NCBI GenBank assembly: GCA_017481235.1
Contig: JAFUPL010000046.1
Location: forward strand, 1 to 55,421
DNA length: 55,421 bases
Origin: Clostridia bacterium
GTDB taxonomy: Bacteria > Bacillota > Clostridia > Christensenellales > UBA1242
Reading direction: 5' to 3'
In this document: positions 1 through 55,421 of the stretch, one piece after another
How positions within the stretch are numbered: position 1 is the stretch's first letter
How the letters are laid out: each line of letters opens with the position of its first letter
The notes under the pieces: model-generated
Seen by the model: only the letters and a program-made list of their open reading frames with translations
The model's database searches: none
What the model was told of the DNA's origin: nothing
Position numbers and translations under genes: made by a program

Positions 1-698
1 CCCTTAAGGTCTAGATTGCTAATTTCGGCAATATTAGATGCAAAAGATGTTAAATACATTTTGTGTTTTAAATACGTTGCAGTATCCAAACTATGAAATG
101 CAGTACGAATACTATCCACTTGTGAAGCACAATCGTCATATAGTGTATATAACATTGTTTGAGCAGTGCTATCCTTAATTTCGCCTTTGTCTACGCCTAA
201 ATAAATGTTGGTCATAGTGGCAATAGCCGATTTAGTTACCGCAAAACTTGTAGTTATAGCATTTTGTTGCTCTTTAGTTATATCATCTGGGACACTAATA
301 TCTGGTAACACAATTTCGTACACACAAGCGCTACTATATTCCCCTTTAATATTGTCCGCAACAGATTTGGCATTATCATAAGTTAAATAAAGTGAACTTA
401 GCACTTTATATTTTTTGTTGTACGTTATGTATCCAGCACCGCCTTTAGTTTGCAACTCTGTAGCAAAATTATACGCATCATCATAGTTATCAAAACTATC
501 CACTTCCACCGCGTAAAAATTGTTAGCATTTCGCCCCTTACCCGACACAAAACTAATTCCATTAGAAAAAAATGCAAAACTAACTAAATTGCATACACTA
601 ATTGCAAGCAATAATCCACATACTAAAACCGCTATTGAAAATATTCCACTTTTATGTTTGGAACTAACTTCATACACTTTATATTCTTTATTTTTCAT
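1..698 (-). CDS. membrane-anchored SPOR-like domain protein (C-terminus lies beyond the left window edge)
   Basis: Hand translation of the minus strand from ATG at 698 is stop-free to position 1 (MKNKEYKVYEVSSKHKSGIFSIAVLVCGLLLAI...). It has one N-terminal TM helix, then FYAVEVDSFDNYDDAYNFATELQTKGGAGYITYNKKYKVLSSLY, which resembles a SPOR repeat. It is missing from the ORF track because there is no stop inside the window. Confidence 0.55.
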   Translation of the reverse strand, partial: MKNKEYKVYEVSSKHKSGIFSIAVLVCGLLLAISVCNLVSFAFFSNGISFVSGKGRNANNFYAVEVDSFDNYDDAYNFATELQTKGGAGYITYNKKYKVLSSLYLTYDNAKSVADNIKGEYSSACVYEIVLPDISVPDDITKEQQNAITTSFAVTKSAIATMTNIYLGVDKGEIKDSTAQTMLYTLYDDCASQVDSIRTAFHSLDTATYLKHKMYLTSFASNIAEISNLDLK

Positions 699-729
699 AT
701 CTTATTTTATTTTGCAAATAGCAAATTTA

Positions 730-736
730 TGTCGAA
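730..736 (+). promoter_or_regulatory. perfect Spo0A-box heptamer TGTCGAA, 32 nt upstream of the SPOR-like gene start
   Basis: The exact heptamer sits in AAATTTATGTCGAAAAATAATT. Its flanks resemble the boxes at 32880, 39694 and 52738. Confidence 0.4.
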
Positions 737-767
737 AAATAATTTTTAACAATTTTTATAATATATC

Positions 768-856
768 CTCAATTCTTCATTATTAATTTTTAACTCTTCA
801 TTACAAAAGTGAATGCTTCCATAATTTTTCGTTTTTCACTCTTCATTTTTCACTAC
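768..856. repeat. dispersed AT-rich intergenic repeat, copy B (upstream of groES)
   Basis: CAATTCTTCATTATTAATTTTTAACTCTTCATTAC...TTTTTCACTCTTCATTTTTCAC aligns with 8597-8657 (CAATTATTCATTATTCATTTTTAATTCATCATTAT...TTTTCACTTTCAT). Confidence 0.5.
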
Positions 857-1038
857 TTTTACATATTTAGAAAAAATTTGGCACACCTTGTTCGTTTTTA
901 AAATTTGATATTGTATAATAATCGCGTAAATGTTTTAAGATTTAACATAATTAGACAAATTTATGTGCAAATTAATTATTTTACAAGCATTACAATATTC
1001 ACATACAGATTACACAATATGTAAAAAGGAGAAATAGT

Positions 1039-2921
<1,883 letters not shown>

Positions 2922-3030
2922 TACTTACAATGCATCAATCGTAGCAATAATTATATAGTTAATTGTTGTTGCGTTTCCCTTAGGTCAATTAATTTTACCC
3001 CTTTATTAATTGACTATAATCCTTTTCTTA

Positions 3031-3062
3031 AAAAGAACTCACAATCACGTGAGTTCTTTTTA
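3031..3062. terminator. bidirectional intrinsic terminator between groEL and the convergent membrane-protein gene
   Basis: AAAA-GAACTCAC-aatcac-GTGAGTTC-TTTT: an 8-bp stem flanked by A and T runs. Confidence 0.8.
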
Positions 3063-3074
3063 TTGCATTAATTA

Positions 3075-3623
3075 TTATTTCCTAAATTCAATCTCTGCAC
3101 CACAATGCTCGCAAAATCGCGCGTAACGATAATCCACTTCTTTGCCACAATACTTACAATAATGCTTATCACTTATAGGGTTTGTTTCGTTAGTTTTAAA
3201 TTGAGGTTCGTGTTTGCTTTGTTTTAATTTTTCAGCAAGTTGTTTATGCATTACCGCTTCAATTAAATCTAACGACCAATATATAACAAAAGGAATACAT
3301 AAATAACTTAAAAAGAATATTGCAAGTACTATTTTTACAATACATTCCCCCGTTGTAGTTGTTCGTTGACTTAACGGAATAGTTTTTACATTATTATACT
3401 TTTTAATCCATTTAATACTTATAATTGAGTAAACAAAAGCACCTATCATTAATGGAATTATAAATATAAATATCAGTCCGCTAATTGTATCTTCGCCATC
3501 ATATATAAACAATTGATAAACAGATAAAAATAAATATATCCCAACAATCAATGCCCCAATTAATGTAATTATTGCAATAATTAATCTTGCTATATCTAAA
3601 GCTCTTGGTTTTTTATCTTCCAT
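3075..3623 (-). CDS. multi-pass membrane protein with C-terminal zinc ribbon (CxxC...CxxC)
   Basis: 182 aa with several hydrophobic helices and C-terminal CKYCGKEVDYRYARFCEHCGAEI. SD AAAGGTGA lies upstream. Paralogous to 3633-4013. Confidence 0.7.
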   Translation of the reverse strand: MEDKKPRALDIARLIIAIITLIGALIVGIYLFLSVYQLFIYDGEDTISGLIFIFIIPLMIGAFVYSIISIKWIKKYNNVKTIPLSQRTTTTGECIVKIVLAIFFLSYLCIPFVIYWSLDLIEAVMHKQLAEKLKQSKHEPQFKTNETNPISDKHYCKYCGKEVDYRYARFCEHCGAEIEFRK

Positions 3624-3632
3624 AAATCACCT

Positions 3633-4013
3633 TTAACTATTACACTTTTTCTTTTTATTAACTTCCACAATATCGCAAATATATGCAATTAATAATGGTA
3701 GCGATAAGCCCAATATTGCAATAATTATTTTAACAACAATCCTACCAACACCAACATTGCGGTCTTTAAGTGAAATATTTTTGTTTTTAAAATACTTTTT
3801 AACACCAATAATACCCATAATTATATTTATTACTAGCACCACTCCCATTAATATAAAAATAGGAAATAGCAAAATTAAAAATATATTAGCAATATCATCA
3901 CCTTTGTTGATAGTGTAAAAATAATCGCCTACGATTATTCCTAATACAATCGCCCAAATAATTGCGATAATGCTCATAACCAACCTTGTAATATCTAAAC
4001 CTTTAGTTTCCAT
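3633..4013 (-). CDS. multi-pass membrane protein, paralog of 3075-3623 without the zinc ribbon
   Basis: I chose the start at METKGLDITRL (ATG 4013) because AAGGAG lies 7 nt upstream. Shared blocks: LDI(A/T)RL...II, and KY(N/F)..K.I(P/S)L..R......IVVKI.LAI. Confidence 0.65.
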   Translation of the reverse strand: METKGLDITRLVMSIIAIIWAIVLGIIVGDYFYTINKGDDIANIFLILLFPIFILMGVVLVINIIMGIIGVKKYFKNKNISLKDRNVGVGRIVVKIIIAILGLSLPLLIAYICDIVEVNKKKKCNS

Positions 4014-4058
4014 ACAAAACTCCTTAAAAATATTAATCTGCATTAAATATATGTGATT

Positions 4059-4337
4059 TTATAAAATTGAAGGTAACATAAATAGTGTTATAACAAACAA
4101 AACTGCAACACTTAATGGAACTAACACTTTAACAAACACGCTTAATAATTTGCTATCACTTTGCTTTGCCGAACTAACAGCCTTTTTGTAAATCCAACCA
4201 GGAATAGCAAGTAAAAACAATGAAATCAATGCCCAACCCCAATTAACACTCCACATACCAATTACAAACCACAACACTCCATAGTACAAAACTAATGCAA
4301 GTAATCCTAATAAAAACGCTTTAACACCCTTACTCAT
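4059..4337 (-). CDS. small (92 aa) membrane protein, unknown function
   Basis: Three predicted hydrophobic helices. SD AAAGGAG lies upstream. Confidence 0.6.
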   Translation of the reverse strand: MSKGVKAFLLGLLALVLYYGVLWFVIGMWSVNWGWALISLFLLAIPGWIYKKAVSSAKQSDSKLLSVFVKVLVPLSVAVLFVITLFMLPSIL

Positions 4338-4429
4338 AACATTTCTCCTTTGATACTAAATATTATATCACACAATTAAAAAAGTTGTATACTATTTTAT
4401 TAAAATAAAAAAATTAAGTTTTATAAACC

Positions 4430-4984
4430 TTAATTTTTTTTATACTTGCCTAAATAACTTTCATATTGTTTAATCCAACTATTGCGATATTCAACAAATT
4501 GAATTGCTATCGTATCGCTATTCACAAATTCATTAAGCAGTTCTGACATTTTTTCAAACACTTTTTCACTTTTATTAAGCAATCCTTCACTGCCACAGCC
4601 ATACATTTCAGTTTCTTCCTTTAATCTTATTTGAAATTCTTTGTTTTTATTAAGTAATTCGTCCATCTGTTTGCCTAATTCTCTTTTTAATTTTTCCGCG
4701 TCTAATATTCGTTTATTTATTGTGTTAATAGTATTTGCTAATTGTTTATTCAAAAGTGTATTACCTACTTTTACTTCCTTTCGCTTACCACTTTCATCAT
4801 CAATAATTATTTCCTTAACATCTTCAAGACATGAATGTAAATAAGCGACATCTTGGTACATAACCTCAATTAAACTTTCACACATTTTGCCATTAATTTC
4901 AAATGGTTTACACTCTAAAAAATTTCTTCTTGCCTCATCATATATATTTTGTCTACTTTCATAAGTATAAATGTCTTTTTCCAT
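4430..4984 (-). CDS. soluble helical or coiled-coil protein, unknown function (paralogous domain with 5086-6006)
   Basis: 184 aa. IYDEARRNFLECKPFEINGKMCESLIEVMYQD aligns with MYETAREILMDGKKVVMNGKRYDNLVSIMIKD of the neighbouring gene. Confidence 0.55.
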   Translation of the reverse strand: MEKDIYTYESRQNIYDEARRNFLECKPFEINGKMCESLIEVMYQDVAYLHSCLEDVKEIIIDDESGKRKEVKVGNTLLNKQLANTINTINKRILDAEKLKRELGKQMDELLNKNKEFQIRLKEETEMYGCGSEGLLNKSEKVFEKMSELLNEFVNSDTIAIQFVEYRNSWIKQYESYLGKYKKN

Positions 4985-5085
4985 TTTGTTTATTCCTTAT
5001 TTATAATATAACATAATATTAAAAAATTTGTATACTAATTTAACAAAGTTTAAAAAATAGGAGAATGCGCTCTCCTACTTTATAA

Positions 5086-6006
5086 TTATAAACTTACACT
5101 TGCTTGACGTCTTGCTAATTCATCTTCAATTTCTTTAATATATTTTTGAGTTATGATATAAGTTTTGTATGTTGCTTTTGTAATACAATCACCATTTAAT
5201 CTAAACAACAAACTACTTTCATATTCTTTTAAAAATTCTAATACATTGTTTAATTCATCAATACTTAATTTGGTTGTTTGTTTTAGTGTTTGAATATATT
5301 TATCTATATAATCATGATATTGTTGCAACATTTTAGCATCTTCAATTGCATTTCCTACTCTTTCAACCAATTTACGTGTTACTTTACCCTTTGACATAGC
5401 TTTTGATAAACTATCAAAAGTCTTTTCATCATCTTTTGTTTGTTGGTAAGTTTCGCATTCTTCAAGATGTCTTTCATACTTTTTTTGTTCCATCTCACAA
5501 TCTTTTATCATAATGCTAACCAAATTATCATAACGCTTGCCATTCATTACAACCTTTTTGCCATCCATTAAAATTTCTCTTGCAGTTTCATACATTGACT
5601 CACGATTATATTCTTCACCATAATCTGTACGAGTTTTAATATCTTTTTTAATTAAACTTTCTTGTTGTAACTTTCTAGTATTTAAAACTGATTGTTTACG
5701 TAAACTTATAACATTATTTTTTATATTTTGTAAATACAACAAAATTCTGGTTGGTTTATCAAGTGTAAATTCAACCCCATTTTCAGTTGTATAAGCATTT
5801 ACATCAAATGATTTTAAATCTATAACACAAGCCATGCTTTCAGATAGATATTCATTATTAATGTGATATGTACCTTTTGGCAGTTCCGCCCATAAGTAAA
5901 AATTGTCATTTAACGTATTAAAAACACGATGAACATTTTGACTTTGGTCGTCAACATCTTTATTAATATATTCTAATTCTTGTTCAGTAAATTTCATATT
6001 ATCCAT
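5086..6006 (-). CDS. soluble protein of unknown function (C-terminal half paralogous to 4430-4984)
   Basis: 306 aa. SD AAGGAG lies upstream, and its own terminator follows (AGGAGA-gcgcat-TCTCCT plus T-run at about 5056-5080). Confidence 0.55.
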   Translation of the reverse strand: MDNMKFTEQELEYINKDVDDQSQNVHRVFNTLNDNFYLWAELPKGTYHINNEYLSESMACVIDLKSFDVNAYTTENGVEFTLDKPTRILLYLQNIKNNVISLRKQSVLNTRKLQQESLIKKDIKTRTDYGEEYNRESMYETAREILMDGKKVVMNGKRYDNLVSIMIKDCEMEQKKYERHLEECETYQQTKDDEKTFDSLSKAMSKGKVTRKLVERVGNAIEDAKMLQQYHDYIDKYIQTLKQTTKLSIDELNNVLEFLKEYESSLLFRLNGDCITKATYKTYIITQKYIKEIEDELARRQASVSL

Positions 6007-6110
6007 AAATTTCTCCTTATATTTAACGCAATTATACCATATATTTAATTTTTGTCAATACTAAAAATAAAAAAAGAATTAAGGTTTCAACCCTTAACTC
6101 TCTTATGTTT

Positions 6111-8534
6111 TTATTGCTCGTCAGGTACAATTGCACCAAATACTAGATTGCTTTCGCCATTATTTGTAGTTAGTTTTTGAATACCACCAACTGCTTTGAT
6201 ATCATAATCAACGCTAGCAATAAATTCAGCGTTATTAGATGTAATATCAAGGCTTTCAATTTGAGTTTTCATGCTAATCTTGTTTTCACTCTTATAACCA
6301 CGGATTTTACCTACAATATCAACTACTTCATCACCACAAGCAATAATGTTAGCGTCTTCATCTAATTCGATAGGTTTTAAAATAGTTAAATGAATACTTT
6401 CCTCTCCCTCGTAAGCACTGAAATAGTCTTGATAAATTTCTTCAGTGATATGAGGTAAGGTAATTGCAAACATCTTTAACACTCCAAGTAGTACATTATA
6501 GCATGCCCATTGTGCTGACGTTTTTGCCTCTAAACCATAAACTTCAGGTTTGTATAAACGATTTTTAGCAATTTCAATATAGTTGTCGCAGAAGTTCCAG
6601 AAGAACTTTTCTAGTTCGGTTTTAGCATATCCTACTTCAACGTCTTCATATTGTTTTATAGTTAACTTATATGCCTCATTAAACTTGTGCATTATATAGT
6701 TGTCCATAGGTAATATTTTGCTTGGTTTACTTGGTTTGTAGTCTTGTAGGAATGATAATACAAATTTAGACGCATTCCAAATCTTGTTTACAAGTTTATA
6801 TCCATCTTTAACGCCATCATCACTAAGTAATACATCTCGGCCATAAGCACCATTAGCACACCAGTAACGGATTACGTCTGCACCATAGTTTTCTAATAAA
6901 TCTTTTAAACTCATCTTCGAGTTAGCAAAACGTTTACTAATCTTAACGCCCTTATCGGCCATAACCCAACCATTAACCATCAAGTCTTTCCAAGGCAAAC
7001 AATTTTGGTGATAATATGCCTTAATAATTGTACGTAAACTCCAAGTTGTAATAATATCACGACCGCAGAAGCGCATATCCATAGGCATACGGCTAGCACA
7101 TTCCTCATCACTTTCAGCCCAATTGCAGTTAATTTGAGGAGTTACACTACTTGTAGCCCATGTATCCATAACGTCAGTTTCAGGATTAAACTCGCTACAT
7201 CCACATTCACAAGTTCCATTATATTTTGTAGACAATGGATTTACTGGCAAATCTTCAATCTTAGCAAAATGTGGTTTACCACACTTAGCACAATACCATA
7301 CAGGGAATGGAACACCAAAATAGCGTTGACGTGAAATTGACCAGTCTTGATTTAGATTGTTAACCCATGCCATATAACGTGCTTTCATGCTTTCTGGGTG
7401 CCAGTTAAGTTCGTTACCTAGGTCAACCCACTTTTGCTTTAATTCTGGGGTTGAAGTGCGAATAAACCATTGCTTTTTAGCCATAAATTCGATAGGTTCT
7501 TCACAACGTTCATGCACTTTTACGGCATGGCAAATTGCGTCTTGCTTGTATAAATAACCAAGTTCACGAAGTTCCTCAATAATCGCCTTACGTGCTTCAA
7601 TTGATTTCATACCAGCGTATTTTCCCGCAAGTTCAGTCATGCGACCACCATCATCAATTGCTTGCTTTAATGGTAGTTTGTATTCACGCCACCACTCTAC
7701 GTCAGTTTGGTCACCAAATGTACAGCACATAACAATACCAGTACCCTTATCAATACCAACCTTACTATCAGTTAAAACTTTAACCTCGTTTTCTTCAAAC
7801 AATGGCACTTTAACCATTTTGCCAACAAACTTTGAATAACGTTCGTCATCAGGATTAACAAATATTGCTACGCACGCTGGTAAAAATTCTGGACGAGTGG
7901 TAGCAATAGGAATTGTGCCACTACCATCAGCAAGGCGGAAATTTAGATAGTTAAACACACTGTCAAGTTCCTTGTCTTCAAGTTCTGCAGTTGCAACGCT
8001 TGTACGACACTTACAACACCAAGGTGATGGTTTATTATCACGATATGCAATATTGCGCATAGCAAGGTCAATAAACGACTTTTGACTTGTTTTTTGACTA
8101 CGATTGTCAATGGTGTTGTATCCAAGATTAAGGTCGCAACTCATACCCGTGCGCACCATCATATCACGATAACTTTGGTTGTAGTCTGCAACCAAATTTA
8201 GTGCAATATTAGTAAATTCCTCACGTGGAAGAGTATGTGCACGTATTCCCTTTTTCTTTTCAACCAACAATTCAGTAGGCAAACCATTATTATCAAATCC
8301 TAGTGGATAATACAAGTTTTTACCAAGCATACGTTGGTACCTAGCATACATATCCGCTTGACTAAAACCATAAATGTGTCCAATATGAAGTTCACCACTA
8401 ACTGTTGGTGGCGGAGTGTCTATTGAAAATGTTGGACGATTGCTACGCTTATTAAATTCGTAAATGCCATTTTGTTGCCAATATTCTTGCCACTTTTGTT
8501 CACTTTCCTTAAAATTATACTTTCCTTCTAACAT
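6111..8534 (-). CDS. valS: valine--tRNA ligase (short, archaeal/actinobacterial-like type)
   Basis: 807 aa. Class I HIGH region PPPTVSGELHIGH, a KMSKS-like KISKR, and GFDNNGLPTE. SD AAGGAG lies upstream and a T-box leader precedes it. Confidence 0.85.
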   Translation of the reverse strand: MLEGKYNFKESEQKWQEYWQQNGIYEFNKRSNRPTFSIDTPPPTVSGELHIGHIYGFSQADMYARYQRMLGKNLYYPLGFDNNGLPTELLVEKKKGIRAHTLPREEFTNIALNLVADYNQSYRDMMVRTGMSCDLNLGYNTIDNRSQKTSQKSFIDLAMRNIAYRDNKPSPWCCKCRTSVATAELEDKELDSVFNYLNFRLADGSGTIPIATTRPEFLPACVAIFVNPDDERYSKFVGKMVKVPLFEENEVKVLTDSKVGIDKGTGIVMCCTFGDQTDVEWWREYKLPLKQAIDDGGRMTELAGKYAGMKSIEARKAIIEELRELGYLYKQDAICHAVKVHERCEEPIEFMAKKQWFIRTSTPELKQKWVDLGNELNWHPESMKARYMAWVNNLNQDWSISRQRYFGVPFPVWYCAKCGKPHFAKIEDLPVNPLSTKYNGTCECGCSEFNPETDVMDTWATSSVTPQINCNWAESDEECASRMPMDMRFCGRDIITTWSLRTIIKAYYHQNCLPWKDLMVNGWVMADKGVKISKRFANSKMSLKDLLENYGADVIRYWCANGAYGRDVLLSDDGVKDGYKLVNKIWNASKFVLSFLQDYKPSKPSKILPMDNYIMHKFNEAYKLTIKQYEDVEVGYAKTELEKFFWNFCDNYIEIAKNRLYKPEVYGLEAKTSAQWACYNVLLGVLKMFAITLPHITEEIYQDYFSAYEGEESIHLTILKPIELDEDANIIACGDEVVDIVGKIRGYKSENKISMKTQIESLDITSNNAEFIASVDYDIKAVGGIQKLTTNNGESNLVFGAIVPDEQ

Positions 8535-8596
8535 AAATTTTCTCCTTTTTGTTTAAACATAATTTAATATTGTTTATAATATAATGCGAAAGCGTC

Positions 8597-8657
8597 CACA
8601 ATTATTCATTATTCATTTTTAATTCATCATTATGTGTTTTCACTTTCATATTTTTTT
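8597..8657. repeat. dispersed AT-rich intergenic repeat, copy A (inside the valS leader, between the T-box terminator and the start codon)
   Basis: See 768-856. A shorter related stretch is at 48531-48565. Confidence 0.5.
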
Positions 8658-8684
8658 AACTTAATAGTACATACTATTGCAAAT

Positions 8685-8935
8685 AAAAAATCCCTATGCA
8701 ATAGCATAAGGACGAATAAATCGTGGTACCACCTTAATTTAGAAAGATTACTTTCCCTTAATTTATAACTAACGTATACTTTAACGCAAGCGGTCTAATC
8801 GTATAACACTTTCTTCGCTTGAACTAGTTTGCTACCTTCCACCCAACTTTCCTTAACTGCTTTCAGCCCACGACAGTTATTCTCTACCGACAGCCCTAAG
8901 TGTACTCCTCAAACTCACCGTTTCTCTATTAAGTT
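8685..8935 (-). promoter_or_regulatory. T-box riboswitch leader of valS
   Basis: The minus strand carries the conserved T-box sequence AAGGTGGTACCACG (reverse complement of 8722-8735). AGAGA and GAGTA stem-I motifs lie further 5'. The terminator is CCTTATGC-tatt-GCATAGGG plus a T-run (8685-8711). GTT candidates for a Val specifier are present but not rigorously placed. Confidence 0.8.
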
Positions 8936-8941
8936 GAAATC

Positions 8942-8970
8942 ATTTTAACATAACATTAAATCATTGTCAA
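8942..8970 (-). promoter_or_regulatory. sigma-A type promoter for the valS leader
   Basis: Minus strand reads TTGACA (8970-8965), 17 nt, TAAAAT (8947-8942). Confidence 0.6.
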
Positions 8971-9075
8971 CAATTTTAAGTAAATTCTATATATTTTCAT
9001 CAACCTGTGAGTTCAAATATATATAGACATATTTTTAAATGTATAAAAATTCTTTCAAAAAATTATTAAAAACAC

Positions 9076-9104
9076 TTGCAAGATTAAATTTTGTGTGCTA
9101 TACT
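9076..9104 (+). promoter_or_regulatory. sigma-A type promoter for tRNA-Leu(CAA)
   Basis: TTGCAA, 17 nt, TATACT, with a TGTG upstream extension. Confidence 0.6.
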
Positions 9105-9166
9105 ATCAAGGTACATAGTTAAAAGTGCATATCAAATATGTGCCTATAACTATGTTTAGCATATAT

Positions 9167-9252
9167 GCCGATGTGGCGAAATGGCAGACGCACAAGACTC
9201 AAAATCTTGCGAGGGCAACCTCATGTCGGTTCGACCCCGACCATCGGCACCA
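9167..9252 (+). tRNA. tRNA-Leu (anticodon CAA), class II with long variable arm, CCA encoded
   Basis: Acceptor GCCGATG/CATCGGC. Anticodon stem CAAGA/TCTTG with loop CTCAAAA. T arm has GGTTCGA. Ends in CCA. Confidence 0.9.
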
Positions 9253-9337
9253 GTTCTACACTCAATCGAAAGGTTGAGTTTTTTTAATGTGTCTGCCATT
9301 TCTTTATAGGGTTCCCTCAAAACAAATGCCTTGAAAG
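9253..9337 (+). repeat. tRNA-downstream module, left copy (terminator + D-arm complement + TATAGGGTTCCC...CAAAACAAATG)
   Basis: Matches the reverse complement of 13327-13411 at about 68 of about 85 hand-aligned positions. 9291-9302 (GTCTGCCATTTC) is the exact complement of tRNA positions 9178-9189. Confidence 0.7.
9260..9285 (+). terminator. intrinsic terminator after tRNA-Leu(CAA)
   Basis: ACTCAA-tcgaaagg-TTGAGT followed by TTTTTT. Confidence 0.8.
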
Positions 9338-9363
9338 AAAAAGCACAACTTGTTAATTAATAA

Positions 9364-9395
9364 TAAAAAATCTCGCCATATAGGTGAGATTTTTG
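9364..9395. terminator. bidirectional terminator downstream of the Rho-like gene
   Basis: AAAAAA-ATCTCGCC-atata-GGTGAGAT-TTTT: an 8-bp stem with one G-T pair. Confidence 0.7.
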
Positions 9396-9401
9396 ATTGT
9401 A

Positions 9402-10730
9402 TTAAATTCTATAACTATTAAATAGGTCTATCTCATTGTTTTCAATTACTATCCCTAGCGTTTCCGAACTTCTAAATATATCATTGATATTATATGAATT
9501 TAAATTATTGTTGCGAAGCGAAATAATTGTAAAGTTTGTTCCACTACCTCGGTTGCTAACCTTTATACTATTTAATATAGTTTTACTTATAGGCATTTCT
9601 GTATCATAATTTTTATCAAGTGCCAAAATTGATTCAATATCATCAATCAGTACGGCAACACGTTTACCCATTTCAACTAAACGTTTAACATAATTAGCAC
9701 CTAATAAAGTAATTGTAACTTTGGTGTTAAATGATTCATTAGATTGGGTACAAAATTTAACAACCTTATACTCATCACCCAATGTAGTTGATAGTTTGTA
9801 TTGAGGATTAATATATACAACCTTATCAAACATTGCACTTAATTCTTCAACAAATTTTAATAATATATGATTTTTTTGTGTGGTTTTATTAAGATATAAA
9901 AACACACTATCGCCTTCAAGTAATTTAAATTTGCTTACAATTGACTTGGTATAATCTCCTACCCCCTTTAAAGATTTGGCCCTTGAATGATTTAATTCAT
10001 TAAACCATGGTCTATCCACGTTCCAGTAATATCTAGACTCTTGATTAATTGTAAATATAGAGTCTAGAATATTTAATCCATCAATGGTCTTGTAGGTGCA
10101 TACAATTTCATCTCCGTTGCGAAGTTGATATTTGCTAACATCTTCTTGAGATATATACACAACCAACAAATCAGCAGTGCAATCGCATCTTCTAATAATA
10201 CTAAATTCTGATTGAGTAACTTCCAAATAACCCTTAAATGTAGACACTACTTGAGTGTGCTTGCCACTTAAAGGGTTTTCCTCAGCAAGAATACAATTAC
10301 CAAATCCAAAATCTTCATCTTCAAAAAATGATATATTGGCATCTTCTTTTTTATTGATATCGCTAACCTTTAAAATGTCTTGATTTGTATGATTATGTTC
10401 AATTTTAGCAACTTTATAATTATATATTCCTAAATCCGCGCCAGTTTTTTGTCCATTTAAAACCCCTTCGTCAAGCAACGCATATATATTGCCCTCAACC
10501 GTATTTATTGGTTTGTCAAACAAATCTGGATTAATGGTATTTTGCTCATTTAACAACATAATACTATCTAAATCTTGACTAGTAAAGTGTGATTTACTAG
10601 ACACATCTTCCAATGGAGTAATATAAAAACTCAACCTAATATTATTAGGTATAAACGCTATAACTTTTTTGACTTTTTTAAGTTTTTTATTATTAAATCG
10701 CCTTTTCATCTTGTTAATTATACAATACAT
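9402..10730 (-). CDS. Rho-like protein with degenerate ATPase motifs (Rho RNA-binding OB/CSD-like domain plus P-loop-less RecA-like domain)
   Basis: GYLEVTQSEFSIIRR...VYISQEDVSKYQLRNGDEIV resembles Rho GVLEI..GFGFLR...IYVS.SQIRRF.LR.GD. VEMGKRVAVLIDDIESILAL resembles VEHGKDVVILLDSITRLARA. GSGTNFTIISL resembles GGSLTIIATAL. The P-loop position reads LYLNKTTQKN instead of PPKAGKT. The start is uncertain: TTG 10736, ATG 10730 or ATG 10709. Confidence 0.55.
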   Translation of the reverse strand: MYCIINKMKRRFNNKKLKKVKKVIAFIPNNIRLSFYITPLEDVSSKSHFTSQDLDSIMLLNEQNTINPDLFDKPINTVEGNIYALLDEGVLNGQKTGADLGIYNYKVAKIEHNHTNQDILKVSDINKKEDANISFFEDEDFGFGNCILAEENPLSGKHTQVVSTFKGYLEVTQSEFSIIRRCDCTADLLVVYISQEDVSKYQLRNGDEIVCTYKTIDGLNILDSIFTINQESRYYWNVDRPWFNELNHSRAKSLKGVGDYTKSIVSKFKLLEGDSVFLYLNKTTQKNHILLKFVEELSAMFDKVVYINPQYKLSTTLGDEYKVVKFCTQSNESFNTKVTITLLGANYVKRLVEMGKRVAVLIDDIESILALDKNYDTEMPISKTILNSIKVSNRGSGTNFTIISLRNNNLNSYNINDIFRSSETLGIVIENNEIDLFNSYRI

Positions 10731-10750
10731 ACTCAAAAAAGTAAACCACT

Positions 10751-10757
10751 TTCGACA
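10751..10757 (-). promoter_or_regulatory. perfect Spo0A-box heptamer (TGTCGAA on the minus strand) just upstream of the Rho-like gene
   Basis: Minus strand reads AAATTTGTCGAAA, identical over 13 nt to the boxes at 39694 and 52738. Confidence 0.4.
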
Positions 10758-10855
10758 AATTTTGACATTTTTTGATATTTTTACAGTTTGTTTACAAAAT
10801 ATAATATAAGATTTTGTATTAACAATATTATATCTTAGTTATTTAAGTTTGATTA

Positions 10856-10888
10856 TAATAAAAATAGTCTTAACACTTTAAGACTATT
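10856..10888 (-). terminator. intrinsic terminator after membrane-protein gene 10899-11504
   Basis: AATAGTCTT-8 nt-AAGACTATT (9 bp), followed on the minus strand by a T-run. Confidence 0.7.
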
Positions 10889-10898
10889 CTTACATATA

Positions 10899-11504
10899 TT
10901 AAGCTTCTTTCTTTAATTTTAAGAAAGTAAATGTTCCAACTACTAATGCACTGATAATGCTGATTGCTAACATAATAGGTTGATAAACACCAACTTTAAC
11001 ATTAACATCAATCTTAACTTGTGATAAGTATTGTTGTGGAACTGATGCTTTAGCAGCACTTATAACAGCATCTTCCATAGCACTAGCATAACCATTTGAT
11101 GATATCAATAGTCCAATAGTAGCAATTAATAATAATGCAAATAAACTAATACCTACGATATCGAAAATTTTGCTTTCACACTTAATTACATTTAAGTTCT
11201 TTAACAACATAACAATAGCGTACACAATTAATAGAACAGAAATTACTAATGTGATAATTGCAAATACTTTCATAGTCATAAATTCGCTACCAATACCCGC
11301 TGCTTTTGCTTCAGTATACAAGTCCCCATCAGTTAGTACTTTGAATGCTTTGGTTGTTGAATCTATTGTTTCTTTCCCCATACCTAAAGCACTTGCATCA
11401 AGTGTTCCTGATGCTACCATACCGGTACAAGCCGATAATGCTAAACCACATACACCAGCAACAAAACTAATAATAGTACTAATCCACTTTTTTACAAAAT
11501 TCAT
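10899..11504 (-). CDS. multi-pass membrane protein, unknown function
   Basis: 201 aa with about 4 hydrophobic helices. A strong SD GGAGGGGG lies upstream. Confidence 0.65.
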   Translation of the reverse strand: MNFVKKWISTIISFVAGVCGLALSACTGMVASGTLDASALGMGKETIDSTTKAFKVLTDGDLYTEAKAAGIGSEFMTMKVFAIITLVISVLLIVYAIVMLLKNLNVIKCESKIFDIVGISLFALLLIATIGLLISSNGYASAMEDAVISAAKASVPQQYLSQVKIDVNVKVGVYQPIMLAISIISALVVGTFTFLKLKKEA

Positions 11505-11583
11505 AGTCCCCCTCCTTTTTTAGATTTTTATGCTAACAAATCAATAAATATGTATAAAAATTTTTTATAAATCCGTAGGTTTA

Positions 11584-11600
11584 ATCGACATTTTACGACA
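11584..11600 (-). promoter_or_regulatory. two tandem near-consensus Spo0A boxes (TGTCGTA, TGTCGAT) spaced 10 nt apart, downstream of the predicted promoter
   Basis: Minus strand reads TTTGTCGTAAAATGTCGATTAA. Confidence 0.3.
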
Positions 11601-11608
11601 AATACCAA

Positions 11609-11665
11609 CTTGTTGATTTGTCAACAAGTATATAATATCACAAGGCATGTTGATTTGTCAACAAG
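11609..11665 (-). promoter_or_regulatory. promoter embedded in two copies of an 18-20-nt palindromic operator-like site
   Basis: TGTTGATTTGTCAACAAG occurs at 11611-11628 and 11648-11665 (arms TTGTTGA/TCAACAA). On the minus strand the upstream copy supplies TTGACA (11661-11656), then 18 nt, then TATTAT. The second copy lies at about +1. Confidence 0.5.
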
Positions 11666-11753
11666 ATTTTCATACTATTTTAAAATTTTATAAAATAATT
11701 TATAGTAACATGCAAAAGTAACACCAAATTATATTTTATTAGTATAAAATATT

Positions 11754-12230
11754 TTAATTATTAATTCCTATTATATGAATACCTTTTAATTCAATATAAT
11801 TGTATGAACTTAGCGGTTTATCCAATGCATCATTTGAATGTGCGCATACATAAATTTCACGCGGAGTAATACGAGTGATGATTACGCTATGATTAAATTC
11901 GTTAGGATTTTGCCTAATTTGTATTATATCACCAATTTCAAGTTTGTATATTGGTTCTATTTTTGCTATAAATCCAGGTTGTTTATTATCCAATAAAAAG
12001 CGTTGCAAATATCTAACACTGCTCCAACTTGGTGAGCGATTATTTTGGTTGGTGTAAAACCAACCATAATATTTGTCATAATTCATAACACCACCACCCG
12101 CAAGTAAACATTGAGATACAAAGTTGGTGCAATCCCCTCCAATTCCGTCAAAATGAAAATAGTTAGGATTGTACTTCAAAGCATGTTTTTTAGCATATTC
12201 TACCGCTAAGTTTCGATTGTACTGTAACAT
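11754..12230 (-). CDS. putative amidase-domain protein (NlpC/CHAP-like Cys peptidase fold)
   Basis: 158 aa. YNRNLAVEYAKKHAL...GGDCTNFVSQCLLAGG...SWSSV...GDIIQI...NHSVII matches the pattern of the 'putative amidase domain' family. Confidence 0.65.
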   Translation of the reverse strand: MLQYNRNLAVEYAKKHALKYNPNYFHFDGIGGDCTNFVSQCLLAGGGVMNYDKYYGWFYTNQNNRSPSWSSVRYLQRFLLDNKQPGFIAKIEPIYKLEIGDIIQIRQNPNEFNHSVIITRITPREIYVCAHSNDALDKPLSSYNYIELKGIHIIGINN

Positions 12231-12261
12231 ATTGATATATATTTTAATGCAGCAAAAATTG

Positions 12262-13113
12262 TTAATTTGCCATACAATTTATCCTATTTACAAAATCTTC
12301 AAAATTTTTATACAATATACAATCTATAATATCTTTGTTATATCCTAAATATTTTAGTTGTTTTACAAAATTATTTAAATCATTATATCCTTTAATATCA
12401 AGAGGCAAGTTATCATAATCAATTCCATGCAAATCCGTTCCAAGTCCAAAATTTTTGTAACCAAAATTTTTAATCAAATAGTCAAATTGATACGCCAAAT
12501 CTTTACTTGTAATTTTGTTTTTAGATATAAACTGATCGTACATAGTAATCCCCAAATATCCATCAGTTTTAACAATTTGCTTAATTTGTTTATCGGTTAA
12601 GTTTCGATTATGATGTTTTAAATTATATATGTTGCTATGTGAATTATATATTGGAAGTTTGCTTAGTTTGCAAAAATCCCAAAACGACGATTGCGATAGG
12701 TGTGCAGTATCTACTAAAATATTGTTTTCTTCCAAAAGTTTTACATATTTTTTGCCCAAATTAGATAGTCCTAAATCAGTATACGAACCTCCAGCGAATT
12801 GATTGGCATAGTTCCATGTTAGAGTAACACTAATAGGTCTTAACGCTATAAGTTTATCAAACTCATCATTACTTTTTATAAATCCAATATCTTCAATAGA
12901 TAGCAATAAGTTGATATTATATTTTTTACCAAAACTATCTAATTCATTTAAATATTGTGATATCCTATCAATTGAAAATCCTTTATTGGTTGTAAACACC
13001 GCACAACTAATATTTTTAGCACCATACTCTTTTATTTGTTTGATGTAATTTTGTCTATCACTACTATATTTAATACTTGTTAAAAAGTCAGTATGACTAT
13101 CACTTATTTTCAT
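12262..13113 (-). CDS. membrane-dipeptidase family (peptidase M19) protein
   Basis: DSHTDFL near the N-terminus, TLTWNYANQFAGG, VDTAHLS, NSHSN, and GTDLHG near the C-terminus. I chose the ATG at 13113 (MKISDSHTDFL) over the track's TTG at 13140. Confidence 0.7.
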   Translation of the reverse strand: MKISDSHTDFLTSIKYSSDRQNYIKQIKEYGAKNISCAVFTTNKGFSIDRISQYLNELDSFGKKYNINLLLSIEDIGFIKSNDEFDKLIALRPISVTLTWNYANQFAGGSYTDLGLSNLGKKYVKLLEENNILVDTAHLSQSSFWDFCKLSKLPIYNSHSNIYNLKHHNRNLTDKQIKQIVKTDGYLGITMYDQFISKNKITSKDLAYQFDYLIKNFGYKNFGLGTDLHGIDYDNLPLDIKGYNDLNNFVKQLKYLGYNKDIIDCILYKNFEDFVNRINCMAN

Positions 13114-13146
13114 ATTGCTAAATATGAATAAATTTGCCAATATGTG

Positions 13147-13178
13147 TAAAAAAAATAAGTCGCGTTTAACGACTTATT
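13147..13178 (-). terminator. intrinsic terminator directly after the tRNA-Leu 3' fragment
   Basis: Minus strand reads ATAAGTCG-ttaaacg-CGACTTAT followed by TTTTTTTT. Confidence 0.75.
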
Positions 13179-13185
13179 ATAACTT

Positions 13186-13251
13186 TGGTGCGGATAACAG
13201 GATTTGAACCTGCAAGAATGTTACTTCACAAGATCCTTAGTCTTGCGCGTC
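13186..13251 (-). pseudogene. truncated tRNA-Leu copy (3' 66 nt: anticodon arm, variable arm, T arm, acceptor 3' strand, CCA)
   Basis: 65 of 66 nt are identical to 13412-13477. The match ends inside the D stem, and no matching 5' acceptor or D arm follows. Confidence 0.8.
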
Positions 13252-13326
13252 GTCGTCACAACTATCGCTTTTTGTTCGTCCTTCGCTACGCTTACGACTT
13301 CGCTTTTACACTCTGTTGTTCCTCTT

Positions 13327-13411
13327 CCCTTCAAAACATTTGTTTTGCGGGAACCCTATAATTAATTGGCAGACGCAAAAAAAAACTCAATCTTTCGATT
13401 GAGTTATTAAC
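13327..13411 (-). repeat. tRNA-downstream module, right copy (inverted relative to 9253-9337)
   Basis: Minus strand has the terminator CTCAA-tcgaaaga-TTGAG plus a T-run, then GCGTCTGCCAATT (the exact complement of D-arm bases 13473-13485), then TATAGGGTTCCCGCAAAACAAATG. Confidence 0.7.
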
Positions 13412-13498
13412 TGGTGCGGATAACAGGATTTGAACCTGCAAGAATGTTAATTCACAAGATCCTTAGTCTTGCGCGTCTGCCAATTCCGCCATATCCGC
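13412..13498 (-). tRNA. tRNA-Leu, anticodon read by hand as AAG (class II, CCA encoded)
   Basis: Minus strand reads GCGGATATGGCGGAATTGGCAGACGCG-CAAGA-CTAAGGA-TCTTG-...GGTTCAAATCC...TATCCGCACCA. The anticodon loop C-U-A-A-G-G-A gives A34 A35 G36 with G37. Confidence 0.8.
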
Positions 13499-13553
13499 AT
13501 AGTAAATTTTAACATTTTTTTAATTTATTAGTCAAAATTTTTATTGTATTAAT

Positions 13554-13582
13554 ATTATAGCACATATTTTTGATATTGTCAA
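13554..13582 (-). promoter_or_regulatory. sigma-A type promoter for tRNA-Leu(AAG)
   Basis: Minus strand reads TTGACA (13582-13577), 17 nt, TATAAT (13559-13554). Confidence 0.65.
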
Positions 13583-13630
13583 ATTTTTATTTGAAAGTTA
13601 GAATTTTTTATAATTAAACTCAATCGATAA

Positions 13631-13665
13631 AAAAAGAAAGTAGTCACATTCACTACTTTCTTTTT
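13631..13665. terminator. bidirectional terminator after the giant surface-protein gene
   Basis: AAAAA-GAAAGTAGT-cacattc-ACTACTTTC-TTTTT: a 9-bp perfect stem. Confidence 0.8.
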
Positions 13666-13671
13666 AAGTTA

Positions 13672-16600
13672 TTAACTTTGCTCTTCCCAAACATCTAATC
13701 CGTTTTTAGAGAATACTATATATTCTTGAGTATAACCAAAGGTCGAACTCCAATCATCATATTGAGACTTATCATACGCTATTATATACAAGAATATTGC
13801 TTTTAAATTATCATATTCAAAGTTGTTTGCTATAATATTCATTTTGTTTATAGGTTTAATTTGTTGTTGTTTGCTACCATCTATCAACGTATATCCTTCT
13901 CTTTCACTAGAGTCAAGACCACGTTTTAATGTTATAATCAACTTGCCTTGATAAATATAGTTTTGGTTGCCATCATCAACTTCAACTCCAATGCCACCAA
14001 TAGTTGAAACAAATGTTGAATCACTTAAACCTAATACCAAACCATATATTGCCGTTGCATTAACTAACCCATTATCAACATTTTCCATATATGAGGTATT
14101 AAATGAATAATAACTGCTTCTTTTAACAATAAATTTATTAATAAAACTTGTTTCAAGAGTATTGTTTGAATATAATGTTTCTGCACTATGAGACGGTTCA
14201 TTTACAAAACAATTTGACTCGTACACTGCCCCATTTTTAATGTTTTTATAAACATTTAATGTGTTTAAAGTTGCCACACCATAACTATTTTGTTGTTTGA
14301 TTATTGTAGAATATTTGTAATCTGTACCCACAATTCCTCCAACAAAGAAACCTTCCACACTTCCAGCAACCGAACAATTGTATACACTACCCTCAATGTT
14401 ACGTCCAACAATTCCGCCAATAGTTGCCAATGCTTGATTAGAAACAACATCAATATCACTAGAACAATTATCAATTAATCCGCCAATATTAAATCCAACA
14501 ATTCCGCCATTTACTCTTGCTGAATTATTAAAACAATTTGTTGTGTTTACGCGTTGTTTAACCCCTTCAACATAAGTGTAAGCGTATATCTTTGAACTTT
14601 GTATAATGCCACGGTTTTCACCAACCAAACCACCTGCGACATACACTCCTTGATATACTGTTTCGTCAGATAAATTGTAATTTACATCTTTAACTAATGT
14701 TCTTTCACCAACAAGTCCAAATGCTCCACCTACTGTTTCGCCAATAATTACTAAATCATTGTCAATATTAATGTTGCTAACTGTATAATAATAATTAATA
14801 TCTCTAACCAGTTTAGTCATGTTGTAACCGTCTACTATTCCTGCAAATGAACCAGCATAAGATACTTCATCAAGATTGTCTAACAAAGTATTTCCGCTAA
14901 CATTTTTACCCATATATAAATTATATTGAGTAGTTTGATTGTAGGCATACGTTGCAAACGCACTTACATTGCTAGTTATTCCCATTATTTCAAAACTTCC
15001 TTTAGCAATACCTACTAAACCACCTACCGCATTTTTACCTAATATTAGCAAATTGTTATTATCAATTGTTATATTGTATATATTTGCACTGTCAATTACA
15101 CCTGCCAACGCACCAACAGCATTACTTCCCGACGCCTTGATACTAGATGGTTGTAAAATCAAGTTACGAACATATACTCCTAATCCTAAATTGCCAATAT
15201 TGGAGAATAAACCAACACTTTCAACATCTTCAGTTTTGTAAATATTGTAATTTTTTAGTACCATATCATTGCCTTCAAAACTTGCTTTTAATATCTTATT
15301 AAATGTTGTTGGATTAGTATATTTACCCTCCGCTTCAAAGTCAATATCACGAACAAGACGGAAAGTTTTGCCTTCAATGGTATTGGTTGCAAGATTAGTA
15401 TTTAAATCAAAGAAATTTTCAAACGTTTCAACGTCATAAATATTGCAAATATTTTCATATTCGTTTTTGTTTGGATTAAACCCAGAATTTAAAAGTTGAG
15501 GTCCATTATTAGATATTGACCATACACCATATTCGCCATTTGCAAATATAAATCCATAGTACTTGCTTTGCAATGCTAATTCGCTAGGCATTACCAAAGT
15601 TAATCCACTTACATTAATATTAATGTCGTTGTCGGTGATTACATAACAATTAGTAATAGTTCCTATAGTATTGGTTACGTATATAAATCCGTTATAGAAC
15701 AAACTGCTTCCTAAAGTTGCATAAGCGTAACTATTGGAGATATTTCCTGTGCTTTGATATACAAAACCACCAATATTTCCTTGTGAAGAAAGTGAAGTTT
15801 GATTAATATAACAATTAGTGATAGTTCCCGCATTATTTAATACAAACCCTGCTGTTCTACCAACACTATGTATGTTATACGAACCAACTTTTATGCCACA
15901 TTGTACATAACTTAGTGATATATATGCACCATTTAAGTTTTGCACTACAAATCCCGCTGTTGTAATTTCGGCAACATATTGATTGCTGTCATTACTTTTA
16001 ATTGAACCTTTAAAGTTGGTATTGGTTATTTTGCCATAATTTGTGCCACTTACACCACCTATCAATGCCATAGCAGACATTTTTAGTTCAACGCTACTTC
16101 CAGTAATAGTTGCCACCTCTTTGCTATCTTGCGAACCATTTATTGCGGTTATACCACCCAAATCAATATATTGAGCACTTATATATTGTGCTTTAAGTGT
16201 AAATGCACCATATACTTTAACATTTGTGATAACGCCTAAATTTTGACCAGCAATTCCGCCAAAGTAGATATCGTTAGTGTGTTGTTGTTGAATAGATAAA
16301 CTATCATTTAAATTAACTTCTACAATTTCATCTCTATTGTTAACGTCTCTATATTCCACTTGTAAATTTTCAATTACACTATTTTCCGCTAATATACCAA
16401 ATAATCCAATGTACATTCCGCCTGAAATATAGTCTATTTCTAGTTGTGCAATATTAAAGTTTTTAATAGTAATTGTATTGCCATTACCTTTAAATCCGCC
16501 AATTGCTGTATTGATAGGAGTATAATCGATAAATGTTAAACTATCTACAATTTGATAATATCTGCCTTCCACCATATTTTCAAATTCTTGTTGCGAATTT

Positions 16601-19600
16601 ATAACTTCATATTCGATAAATGGTGTTGTTTTGGTAGTAACATCAAATCCAAATTGTTGTGTTAAAACTTCAACTTCGTTAGTTGTTAAAACTGGATAAA
16701 ATTCATATTCATATTTAAACTTAAATTGTACTATGAATTTCATATCATTGATATTAATAGAATTATCGTCTAAAGGTTGTTTTGCCTTAATTGTAAATCT
16801 ATAATTTTCGTTTACTATTGAAATAGTATCATCTTCATAACCATTATTAGTTAAAGGCGATAACTTGCTTATATCTGTTACATTGTTATTAACAAAGAAT
16901 ATATTTACCCCATCACTACCCAAAGTATTAAACGCCTTTAAGATATTGTTGATATATTCCATATCTGTTCTTAAAGCACCTTCATAATTATCTGGATTGG
17001 TTTTTTCTAATGTATAAGCAACATTCCAATAACCTTTGTAATAATATGAAATATCTGTTTTGTCAAAATAGAAGTATGTATTAAACGCTTCGTCCCAATT
17101 GCCATACACTTTGCCTTGTGAACTGGTTTGATACATGCTTACACCATGTACAACAAATCGTCTAATGTTAAACTTGATGGTTGCTCGACATGTTTCGGTT
17201 ATGCCATTCAAACTCTTTGACGCTGTAAAGTTAACGTTAATTTGCTTGCCTAGCAATTCGTCCCAACGACTTTGCTTACTTAAATCAAAAGTTAAAATAT
17301 ACTTACCATACACTTCTTCCAATCTTACAAAGTCACCATAAATACTAGTAACATCATTTAAGCCATTTGTAACCGTAATATAATTACTTAAACTACCTTC
17401 ATCAGTATTATCTGTCTTAATATCAATTCCCGCTTCAACGCCCAATGCAAGATCCACTGTTTTTTCTGCTGTTTGTGGCGCTACGCCATCGCTGGTATCC
17501 GCCACCACGGTTTTTCCATTAGGATAAGTGTATGTCATTTCAATTTTAGGATACATAACTGCTTCAAGATTTAAATATGATGAATTTAATTCATTGCCCG
17601 CTTTGTCGTATACCACAATGTGTATTGTATGAGTTATGTTTGCCATTGATTTACTAGGAAGTTTAGCAACAACGTATAGTGTAGATGCATTTACATCATG
17701 CTTGATTAATTTAATTCCGTTATCTGCCCAAATATCCATATTGTCAAGCAACACAAATCTTCCGTCATCTAACAATTTTACTTGTTGGAACAAAATCTTG
17801 TCTTCGCTGGTTATGTCCATAATCTTTATATGGTCATAAATCGCAATATTAGGAGCAATATCAATTGCAATAATATTGGTTTCGCCTGGACGAATTATCT
17901 TGCTTTGATAAGCATTATCTAACTTTATTTTATTTATATCATTTTGCTTATCTTCCATGCGATAATTAAGTGATATGACACTTGATATTGCTTGTGGTTT
18001 AACATTTATAAATACTGTAGTTGATATTTTGTTACTTCCATTATATACATACAAATCAAGTTGCAATCTATATGCGACATCAATATAGTATGACTGGTCG
18101 TTTAATTTTAACACTATAGTTGCTGTTTGTAACATATTATATATATCAATACCTGATATATCAAAATAATATTCCTTACTATCGTTATCATAAACAAGTT
18201 CTTTAACAATTGTAGTGTTATTATCAATATAATATAAACTTACATCAAGTGTATTAATCAAATCATTTCCGTTATTAGGATTTTGATAAATCTCACCCAC
18301 TGCTTCACGACTGATATAAAGTTTGTCCACTTGTACATCTGTTGTAACTTTTACATTCAACCTAGATTCTTTATCTGCTGGCATCATGTCTAATTGATTT
18401 TTGTTTACATTAACCGCACTTGCACCCTTTTTAGTTACCACGTTAAAACTCGTTTCAAAATTAGATAACTTAACTAAAATATCTTTTGAATAATTTCCAT
18501 TTTTATAACCTGCTACCACATATGGCGTTGCGGTTATTTCAAATTTGCCATCAACATACTGATTAACCGTAATTGTTATAGGTATTCCATATGGTATTCT
18601 ATATAAATATTTATCAACTATTGTAGTTGTATCTTTAGCGTCTATGATGTTTCCATGTGCGTCAAGGCGAATGTAATAATCTTGATTTAACGCAACATAC
18701 TTTGCTATATCTATAGGTAAAATTGTTTCCTTGCCACTATAGTCAATTTTAAATTCAATCAACATATTTGTAGCACTCTTATATTTGTATTCACGAGAAT
18801 GCTCGCCATATATAATTGAAGAATAATCTGCATAAATTATTTTGCTTGAATTTTTTACCACACTAATAGTTGTGTCATTGGTTATATTGTATTCATCTCT
18901 TAAATTAGCATTTGAATACAACTTAAAATTAAGCACTTGACTACGAACTATCACTACAAAACTTGCTGTTGCACTAGGATTTAAGGTTGACATTAATGTA
19001 ATAGTTGTTTGACCTTCACCGTTAAGCAATAATCTACCATTACTTAACACACTTGCAACACCAGCATTACTACTACGCAAATTGAAGCGCTTGTAAGTAT
19101 TTGGAAGCACAATAATTCCTTCACTTGATACAATATCTTTCATATCCACTATATTAAGGTAATTATAGTCGCTTACCGCAAATTCACCCGTCATATCACT
19201 TAATGGATAATAATACAATATCAACGCATGTTGACGATAATCACTTAAACTTGAACTGCTATCACCTGTTAATTCTAAATTTGCAAGTAGTGAATATCTA
19301 TCTTGATTAATATTATGTATACTAGGGTCATACTTAACATAATTTTCATCAACCTTAACGTAGTCACCTAACTTGTTTGGACGATACATTGCAGACCTAG
19401 TAAACGCTTGGTTGATTTGAATAACTGTAGGAATTACACTTACCAAACTAGTGCCGTCTTTGTAAACAACATAAGGTTTAGAATTGTTATATTGACTATT
19501 TACATTAAATCCATTTACTGGTGTGTTACTAGAAATTGTAGTTCCTTGATAATATCCGTCATCATTATTTAAAATTTGACCATATGATGAAGTATTTATA

Positions 19601-22600
19601 CCAATTTTGCCTTCACCGTTAACAATAGCATATATATTGTTGTAAGGAATATTAAAGATTAATTTTCCATCTTTAGCATACATCTTAGTAATTGAGTCAA
19701 GGTTATTTGAACTAATATTTGCGTCTATAACCCCATAGAAATATGCTGTGTATATTGCTCCAAAACACTCAAGTCGACCTATTATTCCGCTAACATTATT
19801 ACTTCCAGTTAAACTTACACTTGCAACGCTATTAACAACGCTAAGTGTTGGATCTGTATCTTTTTGTTTTTCAAAATAAGAGCTTCTAGATGATGTTCCC
19901 AAACCAATCAAACCGCCAACATTATTGATAGCTTCAATATCATACACTTGCACACTAGGTTGATAATTCCATGCAAAACTATTAGCATAACAATAATTTA
20001 ATGTGGTATCATTAGCATTACCAATTAAACCGCCTACATTGTCGTTACCTTTAATGCTTTGTTGAACTTGGTATATTTCATAATATACTTTTTCGTAAGT
20101 TCCATCTATATCATATCCTATAGCACCACCCACATTGTTATTGCCAATTACTTGTGCGTTGGAATAACTGTTAGTAACTTGATATTTAATACTTTTTTCA
20201 ATTGTAATTGTGTCTACCGCATTATGACTTGAATTTGGGTCACTTCTTGATGTTGTTATTACGTTAGTATTTTCAACACCTATATTTTTACCAATCAAAC
20301 CACCAATATTGTTAACAGTTAAAACGTTGGCACTATTATGACCCAAAATTTTTCCTGTAGAATAAACGTTAATCATTGTTCCATTCAATTGTTTAGTAGT
20401 TTCGTCAATACTTCCAACATTTTTGCCTATCACACCACCAATTGCACTATTATCTAAACTGTTATCTAAGTTATTAACATTTTCCACTTGAAGCACAATA
20501 TCCGCGGTTGCACCTTGCTTGTCGTAATATACATCATATTCAACTTTGTTCACATCGTCATCACCGCTAACAATTGAACTTGGAATATTTGCGCCTATCA
20601 ATTTTCCTTGATTTTCACCAATAACACCACCAAGTACCACTGTTGACGCGTTTGAGTTAGTTACATAAATATCTCCTTGAACACCTACTTGCTTAGTAAG
20701 TTTGGACATATCAATAGTTCCGTCACCTATGTTTAGCGCCACCATTGAACCTATGATATAGTTGTTGACATGGTTATTTGCATTAACTTTTCCACTAATT
20801 GTAATTGTTATATCTTTAATTAGCGCAGAGTTTTTACCAACAAGACCAATTAATATATCTATTAAGTCATCGTCAATATCTTTATTTGTCTTTGTTGAAA
20901 CATAATTAATATCTATATGGAAATCAATATTTTCTAGCACCGCTAATCCATCATCATTTGCATTTAAAACTTTAAACAATGCCGGATTACTTTCATTTAG
21001 CATAATTCCATAAATTGAAAATCTATTGTCAGAATTTTCACGTTCTTTGAAAGATGAAATTGTTCCGCTAAATTTATCAAAACTAATTGCTTTACCGTTT
21101 AAATCAATATCGTTTACTAAAGCATAGTGCTTTGTGATTTCACCATCAGTGTCAACGTCATTAGATATTTTTTCAAAATCACTGCCACTAGCAATTAAAT
21201 ACGGACTTGCGATACTTCCGTCACTTACAATTATATCAACCATAATATATGAAGAATTATTTTGAATGTACAACATAGTATTAAAGTAATTAGTTATTGT
21301 TAACAAACTTGCATTAAGTTGGTCTTTTGCCACAATTATTAATTTTGCCTTACCTGCACTGGTTGCTTTTAGCAATCCATTGTCATCAATAGTTGCAATG
21401 CTATTAATTTGATATCCCGATGTGCTACACACTATATATTCAACACCACTGAACGATACTTTACCTTTGGAAGATGTTGTGGTGGCATCAATTGTTATTT
21501 GTTCGCCTACTTTTAAATTAATATATCCGTTACCAGAACTAAAAGTATTAATATGAGTATTTAAAACTACTCGTTCACTTAAAATAGGTTCACTAACCTC
21601 GTAATTGCAATATATTGGATATTGAACTCCAAATTGGTTAATAGTGGCAATTATTCTTCCAGCAAGTATTCCATTTAATGTTTTTCTATTGCCAAAAGTA
21701 AATTCCGCACTAGCATTATTAGATGAAACTGTATAATCACAAATCCCATCACCAATTCCTGTTCCTGAAGCAATCCATTTAATATCTACATAATCTAATA
21801 TCGTTTCGCTATTATTGTTTAATTGTATATTTAATGTTTGTTGACCATATTCTTCTTTCAAATTTGAATTAGGAATACTATGATAATTGTACTTATACAA
21901 CATTGTACTATCAAAAGTTGCTGAAGTTAGAGGTTCGTACACGTATATATAAATAGTTTTTGGAATTTCTACTGATTCACCTTTGTTTAGTTTGTAATAT
22001 GAATAAGTATTTGCTTTGATTGTGTATGTTATGGCGACATAATTTTTAGTGTTAGTTTCAACATCAAACGAACCAATACTACTCGTTCGTATAATGTCAT
22101 TGCCATCAGCATCTTTCGATGGTAAATAATTTGCGTAACTTTTGTTGCTAGTTTTGGTAGGGTTATTTACCATAACTGCTGTAACCTCTTGCCCACTAGT
22201 ATTGACAAAATCAGAATTTGAAATATCTATATTTACTTTGTACTGATTTGATGTTGAAAGTATATATGTATTGTTTATATCCAAATCATCAATATCAACC
22301 TTTGTGTAATACAACTTGTTTGGATTAAATTCGTCACTAGATTTTACTTTAATATATTGACCACCAATACATTCGTAATAAGTAGTAGTACCCCAATCGT
22401 TTGGTTGTGTATTAAGTGGTTGATATTCGTATAGCAATCGCTCACCACTAAAGTCAGGGGCCGAAATTGTTACACTAACATCATTACCTTGCAACTGTTT
22501 ATATACTTTTACACCTATAGTGCTGATTGTTCTTGGTTTTCCATCTTCAGCACCTTGTGAAATGTCAATAAAATAGTCACCACATTGTATGTCACCTGTT

Positions 22601-24888
22601 TTGCCCAATATGATTACGTTTTCATACCCAGTGTAGTTGGAACTATCAAAATCAAATGGATAATTGTTTATGTACTTAAGACCTTCGCCATAGTTTGAAT
22701 ACTTTGCAAAACCAATATTTACATTTTGAATAGATATATTTAAACCAATTACTTCAAGTTCGTCAGCAGTAAGAATAGTTCCATTTAAACCCAACACATC
22801 ATATATACGTATACCATAAAAAGTTTGATTATTATCAAGCATATTAGGTTGGAAATAAAATTGCCAATCATTTCCCGCATCAGTTGGAACTTCTGACACT
22901 TCGCCATTGTTGGTAGTTATCATAATAGGTTCATATGATATGCTTTCAACCGTTCTTTGACGTTCAAAACTTAAATTATAAGTTATACAAGTTTTGTCAA
23001 AACCATGATTTTTAATATTATAACTTTGGTCATACACATTTTTAATCACTATACCAAAATTACCTATTTCCTTAGTGCCGGTAGTTTTAAGCCATTTCAT
23101 ATATATGGTATCTTGGATTTTTAAGCGCTCAGACACAAAATTGTCGCCATCTACGGTAAACGTAATTTCTCTACCGTCTTTTAGTATTGCTATTTGATAA
23201 TTACCTTTTTCAAGTCCAGTTAAATCAGCGTCACTACCATTACTAGTTTTAATATAATCGCTTCTTGTATTATCAATTTGATAATATTTGCCCGAAACGA
23301 AGTTTGGACACTCATTATCGTAAACTTGTACATACTCTTTACTTGTGTTGTTATACGTATAGTAAGATTTCCAATTGTCACTCCAATCATTTGGTTGACT
23401 ATCTAATCGAGTATAATTAAATTTAATGCGTAATAGATGCTTATTAATTGTGATTGTATAATACTTAAGCGCACTTAGTGTATTGGTGCTAAGTATATCA
23501 AATTTAAATGCTTGTCCTAACGAATTTGAATCATTTAAAGCAGTTGTACTTTTAAATGTATAATCATCTTCCTCTTCCTTTTCAACTTCAATCTTTTGAC
23601 CATTATTAGTTGCTTTAAAACTGGTAGCACGCTCACCTACTGTGCAAGGAATGTTTATAGTAAATTCCTTAATATCCCCTACGCACGCTTTAGGAACAAA
23701 GTCCACTTTGATATATCCGCTACCAACACATGTACTAGTAGCAATTGCCCTTATACTACCAAAGTTTTTAGTTTCAAGTCGTAAAGCATCTATATCTGTA
23801 CTAATATTAATTTCATACAATTCGCTAAATTTTGGATTAACTTGACTTAACGACTTTAAAATAGTTGCTGGAATGCCTTCACCTTGTATATCGTTTTCAA
23901 CGCTAAGTTTAAAGTCAATCAACGCCGTACTATAATAGTCATATTCATATCTGCTTTGGTTTAACTCACGAGGTTTGTGCTCATCTGGATTGCTAATTAA
24001 AACTAAATCTTCCAATACATCATTATCATTTCCATGAGTGGTACTTGATACTACAATATCATCACTTTTCAACAAATCCGCAATACACACTTCAATTTCA
24101 ACATTATGTAAAGTTGCTTCACCTTTTAGCGCCGAAACTGGATTAATAGTTATGGTTGAGTTACGGTCATAATTACTAGCAATTTCAATCACGCTTTTTA
24201 CTGCTTCGGTAGTTCCTTTGCTTGAATCTTGAGGATTAGGAGTAAACACTGCTGTTTGGTTGTTACTTTTATCATAAGACACAACATTAATACCGCTAGG
24301 CAAATCCGTACCTTTAATTCGCCACAAAATTGTATCAGTGTAATTTTCAGGTTGACAATTTAATAATTTTTTGGTTGGAATTTCAATTCGCTTTACTACA
24401 TTACTTGCAATTTCGTCTTCGGTAAATTGTGGCGACTCAACTACAAAATCTAAGTTGGCACTTTCAACCGTTTGCAACTTACGACCAATATTCAATGGAA
24501 CACTAAAACTTTTGCCCGAACCTAAATGCGTGATTACCAAACTTGCACCTTCACCCGTTGGTTGCAAAGCCGAAACAAGAACTTCGCAATTATTTCCATC
24601 AATTATATGTTGAGTAGTAACTAATCCCGAAGGGTTGGATTCAATACTAATGTCGCCCCAAGATTTCGCACCATCTAATTCAAAATTTATAATTTGATGT
24701 GACAAACATGAACTCATCAACTCCTCGCCACCATTACATTTGCAATACGAATCCAAATCTAAAACTAGATTAATTTGTTCAACACTACATTCAATTTTTA
24801 AATCCTTATATCCGTCATTACAACTACAAAAAACAATGCTTGACACAAGCACCAAAAGCGTAGCAAATAATAATGATAATTTTTTCAT
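13672..24888 (-). CDS. giant (3738 aa) secreted or lipid-anchored surface protein with Big_2-like Ig domains and many GLUG-type repeats
   Basis: Signal peptide MKKLSLLFATLLVLVSSIVFCSC. Big_2-like segments, for example KVGEQITIDATTTSS...LLKATSAGKAKLIIVAKD. Repeated GG(L/V/I/A)IG motifs (NIGGLIGKNIG, NVGGLIGNAND, LGGVIGENQG, VGGAIGYD, AGGLVGENRG). No LPXTG motif at the C-terminus. Confidence 0.8.
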   Translation of the reverse strand: MKKLSLLFATLLVLVSSIVFCSCNDGYKDLKIECSVEQINLVLDLDSYCKCNGGEELMSSCLSHQIINFELDGAKSWGDISIESNPSGLVTTQHIIDGNNCEVLVSALQPTGEGASLVITHLGSGKSFSVPLNIGRKLQTVESANLDFVVESPQFTEDEIASNVVKRIEIPTKKLLNCQPENYTDTILWRIKGTDLPSGINVVSYDKSNNQTAVFTPNPQDSSKGTTEAVKSVIEIASNYDRNSTITINPVSALKGEATLHNVEIEVCIADLLKSDDIVVSSTTHGNDNDVLEDLVLISNPDEHKPRELNQSRYEYDYYSTALIDFKLSVENDIQGEGIPATILKSLSQVNPKFSELYEINISTDIDALRLETKNFGSIRAIATSTCVGSGYIKVDFVPKACVGDIKEFTINIPCTVGERATSFKATNNGQKIEVEKEEEDDYTFKSTTALNDSNSLGQAFKFDILSTNTLSALKYYTITINKHLLRIKFNYTRLDSQPNDWSDNWKSYYTYNNTSKEYVQVYDNECPNFVSGKYYQIDNTRSDYIKTSNGSDADLTGLEKGNYQIAILKDGREITFTVDGDNFVSERLKIQDTIYMKWLKTTGTKEIGNFGIVIKNVYDQSYNIKNHGFDKTCITYNLSFERQRTVESISYEPIMITTNNGEVSEVPTDAGNDWQFYFQPNMLDNNQTFYGIRIYDVLGLNGTILTADELEVIGLNISIQNVNIGFAKYSNYGEGLKYINNYPFDFDSSNYTGYENVIILGKTGDIQCGDYFIDISQGAEDGKPRTISTIGVKVYKQLQGNDVSVTISAPDFSGERLLYEYQPLNTQPNDWGTTTYYECIGGQYIKVKSSDEFNPNKLYYTKVDIDDLDINNTYILSTSNQYKVNIDISNSDFVNTSGQEVTAVMVNNPTKTSNKSYANYLPSKDADGNDIIRTSSIGSFDVETNTKNYVAITYTIKANTYSYYKLNKGESVEIPKTIYIYVYEPLTSATFDSTMLYKYNYHSIPNSNLKEEYGQQTLNIQLNNNSETILDYVDIKWIASGTGIGDGICDYTVSSNNASAEFTFGNRKTLNGILAGRIIATINQFGVQYPIYCNYEVSEPILSERVVLNTHINTFSSGNGYINLKVGEQITIDATTTSSKGKVSFSGVEYIVCSTSGYQINSIATIDDNGLLKATSAGKAKLIIVAKDQLNASLLTITNYFNTMLYIQNNSSYIMVDIIVSDGSIASPYLIASGSDFEKISNDVDTDGEITKHYALVNDIDLNGKAISFDKFSGTISSFKERENSDNRFSIYGIMLNESNPALFKVLNANDDGLAVLENIDFHIDINYVSTKTNKDIDDDLIDILIGLVGKNSALIKDITITISGKVNANNHVNNYIIGSMVALNIGDGTIDMSKLTKQVGVQGDIYVTNSNASTVVLGGVIGENQGKLIGANIPSSIVSGDDDVNKVEYDVYYDKQGATADIVLQVENVNNLDNSLDNSAIGGVIGKNVGSIDETTKQLNGTMINVYSTGKILGHNSANVLTVNNIGGLIGKNIGVENTNVITTSRSDPNSSHNAVDTITIEKSIKYQVTNSYSNAQVIGNNNVGGAIGYDIDGTYEKVYYEIYQVQQSIKGNDNVGGLIGNANDTTLNYCYANSFAWNYQPSVQVYDIEAINNVGGLIGLGTSSRSSYFEKQKDTDPTLSVVNSVASVSLTGSNNVSGIIGRLECFGAIYTAYFYGVIDANISSNNLDSITKMYAKDGKLIFNIPYNNIYAIVNGEGKIGINTSSYGQILNNDDGYYQGTTISSNTPVNGFNVNSQYNNSKPYVVYKDGTSLVSVIPTVIQINQAFTRSAMYRPNKLGDYVKVDENYVKYDPSIHNINQDRYSLLANLELTGDSSSSLSDYRQHALILYYYPLSDMTGEFAVSDYNYLNIVDMKDIVSSEGIIVLPNTYKRFNLRSSNAGVASVLSNGRLLLNGEGQTTITLMSTLNPSATASFVVIVRSQVLNFKLYSNANLRDEYNITNDTTISVVKNSSKIIYADYSSIIYGEHSREYKYKSATNMLIEFKIDYSGKETILPIDIAKYVALNQDYYIRLDAHGNIIDAKDTTTIVDKYLYRIPYGIPITITVNQYVDGKFEITATPYVVAGYKNGNYSKDILVKLSNFETSFNVVTKKGASAVNVNKNQLDMMPADKESRLNVKVTTDVQVDKLYISREAVGEIYQNPNNGNDLINTLDVSLYYIDNNTTIVKELVYDNDSKEYYFDISGIDIYNMLQTATIVLKLNDQSYYIDVAYRLQLDLYVYNGSNKISTTVFINVKPQAISSVISLNYRMEDKQNDINKIKLDNAYQSKIIRPGETNIIAIDIAPNIAIYDHIKIMDITSEDKILFQQVKLLDDGRFVLLDNMDIWADNGIKLIKHDVNASTLYVVAKLPSKSMANITHTIHIVVYDKAGNELNSSYLNLEAVMYPKIEMTYTYPNGKTVVADTSDGVAPQTAEKTVDLALGVEAGIDIKTDNTDEGSLSNYITVTNGLNDVTSIYGDFVRLEEVYGKYILTFDLSKQSRWDELLGKQINVNFTASKSLNGITETCRATIKFNIRRFVVHGVSMYQTSSQGKVYGNWDEAFNTYFYFDKTDISYYYKGYWNVAYTLEKTNPDNYEGALRTDMEYINNILKAFNTLGSDGVNIFFVNNNVTDISKLSPLTNNGYEDDTISIVNENYRFTIKAKQPLDDNSININDMKFIVQFKFKYEYEFYPVLTTNEVEVLTQQFGFDVTTKTTPFIEYEVINSQQEFENMVEGRYYQIVDSLTFIDYTPINTAIGGFKGNGNTITIKNFNIAQLEIDYISGGMYIGLFGILAENSVIENLQVEYRDVNNRDEIVEVNLNDSLSIQQQHTNDIYFGGIAGQNLGVITNVKVYGAFTLKAQYISAQYIDLGGITAINGSQDSKEVATITGSSVELKMSAMALIGGVSGTNYGKITNTNFKGSIKSNDSNQYVAEITTAGFVVQNLNGAYISLSYVQCGIKVGSYNIHSVGRTAGFVLNNAGTITNCYINQTSLSSQGNIGGFVYQSTGNISNSYAYATLGSSLFYNGFIYVTNTIGTITNCYVITDNDININVSGLTLVMPSELALQSKYYGFIFANGEYGVWSISNNGPQLLNSGFNPNKNEYENICNIYDVETFENFFDLNTNLATNTIEGKTFRLVRDIDFEAEGKYTNPTTFNKILKASFEGNDMVLKNYNIYKTEDVESVGLFSNIGNLGLGVYVRNLILQPSSIKASGSNAVGALAGVIDSANIYNITIDNNNLLILGKNAVGGLVGIAKGSFEIMGITSNVSAFATYAYNQTTQYNLYMGKNVSGNTLLDNLDEVSYAGSFAGIVDGYNMTKLVRDINYYYTVSNINIDNDLVIIGETVGGAFGLVGERTLVKDVNYNLSDETVYQGVYVAGGLVGENRGIIQSSKIYAYTYVEGVKQRVNTTNCFNNSARVNGGIVGFNIGGLIDNCSSDIDVVSNQALATIGGIVGRNIEGSVYNCSVAGSVEGFFVGGIVGTDYKYSTIIKQQNSYGVATLNTLNVYKNIKNGAVYESNCFVNEPSHSAETLYSNNTLETSFINKFIVKRSSYYSFNTSYMENVDNGLVNATAIYGLVLGLSDSTFVSTIGGIGVEVDDGNQNYIYQGKLIITLKRGLDSSEREGYTLIDGSKQQQIKPINKMNIIANNFEYDNLKAIFLYIIAYDKSQYDDWSSTFGYTQEYIVFSKNGLDVWEEQS

Positions 24889-24920
24889 AAGTACCCCTGT
24901 TTACGTTATTATGCGTAACT

Positions 24921-25200
24921 TTATATTTTTATATAATATTATTATAATATTTTAAATCAAAATAGTCAAACCATTTATTAATTAAAACTACAAAAAAATC
25001 GCCAATTTTAAAATATTAAAATTAATTAAATTTAAAATCTTTAAAAAAAAATAAATAAATTTTAAATTAAATCATTTTTATAACTTTTTGCTTAAAATAA
25101 GCGTATTTTTATTGTTTTTATTAATTTTATTTAATTTTTGATAATTTATTTTATTTATTTTTGAATTATTTTTTAATTTAAAATTTGTCCGTTTTTAATT
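24921..25200. other. extreme-AT spacer in the divergent region between the giant gene and the lipoprotein operon
   Basis: About 280 nt that are almost devoid of G/C. It shares short blocks (TTGCTTAAAA, AGCGT(T)ATTTTTATT) with the spacers at 33856-34053 and 54638-54807. Confidence 0.5.
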
Positions 25201-25208
25201 TGTAGCAC

Positions 25209-25237
25209 TTGACTAATTTGGATATATAAATTATAAT
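25209..25237 (+). promoter_or_regulatory. sigma-A type promoter for 25257-28872 (two envelope genes plus gltX)
   Basis: TTGACT, 17 nt, TATAAT, then AGGAG SD and the ATG at 25257. Confidence 0.6.
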
Positions 25238-25256
25238 ATATACTAGGAGATAAAAT

Positions 25257-26123
25257 ATGAAAAAACATTTAGTTGCAATCTTAATTATAGTTTTAGTTTT
25301 GTCACTAACTGGAGTGGGAATTTGGTTGGTGGTTAGAAACAACAAAACTAAACCTTTATATCAATCAAATTGTGATTTTATTATTAGTGATGATGTTGAT
25401 AATTTAACATCAAAAATGAATCAAGCACAAGGTTTGTACAACGTATTATTCCCAAGCGAAAATCGCATAACCACTTTACATAACATCATTGTAAAAATTG
25501 ATGGTTTTGAAAAAGATTTAAATTCATATTTGTTGCTATCACAAACTTCTAACAAAGCATCAAAAAAATTAAGCAAATCTTACACCAATTTAATAAACGA
25601 TCGTAAAATCTTAATTAAAAACTATGACGAATATATTACTCGTATGAACGGAAATCTTGATGCGGACGGCCCAGCAATCCAAGAGTTGTATGATGACCTA
25701 TTTGGCAAAACCGTGACTTACTTAAGCAAATATAATGATTGTTTTAATTCAACCACTCAATATGTATTTAGCAAGGTTTATCAACCTCAAACCATTAAAA
25801 ATGAATTATACACATTGTATTCATTAGGTGTAAGTAATTTGATAGACAATATTTCAAATTATCAATTTGGAGACCTTTCATTAATGTCAAAATTGCATAG
25901 TGCAATAAAATTATCAAATGGAAACATATATATTAAACAAGATGTTATTGGCGGTGAATTTAGCATGCAATCTTTAAATTTTCAAAAACATTTTAACAAT
26001 AGCAACTTGTCAATATTGATTGACAATTTTCATACTTATTACGGATTACTAATCAATCCCGACACTGAAACGTCTAACGAAAAATTAGCAATTTATTATG
26101 CTAAACAAATTTTGGAGATATAA
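25257..26123 (+). CDS. N-terminally anchored extracytoplasmic protein, unknown function
   Basis: 288 aa. A single N-terminal TM helix (LVAILIIVLVLSLTGVGIWLVV), and the rest is hydrophilic and helical. Confidence 0.6.
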   Translation: MKKHLVAILIIVLVLSLTGVGIWLVVRNNKTKPLYQSNCDFIISDDVDNLTSKMNQAQGLYNVLFPSENRITTLHNIIVKIDGFEKDLNSYLLLSQTSNKASKKLSKSYTNLINDRKILIKNYDEYITRMNGNLDADGPAIQELYDDLFGKTVTYLSKYNDCFNSTTQYVFSKVYQPQTIKNELYTLYSLGVSNLIDNISNYQFGDLSLMSKLHSAIKLSNGNIYIKQDVIGGEFSMQSLNFQKHFNNSNLSILIDNFHTYYGLLINPDTETSNEKLAIYYAKQILEI

Positions 26124-26124
26124 T

Positions 26125-27207
26125 ATGAAAAAAATTATTTGCACAATTTTAATATGTTTAATGTTTGGTTCATGCTTTGCTTTAGTTGGTTGTGGCGACA
26201 AAAAGGGTAATGTTAAAAACTTTTATTCATCTTACACAAATATTGCAAGCACAACCACTAATTTAACTTTGGTTGAAGCAACTGATATTTATCAAATTAA
26301 AACCAATAGTTACAAAATTGATATTAATTATTCTAAATCATCTATTTTATCAACGCTTGTTGAAAACAATTCTCAACCATACCACAAACTAAAATATTTT
26401 TATCAACAACTATTAGACGACACCCTTTCACCTTTATATTTTTTTGGTGAAGAGATTTCAAATAGTTCAAATATTAGCAACAAGCAAGCAACCAAATTAA
26501 CAAAAGATTTGACAAATCTTGAGCAAGAATATAAAGATATTGACCATTATGTAGGAATATTAATAAATTCATTAAATGCCAATAACAACTCAAGCGATTT
26601 TACAAATTTAACCAATTTGAAAAAAGTGTTTGTACAATATGAACAAGCAATCAATAAAGCAACTGACTTATCAAACACTATTTGCAAAGTATATTTTGGC
26701 ACCGTTGTAAGCAATCCAAACTACAACTATTCAACCAAAACATACACTCAACTAAATGAAGCGGATTTAACCAGAATGAGCGTTGACGTAAGAGCAAGAA
26801 TGTATTATTACAAATCTGTATATGCAAATGTTTATAATCAATTATATGTAAAAGACGGCAACTTGTCCGAACAATTTGTTTCATACAACGCAAGTGCTCC
26901 CACTTATGAACCTTACACATCACTTAAAGGCATTATTAACCTAACTAGTAAATCTATGGAAAATTTGCTTAATAATAAGCAAAACATTTATAATGCCGCA
27001 TTAACTTTATATAATCTTCAAAATTCATTTGGCAATGCCTATGACAATTTTATCACCGCAAGCAACAATATTAGTTACACTAAGTTAGACTCTTCAAGTT
27101 CTATTAACGACCTTAACTACGGCACTATCATCACCCAATTTAGCAATGGCATTGCGTATGATAGTTGCGAAATATTGCTAAACTTAACCACATTATTGTA
27201 TTTATAA
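26125..27207 (+). CDS. lipoprotein, unknown function
   Basis: I chose the start at MKKIICTILICLMFGSCFALVGC (ATG 26125, GGAG 8 nt upstream), which has the lipobox LVGC. The track start at 26098 overlaps the previous gene. Confidence 0.65.
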   Translation: MKKIICTILICLMFGSCFALVGCGDKKGNVKNFYSSYTNIASTTTNLTLVEATDIYQIKTNSYKIDINYSKSSILSTLVENNSQPYHKLKYFYQQLLDDTLSPLYFFGEEISNSSNISNKQATKLTKDLTNLEQEYKDIDHYVGILINSLNANNNSSDFTNLTNLKKVFVQYEQAINKATDLSNTICKVYFGTVVSNPNYNYSTKTYTQLNEADLTRMSVDVRARMYYYKSVYANVYNQLYVKDGNLSEQFVSYNASAPTYEPYTSLKGIINLTSKSMENLLNNKQNIYNAALTLYNLQNSFGNAYDNFITASNNISYTKLDSSSSINDLNYGTIITQFSNGIAYDSCEILLNLTTLLYL

Positions 27208-27216
27208 GGAGAAATT

Positions 27217-28872
27217 ATGGACTATCAAAAATTAGCGGATTTACTTTATCCAAACACTACAAAAACAATACAAGATTATTTAAATATATACCCACCTCGC
27301 AATTTACCAGAAGGTGCCGAAGTTACACGTTTTGCACCTAGTCCTACAGGATACTTGCACATTGGTCACTTTTGTGGCGCAACCACCGATAAAATGCTTG
27401 CAAAGGCAAGTAATGGAATATTTTACATGCGTCTTGAGGACACTGATGCAAAGCGTACTATTGACGACGCCGACAAAGTTGCACTTCAAGTGCTTGAAAA
27501 GTTTGGAATAGTTCCTCAGGAAGGATATTTATTAAATGGACAAGTTGGAAATTATGGACCTTACAAACAAAGCGAACGTGTAGAAATTTATAACACTTTT
27601 GCTAAATACTTGGTTAGTATCGGTCGTGCTTATCCTTGCTTTTGTAAAAAACGTGAAAATAAAGATGAAATTTTGCAAGACCGAAACGAACAATTATTCA
27701 CCTCAAACACCATTGAACTTAAAGACCCATGTAGAGATTTAACTATTCAAGAAGTTAAAACTCATCTACAAAATGGCGAAGAATGGGCACTACGATTTAA
27801 ATCAATGGGCAAAAATGGCGAAACTTTTAAATTTATCGACGTAGCGAAAGGCGAACGCGTGCTTGCCAAAAACACAATGGACTATGTAATTGTTAAAAGC
27901 AATGGCGTACCAGTGTATCACCTAGGACATGTGGTTGATGATATACTTATGCACACCACAACCGTTGTTCGCGGTAATGAGTGGATGGGAACATTACCAC
28001 TTCACGTTGAAATGTTTGAAGCATTTGGACTCCCTGCCCCTAAATATGTGCACACTTGCTTAATTATGAAACGTGATGAAGTTACTGGTAATATCCGTAA
28101 AATATCTAAGCGTTTTGACCCAGAAGCAGATATGCGATTTTATCTAACAAGCGGATATCCTGTTGAAGCAGTTAATCGATATGTTATGAACTTGATTAAT
28201 AGCGGATATGAACCTTGGGCACTAGCAAATCCTAATGCCAGTTTAGACGAATACCCATTTAACCCTAATAATCTCACAACATCAGACCCTATGTTTGATA
28301 TTGTCAAATTAAATGATATTTCAAAAACAGTTATTTCAAAGTACACAACCAATCAAGTTTTAGATTGCATACTTACTTGGGCAAAAGAATATAACACACA
28401 CGATTATGAAATCATAAACAATAATACAGAACTATTTAAATCCGTGTTATCTATTGACCGCGAGTGTGAACGCCCTCGTAAAGACATTACAAAGTTTGAT
28501 GAAGTAGTAAAATTGTATGAATATATTTTACCAGACTTCAAAGTTAGCGAAACTATTGACTTTGGCAATGTAAGTAAATCAAATTTAAAAGACTTTTTAC
28601 TTGATTATACTCAAAATTACGTTGAAGCAATCGACAATACTGAATGGTTTAGCACCATTAAACAATTTGCACTAAAGCACAACTTTGCCGATATGAAGGA
28701 CTACAAAAAATCGCCTGAAAGTTATGCTGGAAGCGTTGCTGACGCGGTTAAATTTGTGCGTTTTGCTATTACTGGAAGAACAAACACCCCAGAACTTTAC
28801 ACTATTATGAAAACCATATCCAAGGATATATGTATTCAACGCTTAACTCAATTTGCTTCAACTAATTTGTAA
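27217..28872 (+). CDS. gltX: glutamate--tRNA ligase (long form)
   Basis: 551 aa. RFAPSPTGYLHIGH, LRLEDTD-like MRLEDTDAKR, and KISKR as the KMSKS motif. AAGGAG SD lies upstream. Confidence 0.85.
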   Translation: MDYQKLADLLYPNTTKTIQDYLNIYPPRNLPEGAEVTRFAPSPTGYLHIGHFCGATTDKMLAKASNGIFYMRLEDTDAKRTIDDADKVALQVLEKFGIVPQEGYLLNGQVGNYGPYKQSERVEIYNTFAKYLVSIGRAYPCFCKKRENKDEILQDRNEQLFTSNTIELKDPCRDLTIQEVKTHLQNGEEWALRFKSMGKNGETFKFIDVAKGERVLAKNTMDYVIVKSNGVPVYHLGHVVDDILMHTTTVVRGNEWMGTLPLHVEMFEAFGLPAPKYVHTCLIMKRDEVTGNIRKISKRFDPEADMRFYLTSGYPVEAVNRYVMNLINSGYEPWALANPNASLDEYPFNPNNLTTSDPMFDIVKLNDISKTVISKYTTNQVLDCILTWAKEYNTHDYEIINNNTELFKSVLSIDRECERPRKDITKFDEVVKLYEYILPDFKVSETIDFGNVSKSNLKDFLLDYTQNYVEAIDNTEWFSTIKQFALKHNFADMKDYKKSPESYAGSVADAVKFVRFAITGRTNTPELYTIMKTISKDICIQRLTQFASTNL

Positions 28873-28937
28873 CAAATTTAATTAAATATTGTATTATTTT
28901 AATATTGTATTTATGCTAAAAGTGTTATTTTAACAAA

Positions 28938-28965
28938 ATTCTATCCATTGTAGATAGAATTTTTT
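28938..28965 (+). terminator. intrinsic terminator after gltX
   Basis: ATTCTATC-cattgta-GATAGAAT followed by TTTTT. Confidence 0.75.
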
Positions 28966-28990
28966 ATTAAATCAATTTTTAAAAACCCTA

Positions 28991-29019
28991 TTGACATAAT
29001 AATATATTTTTGTTATACT
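28991..29019 (+). promoter_or_regulatory. sigma-A type promoter for 29061-30104
   Basis: TTGACA, 17 nt, TATACT. Confidence 0.6.
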
Positions 29020-29060
29020 ACGCATAGAAAGCATATATATTTATTAATTAGGAGGTTAAT

Positions 29061-30104
29061 ATGAGTAAAAAAGGTTATAAAAAAGGAAGTGCAAGAATTG
29101 TAGCGGCCGGCATTGCGGCGGGTGCTATTACTTTTACACTTATTGGGGGGAGTATTGCATATAAATTAAAAAATCAACCTGAAAATCCTTATAATGAAGA
29201 TTTTGTTAGCGATATGTCTCCCAACAATCTTGTTGAAGAACCAACTATTGAAACTGAACCTAATTATGGAGACTATCAACCTGATGAAATTCTTCCAGAA
29301 TTGCAACAACCAATCATTCCAGACGACTCAAAAGTAGATGAAATGGGTGCTGAATTTGGTGATGTTTTAGCATTATTAACCCAAAAGTGTAAGGATTATA
29401 TTCAATCTACAACTGGTGGCAATGCCAACTCTTTAAAGGTTGCTAATTTTAATTCTATCAGTATTGACCGTTACACTGGCGAAGTTGCACTTGTTGGTCA
29501 ACTTACTATTGGTGACAAAATTAATAATTACGTTGTTACAATGGATAGCGAAAATGCTTCTCTTAGCATTTATGGTTTATCTACTGAGGTAACACCTCAA
29601 CAACTTATTGATGCAATGTATAAATATTTATCTAATAGCACTACCACTTTCACTCTTCAACTTAAGCAACATTTTACCCTTTCAAACGAAGCGGAAGTTA
29701 TTAACAACATGCTTCAAACTCGCCTTGATGAATTAAACGCACTTAATTCAACCAATCCTGAAGTTTTAGATGAAATCAATCACTTAAACACTTTACTTCA
29801 AGATAACGCTGATTTAAATTTAATAGTACTACAAAACCCTCGTGAAGAACTAGATAATGGTTATAACTATTCATTTAGCGCAAATCTTCATACTGGTAAG
29901 TATTTATACACATCTAATCATTCATTTACTTCAAATCGTGTACTTACCACCAGTGCATTAAAACTTAATATTGAGCAATGCTTAGATGATGTAAATAGTT
30001 ATGAAGTATCCGTGGTTGAAAGCAATGCCGTTAACCAAGCATTATATATTGTTAGCAAAAACTTTACTTCTAACAATAAAAATGAAAACACTTTATTAAA
30101 ATAA
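29061..30104 (+). CDS. N-terminally anchored extracytoplasmic protein, unknown function
   Basis: 347 aa. TM helix IVAAGIAAGAITFTLIGGSIAY, then an acidic/proline linker. AGGAGG SD lies upstream. Confidence 0.6.
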   Translation: MSKKGYKKGSARIVAAGIAAGAITFTLIGGSIAYKLKNQPENPYNEDFVSDMSPNNLVEEPTIETEPNYGDYQPDEILPELQQPIIPDDSKVDEMGAEFGDVLALLTQKCKDYIQSTTGGNANSLKVANFNSISIDRYTGEVALVGQLTIGDKINNYVVTMDSENASLSIYGLSTEVTPQQLIDAMYKYLSNSTTTFTLQLKQHFTLSNEAEVINNMLQTRLDELNALNSTNPEVLDEINHLNTLLQDNADLNLIVLQNPREELDNGYNYSFSANLHTGKYLYTSNHSFTSNRVLTTSALKLNIEQCLDDVNSYEVSVVESNAVNQALYIVSKNFTSNNKNENTLLK

Positions 30105-30105
30105 T

Positions 30106-30138
30106 AAAAAAATGACAACTTTTAGGTTGTCATTTTTT
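30106..30138. terminator. bidirectional terminator between 29061-30104 and LRR gene 1
   Basis: AAAAAA-ATGACAAC-ttttag-GTTGTCAT-TTTTT. Confidence 0.8.
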
Positions 30139-30155
30139 ATTGTTATCCACATATA

Positions 30156-32771
30156 TTAGTCAACTTTGTACCAATACACATCTGCGGTTAGCAATGCCGT
30201 TGCATTGGCACTACTTATGTCAGTTGTAAGTCCTTCAACTTCCGCACCATTGGTGTATCCATTCCAATCAGTTTCACTAGCAACCGTAAACCATGTGCTA
30301 GTATCTCCAAATTTAGCATTAACAAGTCCACTACCGCTAAATACATTTGTACCCATTTGAGTTACGCTTGCTGGGATAGTTACACTGGTTAAACTATAAC
30401 AATTATAAAAAGCACCATTTCTTATTGTTGTTAAACCGTTTGGCAAAGTTATACTTGCCAAACTTTTGCAATAATTAAATACATATGTTCTAATTATTTT
30501 TAATGTTGTTGGTAATTTTATATTTGATAAATTCGTACAACTACCAAACATATAATCATTTAAATATTCTAAACTTGTACCACTTAAATCAATACTTACA
30601 AGACCACATCCATTAAATACGCTGCCACCAGTATGTGTTAATTGTGAACATCTACTCATATCAACATTTATTAGATTAGTACAAGTATGGAATGCCGACC
30701 CAGCAATATAAGTCAAACTACTAGGCAATATAACACTAGTAAGTTGTGTACAACTATGGAATGCACCTGTACTTATATTTGTTAAACTTGTACAAGCACT
30801 TAAATCAACACTTGTTAATGACGCAAAGTCCTTAAATGCATTTTCGCCAATATTTTGCAATCCAAGTGGGAACTTAATACTTTCCAATGTTGTAGGGAAA
30901 ATTCCCGAAGGAATAGTAGTAATACTTGTATCGGTTAAATCAATTTCCTTTAAACTACTATAACTTGTAAACGCACCATCACTAATAGTAGTTAAAGTTT
31001 GAGGCAACTTAATACTTTGCAAACCAGTAGCACCCAAATCACCAATAGTAGCAATCTTAGTCCCACTCAAATCAATGTTGGTTAAACCAGGTATATAAAA
31101 AGCGTTAAATTCAATTGTAGTTAAATTTGTATATTTACTTAAATCTAAATTAAATAAGTTTGTACCAGAAAATGCAAAAGTTCCTATAGTTATTATATTT
31201 TTAGGTAAAATAATATTTGATAATTTAGCACAACCTTCAAAAGTATAAGTTTTTATTTGGGTTAAATTATCACAACTATTTAAGTTTATGCTGGTTAATT
31301 CCATACAACCTGAAAAGGCGTATTCCCCAATATTATTCACAGTAGATGGAATTATCACACTAATCAAACTAGAACAACCTGAAAAGGCATTATTTCCTAT
31401 CTCAGTTAAGTTTGCACACTTACTTAAATCAATATTTTTTAAGAACATACAATTAGAAAAAGCATAATCACCTATAGTTGTTACATTGTTCAAATTTGAT
31501 ATATTGGTTAAACTTGAACAACCCATAAATGCATTGTCGTCTATAGTTGTAACACTATATGGAAGAAGTACAGTAGTTAAACTTGTACAACCCATAAATA
31601 TTGAATCGCCAACAGTTTGCAACTTTAAACAATTACTTAAATCAATTTCTAACAATCCTTCACATTCATGGAACGCATATGTTGAAATTGTAGTTAAATT
31701 TTTACAATTACTTAAATCCAAACTAGTCAAATTATAATTTCTCATAAACGCATTAGCATTTATAGTTGTTAAATCTACACAACTTGAAACATCAACATTT
31801 GTAAGGGTATTGCCAAAAAATGCACTTTCACCTATTGTTGTAATAGTTGAAGGCAAATTCACACTAGTAAGACCCCCACTTATAAAAGCTTGATTTCCAA
31901 TACCAGTAACTGGCGCTTCGCCATTTGTGCCATCATCATATATTGTTGGTATTACTAAATCGGCAATGCCAGGATCATCTGTTACACTATAACTTCCATT
32001 GCTATAGGTCATACAACTGGTTGAATTTAGTGGGAAGTTATGGAAACGGGCAAATAGTGGTTCGCCTTGGGTTTCGCGTGGAAAGGTAGCAAGTTTAGTA
32101 AAGTTTTCGTCCAAGAACCATGCGTCAAAGTTGTAGCCTGTAGGCGCGGTTGGTGTTGCTGGTTCTGGCAAATCTTGACCTTTAACAATAGTTTCGGTTG
32201 TGGTTACGCCATTGACGGTGTAACTAATTGTGCCCGCATTACCAAAGTTCCAAGAAATAGTTGTAGTAAAGTTAAGTGGAAGAGTTGCATCACTTGGAGA
32301 TACAAGCACGTAAATATAAATATCCGCGTCCTTAGTGTCGATAGTTTGAGCCTCAAACTTAGTTTGCGAAGTTGTTGTGCTATCAAAAGTTAGCGGAGTG
32401 CTTGAATACACATAACTAATATCAACACCTTCAATTTCTTGCATTGATTGCAAGGTTACCGCCATAGTTTGTTCTACGTTGCTAGGTCTACCAAATATAT
32501 ATTCATACGCCTTAACTGTAGCGGTATTCTCCGTAGCCATAGAACTTGGCATATAGTTAAAATCAATTGTTGTTTGATTTGTTCCAACCAATTCGATTTG
32601 ACCCGCTTGATAGGTGTAAGTGGTAGGTTTTTGCACATTTCCCTTATCCAATGCTGGAGTTGTAGGAGTTGAATTATCTGTTTTTTGAATGCAAATAATA
32701 CCTGTAACAAGCGCAACAAGCATTGCTACAAATACACTTACACTTAATATGATTTTCTTTTTTATACCCAT
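30156..32771 (-). CDS. BspA-type leucine-rich-repeat surface protein, paralog 1 (871 aa)
   Basis: N-terminal signal-anchor helix and a beta-rich domain. PTAPTGYNFDAWFLDENFTKLATFP is a Listeria-Bacteroides/InlB B-repeat-like segment. Then many repeats of the type IG..AF..C..LTSI.LP.S(L/V)T.I. Confidence 0.8.
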   Translation of the reverse strand: MGIKKKIILSVSVFVAMLVALVTGIICIQKTDNSTPTTPALDKGNVQKPTTYTYQAGQIELVGTNQTTIDFNYMPSSMATENTATVKAYEYIFGRPSNVEQTMAVTLQSMQEIEGVDISYVYSSTPLTFDSTTTSQTKFEAQTIDTKDADIYIYVLVSPSDATLPLNFTTTISWNFGNAGTISYTVNGVTTTETIVKGQDLPEPATPTAPTGYNFDAWFLDENFTKLATFPRETQGEPLFARFHNFPLNSTSCMTYSNGSYSVTDDPGIADLVIPTIYDDGTNGEAPVTGIGNQAFISGGLTSVNLPSTITTIGESAFFGNTLTNVDVSSCVDLTTINANAFMRNYNLTSLDLSNCKNLTTISTYAFHECEGLLEIDLSNCLKLQTVGDSIFMGCTSLTTVLLPYSVTTIDDNAFMGCSSLTNISNLNNVTTIGDYAFSNCMFLKNIDLSKCANLTEIGNNAFSGCSSLISVIIPSTVNNIGEYAFSGCMELTSINLNSCDNLTQIKTYTFEGCAKLSNIILPKNIITIGTFAFSGTNLFNLDLSKYTNLTTIEFNAFYIPGLTNIDLSGTKIATIGDLGATGLQSIKLPQTLTTISDGAFTSYSSLKEIDLTDTSITTIPSGIFPTTLESIKFPLGLQNIGENAFKDFASLTSVDLSACTSLTNISTGAFHSCTQLTSVILPSSLTYIAGSAFHTCTNLINVDMSRCSQLTHTGGSVFNGCGLVSIDLSGTSLEYLNDYMFGSCTNLSNIKLPTTLKIIRTYVFNYCKSLASITLPNGLTTIRNGAFYNCYSLTSVTIPASVTQMGTNVFSGSGLVNAKFGDTSTWFTVASETDWNGYTNGAEVEGLTTDISSANATALLTADVYWYKVD

Positions 32772-32824
32772 ATCTTATCCCCCGCAATTATTACAAAAAA
32801 TAACAATTGTCCCTTAATACATTT

Positions 32825-32853
32825 ATTTTAACAATTTCCTTTATAAAAGTCAA
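32825..32853 (-). promoter_or_regulatory. conserved extended -10 promoter of LRR gene 1
   Basis: Minus strand reads TTGACT (32853-32848), 17-nt spacer ending in TGT, then TAAAAT (32830-32825). The same layout occurs at 39629-39657 and 52673-52701. Confidence 0.6.
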
Positions 32854-32879
32854 AACATTTGTAATAGTTTTTGCTATTT

Positions 32880-32886
32880 TGTCGAA
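32880..32886 (+). promoter_or_regulatory. perfect Spo0A-box heptamer TGTCGAA, 26 nt upstream of the LRR-1 -35 element
   Basis: The exact heptamer sits in ATTTTGTCGAAAAATATTT. Confidence 0.45.
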
Positions 32887-32974
32887 AAATATTTAACCAA
32901 ATTCACACATACAAAACTTATTATGTTTGCAAGGTCAACATGTTGATATATTTAAAACATTATCCTATTGAATG

Positions 32975-33042
32975 GGCGAAGCGCGCAACCACGTTGCACA
33001 AAATGCGAATGCATTTCAAGAAACTATTGTTTCTGCTTCGCC
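32975..33042. other. 68-nt four-way-junction (mini-cloverleaf) element, copy A
   Basis: Closing stem GGCGAAGC/GCTTCGCC (32975-32982 with 33035-33042). Hairpins GCAAC-cac-GTTGC (32985-32997), AAATGC-gaat-GCATTT (33001-33016) and AGAAAC-tatt-GTTTCT (33019-33034). Confidence 0.7.
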
Positions 33043-33255
33043 ACAAATCATACAATTGAACATGGTATATGCCTAAAATAAAAAATTAAGCGAATTAATC
33101 ACTTAATTTATCATTTATTTAATTTTGTAATATTAAAACTCATAGCATGCCAACGATTTGATTAATTATCTATAATATTAATTGCTATATTTAACCTTTA
33201 AGCCAGATACATTCCACTCCCAACTAATGTCGCTCGGTCGGTATGACATAAGACT

Positions 33256-33855
33256 TTACTTAGTTTCGTCCAAATATGTTGCCATCATATCCGCGGTATG
33301 AAAAATCATTGCATTAGGAAACTTGTAATACGCGTCCGCCAAACCATATGAACCGCCTCGCACTCTATCGTCAAAACCGCCTCCATGCCAATTGATTGCC
33401 ATCGCTTCTTCGCGAGTAAGTTTGATAAAACTTCCCACAATATACACCGACTTTTCACCATGACCATAAGGCAATCTATCTTCAATGCTATAATATGGAA
33501 CTTGTATCCATTGCCCATCAACCTTTACATTGCGGTAATCAACCTTGTAAAAATCTACCTTACACACATCATGCAAAAGTGCAATAATTGCCACACTTTC
33601 CATTGAAATTTTACTAGTAAAATCATCACCGTATTCCATAGTCAAAAGTCGAACATAGCGGTCAAAAACTTTTAAACTATGCTCACACAATCCACCCTCA
33701 AACGCCGAATGGAATTTGCTTGATGCTGGCGCGGTAAAAAAGTCGCTATTAATCAACCAATCCAACAAATTGCCCGCACCCTCACGCGTGATATATTTAT
33801 TAAAAATTTCAATAAATTTTTCTTGATTTTCTTCCAATTCTTTTTCGTCTAACAT
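33256..33855 (-). CDS. HD-domain phosphohydrolase
   Basis: 199 aa. H...HD pattern (FHSAFEGGLCEHS, ALLHDVCK, GHGEKS, NWHGG, HTADMMA). Confidence 0.7.
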   Translation of the reverse strand: MLDEKELEENQEKFIEIFNKYITREGAGNLLDWLINSDFFTAPASSKFHSAFEGGLCEHSLKVFDRYVRLLTMEYGDDFTSKISMESVAIIALLHDVCKVDFYKVDYRNVKVDGQWIQVPYYSIEDRLPYGHGEKSVYIVGSFIKLTREEAMAINWHGGGFDDRVRGGSYGLADAYYKFPNAMIFHTADMMATYLDETK

Positions 33856-34053
33856 AATTTTTTCCTATTTTAAATATTTTTTTATTTGCCTAATTTATTT
33901 TAATAATTATTTTTAATTTTATTTAATCGCATGTATTTAAATATTTTTTATATTTATTTTTTTATATTTATTTAATTTTATTTTGAAAACATTGCTTAAA
34001 AATAGTATTTTATTTAAATAATTTTATTTTTTTATTATTTTTAAAATTAAACA
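33856..34053. other. extreme-AT spacer between hisS and the HD-hydrolase gene
   Basis: About 200 nt that are nearly free of G/C. It shares an exact AAAATAATTATTAAAA 16-mer (in inverted orientation) and the TTTGCCTA block with 54638-54807, and TTGCTTAAAA with 24921-25200. Confidence 0.5.
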
Positions 34054-35292
34054 TTATTTAAATTTTCTAATTTCAAAATCATTCATATTAATATAACCAT
34101 CAAAGTTTGCAAACTTTAATTTTTCTAACATCGAGTTCATATTTTTAGGTCTTAAATATGTTGATACAGCATATCTATCCATCAAAACTTGCTTTTTATC
34201 CAGCACTCTTGTGTACGAGTCTTCCTTATCATAAATTAGTGCAATTTTCAGTTTATCTTTTTTCATTTTGCCTTGCTCACTTAGTATGATTAACACGCGT
34301 TCAAATCCAATCGAAAAACCAACCGCTGGAACATCAATTCCAATAAGTTTGCCAACCATTTTGTCGTAACGACCGCCACCACCAATAGCACCTTTAAATC
34401 CTTCGGCATATGCTTCGTAAATTGTGCCAGTGTAGTAACCTTGACCACGAATAATTGATAGGTCAAATTCACATTTTGCTTTATATCCTACAACCTCGTT
34501 AACGGTGTTAATAATTGTTTGGATATCTTCAATGTCTTTAGCGTCCGCGCCATATTTAATCGCCTTACATAGCCCACCAAGTTTAATATCCTCAATTGCG
34601 TCCATTAATTTAGATGTATAGATTGTTTGGCAAGTCTTTTGTGCAATTTCTTCCTCAACCCCACTAATGCCAATCTTGTCAAGTTTATCTAGCGAGATAC
34701 ATATTGAGTTGATATCTTCATCTTTAAATCCACAATGTTTAATGATAGAGTTCAATATCTTACGACTGTTCACCTTTATAGTTACATATTCAAGTCCAAG
34801 ACTAATAAGGGTGTTGATTGATGTAAGTATAATCTCAGTTTCCGCATTGATGCTACTATCACCAAATATATCAATGTCGCATTGGATAAATTGACGATTA
34901 CGTCCCTTTTGTGGACGCTCCGCCCTAAATGAATGCCCAATTTGGATTGCCTTAAATGGATTAGGTAATTTTTCACGATTGCATGCGTAAAACCTAGCAA
35001 GAGGCACGGTAAGGTCGTAACGTAAACCCTCTTCCACAATATCCTTTTCACATAGATTTGGTTTGGTTAAATCAAGTTTGTCACCACGCTTAATTGTCTT
35101 AAACATAAGGCGAAGATTATCCCCACCTTCACTACTATCAAGTAACGACAAATTTTCAAGTATTGGCGTTTCAATCAATGTAAATCCATTGTCTTGATAA
35201 CTACGCAATATCTTTTGCTTAATAATCTCACGATTTTCCGCCTCAATTGGAGGATAATCATATGTCCCACGTACGGGCGTAACTACTTTCAT
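34054..35292 (-). CDS. hisS: histidine--tRNA ligase
   Basis: 412 aa. RGTYDYPP, motif 2 FRAERPQKGRNRQFIQCDIDIFG, and motif 3 GGGGRYD. Confidence 0.92.
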   Translation of the reverse strand: MKVVTPVRGTYDYPPIEAENREIIKQKILRSYQDNGFTLIETPILENLSLLDSSEGGDNLRLMFKTIKRGDKLDLTKPNLCEKDIVEEGLRYDLTVPLARFYACNREKLPNPFKAIQIGHSFRAERPQKGRNRQFIQCDIDIFGDSSINAETEIILTSINTLISLGLEYVTIKVNSRKILNSIIKHCGFKDEDINSICISLDKLDKIGISGVEEEIAQKTCQTIYTSKLMDAIEDIKLGGLCKAIKYGADAKDIEDIQTIINTVNEVVGYKAKCEFDLSIIRGQGYYTGTIYEAYAEGFKGAIGGGGRYDKMVGKLIGIDVPAVGFSIGFERVLIILSEQGKMKKDKLKIALIYDKEDSYTRVLDKKQVLMDRYAVSTYLRPKNMNSMLEKLKFANFDGYINMNDFEIRKFK

Positions 35293-35404
35293 ATTCTACC
35301 TCTATTTAAATTTTTTCAATTAATAAATGTCATACCAACCAAGTGGCAATGCCACGCGTAGAGTACATCTCCGTCATTGAGTATTTTTCACACATTCAAT
35401 ATTT

Positions 35405-35433
35405 ATTATAAATAATTATCCCACCCTTGTCAA
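35405..35433 (-). promoter_or_regulatory. consensus sigma-A promoter for hisS
   Basis: Minus strand reads TTGACA (35433-35428), 17 nt, TATAAT (35410-35405). The leader is about 110 nt. Confidence 0.65.
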
Positions 35434-35550
35434 CCACTTAACTAAATTTAACCATACCTAAATAAAAATCATAAAGTATATTCTTCCAATACGACACCAT
35501 GATATCAGATTTAAATAATAATTATATTTAACTCCAACTACTCGCATAAC

Positions 35551-35584
35551 AAAAAAGCAACATCTTAAAGATATTGCTCTTTTT
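35551..35584 (-). terminator. intrinsic terminator after LRR gene 2
   Basis: Minus strand reads AGCAATATC-tttaa-GATGTTGCT plus TTTTTT. The one G-U pair exists only in the minus-sense RNA. Confidence 0.7.
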
Positions 35585-35600
35585 ATGTTATTTAGTTTAT

Positions 35601-38600
35601 TCATGGTAATGTTGTATAAACATTATCTGCATAATATGATACATAAGTACGTCCACTATCAAGGATTCCAGCAACAAAACTGAAATTTGATAAATTATAT
35701 ACTGTTTTTAAATTTGTACATCCATAGAAAGCATAATCCGATATTTTTGTTACATTGGATGGGATTGTTATACTTGTTAAACTACTACATCCCCAAAAAG
35801 CATTCTTCCCTATCGTTGTTAAATTATTACATTTGCTTAAATCTACACTTGTTAAATTGATACATTGGTAGAATGTATAATTTCCTATCATTGTTGTTCT
35901 ACTATCTAGGGTGATACTTGTTTTAGTTTTATCACTTAAACGTAGCGCTATATAATCTGTTTCACTATTTTTATAATAATCTACTCCATCTATGGTTACT
36001 AACTTACTTTCATCTCTTGGTCCATTTACTACTATAGCGGCATAATATGCTACATATCCATTTAAGGAACTTCCCGCTTTTATATTCAAACTGGATAAAT
36101 TATATATCTCTACCAAATTATTACATTTGTCAAACGCCTGACTATCTATTGTTGTTAAACTTGAAGGTAGGGTTATGCTGTTTAAATTATAACATTGATA
36201 GAAAGAACATTTATCTATTGTAACTAAATTTGCACAATTACTTAAGTCAATGTTTATTAATTTAGTATAATTATAAAATGCGTATTTATTAATTGATATT
36301 GTTCTATCATTTAATGTAACATGTGTTTTAGTTATATCTACTAATCCGATTGCTATATAACTACTATCACTCTCCTTATAATACCTTACTCCATCTATTG
36401 TTGTAAATTTACTTTCTTCTAAACTAGTATACACTTGTAAGGCATAACAACCAACATATCCATTATCTTCACTTCCTTGAGTTATAGTTAAATTTGATAA
36501 GTTAAATACTTCTGCTAATGCATAACAATATTGGAAAGCATTATTCCCTATACTTATTATACTGCTTGGAATTGTTATACTTGTCAAACTGTAACATTGA
36601 TTAAATGTATTACTTTCTATAGTTGTTATTCCTTCTGGAATTGTTATACGTTTTAATGTTTGACAATTTTTAAACGCACCCGCTCCGATACTTGTTACAC
36701 TTGATGGTATATTTACACTGATTAAATTATGACAACTAGCGAAAGTAGAGGCTCCTATTGTTTTTAAACTTGTACAATTTGTTAAATTTACATATGCTAA
36801 GTTGTCACAATATGAAAAACACTCTCTCTCAATTGTTGTTAAATTTATACAATTACTCAAATCCACATTAATCAAACTTGTACAACCACTAAAAGTATTT
36901 TCATCTATAATATTCAAATTTTTACAACCACTCATATTTACACTTATTAATGCGCTGCAATCGCTGAATAAATATCTTCCTGTTATAGTCAAATTTGCAC
37001 AACTGCTAATGTCTATACTTTTTAAAATTTGATTTTTGTGAAAAGCATAATTTCTTATTAAAGTTGTTCTACTATCTAGGGTGATTCTTGTTTTTGTATT
37101 ATCACTTAAACGTAGGAATCTATAATCTGTATCACTATATTTATAATAATCTACTCCTTCTATGGTTACTAACTTACTTTCATCTCTTTCATGTTTTGCT
37201 ACCACTCCAGCATAATATGCCAAATATGAATTCCTTGTATCTTGTTCTCCTTGCTCAAAAGATATACTAGATAAATTATATACCTCTGCCAAATTATAAC
37301 AACAATGAAAAGCACCCATACCTACGCTAGTTACATTTTCTGGAATTGTTATATTTGTTATATTGCCACATTGATAGAAAGCATTACTTCCTATTGTTGT
37401 TAAACTATTTGGCAAAGTTATAGTTGATAAAGCACTACAATATTGGAAAGTATATGTTCCTGTGTTTGTAATAGTATTTGGAAGTTGGGCATTGGTTAGA
37501 CCTGAGCAATAACTAAATAAGTAACCAGGTAGTGTGGTTATGCTGGTACATTTGCTTAAGTCAGCCTTAATTAAACTTGCATTGTTAGCAAAGGCATAAG
37601 GACCAAGGGCTGTTATTGAACTTGGTAATACAACATTGGTGATTGTGGTGTATCTAAATGCTTGGTTACCAATTGTGGTTAAACTGGTGCATTTGCTCAA
37701 ATCTCCAACTGACGATAGTTTTGCGTAAGAGAAAGCATTGATACCAATACTAATTAGGTCAGTACATTTACTTAAATCACCTACTGAGGTTAGTTGTGTG
37801 CAATTATAGAATGCATATTTACCTATTGAAGTAACTTTGGTTGGGATAATAGTTTTAATTAAACTTGAACATTTATTAAATGCATAGTCGCCTAATGTGG
37901 TAAGTTCGTTAGGCAATACTAGATAGGTAAGACTGGTACAACTATCAAAAGCATTTGCGCCAATAGTGGTTACATTTTTAGGAATATTAATGCTATACAA
38001 ACTGCTACAATTACGGAATGCACTTGCTCCTATACTTGTTAAACTAGCACAACCATTTAAATTAATATCTTCAAGCGCCACGCAATTGTAAAACGCATTT
38101 GCCCCAATACTATCAATCCCGTAAGGCATTGTAATACCCGTCAAACTGCTACAACCATAAAACGCACTATCTCCAATACTGGTTATACCACTATGTAAAC
38201 CAACCTCTTGCAAATTTTCACAACCATAAAACGCACGACCTCCAATACTGGTCAAGTTTTTACAATTACTTAAATCAATACTAATTAAATTATTACAATT
38301 AGAGAAAGCATCATTTCCAATAGTTTCCACACTACTAGGAATGGTTATACTTGTAAAAATATCACAAGCAGCGAAAGCAGAATCTCCTATCGTTGTTAGA
38401 TTAGTACAACTAGTTAGGTCTATACTTGTTAAACCACACCAATCGAATGCATAATCTCCTATTGTTGTTAGATTAGTACAACTAGTTAGGTCTACACTTG
38501 TTAAACTAGAATTATCGAAAGCATAATCTCCTATTGTTGTTATAGTGCATGGCATTGACACACTAGTTATGTCACACCCCGTCGTCATATCATCACTAAA

Positions 38601-39542
38601 TGCATAAATTCCTATACTTGTTACCCTTGCTTCACCATTAATTCCATCGTTATATATGGTTGGGATTACAATATTAGTGATACCAGTATCATAAACATAA
38701 TCATATCCACTACCACACCAATTTTCATCAAAATAATCATCATTACTAAATACATATTCGCCATCAACATAATGGATATATTTAGTGGTATTTGGGGTTA
38801 TATTATGAAAACGAGCATAAAGGTTGCGGTTGCTTTGTAGTGGGAATGTGGCAAGTTGAGTAAAGTTTTCGTCCAAGAACCATGCGTCAAAGTAGTATCC
38901 GTCTGGCGCGGTTGGAGTGGCGGGTTGTTGCATTTCTAGACCATCAACAAATGTTTGAGTGGTTGTTGTGTTGTTGACATTGTTTTTAATCTCAATAGTT
39001 TTTGCTACGCCATAATTCCACACAACGCTTGTACTAAATGTAACTGGAACGGTTGCGTCGGTTGGGGTAACCAATATGTAAATATATTTATTGCTACCCT
39101 TGGTGTTGATTGTTTGGATAGTATAATCGGTTTGACCTGTAATGGTGGTAGATGTATCCAACGGAGTATCACTATAGGTGTAACTAACATTTACGCCCGT
39201 AGTGTCAATACTTTTTAACTTAACCGCCATAGCAACGTCCATAGTATTACCAAATATATATTGATATGCGATAGTGGTGGCGGTGGTATCCTCGGTAGCA
39301 TTTGCACCTGGAACATAATTATAATTAATTACATCATCACCATTTTTAACCACTACTTCACCTGGAAGATATGTGTATGTGGTAGGTTTTTCATTATCAA
39401 TATCAACCACTTGACCCTTATTGGTTGGAATTTGTGGTGGAATTGAATGGTCCTTATTAATATTGATTAATCCAATAGCAAAAGCAACAAGCATTGCAAA
39501 TGCTACGCTTACACCTAATATTATTTTTTTTCTTATACTCAT
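35601..39542 (-). CDS. BspA-type leucine-rich-repeat surface protein, paralog 2 (about 1313 aa)
   Basis: Same architecture as paralog 1. I placed the start at MSIRKKIILGVSV (ATG 39542) because AAGGGGA lies 6 nt upstream, as in the other paralogs; the track ORF merely extends in-frame to 39638. It contains three full copies of an approximately 85-aa module (..EVYNLS...ESK(L/F).TI(D/E)GV.YYK...TK..ITLD.RT) and a truncated fourth copy at the C-terminus. Confidence 0.8.
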   Translation of the reverse strand: MSIRKKIILGVSVAFAMLVAFAIGLININKDHSIPPQIPTNKGQVVDIDNEKPTTYTYLPGEVVVKNGDDVINYNYVPGANATEDTTATTIAYQYIFGNTMDVAMAVKLKSIDTTGVNVSYTYSDTPLDTSTTITGQTDYTIQTINTKGSNKYIYILVTPTDATVPVTFSTSVVWNYGVAKTIEIKNNVNNTTTTQTFVDGLEMQQPATPTAPDGYYFDAWFLDENFTQLATFPLQSNRNLYARFHNITPNTTKYIHYVDGEYVFSNDDYFDENWCGSGYDYVYDTGITNIVIPTIYNDGINGEARVTSIGIYAFSDDMTTGCDITSVSMPCTITTIGDYAFDNSSLTSVDLTSCTNLTTIGDYAFDWCGLTSIDLTSCTNLTTIGDSAFAACDIFTSITIPSSVETIGNDAFSNCNNLISIDLSNCKNLTSIGGRAFYGCENLQEVGLHSGITSIGDSAFYGCSSLTGITMPYGIDSIGANAFYNCVALEDINLNGCASLTSIGASAFRNCSSLYSINIPKNVTTIGANAFDSCTSLTYLVLPNELTTLGDYAFNKCSSLIKTIIPTKVTSIGKYAFYNCTQLTSVGDLSKCTDLISIGINAFSYAKLSSVGDLSKCTSLTTIGNQAFRYTTITNVVLPSSITALGPYAFANNASLIKADLSKCTSITTLPGYLFSYCSGLTNAQLPNTITNTGTYTFQYCSALSTITLPNSLTTIGSNAFYQCGNITNITIPENVTSVGMGAFHCCYNLAEVYNLSSISFEQGEQDTRNSYLAYYAGVVAKHERDESKLVTIEGVDYYKYSDTDYRFLRLSDNTKTRITLDSRTTLIRNYAFHKNQILKSIDISSCANLTITGRYLFSDCSALISVNMSGCKNLNIIDENTFSGCTSLINVDLSNCINLTTIERECFSYCDNLAYVNLTNCTSLKTIGASTFASCHNLISVNIPSSVTSIGAGAFKNCQTLKRITIPEGITTIESNTFNQCYSLTSITIPSSIISIGNNAFQYCYALAEVFNLSNLTITQGSEDNGYVGCYALQVYTSLEESKFTTIDGVRYYKESDSSYIAIGLVDITKTHVTLNDRTISINKYAFYNYTKLINIDLSNCANLVTIDKCSFYQCYNLNSITLPSSLTTIDSQAFDKCNNLVEIYNLSSLNIKAGSSLNGYVAYYAAIVVNGPRDESKLVTIDGVDYYKNSETDYIALRLSDKTKTSITLDSRTTMIGNYTFYQCINLTSVDLSKCNNLTTIGKNAFWGCSSLTSITIPSNVTKISDYAFYGCTNLKTVYNLSNFSFVAGILDSGRTYVSYYADNVYTTLP

Positions 39543-39628
39543 ACTCATTCCCCTTTTTACCGCTATTTGTAAAATTATGGATTCCAACTTTAGTTGGATT
39601 TGCTCGACTATAATAATTTGATACATTA

Positions 39629-39657
39629 ATTTTAACAATTTGAATATGATTTGTCAA
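39629..39657 (-). promoter_or_regulatory. conserved extended -10 promoter of LRR gene 2
   Basis: Minus strand reads TTGACA, 17-nt spacer ending in TGT, then TAAAAT. Confidence 0.6.
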
Positions 39658-39693
39658 AACTTTTTTAACACTTTGCAATATTTTTCCCAAATT

Positions 39694-39751
39694 TGTCGAA
39701 ATTTATTTGTTTTGACACTAATATATGCGACAAAATCTACCCATTACGACA
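39694..39751. promoter_or_regulatory. cluster of three Spo0A-type boxes in the LRR-2/addB divergent region
   Basis: TGTCGAA is on the plus strand at 39694-39700. TGTCGCA (39732-39726) and TGTCGTA (39751-39745) are on the minus strand, each preceded by TTT. Confidence 0.4.
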
Positions 39752-39769
39752 AAATTTTATATTTCCTTG

Positions 39770-39798
39770 TTGCGCTAAAAGATATTGTGTGATATAAT
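39770..39798 (+). promoter_or_regulatory. candidate extended -10 promoter for addB
   Basis: TTGCGC, 17-nt spacer ending in TGA, then TATAAT (39793-39798). Only 6 nt separate the -10 box from the ATG. Confidence 0.4.
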
Positions 39799-39804
39799 GA
39801 AGGC

Positions 39805-42800
39805 ATGAAACTAAATATTTTAAAGTCTTTAAATCTAAAACACGCAATCGACAACACTATCACCACTATCAAGCAACTTGGTGATAATGATATTTGCGTG
39901 ATTGTACCAGACAAATTAAGTGCAACAATGGAAAAATTAATTTTTGAAAAGTTGGATATTGAATGTAGTTTTAATATCAATGTTTCCACACTTAATAGAT
40001 TAAGTAAAAATATTTTGGCGGAAACACACGCTAAATATCGCACAATTTCCAAGATTGGTGGCATTATTTTGCTTAAAAAAGTGCTTAATGAAAATAAGGA
40101 ACTTATTACAAGTTTTAAAAACGACAAACATTCGTATCAATATAGCAACGAAATTTACAAAACTTTATCACAATTAAAGGCATGCCAACTATCAAGTGAC
40201 GAATTATTAAAGTATGAGTGCGAACTTAAACCTTTGCAACAAAAAATAAATGACCTAGGCAATATCATGCAAATATACAACGAGGCAAAAACGGAAATGT
40301 TGGACAACTCGGATACTTTGACACTTACTTGCATGATGTTGGACCGTAGCGAAACGGTTAAAAACACCTACTACATTTTTGTAGGTTTTGACGATTTTAC
40401 TTCACAAGGTTATCTTTTGATTGAGCGCTTGCTTAAATGTAGTAAAGGCGTGTATGTAAACACCTACACCTCAAACAATTTTAACAAAAATATCTATTAT
40501 CAAGATGTATTTTATAGATTGCTTGCAATGTGTCAAATTTTAGGCGCTAAGGACAATATTATTGAATATCCTTATGTTGATGATACTATTCACACCTATT
40601 TAACTCGCAACCTATTTGCGTTTAACAAACTTAACTTTATCACTCAACCTAACACCATTAGGTTATATCAAGCACAAAATATTGTGGACGAACTTGAGTT
40701 TATAGCACGCGACATTCGTCAAAAAGTTTTAAGTGGCGCAAGATATCGCGAATTTGGACTTGCCGTATATAATTTAAATGCATATACCGAAGTTATTAAG
40801 CAAGTGTTTAACAAATATGACCTTTGCATCTACTTGGACGTACAAAAAGGCTTTTCATCTACTTGCGTGTATAGATTTTTTACAAACTTGTGGCAAATAT
40901 ATGCTAAAAACTACGACACTCTTAATTTGATTGAACTTATCAATAGTCCTTTTATAGTATTGCCCGAAATTCACAAAGCAACAATAATTAAAACTATCAA
41001 GCAATTTAACTATCGTGGCAATTTGGAAAAACTAGATTGCAAAGATGAAGAAATAAACCAGTCAGTTGACAGTTTGCACAAATTTTTAACCACATACAAG
41101 TTGGATACAAATTCAAATATTGACACTATTATTGAGTGGCACAATACCATAATTGAACAATTAAATATGGTGGAAATTGTAGCAAATTTAACGGGAAAAC
41201 TTGATGACGCTTACGATCAAAAAATTATTGCACAAGCAATAAAGTCTTCTAATCAATTGCTTAATGAAATCAAGGAATTTTACCCTAACGCTATGTTAAG
41301 TGAAATTTTGGATATTTACACTCAAGCGGGAGTGGAACTTGCCATATCTCCACTACCTTTAAGTGCAGATTGTATTCAAGTGATTGACGCAAATGAAATT
41401 TTGACCAATTTTGACAATCTTTACATTGTAAATTGTTCTTCCTCCACCGCTCCAAGCATTCTTCAAGATGTGGGAATATTACTTGACAAGGAACTTACTT
41501 ATGTTCAACTTTCACATAACATTGAACCAACCATTGCCCGTATGAACCGTTTGAACAAATTTAAGTTGTTTAATAGTGCATTAATGTTTAACAAAAATTT
41601 GTGCGTATCAATGAGTTTGTCCTCACCTAGCGAAACCAGCACGCTTGTAACCGAACTAAAATCACGAATATTTACGCAAAATGACAAACATGATGAGGCG
41701 AATATTGGATATATTTATCCTTATCAAATTAAAAGTGATAAAATATACACTCCGCTAAGTGTGTGGGATTTGGTTGAGTATGCGTATACTAACAAAATTG
41801 ACTTAAGTCAAAAGGTTAAAAATCTTATCGAGAGCACTAATATACAAACCAACCCTACCGACATTACTATAGATAAAAATTTGTGTAGCATTAATGAAAT
41901 TTCGGCAAGTGCTTTAGAAAACTATTTCCAATGCCCGTTGAAATATTTCTTTAGTTACATATTAAAATTAAAAGAACCCGTTTCTAGTGAAATTGAAATG
42001 CTGGATATTGGAAATATATTACACGAACTTGCTTACTTTTACTATTTATGCAAAGACCGTTTAACGCTTGATATAAATAAGTTTTGTAGCGAAACAATTA
42101 AAAAACTTATTGAAAAAGACGAAAAGTTAGTTCAACACATCAACAATCCAATATTGATTAATCTAATAGCGGAGGCCGAGCGTTTTATTTTGCATTTGCG
42201 CAACTTAGATAACAATAGTGAATTTGTTCCTACATATTTTGAAAAATCATTTGGTGCAAATAAATCACTAGACGCTTTACCTTTAACCGACAATATTAGT
42301 TTGAAAGGAAAAGTGGATAGAATTGATATTTATAATGAATATTTTAGAATTATCGACTATAAATCGGGCAATGCCGACGCATCTCTTGATGAGTTGTATT
42401 ATGGCAAAAAACTTCAACTATTTTTGTACGCTTTAGCAATACAAAATGCAACTGATAAAAAAATTAGTGGAACATTTTACTTGCCTATAAAAAATGTAGT
42501 AGAAAAAATGGATAGTGACGACAATATATACAAGTTGATCGGATTTTATACTGACGATAATGATTTAATCAACGCTTATGATATTAACCTTGAACCAAAC
42601 TCAAAAAGTGAATATGTAAATATAACCTTAAAAAAGGACGGAACTTTATCTAAACGAAGCGACAAAGTATTGTCACCAAGCGAAATGGAGCGCTTAATGG
42701 AATATTCCAAAAATGTATCCATTAAGGCATTGGAAGAAATGTGTTGTGGCAATTTTAAAGCATCTCCTTTAAAGTTTGACAAAACCACTTCCGCTTGCAC

Positions 42801-42897
42801 TTATTGCCCATATCTAACCCTATGTTCAAAGTCAAGTAATAGCATTCCTTTTAGGGAAATTGGCGAAATTAATATCAACAGTTTTACAGGAGATTAA
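39805..42897 (+). CDS. addB: helicase-nuclease complex subunit AddB/RexB
   Basis: 1030 aa. VIVPDKLSATME resembles the AddB LVPDQMTF block. C-terminal nuclease GKVDRIDIY...IIDYKSG. Fe-S cysteines are FQCP plus CTYCPYLTLC. Confidence 0.85.
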   Translation: MKLNILKSLNLKHAIDNTITTIKQLGDNDICVIVPDKLSATMEKLIFEKLDIECSFNINVSTLNRLSKNILAETHAKYRTISKIGGIILLKKVLNENKELITSFKNDKHSYQYSNEIYKTLSQLKACQLSSDELLKYECELKPLQQKINDLGNIMQIYNEAKTEMLDNSDTLTLTCMMLDRSETVKNTYYIFVGFDDFTSQGYLLIERLLKCSKGVYVNTYTSNNFNKNIYYQDVFYRLLAMCQILGAKDNIIEYPYVDDTIHTYLTRNLFAFNKLNFITQPNTIRLYQAQNIVDELEFIARDIRQKVLSGARYREFGLAVYNLNAYTEVIKQVFNKYDLCIYLDVQKGFSSTCVYRFFTNLWQIYAKNYDTLNLIELINSPFIVLPEIHKATIIKTIKQFNYRGNLEKLDCKDEEINQSVDSLHKFLTTYKLDTNSNIDTIIEWHNTIIEQLNMVEIVANLTGKLDDAYDQKIIAQAIKSSNQLLNEIKEFYPNAMLSEILDIYTQAGVELAISPLPLSADCIQVIDANEILTNFDNLYIVNCSSSTAPSILQDVGILLDKELTYVQLSHNIEPTIARMNRLNKFKLFNSALMFNKNLCVSMSLSSPSETSTLVTELKSRIFTQNDKHDEANIGYIYPYQIKSDKIYTPLSVWDLVEYAYTNKIDLSQKVKNLIESTNIQTNPTDITIDKNLCSINEISASALENYFQCPLKYFFSYILKLKEPVSSEIEMLDIGNILHELAYFYYLCKDRLTLDINKFCSETIKKLIEKDEKLVQHINNPILINLIAEAERFILHLRNLDNNSEFVPTYFEKSFGANKSLDALPLTDNISLKGKVDRIDIYNEYFRIIDYKSGNADASLDELYYGKKLQLFLYALAIQNATDKKISGTFYLPIKNVVEKMDSDDNIYKLIGFYTDDNDLINAYDINLEPNSKSEYVNITLKKDGTLSKRSDKVLSPSEMERLMEYSKNVSIKALEEMCCGNFKASPLKFDKTTSACTYCPYLTLCSKSSNSIPFREIGEININSFTGD

Positions 42898-42901
42898 GAT
42901 A

Positions 42902-45900
42902 ATGAGTAAAAGTTTTGACCCTCAACAACAAGCAATATTAGATAGCACCGCTCAACGACAATTAGTTAATGCGGGTGCTGGCAGTGGAAAAACTACTGTA
43001 ATGATACAAAAAATTGCGGATTTGTTGTTAAATAACAAAGTAACTACTAATGAATTGTTAGTAGTAACTTTTACTAATCTTGCTTCAATTGAAATGCGTG
43101 AAAGACTGGTTGCTAAAATTAGTGAAGAGTTAACAAAATCAACTGACGAACAAGAAAAAACTCGCATTCAAAATATACTTGACGGAATTGAAACTGCATC
43201 TGTTGATACAATTGATGGATTTTGCTCAAAAATGCTTAAAAAATACTTCTATCAAGCAAATCTTGACCCCGAAATTAAAATAATATCATCATTTAGTCAA
43301 GAATACTACATCAATAAAGCATTGGACTTAGCAATTAAAAAATTTAATGAAGCAAATGAAAAAGATTTGATTGTGTTGTGCGATATTTTTGAAAAAAAAT
43401 CTAGAAGTTTAGATAGTCTTAAGGAAAATTTATTAAAAGCATTTAATTATTGTGTTTGCCAAAAAGATTATGACAGTTTTTTAAACAAAATTTTGCCACA
43501 ATACAAAGACTTAAACTCTACTTCAGCATGTTATTTAAATAAACATATTTTTAACAACATAACCGAAAATGCTAACCAAATTTTAAAATTACTACCAAAT
43601 TTTACCGATTTCCCTAAATTGCATAAAATGATGGATTGTTTTTGTTCTCATTTAATTAAAGTTAGTGATACCGATTTAAGCACAACTATCAACATTTTAA
43701 CTCAATGCGAAATGTACAACTTGCAACGCACCGAACATATTAAGGATAATTTTGACTATGACAAACTAAAATTCCATGCTGAAAATCTTAAGAAATTAAT
43801 TAATGACACTAAATTTTTACATAACTTGGATAAATTTGCACTTGATAACATTTCTCATCATCTAACAAGTTTTGTCGAACTTCTTAAATTGTTTATCCAC
43901 ACTTATGCAAATCTAAAACGTGAAAATGGCGTAATGGACTTTAGTGATTTGGAACGTAAAATGCTTGATATTTTGCAAAACGAAGCGATAATAAAGGATT
44001 TTCATGATACTTATAAATATATCTTTGTTGACGAATATCAAGATATAAATCCTATGCAAGACGAATTGATTAACACTCTACTAAATAGTTCTAGCAATCT
44101 ATTCCTTGTGGGCGACGTTAAGCAAAGTATTTATGGATTTAGGCAATCAACTCCCGAACTATTTATTCAAACCTACAAAAATTACAAGCAAGACTCTGCG
44201 CTTGGCACTGCGTTTGATATGAAAATTAATTTTAGGTCTGCGCCTCAAATTTTGGAGTTTAATAATGACATCTTTTGCAAACTAATGACCGAAAAAGATG
44301 CAGATATTGACTATTCTGGCACGGGCAAATTTGCACCACGCAATCATGATTTCCCTACCTCACGTGCCGTTGAAATATATGCCATTAACACCGACAATCA
44401 ACCAGACCAATTGCCTATCCAAGGAATATATAGCGTTAAAAATCACCGCAACCCTTTAAACATTTGCGACCCAGACGAATATGAAATCCACTTGGTAATA
44501 AACAAAATCAAGGAATTGATTGGAAGTGAAATTTACGACTCAAAACTTAAAGAAAACCGAACAGTAGAATATAGTGATATTGCTATTCTTAGTCGTGGTA
44601 TTGTTAATGAAAAAGTTCAAAACCTTGCAAAAACGTTAACTAAACACAACATTCCTATCAATATCAACAAAAACACCAATGTTAAAGATAGCGAAGGTGT
44701 TAATAAAATTTTGGCAATACTAAAAATCCTCAATTTTACCGCTAGCGATATTGATTATGTATATCTATTTACAAGTCCGTTAATAAATTTAACATATGAG
44801 GAAATATTAAATATTTACACTAATCATAACTTGAATTTGCATGACAATCTAAACCAGTACGCAAACACTTGCAATGATAATTTAAGTATTAAAATAAAAT
44901 ATGGTTTTAATTTGTGTGATGAATTTAGAATTATAAGTTCTACCATGAATGTAATTGAACTAATTGAAACTATTTTAAACAAGTATCACTTACGTCAACA
45001 CTTAATTGCAAGTGATAAGGGGTATGAACAATTAAATATTTTAGATGAATTTTTAAATTCGTTATCTAATGAGGAAAAAAATCTATCAATATCCAAATTT
45101 ATTGATTTGATTGAAAAAAATCTAAACTCAAGCAACCAAATTGTGGCACGCGATAGCATTAATAGTGTTACTATTCAAACCATTCACGCAAGTAAAGGTC
45201 TTGAATATCCTATTGTAATACTATTTAATTGTGGACAACAATTTACATACCTCAACGAACATAATGAATTAAACTTTGACCTTGACCTAGGCGTTGGCAT
45301 GCAATATTATGACCTAACTTCGCGTAAACGCCTAGAATCCCCTACCCGCTATGCAATAAAGTTAAAGAATAAGGAGAAGGCGTATAAGGAAGAACTACGC
45401 CTACTATATGTTGCCACCACAAGAGCAAAAAATAAGTTGATAATAACTGGGTGTTGTAGTGATGACAAATTAATGCAAAATACTTTAAGCAAGGATTGCT
45501 TTATTAATCTAATACTATCTGCATACTATGGTCAAATCAATGCACACCCACTTGCTAGTGAATATGATTTTACTAATTGTCATATATCCTTGTTAAATTA
45601 TGTAAACATTGATTATATTGAAAAGCAAAATGAAAATAAGTCATTGTGTAACGATAATTTAATTGAAAATAATATTAACTTTAATTATCCTTATATGGAA
45701 GAAACTAATATCTCAATCAAAAACAATGTAACCGCAATATCTCGCACACTAAATGATGAGTATAATATTGCTCCAGTTAGACTAAATTTAAATGAAAACT
45801 TGCAAGCAACTACCGACGATTTGGCACAAATTGGAACTCAATATCACAATTCACTAGCAAACATCGACTACTCTTGCCCTTATATATATCAAAATGAAGA

Positions 45901-46258
45901 TAATGATATTGACCAAAACTTAATCCAACTTGCCCACACCAAAATATCTCCTATTGCAAAAGGTTGTATCAAACAATATAACGAAAAGCAATTTATGATG
46001 TATGTCCCATATAACGAAATATATAAGGATAGTAATGTTAGTAGCAAAATATTGGTTCAAGGTATTATTGACTTAATATTAGAGTTTGACACCCATGTAA
46101 TACTTATCGACTACAAATATTCATCATCGAGTATCAAAACTTTGCGTGAGCGTTATCACACTCAACTTGAATTATACAAACTTGCTCTAGAAAAAGCACT
46201 TAAAAAACCAGTAACCCAAAGTTATATCTACAGCATTAAAACTGGCGACCTTGGATAA
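42902..46258 (+). CDS. addA: helicase-nuclease complex subunit AddA (UvrD-like helicase plus PD-(D/E)XK nuclease)
   Basis: I chose the start MSKSFDPQQQ (ATG 42902, AGGAG upstream). Walker A AGAGSGKTT, FVDEYQD, and a C-terminal nuclease GIIDLI...LIDYKYS. Confidence 0.88.
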   Translation: MSKSFDPQQQAILDSTAQRQLVNAGAGSGKTTVMIQKIADLLLNNKVTTNELLVVTFTNLASIEMRERLVAKISEELTKSTDEQEKTRIQNILDGIETASVDTIDGFCSKMLKKYFYQANLDPEIKIISSFSQEYYINKALDLAIKKFNEANEKDLIVLCDIFEKKSRSLDSLKENLLKAFNYCVCQKDYDSFLNKILPQYKDLNSTSACYLNKHIFNNITENANQILKLLPNFTDFPKLHKMMDCFCSHLIKVSDTDLSTTINILTQCEMYNLQRTEHIKDNFDYDKLKFHAENLKKLINDTKFLHNLDKFALDNISHHLTSFVELLKLFIHTYANLKRENGVMDFSDLERKMLDILQNEAIIKDFHDTYKYIFVDEYQDINPMQDELINTLLNSSSNLFLVGDVKQSIYGFRQSTPELFIQTYKNYKQDSALGTAFDMKINFRSAPQILEFNNDIFCKLMTEKDADIDYSGTGKFAPRNHDFPTSRAVEIYAINTDNQPDQLPIQGIYSVKNHRNPLNICDPDEYEIHLVINKIKELIGSEIYDSKLKENRTVEYSDIAILSRGIVNEKVQNLAKTLTKHNIPININKNTNVKDSEGVNKILAILKILNFTASDIDYVYLFTSPLINLTYEEILNIYTNHNLNLHDNLNQYANTCNDNLSIKIKYGFNLCDEFRIISSTMNVIELIETILNKYHLRQHLIASDKGYEQLNILDEFLNSLSNEEKNLSISKFIDLIEKNLNSSNQIVARDSINSVTIQTIHASKGLEYPIVILFNCGQQFTYLNEHNELNFDLDLGVGMQYYDLTSRKRLESPTRYAIKLKNKEKAYKEELRLLYVATTRAKNKLIITGCCSDDKLMQNTLSKDCFINLILSAYYGQINAHPLASEYDFTNCHISLLNYVNIDYIEKQNENKSLCNDNLIENNINFNYPYMEETNISIKNNVTAISRTLNDEYNIAPVRLNLNENLQATTDDLAQIGTQYHNSLANIDYSCPYIYQNEDNDIDQNLIQLAHTKISPIAKGCIKQYNEKQFMMYVPYNEIYKDSNVSSKILVQGIIDLILEFDTHVILIDYKYSSSSIKTLRERYHTQLELYKLALEKALKKPVTQSYIYSIKTGDLG

Positions 46259-46287
46259 ACTAATTAATATTTACTTAAACCTCCAAA

Positions 46288-46321
46288 AAAAGATTTAGAC
46301 TAACAATCTAAATCTTTTTTT
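46288..46321 (+). terminator. intrinsic terminator after addA
   Basis: AGATTTAGA-ctaacaa-TCTAAATCT plus TTTTTT. Confidence 0.8.
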
Positions 46322-46423
46322 GTAATACTATTTGTGATTTTAATTGTTGATAAAACTTTAATCAATCAAATATTATAGCAATAATTATTTGCAAAAGTTT
46401 TAATAATTTTGTATAATAGGGTT

Positions 46424-47428
46424 ATGAAAAATAGAAAGTTAAACATATTTGACGCTGGGATTGCGTTTGTGATAGCATTTATACTAGCACAATTTACTTC
46501 CGCTATAGGAGTAACAATTACTCAAGTTATTATGGAAATATGTGGCAAATCCGCCACCCAAATTTCAACCTTTTGGGACACTGCATTTGGATACTTATTG
46601 CAAGCAATATATATGAATGTTGCATTTGTTTTAGTGTTTATTTATTACTATAAAAAAAGAGACCATCAATCCATACTTCAACAACCAACACAACACACTA
46701 AAAAATATGTGGGCATTTGCATATTAATTGGAATTGCCACAATGTTTTTACTATCTGGAGTGCTTAATTATTTTCAATTGCTTGTGGACAAACTTGGATT
46801 TACATCAACTTCATTATCCTACGAATTAAACTCACCTAAAAACTATTTAATATCCCTGGTGTCGCTTGCATTAATTCCTGCGATATGTGAAGAATTAATA
46901 TTTAGGGGCGTTATTACTAGTGCATTAAAGCAAAAAGGACAAATATTTGCCATTGTGCTTAGTTCAATAATGTTTGCAATGTTCCACTTTTCGCCAAGTC
47001 AATTGATTTATCCTATATGTTTTGGATTGATTTTAGCGATAGTATATTTGCGCACCAATAATATTATTTTCCCAATATTATTGCATTTTATAAATAACGC
47101 ACTAAGTCTTAGCATACAATATTTTAGTAGTGACACAACTAGCGTGTTTACTCACTCAATGTCAAATTTAATTTATGCAATAATCACTTTTGCAATTTGG
47201 ATTTGGATTATATGTTACTTGTTTAATGACTTTAAAAAACACAATTTAAACAACCCATCTTCTAACACTAGTGTCACAAATGATAACCAATACAACCAAT
47301 CAAGCGACATCTTAACCAATCAAACTAGTGATAGCACCACTCAATACAATGTCAAAACTAATAATATGGTGTTGTATGGTTCGATTGCAATAATGGGATT
47401 TATATATATACTTTTGTTATTTGTTTAG
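46424..47428 (+). CDS. CPBP-family intramembrane glutamic endopeptidase (CAAX protease / Abi domain), copy 1
   Basis: PAICEELIFRG, FAMFH and LHFINN motifs in a polytopic membrane protein. I preferred the ATG at 46424 over the track's TTG at 46409. Confidence 0.8.
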   Translation: MKNRKLNIFDAGIAFVIAFILAQFTSAIGVTITQVIMEICGKSATQISTFWDTAFGYLLQAIYMNVAFVLVFIYYYKKRDHQSILQQPTQHTKKYVGICILIGIATMFLLSGVLNYFQLLVDKLGFTSTSLSYELNSPKNYLISLVSLALIPAICEELIFRGVITSALKQKGQIFAIVLSSIMFAMFHFSPSQLIYPICFGLILAIVYLRTNNIIFPILLHFINNALSLSIQYFSSDTTSVFTHSMSNLIYAIITFAIWIWIICYLFNDFKKHNLNNPSSNTSVTNDNQYNQSSDILTNQTSDSTTQYNVKTNNMVLYGSIAIMGFIYILLLFV

Positions 47429-47458
47429 ATGCAAATCTAATAATTTAAAGGACTTTTC

Positions 47459-48508
47459 ATGCAAAATAAAAAAATATTTATCATTAACTTAATATACTAC
47501 TTATGCATGCTAAGCGTAGCATTGATTTTTGTGCTAGGATATTTTGATATTATTACAAATTCATATCTATCCACATTTTTAATTCAAGGCATAGTAATGT
47601 TTGCAATACCCATACTACTTTATTCGAGATTTGTAACCAAAAATATTAAGCAAACATTTAGCGACTTTGGTTTTAAAAAGATATCATTAGTGGTTTTACT
47701 ATGTTCAATAGGTCTTGGTTTTGTATTATTTTTTATCAACAACTATGTTGCGGACATATTTTACACAATACTATCAATATTGGGTTATGATAATTCAATT
47801 AATGTTAATTTAAATGTAAACTCACACATTGGAATAGAGTTTTTACTTACCGCCATAGCACCTGGCATTTGCGAAGAAGTGCTACATCGCGGAATGTTTA
47901 TGCGCGGTTGCCAAAAGCAAGGTTACACACGTTATGGATTGTTGTTTTCGTCACTATTGTTTGGTTTAATGCACCTTAATGTTCAACAATTCTTTTATGC
48001 TATGATATTGGGCGGATTGATGGGTATTGTAGTAATTATATCCGATAGCATTTATCCCGCTATGATAATCCACTTTATGAACAATGCTTTAAGTATTTAT
48101 TTTAGTTATGGCATTAAATATAATTGGCCATTTGCCGATTTTAAATACAATATTGAAACTATGATTTTTTCTACCAATATATTACTAAGTATTGCAATAA
48201 TTTGCGGATTGATAATGTTGTTGCTTGCATTGTACAAAATACTTATTCAAACAATTGCACGCGATAAACATAAGCGCACCGCTTTGCAACTTGCTAAAGA
48301 TTTAAAAATGGAAGAGATGAACTACATTGAAATGCAAAACAAACTCGATGAAATTGAAGTGGTGCTAGAACAAACTTCACCAAAATCAACACTTAACCTT
48401 ACAAACTCAAATCCACCGCTTATGTTTGTAGATAAAATATTCCTATATTCAAGTATTGTGCTTGGTGCATTGATAACAATTTGCTCGTTTATATGGGGGA
48501 TATTGTAA
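47459..48508 (+). CDS. CPBP-family intramembrane glutamic endopeptidase, copy 2
   Basis: PGICEEVLHRG, FGLMH and IHFMNN motifs. AAAGGA SD lies upstream. Confidence 0.8.
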   Translation: MQNKKIFIINLIYYLCMLSVALIFVLGYFDIITNSYLSTFLIQGIVMFAIPILLYSRFVTKNIKQTFSDFGFKKISLVVLLCSIGLGFVLFFINNYVADIFYTILSILGYDNSINVNLNVNSHIGIEFLLTAIAPGICEEVLHRGMFMRGCQKQGYTRYGLLFSSLLFGLMHLNVQQFFYAMILGGLMGIVVIISDSIYPAMIIHFMNNALSIYFSYGIKYNWPFADFKYNIETMIFSTNILLSIAIICGLIMLLLALYKILIQTIARDKHKRTALQLAKDLKMEEMNYIEMQNKLDEIEVVLEQTSPKSTLNLTNSNPPLMFVDKIFLYSSIVLGALITICSFIWGIL

Positions 48509-48528
48509 AAAACGCACTCGCGTTTTTA
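48507..48528 (+). terminator. intrinsic terminator after CPBP copy 2
   Basis: AAAAACGC-actc-GCGTTTTT. Confidence 0.7.
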
Positions 48529-48553
48529 CAATGATGAATGAAAAATGAAAAAT

Positions 48554-48580
48554 TAGCGACACTATAATCGCTATTTTTTT
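48554..48580. terminator. second hairpin plus T-run; bidirectional, probably serves the convergent M14 gene
   Basis: TAGCGA-cactataa-TCGCTA-TTTTTTT, with AATTTTT on the other strand. Confidence 0.55.
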
Positions 48581-48679
48581 ATTTAAACATTGTTTTTCTT
48601 TATTACCTCAAGTATCCGCTAACATCGTTCCTTTAGTTTTTTATTATTTTTATTTTTAAATATTCCAACATTTATCGTT

Positions 48680-49600
48680 TTATCTTCTAAAGCGTCTAAA
48701 CAAATTCATCACTCTATTATTACTACGTTTTTGTTGAATATTAATTTGATTTTGATATTCTATCGCCGCGTTAAGTGCAACCAATGGCACATCTTTGTTT
48801 TGTTCAAATATTTCTGGCAAGTATTCTTCCTCAATAGGGTGTTCAATATTTTCATTACCGACTTCAATGGTGTATGATGGTATGCCAAGCGTTCGAATGC
48901 ACCAATCCTTATATCCCCCAGCACTATTTTCGGTAAATATCAATGGATAACCCGTTGTAGCAGACAATTGCTCACCAATCGCCCTATCTCGTGCTATATC
49001 TTGCTCGCTTTGACCTGGAAAACCATAGAAAATAACTTCACCCTTTGAATGATATGATATTGTAAGCAATGGTCGCACTTGGCGTGTAAAATCAATAAGG
49101 CTAATAACTTCGCGCTCACTATTTGGATAAAATCCAATAAAATCTTCCGTGCTTGGGCAACGCACATTTTGACCACCAGTTCCCCAATCCGCGTCAAAGT
49201 TCGTGTTGAGGTCCACAAGGTTTATATTCGCCTTATACTTGCTAAAATCAAATCCGCCATTCGCAAGCACCAAGTATTGCTTAGTAATGTCACATGGTAC
49301 GCTATCAATTCCGTCTAGCACAATCTCCGCACCATCTGGATTGGTTAAAAATATAAAGTATATCCCACCTCTAGTCACCGCACCCGTTGCATTTAAATAT
49401 CTTGCTTGCTCAATCATAAGAAGGGTACTAATATATTCCCGTGCATGAATGCCACCTTGTATTAAAATTTGTGTTCCATCATAACTTCCCACATGAGTTG
49501 CAAGTATGTTTTTGCCCAACACACTTTTACCCGCATTAAACAACTCCAATCCCTCATCTTGCAAATCTACAATCCGTTGCACCAATTCTTGATATGTCAT
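48680..49600 (-). CDS. M14-family zinc carboxypeptidase (gamma-D-glutamyl-diamino-acid peptidase-like)
   Basis: GGIHAREYIST is the HxxE zinc motif, plus FLTNPDG and SYHS. I chose the ATG at 49600 (MTYQEL) with AGAGGTGG upstream over the track's GTG at 49606. Confidence 0.75.
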   Translation of the reverse strand: MTYQELVQRIVDLQDEGLELFNAGKSVLGKNILATHVGSYDGTQILIQGGIHAREYISTLLMIEQARYLNATGAVTRGGIYFIFLTNPDGAEIVLDGIDSVPCDITKQYLVLANGGFDFSKYKANINLVDLNTNFDADWGTGGQNVRCPSTEDFIGFYPNSEREVISLIDFTRQVRPLLTISYHSKGEVIFYGFPGQSEQDIARDRAIGEQLSATTGYPLIFTENSAGGYKDWCIRTLGIPSYTIEVGNENIEHPIEEEYLPEIFEQNKDVPLVALNAAIEYQNQINIQQKRSNNRVMNLFRRFRR

Positions 49601-49642
49601 ATCCACCTCTTATTGTATGTATGCTTTTACCCTTTTAAATGT

Positions 49643-49675
49643 GAAAAAAGAGCAATACATATATTGTATCACTCT
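49643..49675 (-). terminator. intrinsic terminator after LRR gene 3
   Basis: Minus strand reads AGAGTGATACA-atata-TGTATTGCTCT (11 bp including two G-U pairs) plus TTTTTT. Confidence 0.65.
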
Positions 49676-49745
49676 TAATTTTTAAATGTGAAAACTTCCT
49701 CAAACTTTTATTTCTTATTTATTATTTCAAATAAATGCTGGGCAT

Positions 49746-52628
49746 TTATTTTTTGTACCAATATTTACTATAATAACTAGACTTAAACATCAAATAATGA
49801 TTAGTTCCAGCAGTTATTGTAACAGGGTGACCTCCACTCATTGCTTCTTGTTGTGATTCAGAGCACTGATACCATGTTCCACTAGTTTCAAATTTTAATG
49901 AACTTAAACCGCTTTGATAAAATGAGTATTGCCCTATTTTTATTACATTACTTGGAATAACTATACTTGTTATAATTTTATCATAATAAAAAGCATAACT
50001 GTTTATCGATGTTGTTCTGCTATCTAGTGTAATACTTGTTTTAGTTCTATCTGCTAAGTATGCTGCTATATAACTATTATCACTTTCCTTATAATATCTT
50101 ACTCCATCTATTGTGGTAAATTTACATTCCTCTAAACTCGTATATATTTGTAAGGCGCTACTTACTGTTACGGTTAAACTTGATAAATTACATACTTCTA
50201 CCAATGAATGACAATTACTGAAATTACCACTTCCTATCTTGGTTACTTTAGATGGAATTGTTATACTACTTAACGCAGCACAAGATGAAAAAGCATTATT
50301 GCCTATAGATGTTAAACTTATACAATCATTTAAATTTATACTCCTCAACCGCCCGCAATCGGAAAAAACATAATTCCCTATACTTGTTATACTATGTGGC
50401 AAAATTACACTTTCTAAACTACTACATTTATAAAATTCATTATCTTCTAATGTTGTTAACTTAGTACAATGACTTAGGTCTATACTTGTTAATTCACTAC
50501 TCGTAAAAGTTTTATTTAACAAAGTTAAATTTATACAATTGCTTAAATCTACACTTTTTAATTTCACACTATCGTAAAAAACAGACATTCCCATTTGTGT
50601 AACACTTGCCGGAATAGTTATACTTGTTAATCCACTTTCATAAAAAGCATAATTACCTATAATCTCTATATCATTTGGTATTATTGTTGTATTACTACCT
50701 TGTATCAACGTATTTGTTGAACTTTCAATTATTGCATTACAATTGTTTCTGCTATCATACACATTATTGTTTTCATCTACTACTACATTTGTTAATGCAT
50801 AACAAGAAGAAAATGCATGGGATCCTATTGTTGTTACTCTTGCTGGAATTACAATGTTTGTAATCTTATCACAATCATTAAAAGCACTTTGTCCAATTGA
50901 AATTAAATTTGTACACTTACTTAAATCTATATTTGTTAACTTTTGACACTTAGAGAAAGCACTAGTTTCAATTGCAGTTAAATTCATGCAATTAGTTAAT
51001 TCTACACTTATTAAATAATCACAATCATAGAAAGCGCTATTTCCTATTGTAGTTAAATTTGTACATTTGCTTAAGTCGATACTTGTTAAACAATCAATAT
51101 CACGAAATGCATAATTTCTTATCAATGTTGTTCTACTATCTAAAGTAATACTTATTTTAGTTGCATCACTTAAACGTAGCGCTATATAATCTGTTTCACT
51201 ATTCTTATAATAATCTACTCCATCTATTGTTACTAACTTACTTTCATCTCTTGCTTCGTTTTTTACAATTGCCGCATAAAATGCCACATAACCATAACCC
51301 ATACTTCCAGTTGTTATGCTTAAATTTGATAAATTATACACCTCTGCTAAATTATAACAATTATTGAACGCCCAAGAATCAATGTGTGTCACACTTGCTG
51401 GAATTGTTATATTTGTTAAACCTCCACAATTAGAGAAAGCAGAGTTAATTGTTGTTAAATTTTGACAAATAGTTAAGTCTATATTAAGTAAAGCGTTACA
51501 GTTACTAAAAGCATATGTTTCTAAACTTTGAATACTAATTGGGAGTTTAACATTTGTTAAACCTTTACATTCATAAAATGAATATTTGGGTATAGTTATT
51601 AAACTTGTGCATTTGCTTAAGTCTACACTTTCCAGATTATCACCACATCTAAAAAATGCATAATCACCTATAGTGGTCAAACTTGAAGGAAGAGTTACAC
51701 TCGTTAAACCTGTTTGATTATAAAACACTCCGTTTGCTTGGGACGTTGCTGTGGCAATTTCGGTTACTGGTTTGCCATTATACTTTGATGGGATTACTAG
51801 ATTGCTTGGTAGAGTTGATGGATTTGATGCGGGTTTAGTTATATGATATGTATCACTTTCCTCATCTAGTGTTAACCAATCTGTTGGTAGGTTTGAAAAT
51901 TGGGCATACAGTTGTTGGTTTGGTTTTACTTCACCTTCGACCCTTTTAGTATATTCCTTATCCAAATACCAACCCTCAAACATTATATCTTGCATTTCAA
52001 TTTCTGGCACATCTAAAGTATTTTCATCTATACTTTGTCCATTTACTATTGTTTGGGTTGTTGTTGTATTATTGATATTGTTGCTAACAACTATTTCCTT
52101 AGGTTTACCTAAGTACCACACAACGCTTGATGTAAATGTTGTTGGGATTTCTTGATTTGTTGGGGTTACAAGTATGTAGATATATTTTTTAGCATTTTTT
52201 ATTTTAAGTTCTTGCAATGTAAATTTAGTTTCGCCTGTAATTTCACCAGTTGTATCAAGCGGGGTGTCGCTATATGCATAACTAACTGTTACATTTGTTG
52301 TATCAATTGATTTAAGGTTGACAACCGTTGTTTCGTCCATTACACCTTTAAATACATATTCATAAGCGGTTGTAGTTGGAGTATCACCACTATTAACACT
52401 TGGGAAATATTGATATTGTAAGTTGTCTCCACCTTTTTGAATTTTTACTTCACCTGGTTTATATGTAATGGTTGAGTTATTTTTATTTACATTTGTAACT
52501 TGTTGATTTGAAGATGAAGGCGTACTATTTCTATTATTGGAATTAAGTATTACAATCCCTACTAGCAAAGTCACCAACATGACAATACAAATACTTGTGC
52601 TTAACACAATCTTTTTTAATCTAGTCAT
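49746..52628 (-). CDS. BspA-type leucine-rich-repeat surface protein, paralog 3 (960 aa)
   Basis: Same N-terminal anchor, beta domain and B-repeat-like segment (MFEGWYLDKEYTKRV), then LRRs. Two copies of the approximately 85-aa module are shared with paralog 2. The C-terminal domain is shared with paralog 1 (..WY..SE.....YWYK). Confidence 0.8.
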   Translation of the reverse strand: MTRLKKIVLSTSICIVMLVTLLVGIVILNSNNRNSTPSSSNQQVTNVNKNNSTITYKPGEVKIQKGGDNLQYQYFPSVNSGDTPTTTAYEYVFKGVMDETTVVNLKSIDTTNVTVSYAYSDTPLDTTGEITGETKFTLQELKIKNAKKYIYILVTPTNQEIPTTFTSSVVWYLGKPKEIVVSNNINNTTTTQTIVNGQSIDENTLDVPEIEMQDIMFEGWYLDKEYTKRVEGEVKPNQQLYAQFSNLPTDWLTLDEESDTYHITKPASNPSTLPSNLVIPSKYNGKPVTEIATATSQANGVFYNQTGLTSVTLPSSLTTIGDYAFFRCGDNLESVDLSKCTSLITIPKYSFYECKGLTNVKLPISIQSLETYAFSNCNALLNIDLTICQNLTTINSAFSNCGGLTNITIPASVTHIDSWAFNNCYNLAEVYNLSNLSITTGSMGYGYVAFYAAIVKNEARDESKLVTIDGVDYYKNSETDYIALRLSDATKISITLDSRTTLIRNYAFRDIDCLTSIDLSKCTNLTTIGNSAFYDCDYLISVELTNCMNLTAIETSAFSKCQKLTNIDLSKCTNLISIGQSAFNDCDKITNIVIPARVTTIGSHAFSSCYALTNVVVDENNNVYDSRNNCNAIIESSTNTLIQGSNTTIIPNDIEIIGNYAFYESGLTSITIPASVTQMGMSVFYDSVKLKSVDLSNCINLTLLNKTFTSSELTSIDLSHCTKLTTLEDNEFYKCSSLESVILPHSITSIGNYVFSDCGRLRSINLNDCISLTSIGNNAFSSCAALSSITIPSKVTKIGSGNFSNCHSLVEVCNLSSLTVTVSSALQIYTSLEECKFTTIDGVRYYKESDNSYIAAYLADRTKTSITLDSRTTSINSYAFYYDKIITSIVIPSNVIKIGQYSFYQSGLSSLKFETSGTWYQCSESQQEAMSGGHPVTITAGTNHYLMFKSSYYSKYWYKK

Positions 52629-52672
52629 ATATTATCCCCTTCAATAAATGTTTTAAATATATTTTATATTTA

Positions 52673-52701
52673 ATTTTAACAATTTACTTTTTATTTGTCA
52701 A
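52673..52701 (-). promoter_or_regulatory. conserved extended -10 promoter of LRR gene 3
   Basis: Minus strand reads TTGACA, 17-nt spacer ending in TGT, then TAAAAT. Confidence 0.6.
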
Positions 52702-52737
52702 AGAATTTACAATATGTTTATATATTTTTTGTAAATT

Positions 52738-52744
52738 TGTCGAA
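52738..52744 (+). promoter_or_regulatory. perfect Spo0A-box heptamer TGTCGAA, 36 nt upstream of the LRR-3 -35 element
   Basis: AAATTTGTCGAAATTTATTT is identical over 20 nt to the LRR-2 box region at 39690-39709. Confidence 0.45.
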
Positions 52745-52759
52745 ATTTATTTATAAAAC

Positions 52760-52837
52760 GGCGCGAATTGCACGCATTATGCGTGCGGATTGCAAAAGCA
52801 ATCCCCAAATTTTGCAATACAAAATTTAATTCGCGCC
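52760..52837. other. 78-nt perfect four-way-junction (mini-cloverleaf) element, copy B
   Basis: Closing stem GGCGCGAATT/AATTCGCGCC (10 bp). Hairpins GCACGCA-tta-TGCGTGC, GGATTGC-aaaa-GCAATCC and AAATTTTG-caata-CAAAATTT. All 32 pairs are Watson-Crick. Confidence 0.75.
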
Positions 52838-52872
52838 CCATATTTCACCCTCAAACTTAACTTTTCAACTAT

Positions 52873-52900
52873 AAAAAAAACTAAGCAAGTGCTTAGTTTT
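52873..52900 (-). terminator. intrinsic terminator of sigG (overlaps the stop codon)
   Basis: Minus strand reads AAAACTAAG-cacttg-CTTAGTTTT followed by TTTT. Confidence 0.75.
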
Positions 52901-53672
52901 ATGACATATATCGTTTAATTTGCTCTAATGCATTTTTTTCTAACCTACTTACTTGTGCTTGCGATATACCTATTTCATTGCTAACTTCCATTTGAGTTTT
53001 GCCCGCAAAATACCTTAGGTCAAGTATTTGTTTTTCCCTTGCATCAAGGTTTCTAACCGCGTCTTTCAGGTCCACATTTTGCAACCACTTGTCACTATTT
53101 TGACTTTCGTCCGCAAGGTGTTCTAGTAGCAACACTTGGTCGTCATCATCATTGTACATTGCCTCGTCAAGCGACAATGGCGCACTTATTGCATCAATTG
53201 CGTCTACCACCTCAAACAATGTAAGGTTTAAATCACTTGCAATTTCCTCCAAACTAACCTCGTCCGAACGGTCTTTGCTAAGTCGTTCCTTGCTTTTTAG
53301 CACCAAATATGCTGTATCACGCAAACTTCTGCTTACTCGCATACTACTACTATCCCTTAAAAATCGCTTAATTTCGCCCACTATCATAGGCACGGCATAG
53401 GTGCTAAATCTCACATTTAGCGTAAGGTCAAAGTTGTCAATTGCCTTCATAAGTCCCACACAACCCACTTGGAAAATATCGTCCATACTTTCCTTTGTAT
53501 CGCAAAACCGTTGTGCAACCGACAACACCAATCTCATATTGCAATAAATAAAATGCTCTTTTGCTTGCTCACAACCGTCTTTAATTTGATGTAAAATGCT
53601 AACTGTTTCGTCATTTGTAAGTCTAGGAATATTTGAAGTATTAATGTTACAAATATAAACTTTTCTTGACAT
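52899..53672 (-). CDS. sigG: sporulation sigma factor SigG
   Basis: NMRLVLSVAQRF, DDIFQVGCVGLMKAIDNFD, VRFSTYAVPMIVGEIKRFLRD and VSRSLRDTAY are SigG-like. I chose the ATG at 53672 (MSRKV) with AGGAG 6 nt upstream; the track start at 53678 is a TTG. Confidence 0.85.
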   Translation of the reverse strand: MSRKVYICNINTSNIPRLTNDETVSILHQIKDGCEQAKEHFIYCNMRLVLSVAQRFCDTKESMDDIFQVGCVGLMKAIDNFDLTLNVRFSTYAVPMIVGEIKRFLRDSSSMRVSRSLRDTAYLVLKSKERLSKDRSDEVSLEEIASDLNLTLFEVVDAIDAISAPLSLDEAMYNDDDDQVLLLEHLADESQNSDKWLQNVDLKDAVRNLDAREKQILDLRYFAGKTQMEVSNEIGISQAQVSRLEKNALEQIKRYMS

Positions 53673-53806
53673 AACCAACTCCTAAGCGTATTGTTTGCTT
53701 TGCAAAAATTTTTATACCCAAAAATTGTAAAACTCTAAATTTTGACAACATAAGTTATATTCAAACATTTAATTACTTTTTTTTATTTCTTTTACATGTT
53801 TAAATT

Positions 53807-53815
53807 TGATACAAT
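53807..53815 (+). promoter_or_regulatory. extended -10 element TGATACAAT, 6 nt upstream of the spoIIGA ATG
   Basis: TG-A-TACAAT at 53807-53815. There is no SD between it and the ATG at 53822. Confidence 0.35.
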
Positions 53816-53821
53816 CCAAAT

Positions 53822-54637
53822 ATGAATGTATATGTAGAACAAGTACTTTTAACTAATTTTGTAATTGACTTTTGCATACTTTTAATTATTTCCAAATGCG
53901 TATTGTCCAAACCAAATTACAAGCACATTATTTTATCATCATTGTTTGGAAGTTTTGCTACTTTAATCATGCCCTATTGCGCAAATATCATACTTACAAA
54001 TACTCTTAAAATATTAACCGCAATTATAATGCTTCAAATTTTACATATTAGCAAAAAACAACTACTCCTTTCATGTATGCTAATGCTGGTTGTAAGTTAC
54101 ATTATTGGCGGAGCAATACTTTCCAATTTTGGCACTCAAACCGCTAATGGTTATGGTTTAAACAAAATCAATTTGATATACGTGTTTGCAACCACACTAA
54201 TATTCACCTTTGTAACTTGTAAATTAATTGTTTGGATTAAAAGTAAAATTACATCAAATTCCAATATATATGATATTACCTTAATAAATGATGATAAAAA
54301 AATTACAACCAAAAGTTTTATTGACTCAGGCAATAGTTTACTTGACAACAATCAACCCGTTAGTTTAATTAACTTTGATACGTTTACTCGCCTTACTAAC
54401 ATAACTCTTAACCAATACTTAACCAAAAACTTTACTTCGCTAAATAACCCTCACTTTATCAATGCAAGCACAATTGCGGGCAAGCGTAAAATTTTGGTAT
54501 TCACAATCAATGAACTCCATTTAAACAAATGTTCAAATATTAAAATTTATAAAAATGTCAAACTTGGTGTAGCACTTAATTTTGACAATTCGAAAGAATA
54601 TAAAGCGATATTAAATTCAAGTTTTTGCTTTAATTAA
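53822..54637 (+). CDS. spoIIGA: sigma-E processing aspartic peptidase SpoIIGA
   Basis: 271 aa. N-terminal polytopic membrane domain starting MNVYVEQVLLTNFVIDF. The C-terminal domain carries the DSGN active-site motif (FIDSGNSLLD). It sits directly upstream of pro-sigE. Confidence 0.85.
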   Translation: MNVYVEQVLLTNFVIDFCILLIISKCVLSKPNYKHIILSSLFGSFATLIMPYCANIILTNTLKILTAIIMLQILHISKKQLLLSCMLMLVVSYIIGGAILSNFGTQTANGYGLNKINLIYVFATTLIFTFVTCKLIVWIKSKITSNSNIYDITLINDDKKITTKSFIDSGNSLLDNNQPVSLINFDTFTRLTNITLNQYLTKNFTSLNNPHFINASTIAGKRKILVFTINELHLNKCSNIKIYKNVKLGVALNFDNSKEYKAILNSSFCFN

Positions 54638-54807
54638 AATATTAAAAATAAAATAAAAAAATAATTATTAAAAATATTATTAATAATTTAAAAATAATTA
54701 ATTTATATCTATTTTATAGGCAAATTATTGAATTATAGCGTTATTTTTATTAAAATAATCAAATTTAAACAAATAAAATAAATTAAAATTATTTAAAGGA
54801 ATATTTT
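54638..54807. other. extreme-AT spacer separating spoIIGA from sigE
   Basis: 12 G/C in 170 nt by hand count. It shares blocks with the spacers at 24921-25200 and 33856-34053. Confidence 0.5.
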
Positions 54808-55421
54808 ATGGAAATTTTAAACAAAATTAAAAATTTATTTAACAAATATGTTTGTTCAATATTTAATTCTAGTGAAGATATTGTAAATTATATATTTACC
54901 AACGATTCGCTTCCCGCACCGCTTGATGACAATGATGAAAAAATGTATATTGGAATGTTTGGTACGGTCAATGATGAATATGCGCGTTCAAAATTAATTG
55001 AACACAATTTACGTCTTGTGCTATACATCGCAAAAAAGTTTGAAAGTCAAAAGGCAGAGTTAGAAGACTTGGTGTCAGTTGGTGCAATTGGACTAGTTAA
55101 GGCGGTGGATAGTTTTAAGGCGGATAAAAATATTAAGTTGGCAACATATGCTTCACGTTGCATTGAAAATGAAATATTGATGTATTTACGAAAAGTTAAC
55201 AAAACATTAAATGAAATTAGTCTTGATGAACCACTTAGCGTTGACGACGAGGGAAGTGAACTTGTAATATCCGATATTTTGCCATCTAGCGAAGATGGTT
55301 ATCAAGAAGTGGAAAATGACGACCAAAAAAAGTTTTTACTTAACACACTTAGTCAATTGTCTAATCGTGAGCGCGATATTATGATTATGCGTTATGGATT
55401 ATATGGTCAAGATGAACTTAC
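54808..55421 (+). CDS. sigE: pro-sigma-E, sporulation sigma factor SigE (3' end beyond the right window edge)
   Basis: Hand translation gives MEILNKIKNLF...SLPAPLDDNDEKMYI...EHNLRLVLYIAKKFESQ...SVGAIGLVKAVDSF...KLATYASRCIENEILMYLRK. AAAGGA SD lies upstream. It is open to the window end, so it is absent from the ORF track. Confidence 0.85.
   Translation, partial: MEILNKIKNLFNKYVCSIFNSSEDIVNYIFTNDSLPAPLDDNDEKMYIGMFGTVNDEYARSKLIEHNLRLVLYIAKKFESQKAELEDLVSVGAIGLVKAVDSFKADKNIKLATYASRCIENEILMYLRKVNKTLNEISLDEPLSVDDEGSELVISDILPSSEDGYQEVENDDQKKFLLNTLSQLSNRERDIMIMRYGLYGQDEL

What the first reader, a model, noticed from the sequence alone, without database searches (positions are those of the whole stretch)
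9402..10736. Rho-like ORF that keeps the Rho fold landmarks but has lost the P-loop and the C-terminal end: a candidate pseudo-ATPase Rho paralog
My by-eye alignment to bacterial Rho is collinear from the OB/CSD RNA-binding domain to the RecA-like domain. GYLEVTQSEFSIIRR...LLVVYISQEDVSKYQLRNGDEIV matches GVLEI..GFGFLR...DIYVS.SQIRRF.LR.GD. RPWFNELNHS matches RV.F..LTPL. LEGDSVFLYLNKTTQKNHILLKF matches GFGQRGLIVAPPKAGKTMLL. VEMGKRVAVLIDDIESILAL matches VEH.KDV.ILLDSITRLARA. GSGTNFTIISL matches GGSLTI.ATAL. LFNSYRI matches IFPAIDI. The Walker A consensus GxxxxGK(T/S) is absent: the sequence reads LNKTTQKN. The DERPEE segment reads YINPQYK. The protein stops where Rho continues with RSGTRKEELL, which in Rho contains an arginine important for catalysis. 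About 165 unrelated residues precede the OB domain in place of the Rho N-terminal helical bundle. An RNA-binding hexamer scaffold that cannot hydrolyse ATP would be a new kind of Rho derivative, for example an RNA chaperone, an anti-Rho factor or a regulator. The gene lies in the cassette bounded by the two tRNA-Leu genes and has a Spo0A box at its 5' end.
Basis: partly seen in the sequence, partly recalled or inferred. Interest (0 to 1): 0.68.

Follow-up and report, generated by a model that had tools for sequence, protein, structure and literature searches.

The report
Motor-dead Rho relative, Spo0A-box promoter
A conserved gene of uncultured gut Clostridia encodes a relative of the transcription terminator Rho that keeps Rho's shape but has lost its ATP-motor motifs, and its promoter carries conserved binding-site-like boxes for the sporulation master regulator Spo0A, which suggests a new regulatory use of an old machine.

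Summary
Window 9402-10709 (minus strand, 435 aa from the ATG) encodes a true Rho homologue. Pfam Rho_RNA_bind passes its cut-off. A family profile hits Rho structures at E=2e-12 in one collinear stretch, and the top 50 fold matches are all Rho.

It cannot be a Rho motor. Walker A, the catalytic Glu/Arg-valve, the Q-loop (deleted), the R-loop, the Rho_N domain and the C-terminal helices are all gone in every family member. It does keep the Walker-B Asp, "KRLVE" and an invariant Ser-x-Arg at the last residues.

It is not a pseudogene. There are more than 57 full-length relatives, and 6 of 7 strain-level substitutions are synonymous with no indels.

Two results go beyond the finding. First, it is the most derived tier of a graded series of P-loop-less Rho derivatives in uncultured Clostridia. 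Second, the single "Spo0A box" is part of a promoter better conserved than the protein: TGTCRAA repeats in 10-bp register abut the -35, followed by a leaderless-type start. An exact box is found in 12 of 13 loci (P~2e-26).

The window also carries spoIIGA-sigE. Whether a canonical rho coexists in the genome could not be tested.

The parts
9402..10709 (-). Coding sequence of the Rho-like pseudo-ATPase (435 aa from ATG 10709; stop TAA at 9402-9404). The longest ORF reaches a TTG at 10736, but those 9 extra codons are translated promoter DNA.
   Evidence: (P0001 is 100% identical, 435 aa)
10269..10709 (-). Family-specific N-terminal region (residues 10-156 in 444-numbering). It has a basic tail and is mostly predicted disordered. 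It does not match Rho_N and does not align with the Rho_N of the sister tier.
10416..10499 (-). Conserved N-terminal island VEGNIYALLDEGVLNGQKTGADLGIYNY (residues 80-107). It is the only confidently folded part of the N-terminal region; function unknown.
10044..10268 (-). Rho-type OB / cold-shock-like domain (residues 157-231). The equivalents of G53, F62, R66, Y80 and LRxGD are kept. The equivalents of F64, D78, E108 and Y110 are lost.
9405..9959 (-). RecA-like domain without catalytic or translocation motifs (residues 260-444).
9870..9896 (-). Walker A remnant YLNKTTQKN, aligned on Rho APPKAGKT. No member of the family has GxxxxGK[ST].
9795..9815 (-). YINPQYK in place of Rho LIDERPEE. The catalytic Glu211 is replaced by a near-invariant Pro, and the Arg valve is lost.
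9639..9689 (-). VKRLVE helix plus the Walker B strand AVLIDD. R352, E355 and D365 are invariant. This is the best-kept part of the Rho ATPase core.
9405..9431 (-). C-terminal IDLFNSYRI, aligned on Rho I358-D359...S363-G-T-R366. S441 and R443 are invariant and the protein ends here.
10717..10745 (-). Sigma-70-type promoter TTTACT-17 nt-TATAAT. The -10 box ends 7 nt before the ATG and there is no Shine-Dalgarno sequence, so the mRNA is inferred to be leaderless or nearly so.
10751..10777 (-). Three head-to-tail 0A-box-like heptamers in exact 10-nt register: TATCAAA 10771-10777, TGTCAAA 10761-10767 and TGTCGAA 10751-10757. The last one ends 5 nt before the -35.
9366..9394 (-). Hairpin followed by a T-run, 8 nt after the stop codon. 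It is inferred to be an intrinsic terminator, so the gene is a stand-alone transcription unit.

Best explanation
The gene encodes a Rho-derived pseudo-ATPase that is under selection.

Shown:
- It has a Rho-type OB fold joined to a RecA-like domain in Rho's arrangement.
- Walker A, the catalytic Glu, the Arg valve, the Q-loop, the R-loop, Rho_N and the C-terminal helices are absent in every family member.
- The gene is kept intact across dozens of species-level lineages and among strains.
- Its promoter is more conserved than its protein. That promoter has tandem TGTCRAA boxes at 10-bp spacing directly upstream of the -35, and a -10 box 6-8 nt before the ATG.

Inferred:
- It cannot hydrolyse ATP or thread RNA through a central channel, so it is not a terminator motor.
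- It acts as a passive scaffold that binds nucleic acid or a partner protein, through the remaining OB cleft, the basic N-terminus and the RecA-like body. It may still be oligomeric, since the Walker-B Asp, E425 and the terminal Ser-x-Arg at the former subunit interface are invariant.
- Its synthesis is switched, most likely activated, by phosphorylated Spo0A binding the boxes at about -42 to -68 when cells enter stationary phase or sporulation.
- Its likely output is to modulate transcription termination or RNA fate at that transition, rather than to carry out termination.

My confidence by layer:
- Rho-derived and motor-dead: about 0.95.
- Functional gene: about 0.9.
- Spo0A-controlled: about 0.65.
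- Acts on termination or RNA fate: about 0.3-0.4.
For: Homology and fold.

Family-wide motif loss and retained invariants.

Functional constraint:
- 57 relatives at 34-54% identity, nearly all full length.
- The exhaustive profile search lists about 22 core-family representatives (50%-identity clusters) at E below 1e-89.
- The strain variants show 7 substitutions: 6 are synonymous, one is a conservative I121L in the disordered linker, and there are no indels.

Stand-alone unit: own promoter and terminator, and no conserved neighbours.

Promoter conservation:
- All 10 core-family loci keep a box (exact TGTCGAA in 9, TATCGAA in L001) followed by TTTAC, TATAAT and the ATG 6-8 nt later, although the proteins are only 33-52% identical.
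- An exact box lies within 120 nt upstream in 12 of 13 loci. The background probability is 0.006 per locus, giving a binomial P of 2e-26.
- One further sister-tier locus also has the box.
- This architecture occurs nowhere else in these loci.

Sporulation context:
- spoIIGA and a pro-sigma-E-like ORF lie in the same window.
- Related P-loop-less forms lie next to spo0A, sipL, spoIIR, sleB and ypeB, or about 5 kb from a Spo0A_C gene and spmA/B-like genes.
- The Spo0A in L015 keeps the recognition helix SKVERAIRHAIEVAW. From my own knowledge, B. subtilis Spo0A has SRVERAIRHAIEVAW.

Biological precedent for a Rho-Spo0A connection in B. subtilis: PMC5540618, PMC9931155, PMC11599450.
Against: - There is no expression data; no RNA run could be found.
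- spo0A itself was not seen in this window or in the core-family loci, so its presence in this genome is inferred from spoIIGA-sigE.
- The boxes could belong to another regulator.
- L001 has only near-boxes and L018 has none.
- The 13 loci share ancestry, so the binomial P overstates independence.
- The promoter already has a 10/12 match to the sigma-70 consensus, so activation and repression cannot be told apart.
- The OB pocket has lost the equivalents of F64, D78, E108 and Y110, so RNA binding is not assured.
- The oligomeric state is unknown.
- The shortest sister tier lacks the terminal Ser-x-Arg, so that feature is not essential to the wider clade.
Confidence: 0.55

Rival explanations
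1. Poison or decoy subunit. The genome also has a canonical rho, and this protein co-assembles with it into mixed rings. Rho's ATP sites lie between subunits. A subunit without a P-loop that still offers an interface arginine would disable or re-tune the ring. Induction by Spo0A would then lower Rho activity at sporulation entry, which is a positive feedback.
For: The RecA-like core and the interface-proximal invariants D365, E425, S441 and R443 are retained while the catalytic residues are lost. The Spo0A-box promoter is conserved. In B. subtilis, Rho must fall for sporulation to start (PMC5540618, PMC11599450). Clostridia include Rho-positive species (PMC13613805).
Against: No canonical rho was seen in the 55-kb window or in any fetched locus, and coexistence could not be tested. 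The shortest sister tier lacks the terminal arginine. Loss of Rho_N, the C-terminal helices and the Q-loop may make the interfaces incompatible.
Confidence: 0.2
2. Sole degenerate descendant of rho in a lineage that gave up Rho-dependent termination. It has been retained and re-purposed for a role unrelated to termination, for example as a protein scaffold or a DNA-binding factor. The conserved boxes are read by a regulator other than Spo0A.
For: There is a graded decay series, from full-length forms that have lost the P-loop to truncated forms. The core family and the Rho_N-bearing sister tier lie in a shared neighbourhood, yet their Rho-like proteins are only 27-29% identical while neighbours are 69-75% identical. 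Low-GC Bacillota often lack Rho (PMC11347177). The RNA pocket is half degenerate.
Against: The boxes match the Spo0A consensus exactly and in the tandem 10-bp geometry. The sporulation genes nearby in related loci are unlikely to be coincidental.
Confidence: 0.17
3. Still an active NTPase or translocase that uses a non-canonical nucleotide site.
For: The Walker-B Asp, a Lys at the Walker-A lysine position in many members (QK), and a terminal Arg are retained.
Against: The P-loop glycines and Thr are missing. The QK Lys is not conserved across the family. The catalytic Glu is replaced by Pro. The Q-loop is deleted and the R-loop Lys is lost in all members.
Confidence: 0.03
4. Decaying pseudogene or chance ORF.
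For: Catalytic motifs are lost, and the protein diverges quickly relative to its neighbours.
Against: There are more than 57 intact full-length relatives with 22 invariant residues. The fold is predicted with confidence. Strain variants are 6/7 synonymous with no indels. The promoter and terminator are conserved.
Confidence: 0.02

Closest known systems
Transcription termination factor Rho (E. coli, T. maritima, M. tuberculosis; PDB 3ICE, 1PV4, 3L0O, 7OQH)
   Same: The OB/cold-shock RNA-binding fold is followed by a RecA-like domain in the same order and geometry. The LRxGD, KRLVE, Walker-B Asp, GSxT strand and ID..S.R elements are shared.
   Different: It has no Rho_N, no Walker A, no catalytic Glu or Arg valve, no Q-loop, no R-loop and no C-terminal helices. 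It scores 32-33 bits against NCBIfam Rho cut-offs of 315 and 509. It cannot be an ATP-driven translocase.
P-loop-less Rho derivatives of uncultured Clostridia found here: about 390 aa forms with Rho_N that end in SYR[RK] (P0066-P0072, P0211); about 355 aa forms (P0076, P0203, P0246); full-length forms (P0266, P0269)
   Same: Homologous from the OB fold to the last residue (hhalign 100%, E=3e-48). The 390-aa tier shares the Q-loop deletion and the SYR end. It also shares leaderless-type promoters with a TGTCGAA box and a related neighbourhood.
   Different: Those forms keep a strongly conserved canonical Rho_N domain, whereas the window's family has an unrelated N-terminal region. Identity is only 27-29%. 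The full-length forms still have IDERPED, S.TRK and the C-terminal helices, and have no 0A box.
Short second Rho copies ('Group B' / Type 4; NCBIfam paralog_Rho2 NF041509) described by D'Heygere 2013 and Moreira 2024 (PMC11347177)
   Same: They are extra or shortened Rho forms that lack the N-terminal domain.
   Different: According to PMC11347177 those forms keep the catalytic ATPase residues and the bicyclomycin pocket. The window protein scores 18.7 bits against a cut-off of 628 for NF041509 and has none of the catalytic residues.
'Rho-like' sequences as defined in PMC11347177 (only one Rho domain, or Rho_N plus RNA-binding) and the cyanobacterial Rho_N-only DUF4912 proteins (PMC13613805)
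   Same: By domain-HMM criteria this protein would fall into that bin, because only Rho_RNA_bind is detectable.
   Different: Those papers do not analyse such proteins in their main text. Here the 'missing' ATPase domain is shown to be present as a degenerate RecA-like fold.
Non-catalytic subunits of ring ATPases, for example F1-ATPase alpha (analogy from my own knowledge)
   Same: A RecA-like ring subunit that does not hydrolyse ATP yet keeps interface residues, including an arginine near the neighbour's site.
   Different: F1 alpha keeps its P-loop and binds nucleotide. Hetero-assembly is unproven here.
Protein antagonists of Rho (Psu, Rof/YaeO, YihE; reviewed in PMC12360218)
   Same: Possible functional analogy: lowering Rho activity under particular conditions.
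   Different: Their folds are unrelated, and none is derived from Rho itself.

Membership tests
Functional transcription termination factor Rho | Rho-type OB/CSD RNA-binding domain (Pfam PF07497) | tested here: met
   30.8 bits against a gathering cut-off of 27, residues 168-217. Most relatives carry the precomputed PF07497 hit.
Functional transcription termination factor Rho | Whole-protein score above the NCBIfam equivalog cut-offs (NF006886, TIGR00767) | tested here: not met
   33.3 against 315 bits, and 31.8 against 509 bits.
Functional transcription termination factor Rho | Walker A / P-loop GxxxxGK[ST] (E. coli 178-185) | tested here: not met
   YLNKTTQKN aligns on APPKAGKT, and no family member has the motif.
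Functional transcription termination factor Rho | Catalytic Glu211 and Arg valve R212 (IDERPEE) | tested here: not met
   INPQYK occupies this position, with near-invariant Asn-Pro.
Functional transcription termination factor Rho | Walker B Asp265 | tested here: met
   D365 is invariant, within VLIDD.
Functional transcription termination factor Rho | Secondary RNA-binding site: Q-loop (278-290) and R-loop Lys326 | tested here: not met
   The Q-loop is deleted (a gap of about 14 residues). The R-loop position is variable and has no Lys.
Functional transcription termination factor Rho | Arginine finger R366 | tested here: inconclusive
   The invariant R443 aligns at the T365/R366 position, within one residue, and lies next to the protein's last residue. 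No structural superposition or assay was possible.
Functional transcription termination factor Rho | N-terminal helical domain Rho_N (PF07498) | tested here: not met
   There is no Pfam hit. The N-terminus does not align with the Rho_N of the sister tier.
Functional transcription termination factor Rho | Primary-site pyrimidine pocket (F64, R66, D78, Y80, E108, Y110) | tested here: inconclusive
   The R66 and Y80 equivalents are kept. The F64, D78, E108 and Y110 equivalents are lost.
Functional transcription termination factor Rho | OB plus RecA-like two-domain fold as in solved Rho structures | tested here: met
   The top 50 Foldseek PDB hits are all Rho, with E down to 6e-16 and TM of about 0.5-0.65.
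Functional transcription termination factor Rho | Hexameric ring; RNA-stimulated ATPase and helicase activity | not testable with these tools
   This needs biochemistry or multimer modelling.
NCBIfam paralog_Rho2 (Rho, short form, NF041509) | Score above the curated cut-off of 628 bits | tested here: not met
   18.7 bits. The sister tiers reach at most 46 bits, and the highest score among all ten proteins scanned is 222 bits.
Pseudoenzyme (pseudo-ATPase) derived from an active family | Homology to the enzyme, with loss of catalytic residues and the gene kept under purifying selection | tested here: met
   for homology and motif loss. for constraint.
Spo0A regulon member | 0A box(es) TGTCGAA at the promoter, conserved in orthologues | tested here: met
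   12 of 13 loci have an exact box within 120 nt upstream. The boxes are tandem in 10-bp register and abut the -35.
Spo0A regulon member | spo0A present in the same genome | not tested
   spoIIGA and a sigE-like ORF are in the window. spo0A was seen only in a related lineage.
Spo0A regulon member | Spo0A-dependent transcription or Spo0A binding | not testable with these tools
   This needs footprinting or reporter assays.

The most novel reading that the evidence does not exclude
A Spo0A-induced, Rho-derived decoy subunit. At entry into sporulation the cell makes a motor-dead Rho look-alike. It either co-assembles with Rho or competes with Rho for RNA or RNA polymerase. The effect is to shut down Rho-dependent termination and close a positive feedback loop on Spo0A. 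This would be a self-derived protein antagonist of Rho. It would also mean that a whole clade of uncultured gut Clostridia has turned its terminator into a developmental regulator.
Probability: 0.17. Interest if true: 0.85.

Novelty: new variant of a known kind. Interest (0 to 1): 0.7.

Why it matters
Rho is treated as a conserved ATP motor, and surveys classify genomes as Rho-positive or Rho-negative by domain HMMs. This locus shows a third state: a selected, motor-dead Rho scaffold. It belongs to a graded series of P-loop-less Rho derivatives that domain-based surveys would bin as 'Rho-like' or overlook.

The promoter architecture ties it to Spo0A. That mirrors the experimentally established interplay between Rho level and sporulation entry in B. 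subtilis, and suggests these bacteria hard-wired the link in a different way.

If confirmed, it would give a natural pseudo-enzyme for dissecting the non-motor functions of Rho, such as RNA or RNA-polymerase binding and ring assembly. It would also give a testable new node in clostridial sporulation control.

Tried and rejected
- Conserved synteny within the core family: none. The Rho-like gene is the only shared gene among the window and L001-L006.
- tRNA-Leu-bounded 'cassette' as a mobile unit: not conserved, and GC is 0.289 against 0.313 for the window.
- N-terminal island as a remnant of the Rho_N helix: hhalign does not align the N-termini.
- 'Extended -10': the conserved TG directly abuts the hexamer, and the scan does not score it as a canonical TGn, so I dropped the term.
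- Membership in NCBIfam paralog_Rho2: far below the cut-off.
- Phage or defence origin: no PHROGs or PADLOC hit. Mobile elements lie next to the gene only in single loci.
- Structured RNA at the locus: Rfam finds only the two tRNAs.
- Expression evidence: no RNA run could be listed.
- Organism names for the sister tiers: none are held.
- Tandem-dimer fold to probe the interface: prepared but abandoned, because the structure tool returns no contacts or coordinates.
- Literature: no description of an ATPase-dead Rho derivative was found.
Full report
WHAT IS THERE. The window comes from a low-GC (31%) chromosome region. The window sequence itself was found in bovine, goat and other gut metagenomes. 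The genome records that hold relatives are titled Candidatus Onthoplasma (Christensenellales) or 'Clostridia bacterium'. An uninterrupted ORF lies on the minus strand at 9402-10736. The identical database protein and the relatives begin at the ATG at 10709, giving 435 aa. The 9 extra codons of the longest ORF, and the longer 'N-terminal extensions' of several database entries, are translated promoter DNA.

IS IT RHO-LIKE? Yes, by four independent measures.
- Pfam Rho_RNA_bind passes its gathering threshold: 30.8 against 27 bits, residues 168-217.
- A profile built from 37 family members hits T. maritima Rho at E=2.3e-12 and E. coli Rho at about 4e-10. The match is a single stretch that runs from the OB fold through Walker B, profile positions 164-368 against Rho 60-275.
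- hhalign against E. coli Rho gives 96% probability.
- An AlphaFold model built on the family alignment is confident from about residue 160 to 444 (pLDDT about 90). Its top 50 PDB fold matches are all Rho, with E down to 6e-16 over 300-335 aligned columns.

WHAT HAS BEEN LOST AND KEPT. I aligned the family with E. coli Rho (sequence), canonical Clostridia Rho and intermediate forms.

Lost in every member:
- Walker A: YLNKTTQKN lies on APPKAGKT.
- Catalytic Glu211 and Arg valve R212: INPQYK, with a near-invariant Asn-Pro.
- The Q-loop, which is deleted (about 14 residues).
- The R-loop Lys326.
- The Rho_N helical domain.
- All 53 residues that follow R366 in E. coli.

Kept:
- The Walker-B Asp (D365, invariant).
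- The KRLVE helix (R352 and E355 invariant).
- The GSxT strand and E425.
- The very C-terminus, IDLFNSYRI, which aligns with Rho I358-D359...S363-G-T-R366. S441 and R443 are invariant.

The protein therefore ends at the arginine-finger position, not before it. This corrects one detail of the finding.

In the OB fold the equivalents of G53, F62, R66, Y80 and LRxGD persist. Those of F64, D78, E108 and Y110 do not. The pyrimidine pocket is thus half degenerate.

The N-terminal 156 residues are mostly predicted disordered. They contain a conserved, confidently folded island at residues 80-107. They do not align with Rho_N.

By every catalytic and translocation criterion this cannot be a Rho motor.

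IS IT A DEAD GENE? No.
- There are 57 relatives at 34-54% identity. Nearly all are full length, and 22 columns are invariant.
- An exhaustive profile search of 1.84 billion representatives lists about 22 core-family representatives (50%-identity clusters) at E below 1e-89.
- Contigs from four metagenome runs that hold strain variants of this exact locus show seven substitutions in the coding region. Six are synonymous third-position changes. One is a conservative I121L in the disordered linker. There are no indels or rearrangements.
- The gene has its own promoter and a hairpin plus T-run 8 nt after the stop.

A WIDER FAMILY OF MOTOR-DEAD RHO. The exhaustive search and a follow-up search revealed tiers beyond the core family.
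1. About 390 aa proteins with a canonical, very strongly conserved Rho_N domain, an OB fold and a P-loop-less RecA-like domain. They share the same Q-loop deletion and the same ...SYR[RK] end.
2. About 355 aa proteins that are truncated even earlier.
3. About 385-413 aa variants.
4. Full-length, about 470 aa proteins that have lost Walker A (VTPNNIDYS) and other motifs but still have IDERPED, S.TRK and the C-terminal helices.
5. Proteins with an intact P-loop that lack the catalytic Glu and the Arg finger (P0111).

Canonical Clostridia Rho proteins in the same searches have every motif intact. None of the degenerate tiers reaches any NCBIfam Rho cut-off, including paralog_Rho2.

The core family and the 390-aa tier are homologous from the OB fold to the last residue (hhalign E=3e-48). 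They also lie in a related neighbourhood: Amidase_6 is 75% identical, GluRS 69%, and there is a shared giant protein and shared unknowns. Yet the Rho-like proteins themselves are only 27-29% identical. Either this gene evolves much faster than its neighbours, or the two tiers are old paralogs.

All of these proteins are unnamed or 'hypothetical' MAG proteins.

THE PROMOTER. This part of the finding grew the most. TGTCGAA as a heptamer occurs at chance frequency in the window, 6 against 4.2 expected. Its placement, however, is conserved.

In the window and in nine other core-family loci, whose proteins are only 33-52% identical, the upstream DNA has the same layout:
- TGTCRAA-like heptamers head-to-tail with 3-nt spacers, that is, in 10-bp register. 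The window has three: 10771-10777, 10761-10767 and 10751-10757.
- The promoter-proximal heptamer is an exact TGTCGAA in nine of the ten loci and TATCGAA in L001.
- Then 5-6 nt, then TTTAC(T/A).
- Then a spacer of about 17 nt (17 nt in the window), then TATAAT.
- Then 6-8 nt (up to about 30 nt in L003), then the ATG, with no Shine-Dalgarno sequence.

The consensus scan ranks this as the best promoter in the region, matching 10 of 12 positions. This architecture occurs nowhere else in these loci.

An exact box lies within 120 nt upstream in 12 of 13 loci, counting two sister tiers. The background chance is 0.006 per locus, so the binomial P is 2e-26. The loci are related by descent, so this overstates independence. 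One more sister-tier locus has its only box in 9.8 kb at -79, and another has none. The full-length P-loop-less form and a canonical Rho have none.

From my own knowledge, TGTCGAA is the Spo0A '0A box'. Tandem boxes with 3-bp spacers are the arrangement at B. subtilis abrB. Boxes placed just upstream of the -35 resemble the Spo0A-activated spoIIG site 2.

Most other genes in the window have ordinary Shine-Dalgarno sequences. The leaderless-type start is a minority pattern, shared with addB and spoIIGA.

SPORULATION CONTEXT.
- The window itself encodes SpoIIGA (E=2e-32), followed by a pro-sigma-E-like ORF, plus another sigma factor. The organism therefore belongs to an endospore lineage, and Spo0A is expected there, although I did not see it.
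- In a related organism the full-length P-loop-less form sits directly after spo0A, veg, sipL, spoIIR, a sleB-like gene and ypeB. That Spo0A keeps the recognition helix SKVERAIRHAIEVAW.
- Both sampled loci of the 355-aa tier have a stand-alone Spo0A_C gene and spmA/B-like genes about 5 kb upstream.
- In B. subtilis, Rho is part of the Spo0A network, and its level must fall for sporulation to start (PMC5540618, PMC9931155, PMC11599450).

HOW IT MOST LIKELY WORKS. Shown: a selected, stand-alone gene for a Rho-shaped protein with no ATPase or translocation apparatus, behind a promoter with conserved tandem 0A-type boxes.

Inferred: the protein is a passive scaffold that binds nucleic acid or a partner protein. 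It may still be oligomeric, given the invariant residues at what was the inter-subunit nucleotide site. It is made on command of phosphorylated Spo0A at entry into stationary phase or sporulation. It modulates termination or RNA fate rather than executing termination.

I put about 0.95 on 'Rho-derived and motor-dead', about 0.9 on 'functional gene', about 0.65 on 'Spo0A-controlled', and 0.3-0.4 on an effect on termination or RNA fate.

The sharpest version is a decoy subunit that poisons canonical Rho rings and feeds back on Spo0A. It needs a co-resident canonical rho, which I could not check, and I give it about 0.17-0.2.

The main alternative is that this is the lineage's only, re-purposed rho descendant. 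Surveys report that many low-GC Bacillota and some Clostridia lack functional Rho (PMC11347177, PMC13613805).

COMPARISON WITH WHAT IS KNOWN. The protein is a homologue of Rho but fails most of Rho's defining features, so I do not file it as a Rho.

It is not the known short 'Group B/Type 4/paralog_Rho2' copy, which keeps the catalytic residues (PMC11347177).

It would fall into the 'Rho-like' bin of the 2024 survey, where only one Rho domain is detectable. That paper defers such sequences to its supplement, and I could not read the supplement.

The 2025 review of Rho regulation lists unrelated protein antagonists (Psu, Rof, YihE) but no Rho-derived one. Targeted searches found no paper on an ATPase-dead Rho.

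I therefore rate it a new variant of a known kind.

LIMITS.
- There is no expression data.
- I had no access to the rest of the genome, so both canonical rho and spo0A are untested for this organism.
- I had no multimer model and no biochemistry.
- The statements about 0A-box geometry and about B. subtilis sequences rest on my own knowledge.

Noticed in passing
L013:3215-3577 and L014:4876-5241: Stand-alone genes of about 120 aa that consist only of a Spo0A_C DNA-binding domain. There is no receiver domain in any upstream frame, and the recognition helix is diverged (CTIERDIRNIINVLW). They lie about 5 kb upstream of the 355-aa P-loop-less Rho forms, next to spmA/B-like genes. This may be a receiver-less Spo0A paralogue.
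   Followed up: partly
window 53822-54637 (+), about 54808-55421 (+), 52899-53678 (-): spoIIGA is followed by a pro-sigma-E-like ORF that runs off the window end. A further sigma-70-family factor lies divergently upstream. spoIIGA has a TACAAT 6 nt before its ATG and no Shine-Dalgarno sequence, and a reverse TGTCAAA-like box (TTTGACA) lies about 75 nt upstream.
   Followed up: partly
window 39694-39700 and 39805 (addB start): addB also has a leaderless-type start (TATAAT, then 6 nt, then ATG, with no SD). An exact TGTCGAA lies about 110 nt upstream. In this window leaderless starts seem limited to a few genes: the Rho-like gene, addB and spoIIGA.
   Followed up: partly
window 13672-24888 (-): A giant 3,738-aa ORF whose only Pfam hit is a weak Big_2 match. 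A 28%-identical giant protein occupies the syntenic position in L012. It is presumably a surface or adhesin protein.
   Followed up: no
window 30156-32771, 35601-39638, 49746-52628 (all -): Three large BspA-type leucine-rich-repeat proteins (871, 1345 and 960 aa). Two of them carry Listeria-Bacteroides repeat domains, which suggests a large surface-protein repertoire.
   Followed up: no
P0111, P0139, P0117, P0129, P0266, P0269 (database proteins): Full-length Rho proteins from metagenomes with partial motif loss. P0111 keeps an intact P-loop but lacks the catalytic Glu and the Arg finger. P0266 and P0269 lack a P-loop but keep IDERPED and S.TRK. JGI names P0266 and P0269 'transcription termination factor Rho'.
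   Followed up: partly
L009:about 5800-6000, with Cas9/Cas1 at 652-4931: A CRISPR array of 36-nt repeats (ATTATACCATACCAAATAAGAAAAGGATACTAAAAC) from a type II system ends immediately upstream of the Rho-like gene's promoter in this divergent family member.
   Followed up: no
L010:4340-9335: An inovirus-like block (Zot, REP_ORF2-G2P and many small ORFs) lies directly downstream of the Rho-like gene in this locus only.
   Followed up: no
P0057 and P0098 (database proteins): P0057 (529 aa) joins the Rho-like protein to DNA polymerase III beta (DnaN) domains. P0098 has the family N-terminus followed by unrelated sequence. Both are probably assembly or gene-calling chimeras. L005 has two unannotated ORFs, of 455 and 372 aa, immediately downstream of the Rho-like gene.
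   Followed up: no
window 9167-9252 (+) and 13412-13498 (-): Two tRNA-Leu genes (anticodons CAA and AAG) point inward around a four-gene segment: M19 dipeptidase, Amidase_6, a 201-aa membrane protein and the Rho-like gene. The arrangement recurs on a contig that encodes a 100%-identical protein (L008) but not in other species.
   Followed up: yes

Follow-up and report, generated by a model that had tools for sequence, protein, structure and literature searches.

Several kinds of folded element are known from the spaces between bacterial genes. Intrinsic (Rho-independent) terminators, tandem and back-up terminators included, canonically consist of one hairpin with a loop of 3-8 nt; the GC-rich closing helix has an arbitrary sequence with a fast turnover, stands after a co-directional gene and is followed by a U tract, a defining feature of the class. 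REP and BIME elements, MITEs and other small palindromic repeats are GC-richer intergenic palindromes whose presence varies between close relatives and which are able to act as RNA-decay barriers or terminators; they form multi-copy consensus families, often with a cognate transposase. The attC sites of integrons are defined by their folded single strand and not by their sequence, vary in length, are in some cases branched and adjoin exchangeable genes. Their marks are R and L core boxes (GTTRRRY), extrahelical bases, imperfect pairing and a position 3' of the cassette ORF, and they depend on an integron integrase. The 5' mRNA stabilisers of Firmicutes (leaders of the ermC/aprE type) are simple hairpins at the very 5' end, and long structured leaders that stabilise mRNA have been described for other Firmicute surface-protein genes. 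Replication template switching, finally, is a documented route by which perfect stems arise in one step (PMC8794818).

The element described here, element A, is located in a chromosomal segment of 55,421 nucleotides (the window), which has a GC content of 31% and encodes an HD-domain protein 97% identical to one in an Onthoplasma MAG (Christensenellales). Element A folds into a perfect four-way junction between the HD gene and LRR-1, a gene for a BspA-type leucine-rich-repeat surface protein. A second such junction, element B, precedes the paralogous gene LRR-3 in the window, and four more were found in other loci. We file these junctions as hairpin-type intergenic structural elements in branched four-way form, which come closest to intrinsic terminators and REP-type decay barriers in the way they would work and belong to neither class.

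With intrinsic terminators the junctions share the GC-rich closing helix, the arbitrary sequence and the place after a co-directional gene; B and the junctions at loci L064 and L071 also have a T run, and plain terminators occupy the same places in congeners. The helix of element A is stable and GC-rich, its 8-bp closing stem (GGCGAAGC/GCUUCGCC) closing a fold of -34.6 kcal/mol. A U tract just 3' of the helix is present in B and missing from A, as it is from the junctions at L019 and L130, and both A and B lie behind another, complete terminator. Moreover, the closing stem of A does not belong to a single unbranched hairpin with a short loop; the "loop" of the junctions consists of three hairpins in a linker-free four-way arrangement. 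Like the REP-type families, the junctions are GC-richer intergenic palindromes whose presence varies between close relatives; they differ in that each is unique in sequence. A second copy of A, of B or of the ~290-bp insert that contains A was found neither in the window nor in 1.4 Mb of related loci nor in viral, phage and plasmid collections, and A shows no target-site duplication and the ORFs of the window no transposase. With attC sites the junctions have in common that the fold and not the sequence defines them and that exchangeable genes adjoin them, but the attC marks are all missing: core boxes (RYYYAAC ... GTTRRRY) are absent from the stem ends of A, the pairing is perfect and no integrase is encoded in the window. 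The 5' stabilisers resemble the junctions in being stable structures upstream of a surface-protein gene, and the L130 junction, and probably that of L019, does lie in a 5' leader; A and B instead lie upstream of a conserved promoter. Template-switch hairpins likewise have perfect stems, appear suddenly in one lineage and are unrelated to one another in sequence (PMC8794818), but template switching accounts for one stem at a time; a closed set of four perfect helices, nested or side by side, would call for several events or for selection.

A tRNA cloverleaf has D, anticodon and T loops of 7-8 nt and conserved nucleotides, whereas the loops of A measure 3-4 nt; ARAGORN and Rfam identified two tRNA-Leu genes elsewhere in the window and none at A or B. 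Rfam gave no match, either at the gathering score or at E<=10, to A (32700-33300), to B or to the other four junctions. As to an inverton, the 8-bp inverted repeats of A flank 52 bp of palindromes that contain no promoter, the window has no recombinase and all assemblies show A in one orientation. A riboswitch, an attC site, an inverton, a retron ncRNA and a single-strand initiation site were each considered and dropped because their defining features are missing, there being no conserved junction nucleotides, core boxes or internal promoter and no reverse transcriptase or integrase nearby. In the literature searched, neither terminators in the form of a branched four-way junction nor elements of this kind ahead of LRR genes were found to be described.

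Two four-way junctions between terminators and LRR promoters

The closing stem of element A (Table 1) comprises 8 bp (GGCGAAGC/GCTTCGCC, 32975-32982 with 33035-33042) and encloses three hairpins that together span 52 nt: GCAAC-cac-GTTGC (32985-32997), AAATGC-gaat-GCATTT (33001-33016) and AGAAAC-tatt-GTTTCT (33019-33034). On the minus strand, a U.G pair extends the first to 32983-32999 and a G.U pair the second to 33000-33017, and 0-1 linker nucleotides remain at the junction. These pairings had been proposed from the sequence alone; all are present, and the minimum-free-energy and centroid structures computed by RNAfold both consist of exactly this four-way junction. The fold of the minus strand, which is the gene strand, has an energy of -34.6 kcal/mol (z -6.15) and that of the plus strand -30.8 kcal/mol (z -5.06); none of 200 shuffles was as good in either case. 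With DNA parameters the z-scores were similar (-6.05 and -4.82), and the structure is almost strand-symmetric. The GC content of A is 48.5%, compared with 28.9% in the surrounding spacer.

Element B has the same architecture, with a 10-bp closing stem and hairpins of 7, 7 and 8 bp, and folds with -43.7 kcal/mol (z -7.46). The similarity between the sequences of A and B does not exceed that of shuffles, and the two cannot be aligned. The sequence-only reading was thus right in describing a second element of like architecture without sequence identity. Taken together, the elements have a GC content of 45-49% in spacers of 26-29%. In both, G.U pairs lengthen the helices on the gene strand only, which is 3-4 kcal/mol more stable; this asymmetry amounts to three wobble pairs versus none, which is not significant, and the L019 junction prefers the opposite strand. 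Behind the closing stem of B follows the U-rich sequence GUUUUAUAAAUAAAUUU (also given as GUUUUAUAAAU), and B was flagged by a terminator scan. The same scan was silent on A, the 3' side of which, CAUUCAAUAGG (also given as CAUUCAAU), has no U tract, as the earlier reading had noted.

A string scan of the window for perfect closing stems of at least 7 bp enclosing at least three perfect hairpins of at least 5 bp, with at least 75% of the interior covered, returned exactly two sites, A and B, whereas 60 dinucleotide shuffles gave a mean of 0.017. LRR-2, the third LRR paralogue, has no such element, again in agreement with the earlier reading. AT-rich matches of a looser scan (4985-5047, 25022-25070, 28876-28972 and 33982-34124) were rejected as low-complexity chance pairings.

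Table 1. Coordinates of features in the window and of junctions at other loci (positions with a locus name refer to that locus, all others to the window)
Feature	Position	Strand	Details
hisS	34054-35292	minus	
HD gene	33256-33855	minus	weak HD domain (Pfam HD, E 7.5e-4, below gathering score); upstream of A and co-directional
Segment of ~290 bp	32969-33259	minus	present here, absent from L002/L004 (spacer alignment)
Terminator of HD gene	33078-33112	minus	AU-rich, intrinsic; AAUUAAGUG-AUUAAUU-CGCUUAAUU then U6AU4; RNA -13.6 kcal/mol, z -4.64
Sigma-70-like match	33047-33075	minus	weak; TAGGCA-17-TATGAT, 9/12 matches; +1 would be the first G of A
Element A	32975-33042	minus	perfect four-way junction, 68 bases; listed pairing, RNAfold and string scan
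Spo0A-box-like motif	32880-32886	plus	TGTCGAA (consensus), in the conserved promoter block
LRR-1 promoter	32825-32853	minus	conserved; TTGACT-17-TAAAAT with extended TG; downstream of A
LRR-1	30156-32771	minus	BspA-type LRR surface protein, N-terminal membrane anchor; Pfam LRR_5, 6e-119
Terminator of sigG-like gene	52877-52900	minus	canonical; 10-bp hairpin and U8; ~30 nt upstream of B
Element B	52760-52837	minus	second perfect four-way junction; fold and string scan; between sigG-like gene and LRR-3
L064 junction	L064:4872-4982		directly after polA stop; 12-bp closing stem then TTTTTATT; upstream of the promoter of a membrane-anchored SLT-domain gene
L071 junction	L071:313-409		plus strand: followed by TTTTTG; minus strand: 13 nt after putative spmB-like stop, upstream of a gene starting MKKNFKL
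L019 junction	L019:12177-12247		87 bp upstream of an N-terminal-anchor gene; downstream of a perfect TTGACT-17-TATAAT promoter
L130 junction	L130:1412-1500		outer helix extends to 1392-1520; between sigG-like gene and BspA-type LRR gene

The genes around A, namely hisS, the HD gene (whose protein has no NCBIfam match) and, after a spacer of 484 bp, LRR-1, are all on the minus strand. The terminator of the HD gene lies upstream of A, separated from it by ~35 nt, and the same layout is found at B: a gene stop, a terminator composed of a hairpin and a T run, a gap of 30-35 nt, the junction and the conserved LRR promoter. The order that had been claimed for both elements, after a co-directional gene and before a TGTCGAA box and an LRR promoter, is thereby borne out. 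The promoter block, made up of the TGTCGAA box and, ~30-40 nt downstream, TTGAC(T/A)-17-TAAAAT with an extended TG, is common to the three LRR paralogues (32825-32890, ~39640-39720 and 52673-52750) and to congeners (loci L002, L004 and L005), and it is downstream of both A and B. Spo0A may bind to the TGTCGAA motif, and the shared block suggests that the LRR adhesin family is under common, possibly sporulation-linked, control. The distance from the element to the box is ~87 nt for A and 14 nt for B. Promoter-like matches upstream of A or B are no commoner than in shuffles, and the candidate -10 box of B is poor.

Two smaller claims of the earlier reading fared less well. The order of loop sizes is indeed common to A and B, but it does not characterise the class, the other junctions having loops of, for example, 4,4,4, 4,3,3 and 6,3,6 nt. 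A perfect 12-nt palindrome, TCAACATGTTGA, is present at 32935-32946, where congeners have the terminator of the HD gene; it carries little weight, since a sequence of this length and composition should by estimate contain ~30 of its kind.

Seven loci from four ENA assemblies, on ~5 distinct contigs, carry element A and its flanks with 100% identity over 561 nt; for B, 331 nt including the flanks are identical in four contigs of ENA and Logan assemblies. Since independent metagenome assemblies of the same species agree, A and B are not assembly artefacts. Independent assemblies do break at or near A: the end of contig L085, at 33014, falls within the middle hairpin, and contigs L001 and L088, which stem from one sample, overlap by exactly k=141 at 33229-33369. 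These breaks hint at strain heterogeneity or at graph tangles caused by the palindromes.

Three other ORFs of the window, all on the minus strand, deserve mention. The sigG-like ORF (52899-53678) yields 259 aa from a TTG start, compared with 257 aa in its homologues and in an exact-match record, and its true start is probably at 53672. A 444-aa ORF (9402-10736) matches a single Pfam family at E<=1e-3, the Rho RNA-binding domain (E 2.5e-7), and no ATPase-domain match was listed. A giant ORF of 3738 aa (13672-24888) has a marginal match to Big_2 (bacterial Ig-like) only and is probably another very large surface protein.

Orthologous loci in congeners

The nearest relatives available are congeners with 76-85% nucleotide identity to the window in the flanking core genes. 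In the spacers between the HD and LRR genes of L002 and L004, element A is absent; a plain hairpin with a T run directly follows the HD stop and is in turn followed by the conserved promoter block, of which ATATTTTTCGACAAAATAGCAAAAACTATTACAAATGTTTTGACTTTT is identical in the window and L002 in the spacer alignment. The segment of ~290 bp that distinguishes the window from these loci begins at the HD stop codon and ends 6 nt past A, where the common sequence AATAGGATA resumes, and no target-site duplication is seen at its junctions (33259/32969). DNA similar to this insert or to the spacer of B was sought by BLAST against the window and all loci, with exact patterns in viral contigs and by BLAST against phages and plasmids, and only self-matches were returned, as was the case for the short open frames of the insert in tblastn. 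In L005 the LRR gene is missing at the HD locus.

At the other locus, L184, which belongs to the same MAG as L002, retains the gene order spoIIGA, sigG-like gene, LRR gene, M14 peptidase gene. In the place of B it has a canonical terminator and, behind it, ~60 nt that lack structure (fold z -0.75) and close with a T7 run. The congeners L174-L183, in which the sigma protein is 89-91% identical, have neither B nor its LRR gene. A metagenome scan with the sigG-like protein for diverged copies found nothing closer than 68%. By this comparison A and B are species-specific, and since their copies within the species are 100% identical there is no covariation to score.

The sequence-only reading had explained the likeness of A and B by compensatory evolution of one conserved structure, an explanation that it held to be refutable by orthologous loci lacking the structure. 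Such loci were found for both spacers: A is lacking in L002 and L004, B in L184, and B together with its LRR gene in L174-L183. No evidence for homology of A and B was found, and unless homology is shown, the same fold without sequence identity at two loci of one genome does not imply compensatory evolution. The claim of conservation and compensatory evolution is thus refuted on its own terms, and A and B make better sense as two independent elements, each young and confined to its lineage.

The neighbouring LRR genes vary strongly. A search with the N-terminal domain of LRR-3 retrieved two proteins, one of which, that of L184, occupies the orthologous slot in a congener. This slot, between the sigG-like gene and the M14 peptidase gene, is hypervariable: the products of 49746-52628 in the window and of L184:2054-3403 measure 960 and 449 aa and share 44% amino acid identity over the N-terminal 260 residues, compared with 76-82% identity of the flanking genes at the DNA level. 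LRR-1, too, is absent from L005 and L002 or has another gene in its place.

Junctions of the same form at other loci

The window and loci collected around homologues of the HD and sigG-like genes, ~1.4 Mb after deduplication, were scanned with RNALfold for closed multiloops that had three or more branches and in which no fewer than 72-78% of the bases were paired. Four further perfect four-way junctions were identified in related Clostridia (Table 1), each unique in sequence, all in low-GC genomes and all intergenic. A relaxed descriptor that allowed mismatches and G.U pairs returned mostly tRNAs and GC-rich coding noise, missed true members and was left out of the counts. The loops of the junctions measure 3-6 nt and have no motif, the linkers 0-2 nt, and MAFFT was unable to align the six, which have no sequence signal in common. 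At the orthologous positions of the four additional junctions the junction is absent, its place being taken by a simple terminator, by nothing or by different genes; at L064, the alignment with the orthologue fails over little more than the junction. In 956 kb of low-GC sequence, identical thresholds gave six four-way junctions, two three-way junctions and none of higher order with simple hairpin branches. With such numbers the four-way form cannot be regarded as the tail end of a range of stacked hairpins. L060:2096-2163, the one clean three-way counterpart, consists of a 12-bp closing stem and two perfect hairpins and has a tRNA gene nearby.

Every one of the six junctions lies between genes, in sequence of which the non-coding share does not exceed 23%. 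Five (A, B, L064, L130 and L019) have a co-directional upstream gene; at L071, where we take the upstream gene to be spmB-like, this holds on the minus strand only, and the T run is on the plus strand. A GC-rich closing stem leads directly into a T run in three (B, L064 and L071), the remaining three lacking a U tract, and the L064 junction is the only terminator-like structure after polA. At L130 the promoter TTGACG-17-TATACT precedes the junction, and the ribosome-binding site of the LRR gene follows closely behind it.

The downstream co-directional gene encodes a protein with a K/R-rich and then hydrophobic N-terminus in all five cases that could be evaluated, compared with a base rate of 16.8% among 1088 ORFs under the same crude rule. 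Without A and B, which had given rise to the idea, the count is three of three (p ~0.005, post hoc and with small n). Three of ~10 BspA-type LRR genes in the window and the non-duplicate loci (eleven with L184) have a junction within 300 bp upstream, namely LRR-1, LRR-3 and that of L130. L130 is a distant relative in which sigG-like gene, four-way junction and BspA-type LRR gene follow one another as at B, and it lends independent support to a link between junctions and LRR genes. The junction architecture thus recurs sporadically and seems to be linked to surface-protein genes, a lead of modest interest.

Two repeats of another kind were observed in these loci. L032 contains two related copies of a two-hairpin element (L032:1768-1851 and L032:6237-6305), in which the first hairpin (CTCCCCCT...AGGGGGAG) and the 3' sequence GGGGTGTTTGAC are conserved and the second hairpin shows compensatory changes (CAGCC-GTAT-GGCTG versus TCGGC-GATTA-GCCGA). 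It has no Rfam match and appears to represent a genuine family of repeats or ncRNAs that shows covariation. Between the sigG-like gene and the LRR promoter of L130 there is a direct repeat (L130:1114-1134 and L130:1265-1285, GATAAAAAGTGGCTAAGCCAC and GATAAAAAGTGCCTAAGGCAC), each copy of which forms a small hairpin, with a compensatory G<->C swap.

Possible roles of element A

Loops, junction and stems are arbitrary in sequence, which leaves only shape and stability as the basis of any function; that of A, if it has one, is most likely purely structural. The explanation that we prefer, tentatively and without regarding it as probable, is that A is a young, species-specific palindrome cluster that serves as a structure-only barrier to transcription or RNA decay, a back-up terminator or insulator behind the terminator of the upstream gene. 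Its perfect stems probably arose by replication template switching rather than by stepwise compensatory substitution. RNA polymerase that passes the weak AU-rich terminator of the HD gene would transcribe A, and the transcript, or a single DNA strand, would fold into the very stable perfect four-way junction. The folded junction might help to stop or pause transcription or might block 3'->5' exonucleases, and would in either case fix where the upstream transcript ends and keep the regulated LRR-1 promoter insulated. The fold, its significance, its place between a terminator and a promoter, its absence from congeners and the recurrence of its architecture are shown; transcription of A, an effect on termination or RNA protection and an advantage to the cell are inferred.

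Support for a barrier comes from the location of the junctions where congeners have single plain terminators, from the common layout of A and B between terminator and LRR promoter, from the co-directional upstream genes and intergenic positions of the junctions as a group, and from the closing stems with T runs of B, L064 and L071, that of L064 being the sole terminator candidate after polA. Loops and sequences are as unconstrained as in terminators, and in A and B the G.U pairs confined to the gene strand make it the better-folding one. The excess of four-way over three-way forms argues for an architecture that is selected or physically favoured and against a random pile of hairpins. A terminator or insulator is a plausible candidate role that fits B, L064 and L071, with their U tracts, better than A. 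Our confidence in the barrier is low because A lacks the U tract, because A lies behind another terminator and so may rarely be transcribed, because the L130 junction and probably that of L019 lie between promoter and ribosome-binding site, where a terminator would silence the gene, and because the congeners manage without A.

Alternatively, A may have no function and represent a neutral or nearly neutral product of template switching or quasi-palindrome correction, or filler of the ~290-bp insertion, that is tolerated in the spacer between terminator and promoter. We consider this the most serious rival and only slightly less likely than the barrier. It would account for the absence of all six junctions from every orthologous locus examined, for the distance of only 6 nt between A and an indel junction, for the nature of the unalignable segment at L064 and for the complete lack of variation within the species; perfect stems and unique sequences, moreover, suggest a recent one-step origin (PMC8794818). 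Arguing against it are the several coordinated events that four nested perfect stems require, the predominance of four-way over the simpler three-way junctions, the GC content of the elements, well above that of their spacers, and the confinement of all six to intergenic sequence together with the N-terminal anchors or signals encoded by the downstream genes.

A role in RNA at the 5' side of LRR-1 is improbable. In this model an upstream promoter of its own would make A the structured 5' end of a long LRR-1 leader, protected against 5' decay, and B, with its U tract, might give an ~80-nt RNA closed at both ends. The sigma-70-like match would place the transcription start at the first G of A, the junctions of L130 and L019 do follow strong or perfect promoters, junctions are associated with genes for exported or anchored proteins, and the structured leaders of other Firmicute surface-protein genes provide a precedent. 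The promoter common to the LRR paralogues and the congeners is, however, downstream of A and B, the promoter-like matches upstream of them are weak and at shuffle frequency, and the L064 and L071 junctions also lie upstream of the nearest promoter-like site.

Still less probable is an action at the DNA level, in which A would be extruded as a cruciform or cloverleaf and recognised by junction-binding or recombination proteins, marking or promoting the exchange of hypervariable surface-protein cassettes. Breakpoints do occur at the elements, A forming the right edge of the ~290-bp insertion, B lying where the alignment with L184 stops and the L064 junction lying on an indel; the neighbouring LRR genes are hypervariable; the folds are about as significant with DNA parameters; and the strands are nearly symmetric. 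Extruding such a structure from duplex DNA is, on the other hand, energetically demanding, and neither a recombinase, an integrase, a transposase nor a reverse transcriptase is encoded in the window. Target-site duplications and repeated copies are missing as well, and other LRR loci vary without any junction. That A and B are two members of a conserved structured-RNA family kept in shape by compensatory substitutions, as first proposed from their identical architecture without sequence identity and their similar context upstream of paralogous LRR genes, is very improbable in view of their absence from the orthologous loci of congeners, the lack of an Rfam match even at E<=10, the lack of conserved junction or loop nucleotides, stems without the mismatches and wobbles typical of old RNAs, the unequal distances to the promoter block and the zero variation with which covariation might be backed.

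Returning to the structural barrier, a broader proposal can be formulated for all six junctions, which we put forward as a long shot. They might constitute a structure-defined, sequence-independent class of perfect four-way junctions in low-GC Christensenellales-like Clostridia, arising de novo in individual lineages and kept by preference directly ahead of genes whose products are exported or membrane-anchored surface proteins, above all the hypervariable BspA-type LRR adhesins, where they would act as a new branched insulator against transcription or RNA decay or as a junction-shaped DNA site for the turnover of surface-gene cassettes. If the junctions are functionless, template switching or insertion can yield RNA-like architectures with z-scores of -6 to -7, and comparative-genomics screens could mistake such products for conserved ncRNAs. 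If they are functional, a branched, linker-free four-way junction would be a sequence-free intergenic structural signal that replaces the simple hairpin in bacteria, and this signal would be tied to the fast-evolving surface-adhesin loci of poorly studied gut Clostridia.

Follow-up and report, generated by a model that had tools for sequence, protein, structure and literature searches.

Three genes encoding LRR surface proteins, located on a 55,421-nt stretch of DNA (hereafter, the window) from an uncultured ruminant-gut member of the Christensenellales, are each preceded by a perfect copy of the heptamer TGTCGAA, raising the question of whether these copies are functional Spo0A-P sites that tie transcription of the LRR genes to stationary phase or to entry into sporulation. 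On the evidence of sequence composition, promoter architecture and comparison with homologs presented below, we regard this as fairly probable, though well short of assured.

Ruminant gut metagenome assemblies contain contigs identical to the window, as do gut, bovine, goat and sheep runs. The window has a GC content of 31%, and the nearest genome is a MAG of Candidatus Onthoplasma sp. (Christensenellales, Clostridia). Metagenome contigs differ from the window by a few SNPs, none of them in the boxes, a divergence too small to inform on strain variation. A preliminary description of this DNA had assigned it to a spore former, and the presence of sigG, spoIIGA and sigE in the window bears this out. 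Together with spoIIR, which relatives of the window encode alongside a PF07486 (Hydrolase_2) cell-wall hydrolase, these genes indicate that the organism has a sporulation programme and point to the presence of Spo0A; the spo0A gene itself is absent from the 55,421 nt of the window. The divergent arrangement of sigG and spoIIGA-sigE is identical in Onthoplasma sp. (L006), and differs from that of Bacillus, where sigG lies downstream of sigE.

The three LRR genes (Table 1) encode PF13306 BspA-type LRR proteins that have a signal anchor and an N-terminal domain in common and present 34-53% protein identity to each other. The start of LRR-2 was placed at the ATG at 39542, which has a GGGGA Shine-Dalgarno, and the TTG at 39638 given in the ORF list was rejected as an upstream in-frame artefact. 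In repeat type, N-terminal signal anchor and Flg_new domain the window proteins match the BspA-type LRR proteins (PF13306) of gut anaerobes, from which they are set apart by an N-terminal domain restricted to a small clade: two protein searches returned about 10 proteins with this domain among 5.8 billion, and a scan of a genome collection with the N-terminal domain alignment identified a single locus, L004. A metagenome scan with a broader alignment yielded weak matches, confined to query residues ~127-276 at 27-47% identity, which were discarded as not orthologous. The window also contains a 3738-aa ORF (13672-24888, minus strand) that probably encodes a giant surface protein and has no perfect 0A box upstream.

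Table 1. Coordinates of LRR genes, promoters, 0A boxes and sporulation genes in the window.
Feature	Coordinates	Strand	Remarks
LRR-1 gene	30156..32771	minus	871 aa, BspA-type LRR_5 repeats
LRR-1 core promoter	32825..32853	-	TTGACT 32848-32853, 17-nt spacer with TGT, TAAAAT 32825-32830
LRR-1 perfect 0A-box core TGTCGAA	32880..32886	+	26 nt from -35
Identical run, box to 26-nt spacer to -35	32844..32894	-	51 nt, 100% against L004 in an alignment of 70% overall
LRR-2 gene	35601..39542	minus	1313 aa, ATG at 39542 after GGGGA Shine-Dalgarno
LRR-2 core promoter	39629..39657	-	TTGACA 39652-39657, 17-nt spacer with TGT, TAAAAT 39629-39634
LRR-2 perfect 0A-box core	39694..39700	+	36 nt from -35; in divergent addB/LRR-2 intergenic region
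TGTCAAA near-box by LRR-2	39711-39717		on the other strand from the perfect box
LRR-3 gene	49746..52628	minus	960 aa, BspA-type LRR_5 repeats, N-terminal signal anchor
LRR-3 extended -10 module AAATTGTTAAAAT	52673..52685	-	TGT + TAAAAT (-10 at 52673-52678)
LRR-3 -35 TTGACA	52696..52701	-	with flank TTTGACA, TGTCAAA on the other strand
LRR-3 perfect 0A-box core TGTCGAA	52738..52744	+	TTCGACA in gene sense, 36 nt upstream of -35
20-mer AAATTTGTCGAAATTTATTT	39688-39707 and 52732-52751	+	identical in LRR-2 and LRR-3; longest of three common blocks
Perfect box by SPOR-domain gene	730..736	+	TTCGACA in gene sense, ~33 nt before ATG
Rho-like gene	9402-10709		435-aa protein with Rho RNA-binding domain
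Three direct heptads TATCAAA-aaa-TGTCAAA-att-TGTCGAA	10751..10777	-	10-nt period, before Rho-like gene
sigG	52899-53678	minus	
spoIIGA one-mismatch reverse box TTTGACA	53741..53747	+	62 nt upstream of extended -10 TGATACAAT (53807-53815)
spoIIGA	53822-54637		divergent from sigG
sigE start	from 54809		divergent from sigG

Read in gene sense, all three LRR genes present a common layout in which TTCGACA is followed, after 26, 36 and 36 nt in LRR-1, LRR-2 and LRR-3, respectively, by TTGAC(A/T), a 17-nt spacer ending in TGT and TAAAAT, with a GGGGA Shine-Dalgarno positioned 6 nt before the ATG. The 13-mer AAATTGTTAAAAT occurs as an exact match at the three LRR promoters only in the whole window. 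These promoters have the elements of a sigma-A extended -10 promoter (a TTGACA-like -35, a spacer of 17 ± 1 nt, TGn and a TATAAT-like -10): the calls of a promoter consensus scan cover LRR-1 and LRR-3, with 10 and 11 matches out of 12, respectively, and a TG before the -10 in both, and the LRR-2 promoter was read by eye. The coordinates, spacings and layout given for the three promoters in the preliminary description all proved correct on re-reading, and the LRR-2 and LRR-3 boxes do sit, as it had claimed, in an identical 20-mer. Its further claim that the boxes stand at helically phased distances is sustained insofar as the distances to the -35 are indeed 26 and 36 nt, but the alignments reduce this difference to a single 10-nt indel, so that the phasing constitutes weak evidence. 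The three boxes occupy homologous alignment columns and therefore have one origin.

The 0A box has been defined as a 7-bp core, TGTCGAA, with an A or T on either side and contact bases at G2, C4 and G5 (PMC3485338), in agreement with its earlier designation here as an established Spo0A-binding sequence. All three LRR boxes read TTTCGACAAA, with no mismatches to TTTGTCGAAA, and the core retains G2, C4 and G5 at 32880, 39694 and 52738; the A/T flanks, present at all three, are weakly informative at 31% GC. Relative to the ATG, the boxes occupy positions -109 to -158. They are reversed in orientation and stand about 62-68 nt upstream of the inferred transcription start in LRR-1 and about 72-78 nt in LRR-2 and LRR-3, and the distance from box to -10 is 49 nt in LRR-1 and 59 nt in LRR-2 and LRR-3. 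Each LRR promoter has one perfect box, and inspection by eye revealed no further 0A box at a distance of 10 nt from it in LRR-1, LRR-2 or LRR-3. Many well-studied Spo0A targets have tandem boxes. In LRR-2 and LRR-3 the -35 overlaps a one-mismatch 0A box, TGTCAAA, located 42 nt start-to-start from the perfect box, and the LRR-1 -35 (TTGACT) corresponds to a two-mismatch 0A box.

Over the whole window TGTCGAA is found in six copies against 4.18 expected, which is not significant. Five of the six, however, fall within intergenic DNA, which amounts to about 6-7 kb and for which the expectation is 0.44; a count of five was reached in none of 2000 dinucleotide shuffles, and 14 of 2000 reached three, the count that remains when the paralogs are scored as a single event. 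The resulting density is ~40-fold higher in intergenic (0.85 per kb) than in coding DNA (0.02 per kb), the four 10-mers matching TTTGTCGAAA in the window are all intergenic, and each of the five intergenic boxes adjoins a promoter-like element, with a -35/-10-like pair next to it, indicating a promoter-proximal location above chance. The preliminary estimate of five perfect intergenic copies where fewer than one should occur by chance is thus upheld. As a reference, the genome of C. difficile 630 contains 102 perfect cores (PMC3485338).

Perfect boxes were also identified by two genes outside the LRR family. The three direct heptads in front of the Rho-like gene end 5 nt upstream of TTTACT-17-TGTATAAT and make up a candidate site for high-affinity Spo0A binding, with a CtsR-like site as a possible alternative. 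Their head-to-tail TGTCAAA-att-TGTCGAA pair resembles the tandem boxes with 10-bp period of B. subtilis abrB and of the Spo0A-DNA crystal complex. Those of abrB are repressing and located downstream of the start; the heptads of the Rho-like gene, unlike these, end upstream of the -35, and the LRR promoters are without a tandem partner. In the case of the SPOR-domain gene (3-698, minus strand), the box is located directly downstream of a -10-like element, TGTTAAAAA, at the inferred start.

Within the sporulation locus, the spoIIGA promoter, which combines the extended -10 TGATACAAT with a poor -35, presents a near-box in the same orientation as the LRR boxes and at a similar distance from the -10 (62 nt, versus 59 nt in LRR-2 and LRR-3). 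Onthoplasma sp. has TTCGACC at the homologous position, so that the near-boxes of both are one mismatch away from TTCGACA, at different positions. In Bacillus, spoIIGA is a Spo0A target, and it is weakly bound by C. difficile Spo0A via non-consensus boxes (PMC3485338). At spoIIGA (53807-53824) the extended -10 stands just 6-7 nt before the ATG, without a Shine-Dalgarno, as it does at the Rho-like gene (10709-10724) and addB (39790-39807), which suggests that leaderless mRNAs occur in this organism; the LRR genes, unlike these three, have 44-86-nt leaders with GGGGA.

The comparison with homologs was based on nine family promoters, comprising those of window LRR-1, LRR-2 and LRR-3 and of L004, L005, L006, L020, L021 and L022; L007, L008 and L023, which come without upstream DNA, were left out, as was P0002. 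The syntenic LRR-1 ortholog of Candidatus Onthoplasma sp. (L004, 62% protein identity) has kept the box, and nowhere else in the LRR-1/L004 locus is conservation as high as in the identical run that links the box with the -35. Conservation of the entire 26 nt between box and -35 suggests constraint on something larger than a 7-bp site. Within the window, the LRR-2 and LRR-3 promoters have three blocks in common, of 20, 10 and 16 nt, corresponding to the box, -35 and -10, those besides the box block being TTTGACAAAT and AAATTGTTAAAATTAA. The separation of these blocks by diverged DNA constitutes a footprint pattern, and not that of a uniform recent conversion.

In the syntenic LRR-3 ortholog (L006), located between sigG and an M14 peptidase gene, the core promoter is kept and the homologous box has decayed to TTATATT. 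This promoter is of the LRR-1 type, with 26-nt spacing, whereas that of window LRR-3 is of the LRR-2 type; promoter types do not follow synteny, indicating that promoter exchange between paralogs has occurred. The homologous box has similarly decayed in L021, to TTTGATA, and this promoter contains a perfect forward TGTCGAA within its spacer (TTGACT-TTTGTATGTCGAATTTGG-TAAAAT), while in L022 the perfect box, TTGTCGAAAA, is likewise forward and precedes TTTACA-17-TGTTAAAAT by 5 nt, in the same layout as the Rho-like gene. The non-homologous positions of the L021 and L022 boxes denote independent gains. No box was detected in the L005 and L020 promoters, which, together with the loss in L006, implies that control is not universal in the LRR family.

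The perfect core is thus present in six of the nine family promoters, among which TGTCGAA is the most widely common G/C-containing 7-mer, and of the five promoters in which the ancestral box is missing, two have a new one, where 0.03 would be expected (reached in 2 of 5000 shuffles). The homolog loci (20.7 kb) contain three perfect boxes in all, every one of them in an LRR promoter, and no perfect box was found in a further 9.2 kb from relatives. Anecdotally, a contig from a metagenome run that matches the LRR-1 core promoter presents TTTTGTCGGAATTT (TGTCGGA) at the 36-nt-type position. Together, these patterns argue that the box upstream of the LRR genes is held under purifying selection and that relatives gained perfect boxes independently, and the comparative data, as read here, strengthen the link between 0A boxes and the LRR family. 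The suggestion of the preliminary description that Spo0A switches this family thereby receives partial support.

Two loci of relatives, L024 and L034, encode an HD-domain protein 82-87% identical to that of the window and have an acyl-carrier-protein gene after it, without an LRR gene, in contrast to window positions 32772-33855, which makes LRR-1 and its promoter cassette a recent lineage-specific insertion.

Several known systems resemble the LRR promoters in part. As in C. difficile spo0A, sigH, lplA and ssuA, a single perfect A/T-flanked TGTCGAA is found upstream of the gene in an AT-rich Firmicute, and in both cases about 60-160 nt separate the core from the start codon, although the LRR boxes, at -109 to -158 from the ATG, are more distant than those of C. 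difficile, at -67 to -82 (PMC3485338). The targets reported here are predicted ones, BspA-type LRR surface proteins of an uncultured Christensenellales, whereas Spo0A binding in C. difficile was assayed in gel shifts (PMC3485338). The Spo0A-P-activated spoIIG promoter of B. subtilis likewise couples a sigma-A promoter with upstream 0A boxes. In spoIIG, whose promoter is non-optimal, the spacer measures 22 bp and the 0A boxes overlap with the -35 region. Each LRR promoter, by contrast, has a single perfect box, distal to a core made up of a consensus -35, an extended -10 and a 17-nt spacer. A text search of the literature returned no paper linking LRR surface proteins to the 0A box.

Selection and enrichment show that a protein binds at these sites, without naming it, and the operator might belong to another DNA-binding protein of the lineage, such as a response regulator or a CtsR- or CodY-like protein, in which case its likeness to a 0A box would be coincidental. 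In keeping with this, the conserved block exceeds 7 bp, reaching 20 nt in LRR-2/LRR-3 and 51 nt in LRR-1, and the heptads of the Rho-like gene have the 10-nt periodicity of a CtsR operator, with three mismatches at 15 specified positions. When the alternatives were scored against AATTTTCWGAAAATT, RGTCAAANANRGTCAAA or TGWAANCGNTNWCA (CodY box, CtsR operator and cre), centred on the conserved block, the LRR sites fitted all of them poorly. The CtsR operator was rejected at 5-6 mismatches and cre at 3-5, as was the CodY box at 3-5, its best match spanning the box only at LRR-2 (4 mismatches); CodY matches with ≤4 mismatches are found in 9% of other intergenic windows. With this poor fit set against an exact match to TTTGTCGAAA, we infer that Spo0A is the protein binding the LRR boxes. 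The near-box at spoIIGA points in the same direction, as does the core specificity of Spo0A, which is common to Bacillus and Clostridioides, and gel shifts in C. difficile showed that binding by the Spo0A DNA-binding domain could be predicted from a perfect core (PMC3485338). Binding by a different regulator is, in our judgment, decidedly unlikely. We deem it very improbable that the box has no regulatory function at all, being a passenger in a copied or gene-converted promoter cassette, with the other copies due to chance. The single origin of the three window boxes, the promoter exchange between paralogs seen in the LRR-3 and L006 types and the loss of the box in L006 could all be accommodated by such a history, but the paralogs, at 34-53% identity, preserve the box block intact amid scrambled flanks, the non-homologous boxes of L021 and L022 arose independently (2 of 5000 shuffles), the intergenic enrichment exceeds that of every one of 2000 shuffles, and the other DNA from relatives contains no boxes.

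If the boxes are indeed occupied by Spo0A, Spo0A-P at the high-affinity upstream box would act on RNA polymerase at the LRR promoter, possibly together with the TGTCAAA-like sequence over the -35, which is weaker and stands three or four helical turns away, and transcription of the LRR surface proteins would thereby be coupled to the stationary phase or sporulation decision. Since the promoters are near-consensus sigma-A promoters, the sign of this effect is not readable from their sequence. Published modelling shows that the effect of a 0A box is not readable from its position alone, and steps that follow polymerase binding can be influenced from upstream boxes (PMC12090719). Given the upstream position of the box and the similar geometry at spoIIGA, stimulation of the three window LRR genes is modestly favored should Spo0A bind them. 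A less probable outcome is that Spo0A acts as a repressor, shutting off strongly expressed vegetative surface proteins at commitment to sporulation, and binding without much effect takes up the remainder. Repression would suit promoters that, with 10-11 of 12 consensus matches and a TG, need no activator, and the TGTCAAA over the LRR-2 and LRR-3 -35, 42 nt or four helical turns from the box, would allow cooperative occlusion; the SPOR-domain gene box at the inferred start fits as well. The L021 box, inside the spacer between -35 and -10, would repress, so that the sign may differ between family members. Against repression at the window genes, their three boxes, as well as the spoIIGA near-box, stand well clear of the polymerase footprint on its upstream side, and the LRR-1 -35, TTGACT, is just a two-mismatch box.

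Additional elements were observed around the LRR genes of the window and its relatives. The DNA that separates the sigG terminator from the LRR-3 0A box contains a ~78-nt cloverleaf-like element (52760-52838, minus-strand sense) with a closing stem and three hairpins and a minimum free energy of -43.7 kcal/mol (z = -6.4). L021 has a homologous copy ahead of its LRR promoter (L021 750-826), and an element of like architecture and different sequence (z = -4.0) is found upstream of LRR-1 (about 32975-33042). The cloverleaf-like element was not called as a tRNA by ARAGORN, and a search of the LRR upstream regions, this element included, against Rfam returned no known RNA family. Further upstream of the L021 LRR gene, positions about 430-700 resemble, by eye, a large Bacillus-type SRP RNA with the motif GTCAGGG..GGAA..CAGCAGC. 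Directly after the signal-anchor helix, three LRR homologs contain a G9 tract (L021 1166-1174, L023 76-84 and L008 221-229), which leaves L021 and L023 out of frame, restored by the addition or removal of one G, respectively, and L008 in frame; in L020 (about 1118-1135) the G tract is interrupted and the ORFs are split. This looks like slipped-strand phase variation. No run of at least seven G was found in the window LRR-1, LRR-2 and LRR-3 genes.

More speculatively, and on balance improbably, the LRR adhesin family might constitute a contingency locus, in which a repeatedly selected Spo0A switch is combined with slipped-strand on/off switching at the G9 tract in relatives. Under such a scheme, different members of the family would have acquired 0A boxes at three distinct promoter positions, proteins that bind the host or particles would be displayed in step with the choice between attachment and spore transmission, and the 51-nt invariant stretch and the cloverleaf-like element would be parts of a larger regulatory assembly.

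The control exerted by Spo0A is known to extend to many non-sporulation genes (PMC3485338), and the LRR genes would accordingly be new predicted members of a known regulon, unusually well backed by comparison with homologs, and not a new kind of system, leaving the view of how Spo0A works unchanged. If the prediction is true, the Spo0A regulon of this uncultured Christensenellales bacterium from the ruminant gut would be extended by a surface LRR family, 0A boxes would have been gained repeatedly within a single gene family, and in gut anaerobes the decision to sporulate and transmit would be linked to surface or adhesion properties.

Follow-up and report, generated by a model that had tools for sequence, protein, structure and literature searches.

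What is the 78-base block of abutting palindromes that lies between a sporulation sigma factor gene and a gene for a BspA-type LRR protein in an uncultured Clostridia bacterium, and does it serve either of its neighbours? The block, here called element 1, is part of a stretch of 55,421 nucleotides (contig JAFUPL010000046.1 of assembly GCA_017481235.1, positions 1 to 55,421), and this whole stretch is referred to as the window. A sequence-only reading had described element 1 as a perfect four-way junction, tRNA-sized but not a tRNA and not recognisable as any described family, and had placed it in relation to the promoter and the Spo0A box of the LRR gene that follows (LRR-3). The source organism stands near 'Candidatus Onthoplasma' (Christensenellaceae), and its sequences come from ruminant gut metagenomes. 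Element 1 is made up of the following parts.

52760-52837, family orientation on the + strand, antisense to the flanking genes: element 1, complete three-hairpin four-way junction, supported by its fold and by the covariance model R1 (see below)
52760-52769: closing stem, 5' arm GGCGCGAATT, bearing the family motif GGCG.GAA, read from the sequence
52770-52786: hairpin 1, GCACGCA-tta-TGCGTGC, 7 bp with a loop of 3 nt
52787-52804: hairpin 2, GGATTGC-aaaa-GCAATCC, 7 bp with a loop of 4 nt
Between hairpins 2 and 3: linker cc, 2 nt
52807-52827: hairpin 3, AAATTTTG-caata-CAAAATTT, 8 bp with a loop of 5 nt
52828-52837: closing stem, 3' arm AATTCGCGCC, forming 10 bp with 52760-52769

Element 1 is a genuine four-way junction, far from anything expected by chance. 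The sequence, the stem and the layout of the hairpins read as previously described, and a recount agrees on 32 Watson-Crick pairs with no G-U pair. On both strands the junction is the minimum free-energy structure as well as the centroid structure (ViennaRNA), with energies of -39.6 and -42.1 kcal/mol for the two strands as RNA (z-scores of -7.6 and -6.6) and of -31.8 on each strand as DNA (z-scores of -8.7 and -7.8), and in every case 0 of 200 shuffles matched the folding energy of the element. The comparison with shuffled sequences that had been proposed as a check therefore returned the junction as the minimum free-energy fold at z-scores of about -7 to -9, and the statement that it can fold on either strand, as RNA or as DNA, is supported by energies and z-scores computed for both; since both strands fold, the fold itself is compatible with an RNA or a DNA role. 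A descriptor set to a closing stem of 6 bp or more around three perfect hairpins, each of 5 bp or more and joined by linkers no longer than 3 nt, picked out two junctions in the window (52760-52837 and 32975-33042); in 100 dinucleotide-preserving shuffles of the full window it picked out nothing. The G+C content of element 1 is 0.45; the spacer on the right has 0.28 and the 120 nt on the left have 0.12, in line with the earlier description of a G+C-rich island in an AT-rich spacer. Four independent metagenome assemblies of this species agree base for base over the intergenic region, and element 1 is thus not an assembly artefact.

The element matches no known class of RNA that was searched for. 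ARAGORN and the Rfam tRNA model RF00005 call only two tRNA-Leu genes in the window (9167-9252 and 13412-13498) and do not call element 1, and a tRNA match is likewise missing from 52700-52900 at E<=10; with a closing stem of 10 bp, loops of 3, 4 and 5 nt and no T-loop of the GTTCRANYC type, element 1 lacks the features of a tRNA, in agreement with the sequence-only reading. A tRNA-derived origin was rejected as well; GGCG(G)AATTG has a likeness to the D-arm of a window tRNA-Leu, but one too short to carry meaning. A search of Rfam 15 at gathering score gave no match at either window element, and at E<=10 only noise appeared in 52700-52900 (the best being manA-II, with 19.7 bits against a cut-off of 100); the search against Rfam that had been suggested thus yielded no family, nor did Rfam match the five copies found in the related locus L010. 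An intrinsic terminator was also sought: the sequence past element 1 on the - strand is no more than GTTTTAT, a T-run is absent after element 2 and most other members, and no terminator consistently follows the element. A small peptide gene was rejected, as ATG frames cross some of the L010 copies but indels between copies break the frame. An association with phages was likewise rejected, since 13 viral contigs related to the portal cluster of L010 lack the element and a viral pattern scan was empty. A pattern scan of metagenomes for the hairpin pair of L010 yielded nothing beyond unrelated REP-like hairpins of soil origin, BLAST searches of the elements against plasmid and phage records returned nothing relevant, and a literature search that included the Breaker-lab surveys of GC-rich intergenic regions returned no description of such an element.

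The surroundings of element 1, and of the second junction in the window (element 2), contain the following features.

52899-53672, - strand: SigF/SigG-family sporulation sigma factor gene (SigB/SigF/SigG family), adjoining spoIIGA
52877-52900, - strand: intrinsic terminator of the sigma factor gene, a 10-bp stem and then a T-run, upstream of element 1 on the gene strand
52738-52744, + strand: TGTCGAA, Spo0A-box-like heptamer, 15 nt from element 1
52673-52701, - strand: near-consensus promoter-like site of the LRR gene, TTGACA-17-TAAAAT preceded by TG, downstream of element 1 on the gene strand
49746-52628, - strand: gene for a BspA-type LRR protein of 960 aa, downstream of element 1
32975-33042: element 2, with the architecture of element 1 and a different sequence, closing stem of 8 bp (GGCGAAGC) and hairpins of 5-7, 6 and 6 bp
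32825-32853: promoter-like site of the 871-aa LRR gene
30156-32771, - strand: gene for a paralogous BspA-type LRR protein of 871 aa, downstream of element 2

Read along the - strand, the order is the sigma factor gene, its terminator, a spacer of about 35 nt, element 1, the TTTCGACA box 15 nt further on, the promoter and the LRR gene. The terminator T-run ends near 52869, about 31-39 nt from element 1, and the distances given earlier (15 nt to the box and about 35 nt to the sigG terminator) hold. Because the LRR promoter lies downstream of element 1, a transcript starting there would exclude the element. The assignment of 32975-33042 as a second copy is upheld by the descriptor, which recognises the same architecture. 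Element 2 occupies an equivalent position upstream of its own LRR gene; the two LRR proteins (960 and 871 aa) are 32% identical, and the core promoters and ribosome-binding sites of their genes are recognisably similar. Element 2 has one imperfect pair, read as C.A on the + strand and as G.U on the - strand, and a promoter-like TAGGCA-17-TATGAT ends 5 nt before the element on the - strand. Sequence similarity between the two elements is confined to the start of the closing stem (the closing-helix motif), which argues against a recent burst of copies in this genome. No further copy was found in the 8.7 kb to the left of the window, so that the source species has two dissimilar copies in about 64 kb. 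A Pfam scan of the window's ORFs of 100 aa or more, covering all except a 3738-aa gene and a few overlapping or short ORFs, showed no transposase, integrase or reverse-transcriptase domain.

The equivalent positions of the two elements would suit a relation to LRR promoters, but comparison with other genomes argues against reading element 1 as part of LRR-3 regulation. In L006, the sigma factor of which is 90% identical, an LRR gene lies directly downstream of sigG with no element, and other close relatives also lack the element at the sigG locus; elsewhere, members lie after rpmB, within a terminase/portal cluster and upstream of sigG. Within the window, no element accompanies the other two LRR genes (13672-24888 and 35601-39638). 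The Spo0A box was rejected as a part of the element, as relatives without the element keep an equivalent box upstream of their gene.

The sample in which further copies were sought comprised 80 loci with orthologues of the sigma factor gene from species genomes and about 40 metagenome loci, 1.7 Mb in total, and was searched with the fold-based descriptor. The same architecture, a closing stem and exactly three simple hairpins joined by linkers of 0-3 nt, was found in at least six other Clostridia MAG lineages.

L010, positions 4357, 10905, 15914, 18107 and 20157: five copies in 20.7 kb, in both orientations
L102, L103 and L104, from a sister species of L010: further copies
L017 at 9791, L034 at 13198, L048 at 19930, L056 at 16669 and L063 at 1652: single copies

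Apart from these members, only two tRNAs and two weak matches satisfied the descriptor in the 1.7 Mb sample; there was no good two-hairpin or four-hairpin analogue in 1.69 Mb, and hairpin modules were not found on their own. A more tolerant descriptor, allowing mismatches and long loops, was not used for the counts, as it returned AT-rich low-complexity matches and lost true members by over-extension. The members measure 68-112 bp, with closing stems of 8-12 bp and loops mostly of 3-4 nt (range 3-6), and they form GC islands in AT-rich carrier genomes; L010, for example, has a G+C content of 35.6%, and its elements have 54-69%, four of the five lying at 65-69%. The closing helix carries a motif of approximately GGCGRAAG (5'-GGCGRAAG...CYTTCGCC-3'), recognisable in five lineages (the window, L010/L102, L017 and L056), with the individual sequences GGCGCGAA in element 1, GGCGAAGC in element 2, GGCGGAAG in L056, GGCGAAAAG in L017, and GGGGGCGGAAG, GGGGCAGAAG and GGGGGCAAAAG in copies from L010. 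The base of hairpin 1, GCAC...GTGC, is common to element 1, four L010 copies and L063. By virtue of these two shared features the family has an intrinsic orientation and some conserved sequence; outside them, most of each member is defined by its structure only, and the members have in common no conserved unpaired positions from which a binding or catalytic core could be built. The sequence-only reading had named a lack of further copies in the genome or its relatives among the grounds for refuting a function. Such copies do occur, and they indicate a family of repeats dispersed over several genomes, not a regulator tied to one locus.

An independent view of this family came from R1, a covariance model for which only the L010 subfamily was used. 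With default filters it detects its own subfamily only. With the filters off, its top match in the window is 52758-52839 on the + strand, with 34.4 bits and an E-value of 2.7e-5, the - strand of element 1 scoring 16.2 bits. For element 2 the score is 15.8 bits (E 0.31), close to the weak 16.7 bits of a tRNA-Leu gene of the window. Over 91 kb of other carrier loci R1 recovered every descriptor member at 24-43 bits and gave nothing else above 11.4 bits, and over 188 kb of the nearest relatives it added one new, looser member only, in L017.

The copies in L010 and its sister species show how the element changes. By BLAST, four of the five L010 copies share 77-83% identity with one another; these four are found in both orientations, and one terminase/portal operon has two of the five, at 15914 (sense) and 18107 (antisense). 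Pairing within the L010 subfamily extends to 95.9% of cells, with changes on both sides at six pairs, a level reached by 0 of 500 shuffles, and slid controls show about 40% pairing. The genomes of L010 and L102/L103 are about 85% identical overall. In their orthologous element after sigG the differences are confined to the three loops, one G.U pair and one single-base linker deletion, and the spacer beside it is scrambled between L010 and L102. The L102 orthologue of the L010 copy at 4357, inside which the L102 contig begins, has a compensatory change from C-G to G-C in hairpin 3 and a different hairpin 1, resembling that of the L010 copy at 15914. A position deduced from L102, 131 nt after the sigma stop codon, suggests that the short contigs L105 and L108 end inside or beside another element.

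Presence of the element is sporadic at some sites and lasting at others. At the sigG locus it is absent from L005-L007 (sigma factors 89-93% identical), from L085-L095 and from L109 and L110, the sigma factors of which are 87-89% identical to that of L010. L034 and L048, with about 76% DNA identity, each have an element in the corresponding position, with a small conserved ORF on one side and the rpmB terminator on the other, and the two element sequences are almost wholly different save for part of one hairpin. One pair of filled and empty sites was found: in L109 two genes of the phage-like cluster overlap (...GAATTGAAGGAGAACTAATGG), and the corresponding insertion in L010 at 15914 is flanked by a duplication of about 13 bp that includes the ribosome-binding site, the element sitting between two diverged copies of AGTTGAA.GGAGAA. 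Through this duplication both the stop codon and the ribosome-binding site are preserved. Over 12 copies, the direct-repeat score of the flanks is barely above that of the controls (mean 1.8 compared with 1.2). Conserved flanks shared by the window and L010 (GGTGA..TGGG on the 5' side and GTTT.AT on the 3' side) were rejected as coincidence or promoter sequence, because the upstream part is absent from L102, the motif falls on opposite sides once the copies are oriented by R1, and the downstream TTTCGAC box is shared by L109 and L110, both of which lack the element.

With respect to genes, the position of the element is consistent and its orientation is mixed. At all 11 loci the element is found 3' of a gene that is co-directional or convergent, and never between divergent genes; five of the loci (L017, L034, L010 at 15914 and at 18107, and L063) start 0-9 nt past a stop codon, five, including element 1, lie just past an intrinsic terminator, and two copies are intercistronic. 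The imperfect pairs among the members, about five G.U and three A.C, are too few for a choice of strand.

Taken together, these observations describe what is apparently an undescribed family of GC-rich, three-hairpin palindromic modules in the intergenic DNA of some uncultured gut Clostridia. We put at about 0.5 the probability that element 1 is a selfish or mobile structured repeat of the REP/BIME or MITE kind, a passenger between the sigG terminator and the LRR promoter. This reading is drawn from the GC-rich composition in an AT-rich genome, the position 3' of genes, the multiple copies, their gain and loss, the exchange of modules and the constraint on pairing. Under it, such modules would colonise the AT-rich intergenic DNA of certain Christensenellales-like Clostridia, the unit being a terminal inverted repeat of 8-12 bp around exactly three short, near-perfect palindromes, the first often GCAC...GTGC. 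The module would spread as a non-autonomous mobile or selfish element, and a factor encoded elsewhere may recognise its folded single strand (DNA or RNA) or its conserved terminal helix; as no transposase, reverse transcriptase or integrase appeared among the scanned ORFs, such a factor is purely postulated. Complementarity of the arms may be kept by selection on the fold or by intrastrand templated correction. Element 1 would then be carried passively in the neutral spacer that separates the sigG terminator from the LRR promoter, and any effect on its neighbours would be generic rather than LRR-specific, as a barrier to read-through or 3'-exonucleases or as a supercoil sink, roles that have been proposed for REP/BIME. 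Against the repeat reading, the sequences compared suggest that flanking direct repeats are not general and that the source genome has seen no recent burst. The retention at L034 and L048 and the strict number of three hairpins would suit a selfish element no better than a function under selection. We also regard as possible, at clearly less than even odds, a bolder interpretation, in which the family is a new class of self-propagating, structure-defined bacterial elements, a dedicated factor of the host or of a mobile element recognising the GGCGRAAG helix and the GCAC hairpin. Each element, a perfect four-way junction of tRNA size, would in that case act as single-stranded DNA or as RNA, with the complementarity of its arms actively maintained, and might be regarded as a bacterial counterpart of mitochondrial GC clusters; alternatively, the family would consist of orphan structured RNAs that serve the cell.

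Several other explanations bear on the same evidence. The element may be a structured RNA with a function, whether as a small RNA of tRNA size or as a cis-acting element of a 3'-UTR or between cistrons, bound or processed by a host factor and with the copies as gene-like paralogues; this would explain the strictly conserved three hairpins, the covariation with freely varying loops and the retention at orthologous sites in L034 and L048 through sequence turnover. All copies could be transcribed with, or just after, the upstream gene (two being intercistronic), the promoter-like TAGGCA-17-TATGAT precedes element 2 and the lone imperfect pair of that element is G.U on the gene strand; however, promoter-like matches of this kind occur at chance level in AT-rich DNA. 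The near absence of G-U pairs and the loops mostly of 3-4 nt are more typical of DNA palindromes, and the lack of a conserved unpaired core and of a consistent terminator after the element, the sporadic absence from close relatives and the mixed orientation even in one operon (15914 and 18107 in L010) also count against an RNA. We consider a functional RNA rather unlikely, though still credible. The position 3' of genes at all 11 loci, several of them 0-9 nt after a stop codon, could also reflect a domesticated stabiliser of mRNA 3' ends, or a read-through barrier, acting against 3'-to-5' exonucleases or terminator-escaping polymerases as has been hypothesised for REP. Such an orientation-independent role would fit the fold on both strands, is compatible with the repeat reading and could explain long retention, but at element 1 and four other loci the element follows an intrinsic terminator and would be transcribed only on read-through, and neither the exact number of hairpins nor the conserved terminal motif would be explained; this role seems doubtful, less probable than a functional RNA.

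More improbable again is a regulatory or architectural site acting at the DNA level on the LRR promoter, by extruding a cruciform or junction under transcription-driven supercoiling or by offering a binding platform beside the Spo0A box, and so insulating the promoter from sigG read-through. In its favour, both window copies lie between an upstream terminator and a Spo0A-box-like TTTCGACAAA, before paralogous LRR promoters, and the perfect Watson-Crick pairing goes with DNA-fold z-scores of -8 to -9. Yet the element is absent where L006 has an LRR gene of the same type downstream of sigG and from two of the four window LRR genes, other members lie in unrelated and even intercistronic positions, and the Spo0A-like box belongs to the promoter, being present where the element is absent. 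In duplex DNA, cruciform extrusion of a short outer inverted repeat over a long spacer is kinetically unfavourable, and extrusion of the outer 10-bp inverted repeat of element 1 across its 58-bp spacer would accordingly be unlikely. For a chance cluster of palindromes or an assembly artefact nothing speaks except the small size of the element, and the identical sequence in four independent assemblies, the lack of any such junction in 100 window shuffles and the recovery of the family by an independent covariance model (R1) exclude it for practical purposes.

If the family is confirmed, it would provide a distinctive structured repeat for the poorly known genomes of uncultured gut Christensenellales, a closed four-way junction the helices of which stay perfect despite sequence turnover, and thus a clean natural system in which to study the spread of palindromic elements and the upkeep of arm complementarity, by selection or by templated correction. 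It also has practical consequences, as metagenome contigs break at the elements (L102 starts inside one, and L105 and L108 probably end inside or beside another) and as the elements could pass for small RNAs or regulatory sites in annotation.

Two known structures resemble the element in topology or in the conservation of fold over sequence. tRNAs and tRNA-like cloverleaves share the four-helix topology, a similar size and a closing stem starting with G, whereas the present elements have loops of 3-6 nt, a closing stem of 8-12 bp, no D-loop or T-loop motifs, no 7-nt loop of the anticodon type and no consistent 3' CCA. Integron attC sites also conserve structure over sequence, function as a folded single strand and, when long, may branch. 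Their hallmarks are the R''/R' core sites, RYYYAAC ... GTTRRRY, and extrahelical bases; in contrast, the ends GGCGCGAATT and AATTCGCGCC of element 1 contain no core sites, its pairing is perfect with no extrahelical bases or bulges, no cassette array or integrase lies nearby and the host is Gram-positive.

The resemblance to dispersed bacterial repeats is closer. As with REP/BIME, the elements are short, GC-rich, extragenic palindromes in multiple copies that can fold on either strand, sited 3' of genes in tandem or convergent spacers, which is the case at all 11 loci here. We know of no RAYT gene for these hosts. One account of REP sequences lists mRNA stabilisation, termination and supercoiling among their hypothesised roles and describes a GTAG or CGTC tetranucleotide as the tag at the end of the palindrome (PMC3733652). 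This tag is absent from the GCACGCA, GGATTGC and AAATTTTG arms of element 1 and from the other members. REP/BIME are single hairpins or loose mosaics, whereas the present family is a closed composite of three distinct palindromes inside a conserved terminal inverted repeat; its modules are not found alone, and nearly all hairpin sequences differ between the copies of the source genome. With MITEs the elements share terminal inverted repeats (the closing stem of 8-12 bp, with GGCG(R)AA(R)G in the window copies, L010, L017 and L056), a small, non-coding, intergenic nature, similar copies within a genome (L010), insertion polymorphism and one filled and empty site with a duplication. They differ in that 68-112 bp is at the very small end of the range, in that the interior consists wholly of nested perfect palindromes, and in having no consistent target-site duplication and no identified parent insertion sequence with matching ends.

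In behaviour, the element can be compared with the GC clusters of yeast mitochondria (e.g. GC42), which are GC-rich palindromic islands that invade AT-rich intergenic DNA, are sporadic among close strains, concentrate their substitutions in the loops while the hairpin is constrained, and merge and shuffle their hairpin units into larger multi-hairpin structures, by a mobilising mechanism that is not known (PMC4478555). GC islands in AT-rich DNA, sporadic presence, loop-biased change and the shuffling of units are all features of the present family. The clusters, however, belong to eukaryotic organelle genomes rather than bacterial chromosomes, have defined short target duplications (AG or TAG) whereas the flanking repeats here are inconsistent, and possess neither a fixed four-way junction nor the conserved terminal helix of the cloverleaf element. 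Because the element has no REP end tag and its hairpins do not occur alone, and because its target duplications are inconsistent and it has no known parent insertion sequence, we class the family as a variant of the general REP/BIME or MITE kind and not as a member of any named family. By analogy, its closest bacterial counterparts would be REP/BIME and MITEs, and its closest counterpart in behaviour would be the yeast mitochondrial GC cluster.

Three large BspA-type LRR surface-protein genes, identified by Pfam matches to LRR_5, are carried by the 55-kb window:

30156-32771, - strand, BspA-type LRR gene (Pfam LRR_5)
35601-39638, - strand, BspA-type LRR gene (Pfam LRR_5)
49746-52628, - strand, BspA-type LRR gene (Pfam LRR_5)

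The LRR_5 assignment covers these three genes; the 3738-aa ORF at 13672-24888 (- strand) is presumed to be a fourth gene of this type. The genes at 30156-32771 and 49746-52628, each located downstream of a window copy of the three-hairpin cloverleaf repeat, share a common promoter architecture, TTGAC(A/T)-17-TAAAAT with TG, as well as the same ribosome-binding site, GGGGGATAA, and a TTTCGACAAA box is found upstream of both. The window also contains an ORF with a match to a Rho domain:

9402-10736, - strand, 444-aa ORF with a TTG start

This ORF matches a single Pfam domain, the Rho RNA-binding domain, with E 2.5e-7; at the threshold applied, Pfam reported no ATPase domain in it.

Downstream of the locus of the sporulation sigma factor gene sigG, several relatives carry a deacetylase gene, then ssb and a terminase/portal cluster:

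L010 (the five-copy carrier) 12822-20095, deacetylase/ssb/terminase-portal region; also downstream of sigG in the relatives L085, L092 and L109

This terminase/portal region may represent a prophage or resemble a gene transfer agent. The equivalent part of the window contains the LRR gene, an M14 peptidase gene and two Rce1-like genes instead. Besides the cloverleaf family, the L010 lineage carries a second GC-rich repeat, a hairpin resembling a terminator, GGCGACCGC...GCGACCGCC, with a T-run after it, and a further dispersed repeat is found in L010 and its sister species L102:

L010 10778-10813 and 12517-12552, terminator-like hairpin repeat
L102 6499-6534 and 8237-8272, terminator-like hairpin repeat
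L010 12590-12700 and 20290-20474, dispersed repeat containing GTCATACCGAACAC(G/A)AAGTGTGAGTGTATCTGGC
L102 8291-8401, the same dispersed repeat

The hairpin retains a conserved 2x2 AC/AC internal loop with a variable tip; sigG and ssb each precede a copy of it, and it is absent from the relatives L109 and L110. Copies of the dispersed repeat at distant sites are up to 97% identical.

Further features adjoin the elements of other carriers:

L056 16768-16863, perfect tandem repeat of the 19-nt unit GACCGCACCAACCAAGCCC (x 5.1)
L034 ~13090-13198, small conserved ORF of ~34 aa (...ICIKAPKWMRPFLKPFVKK...)
L048 ~19800-19900, the same small ORF

The tandem repeat begins 4 nt past the L056 element and reaches the end of the locus. 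The small ORFs, too short for the ORF lists of these loci with their 60-aa minimum, end at the element or just before it and are convergent with rpmB.

In unrelated soil metagenome contigs (L096-L100), a hairpin, GTACGCACGCC-NNN-GGCGTGC, occurs as inverted pairs ~50-60 nt apart. These doublets are not related to the three-hairpin cloverleaf family; their paired arrangement resembles that of REPIN-type doublets.
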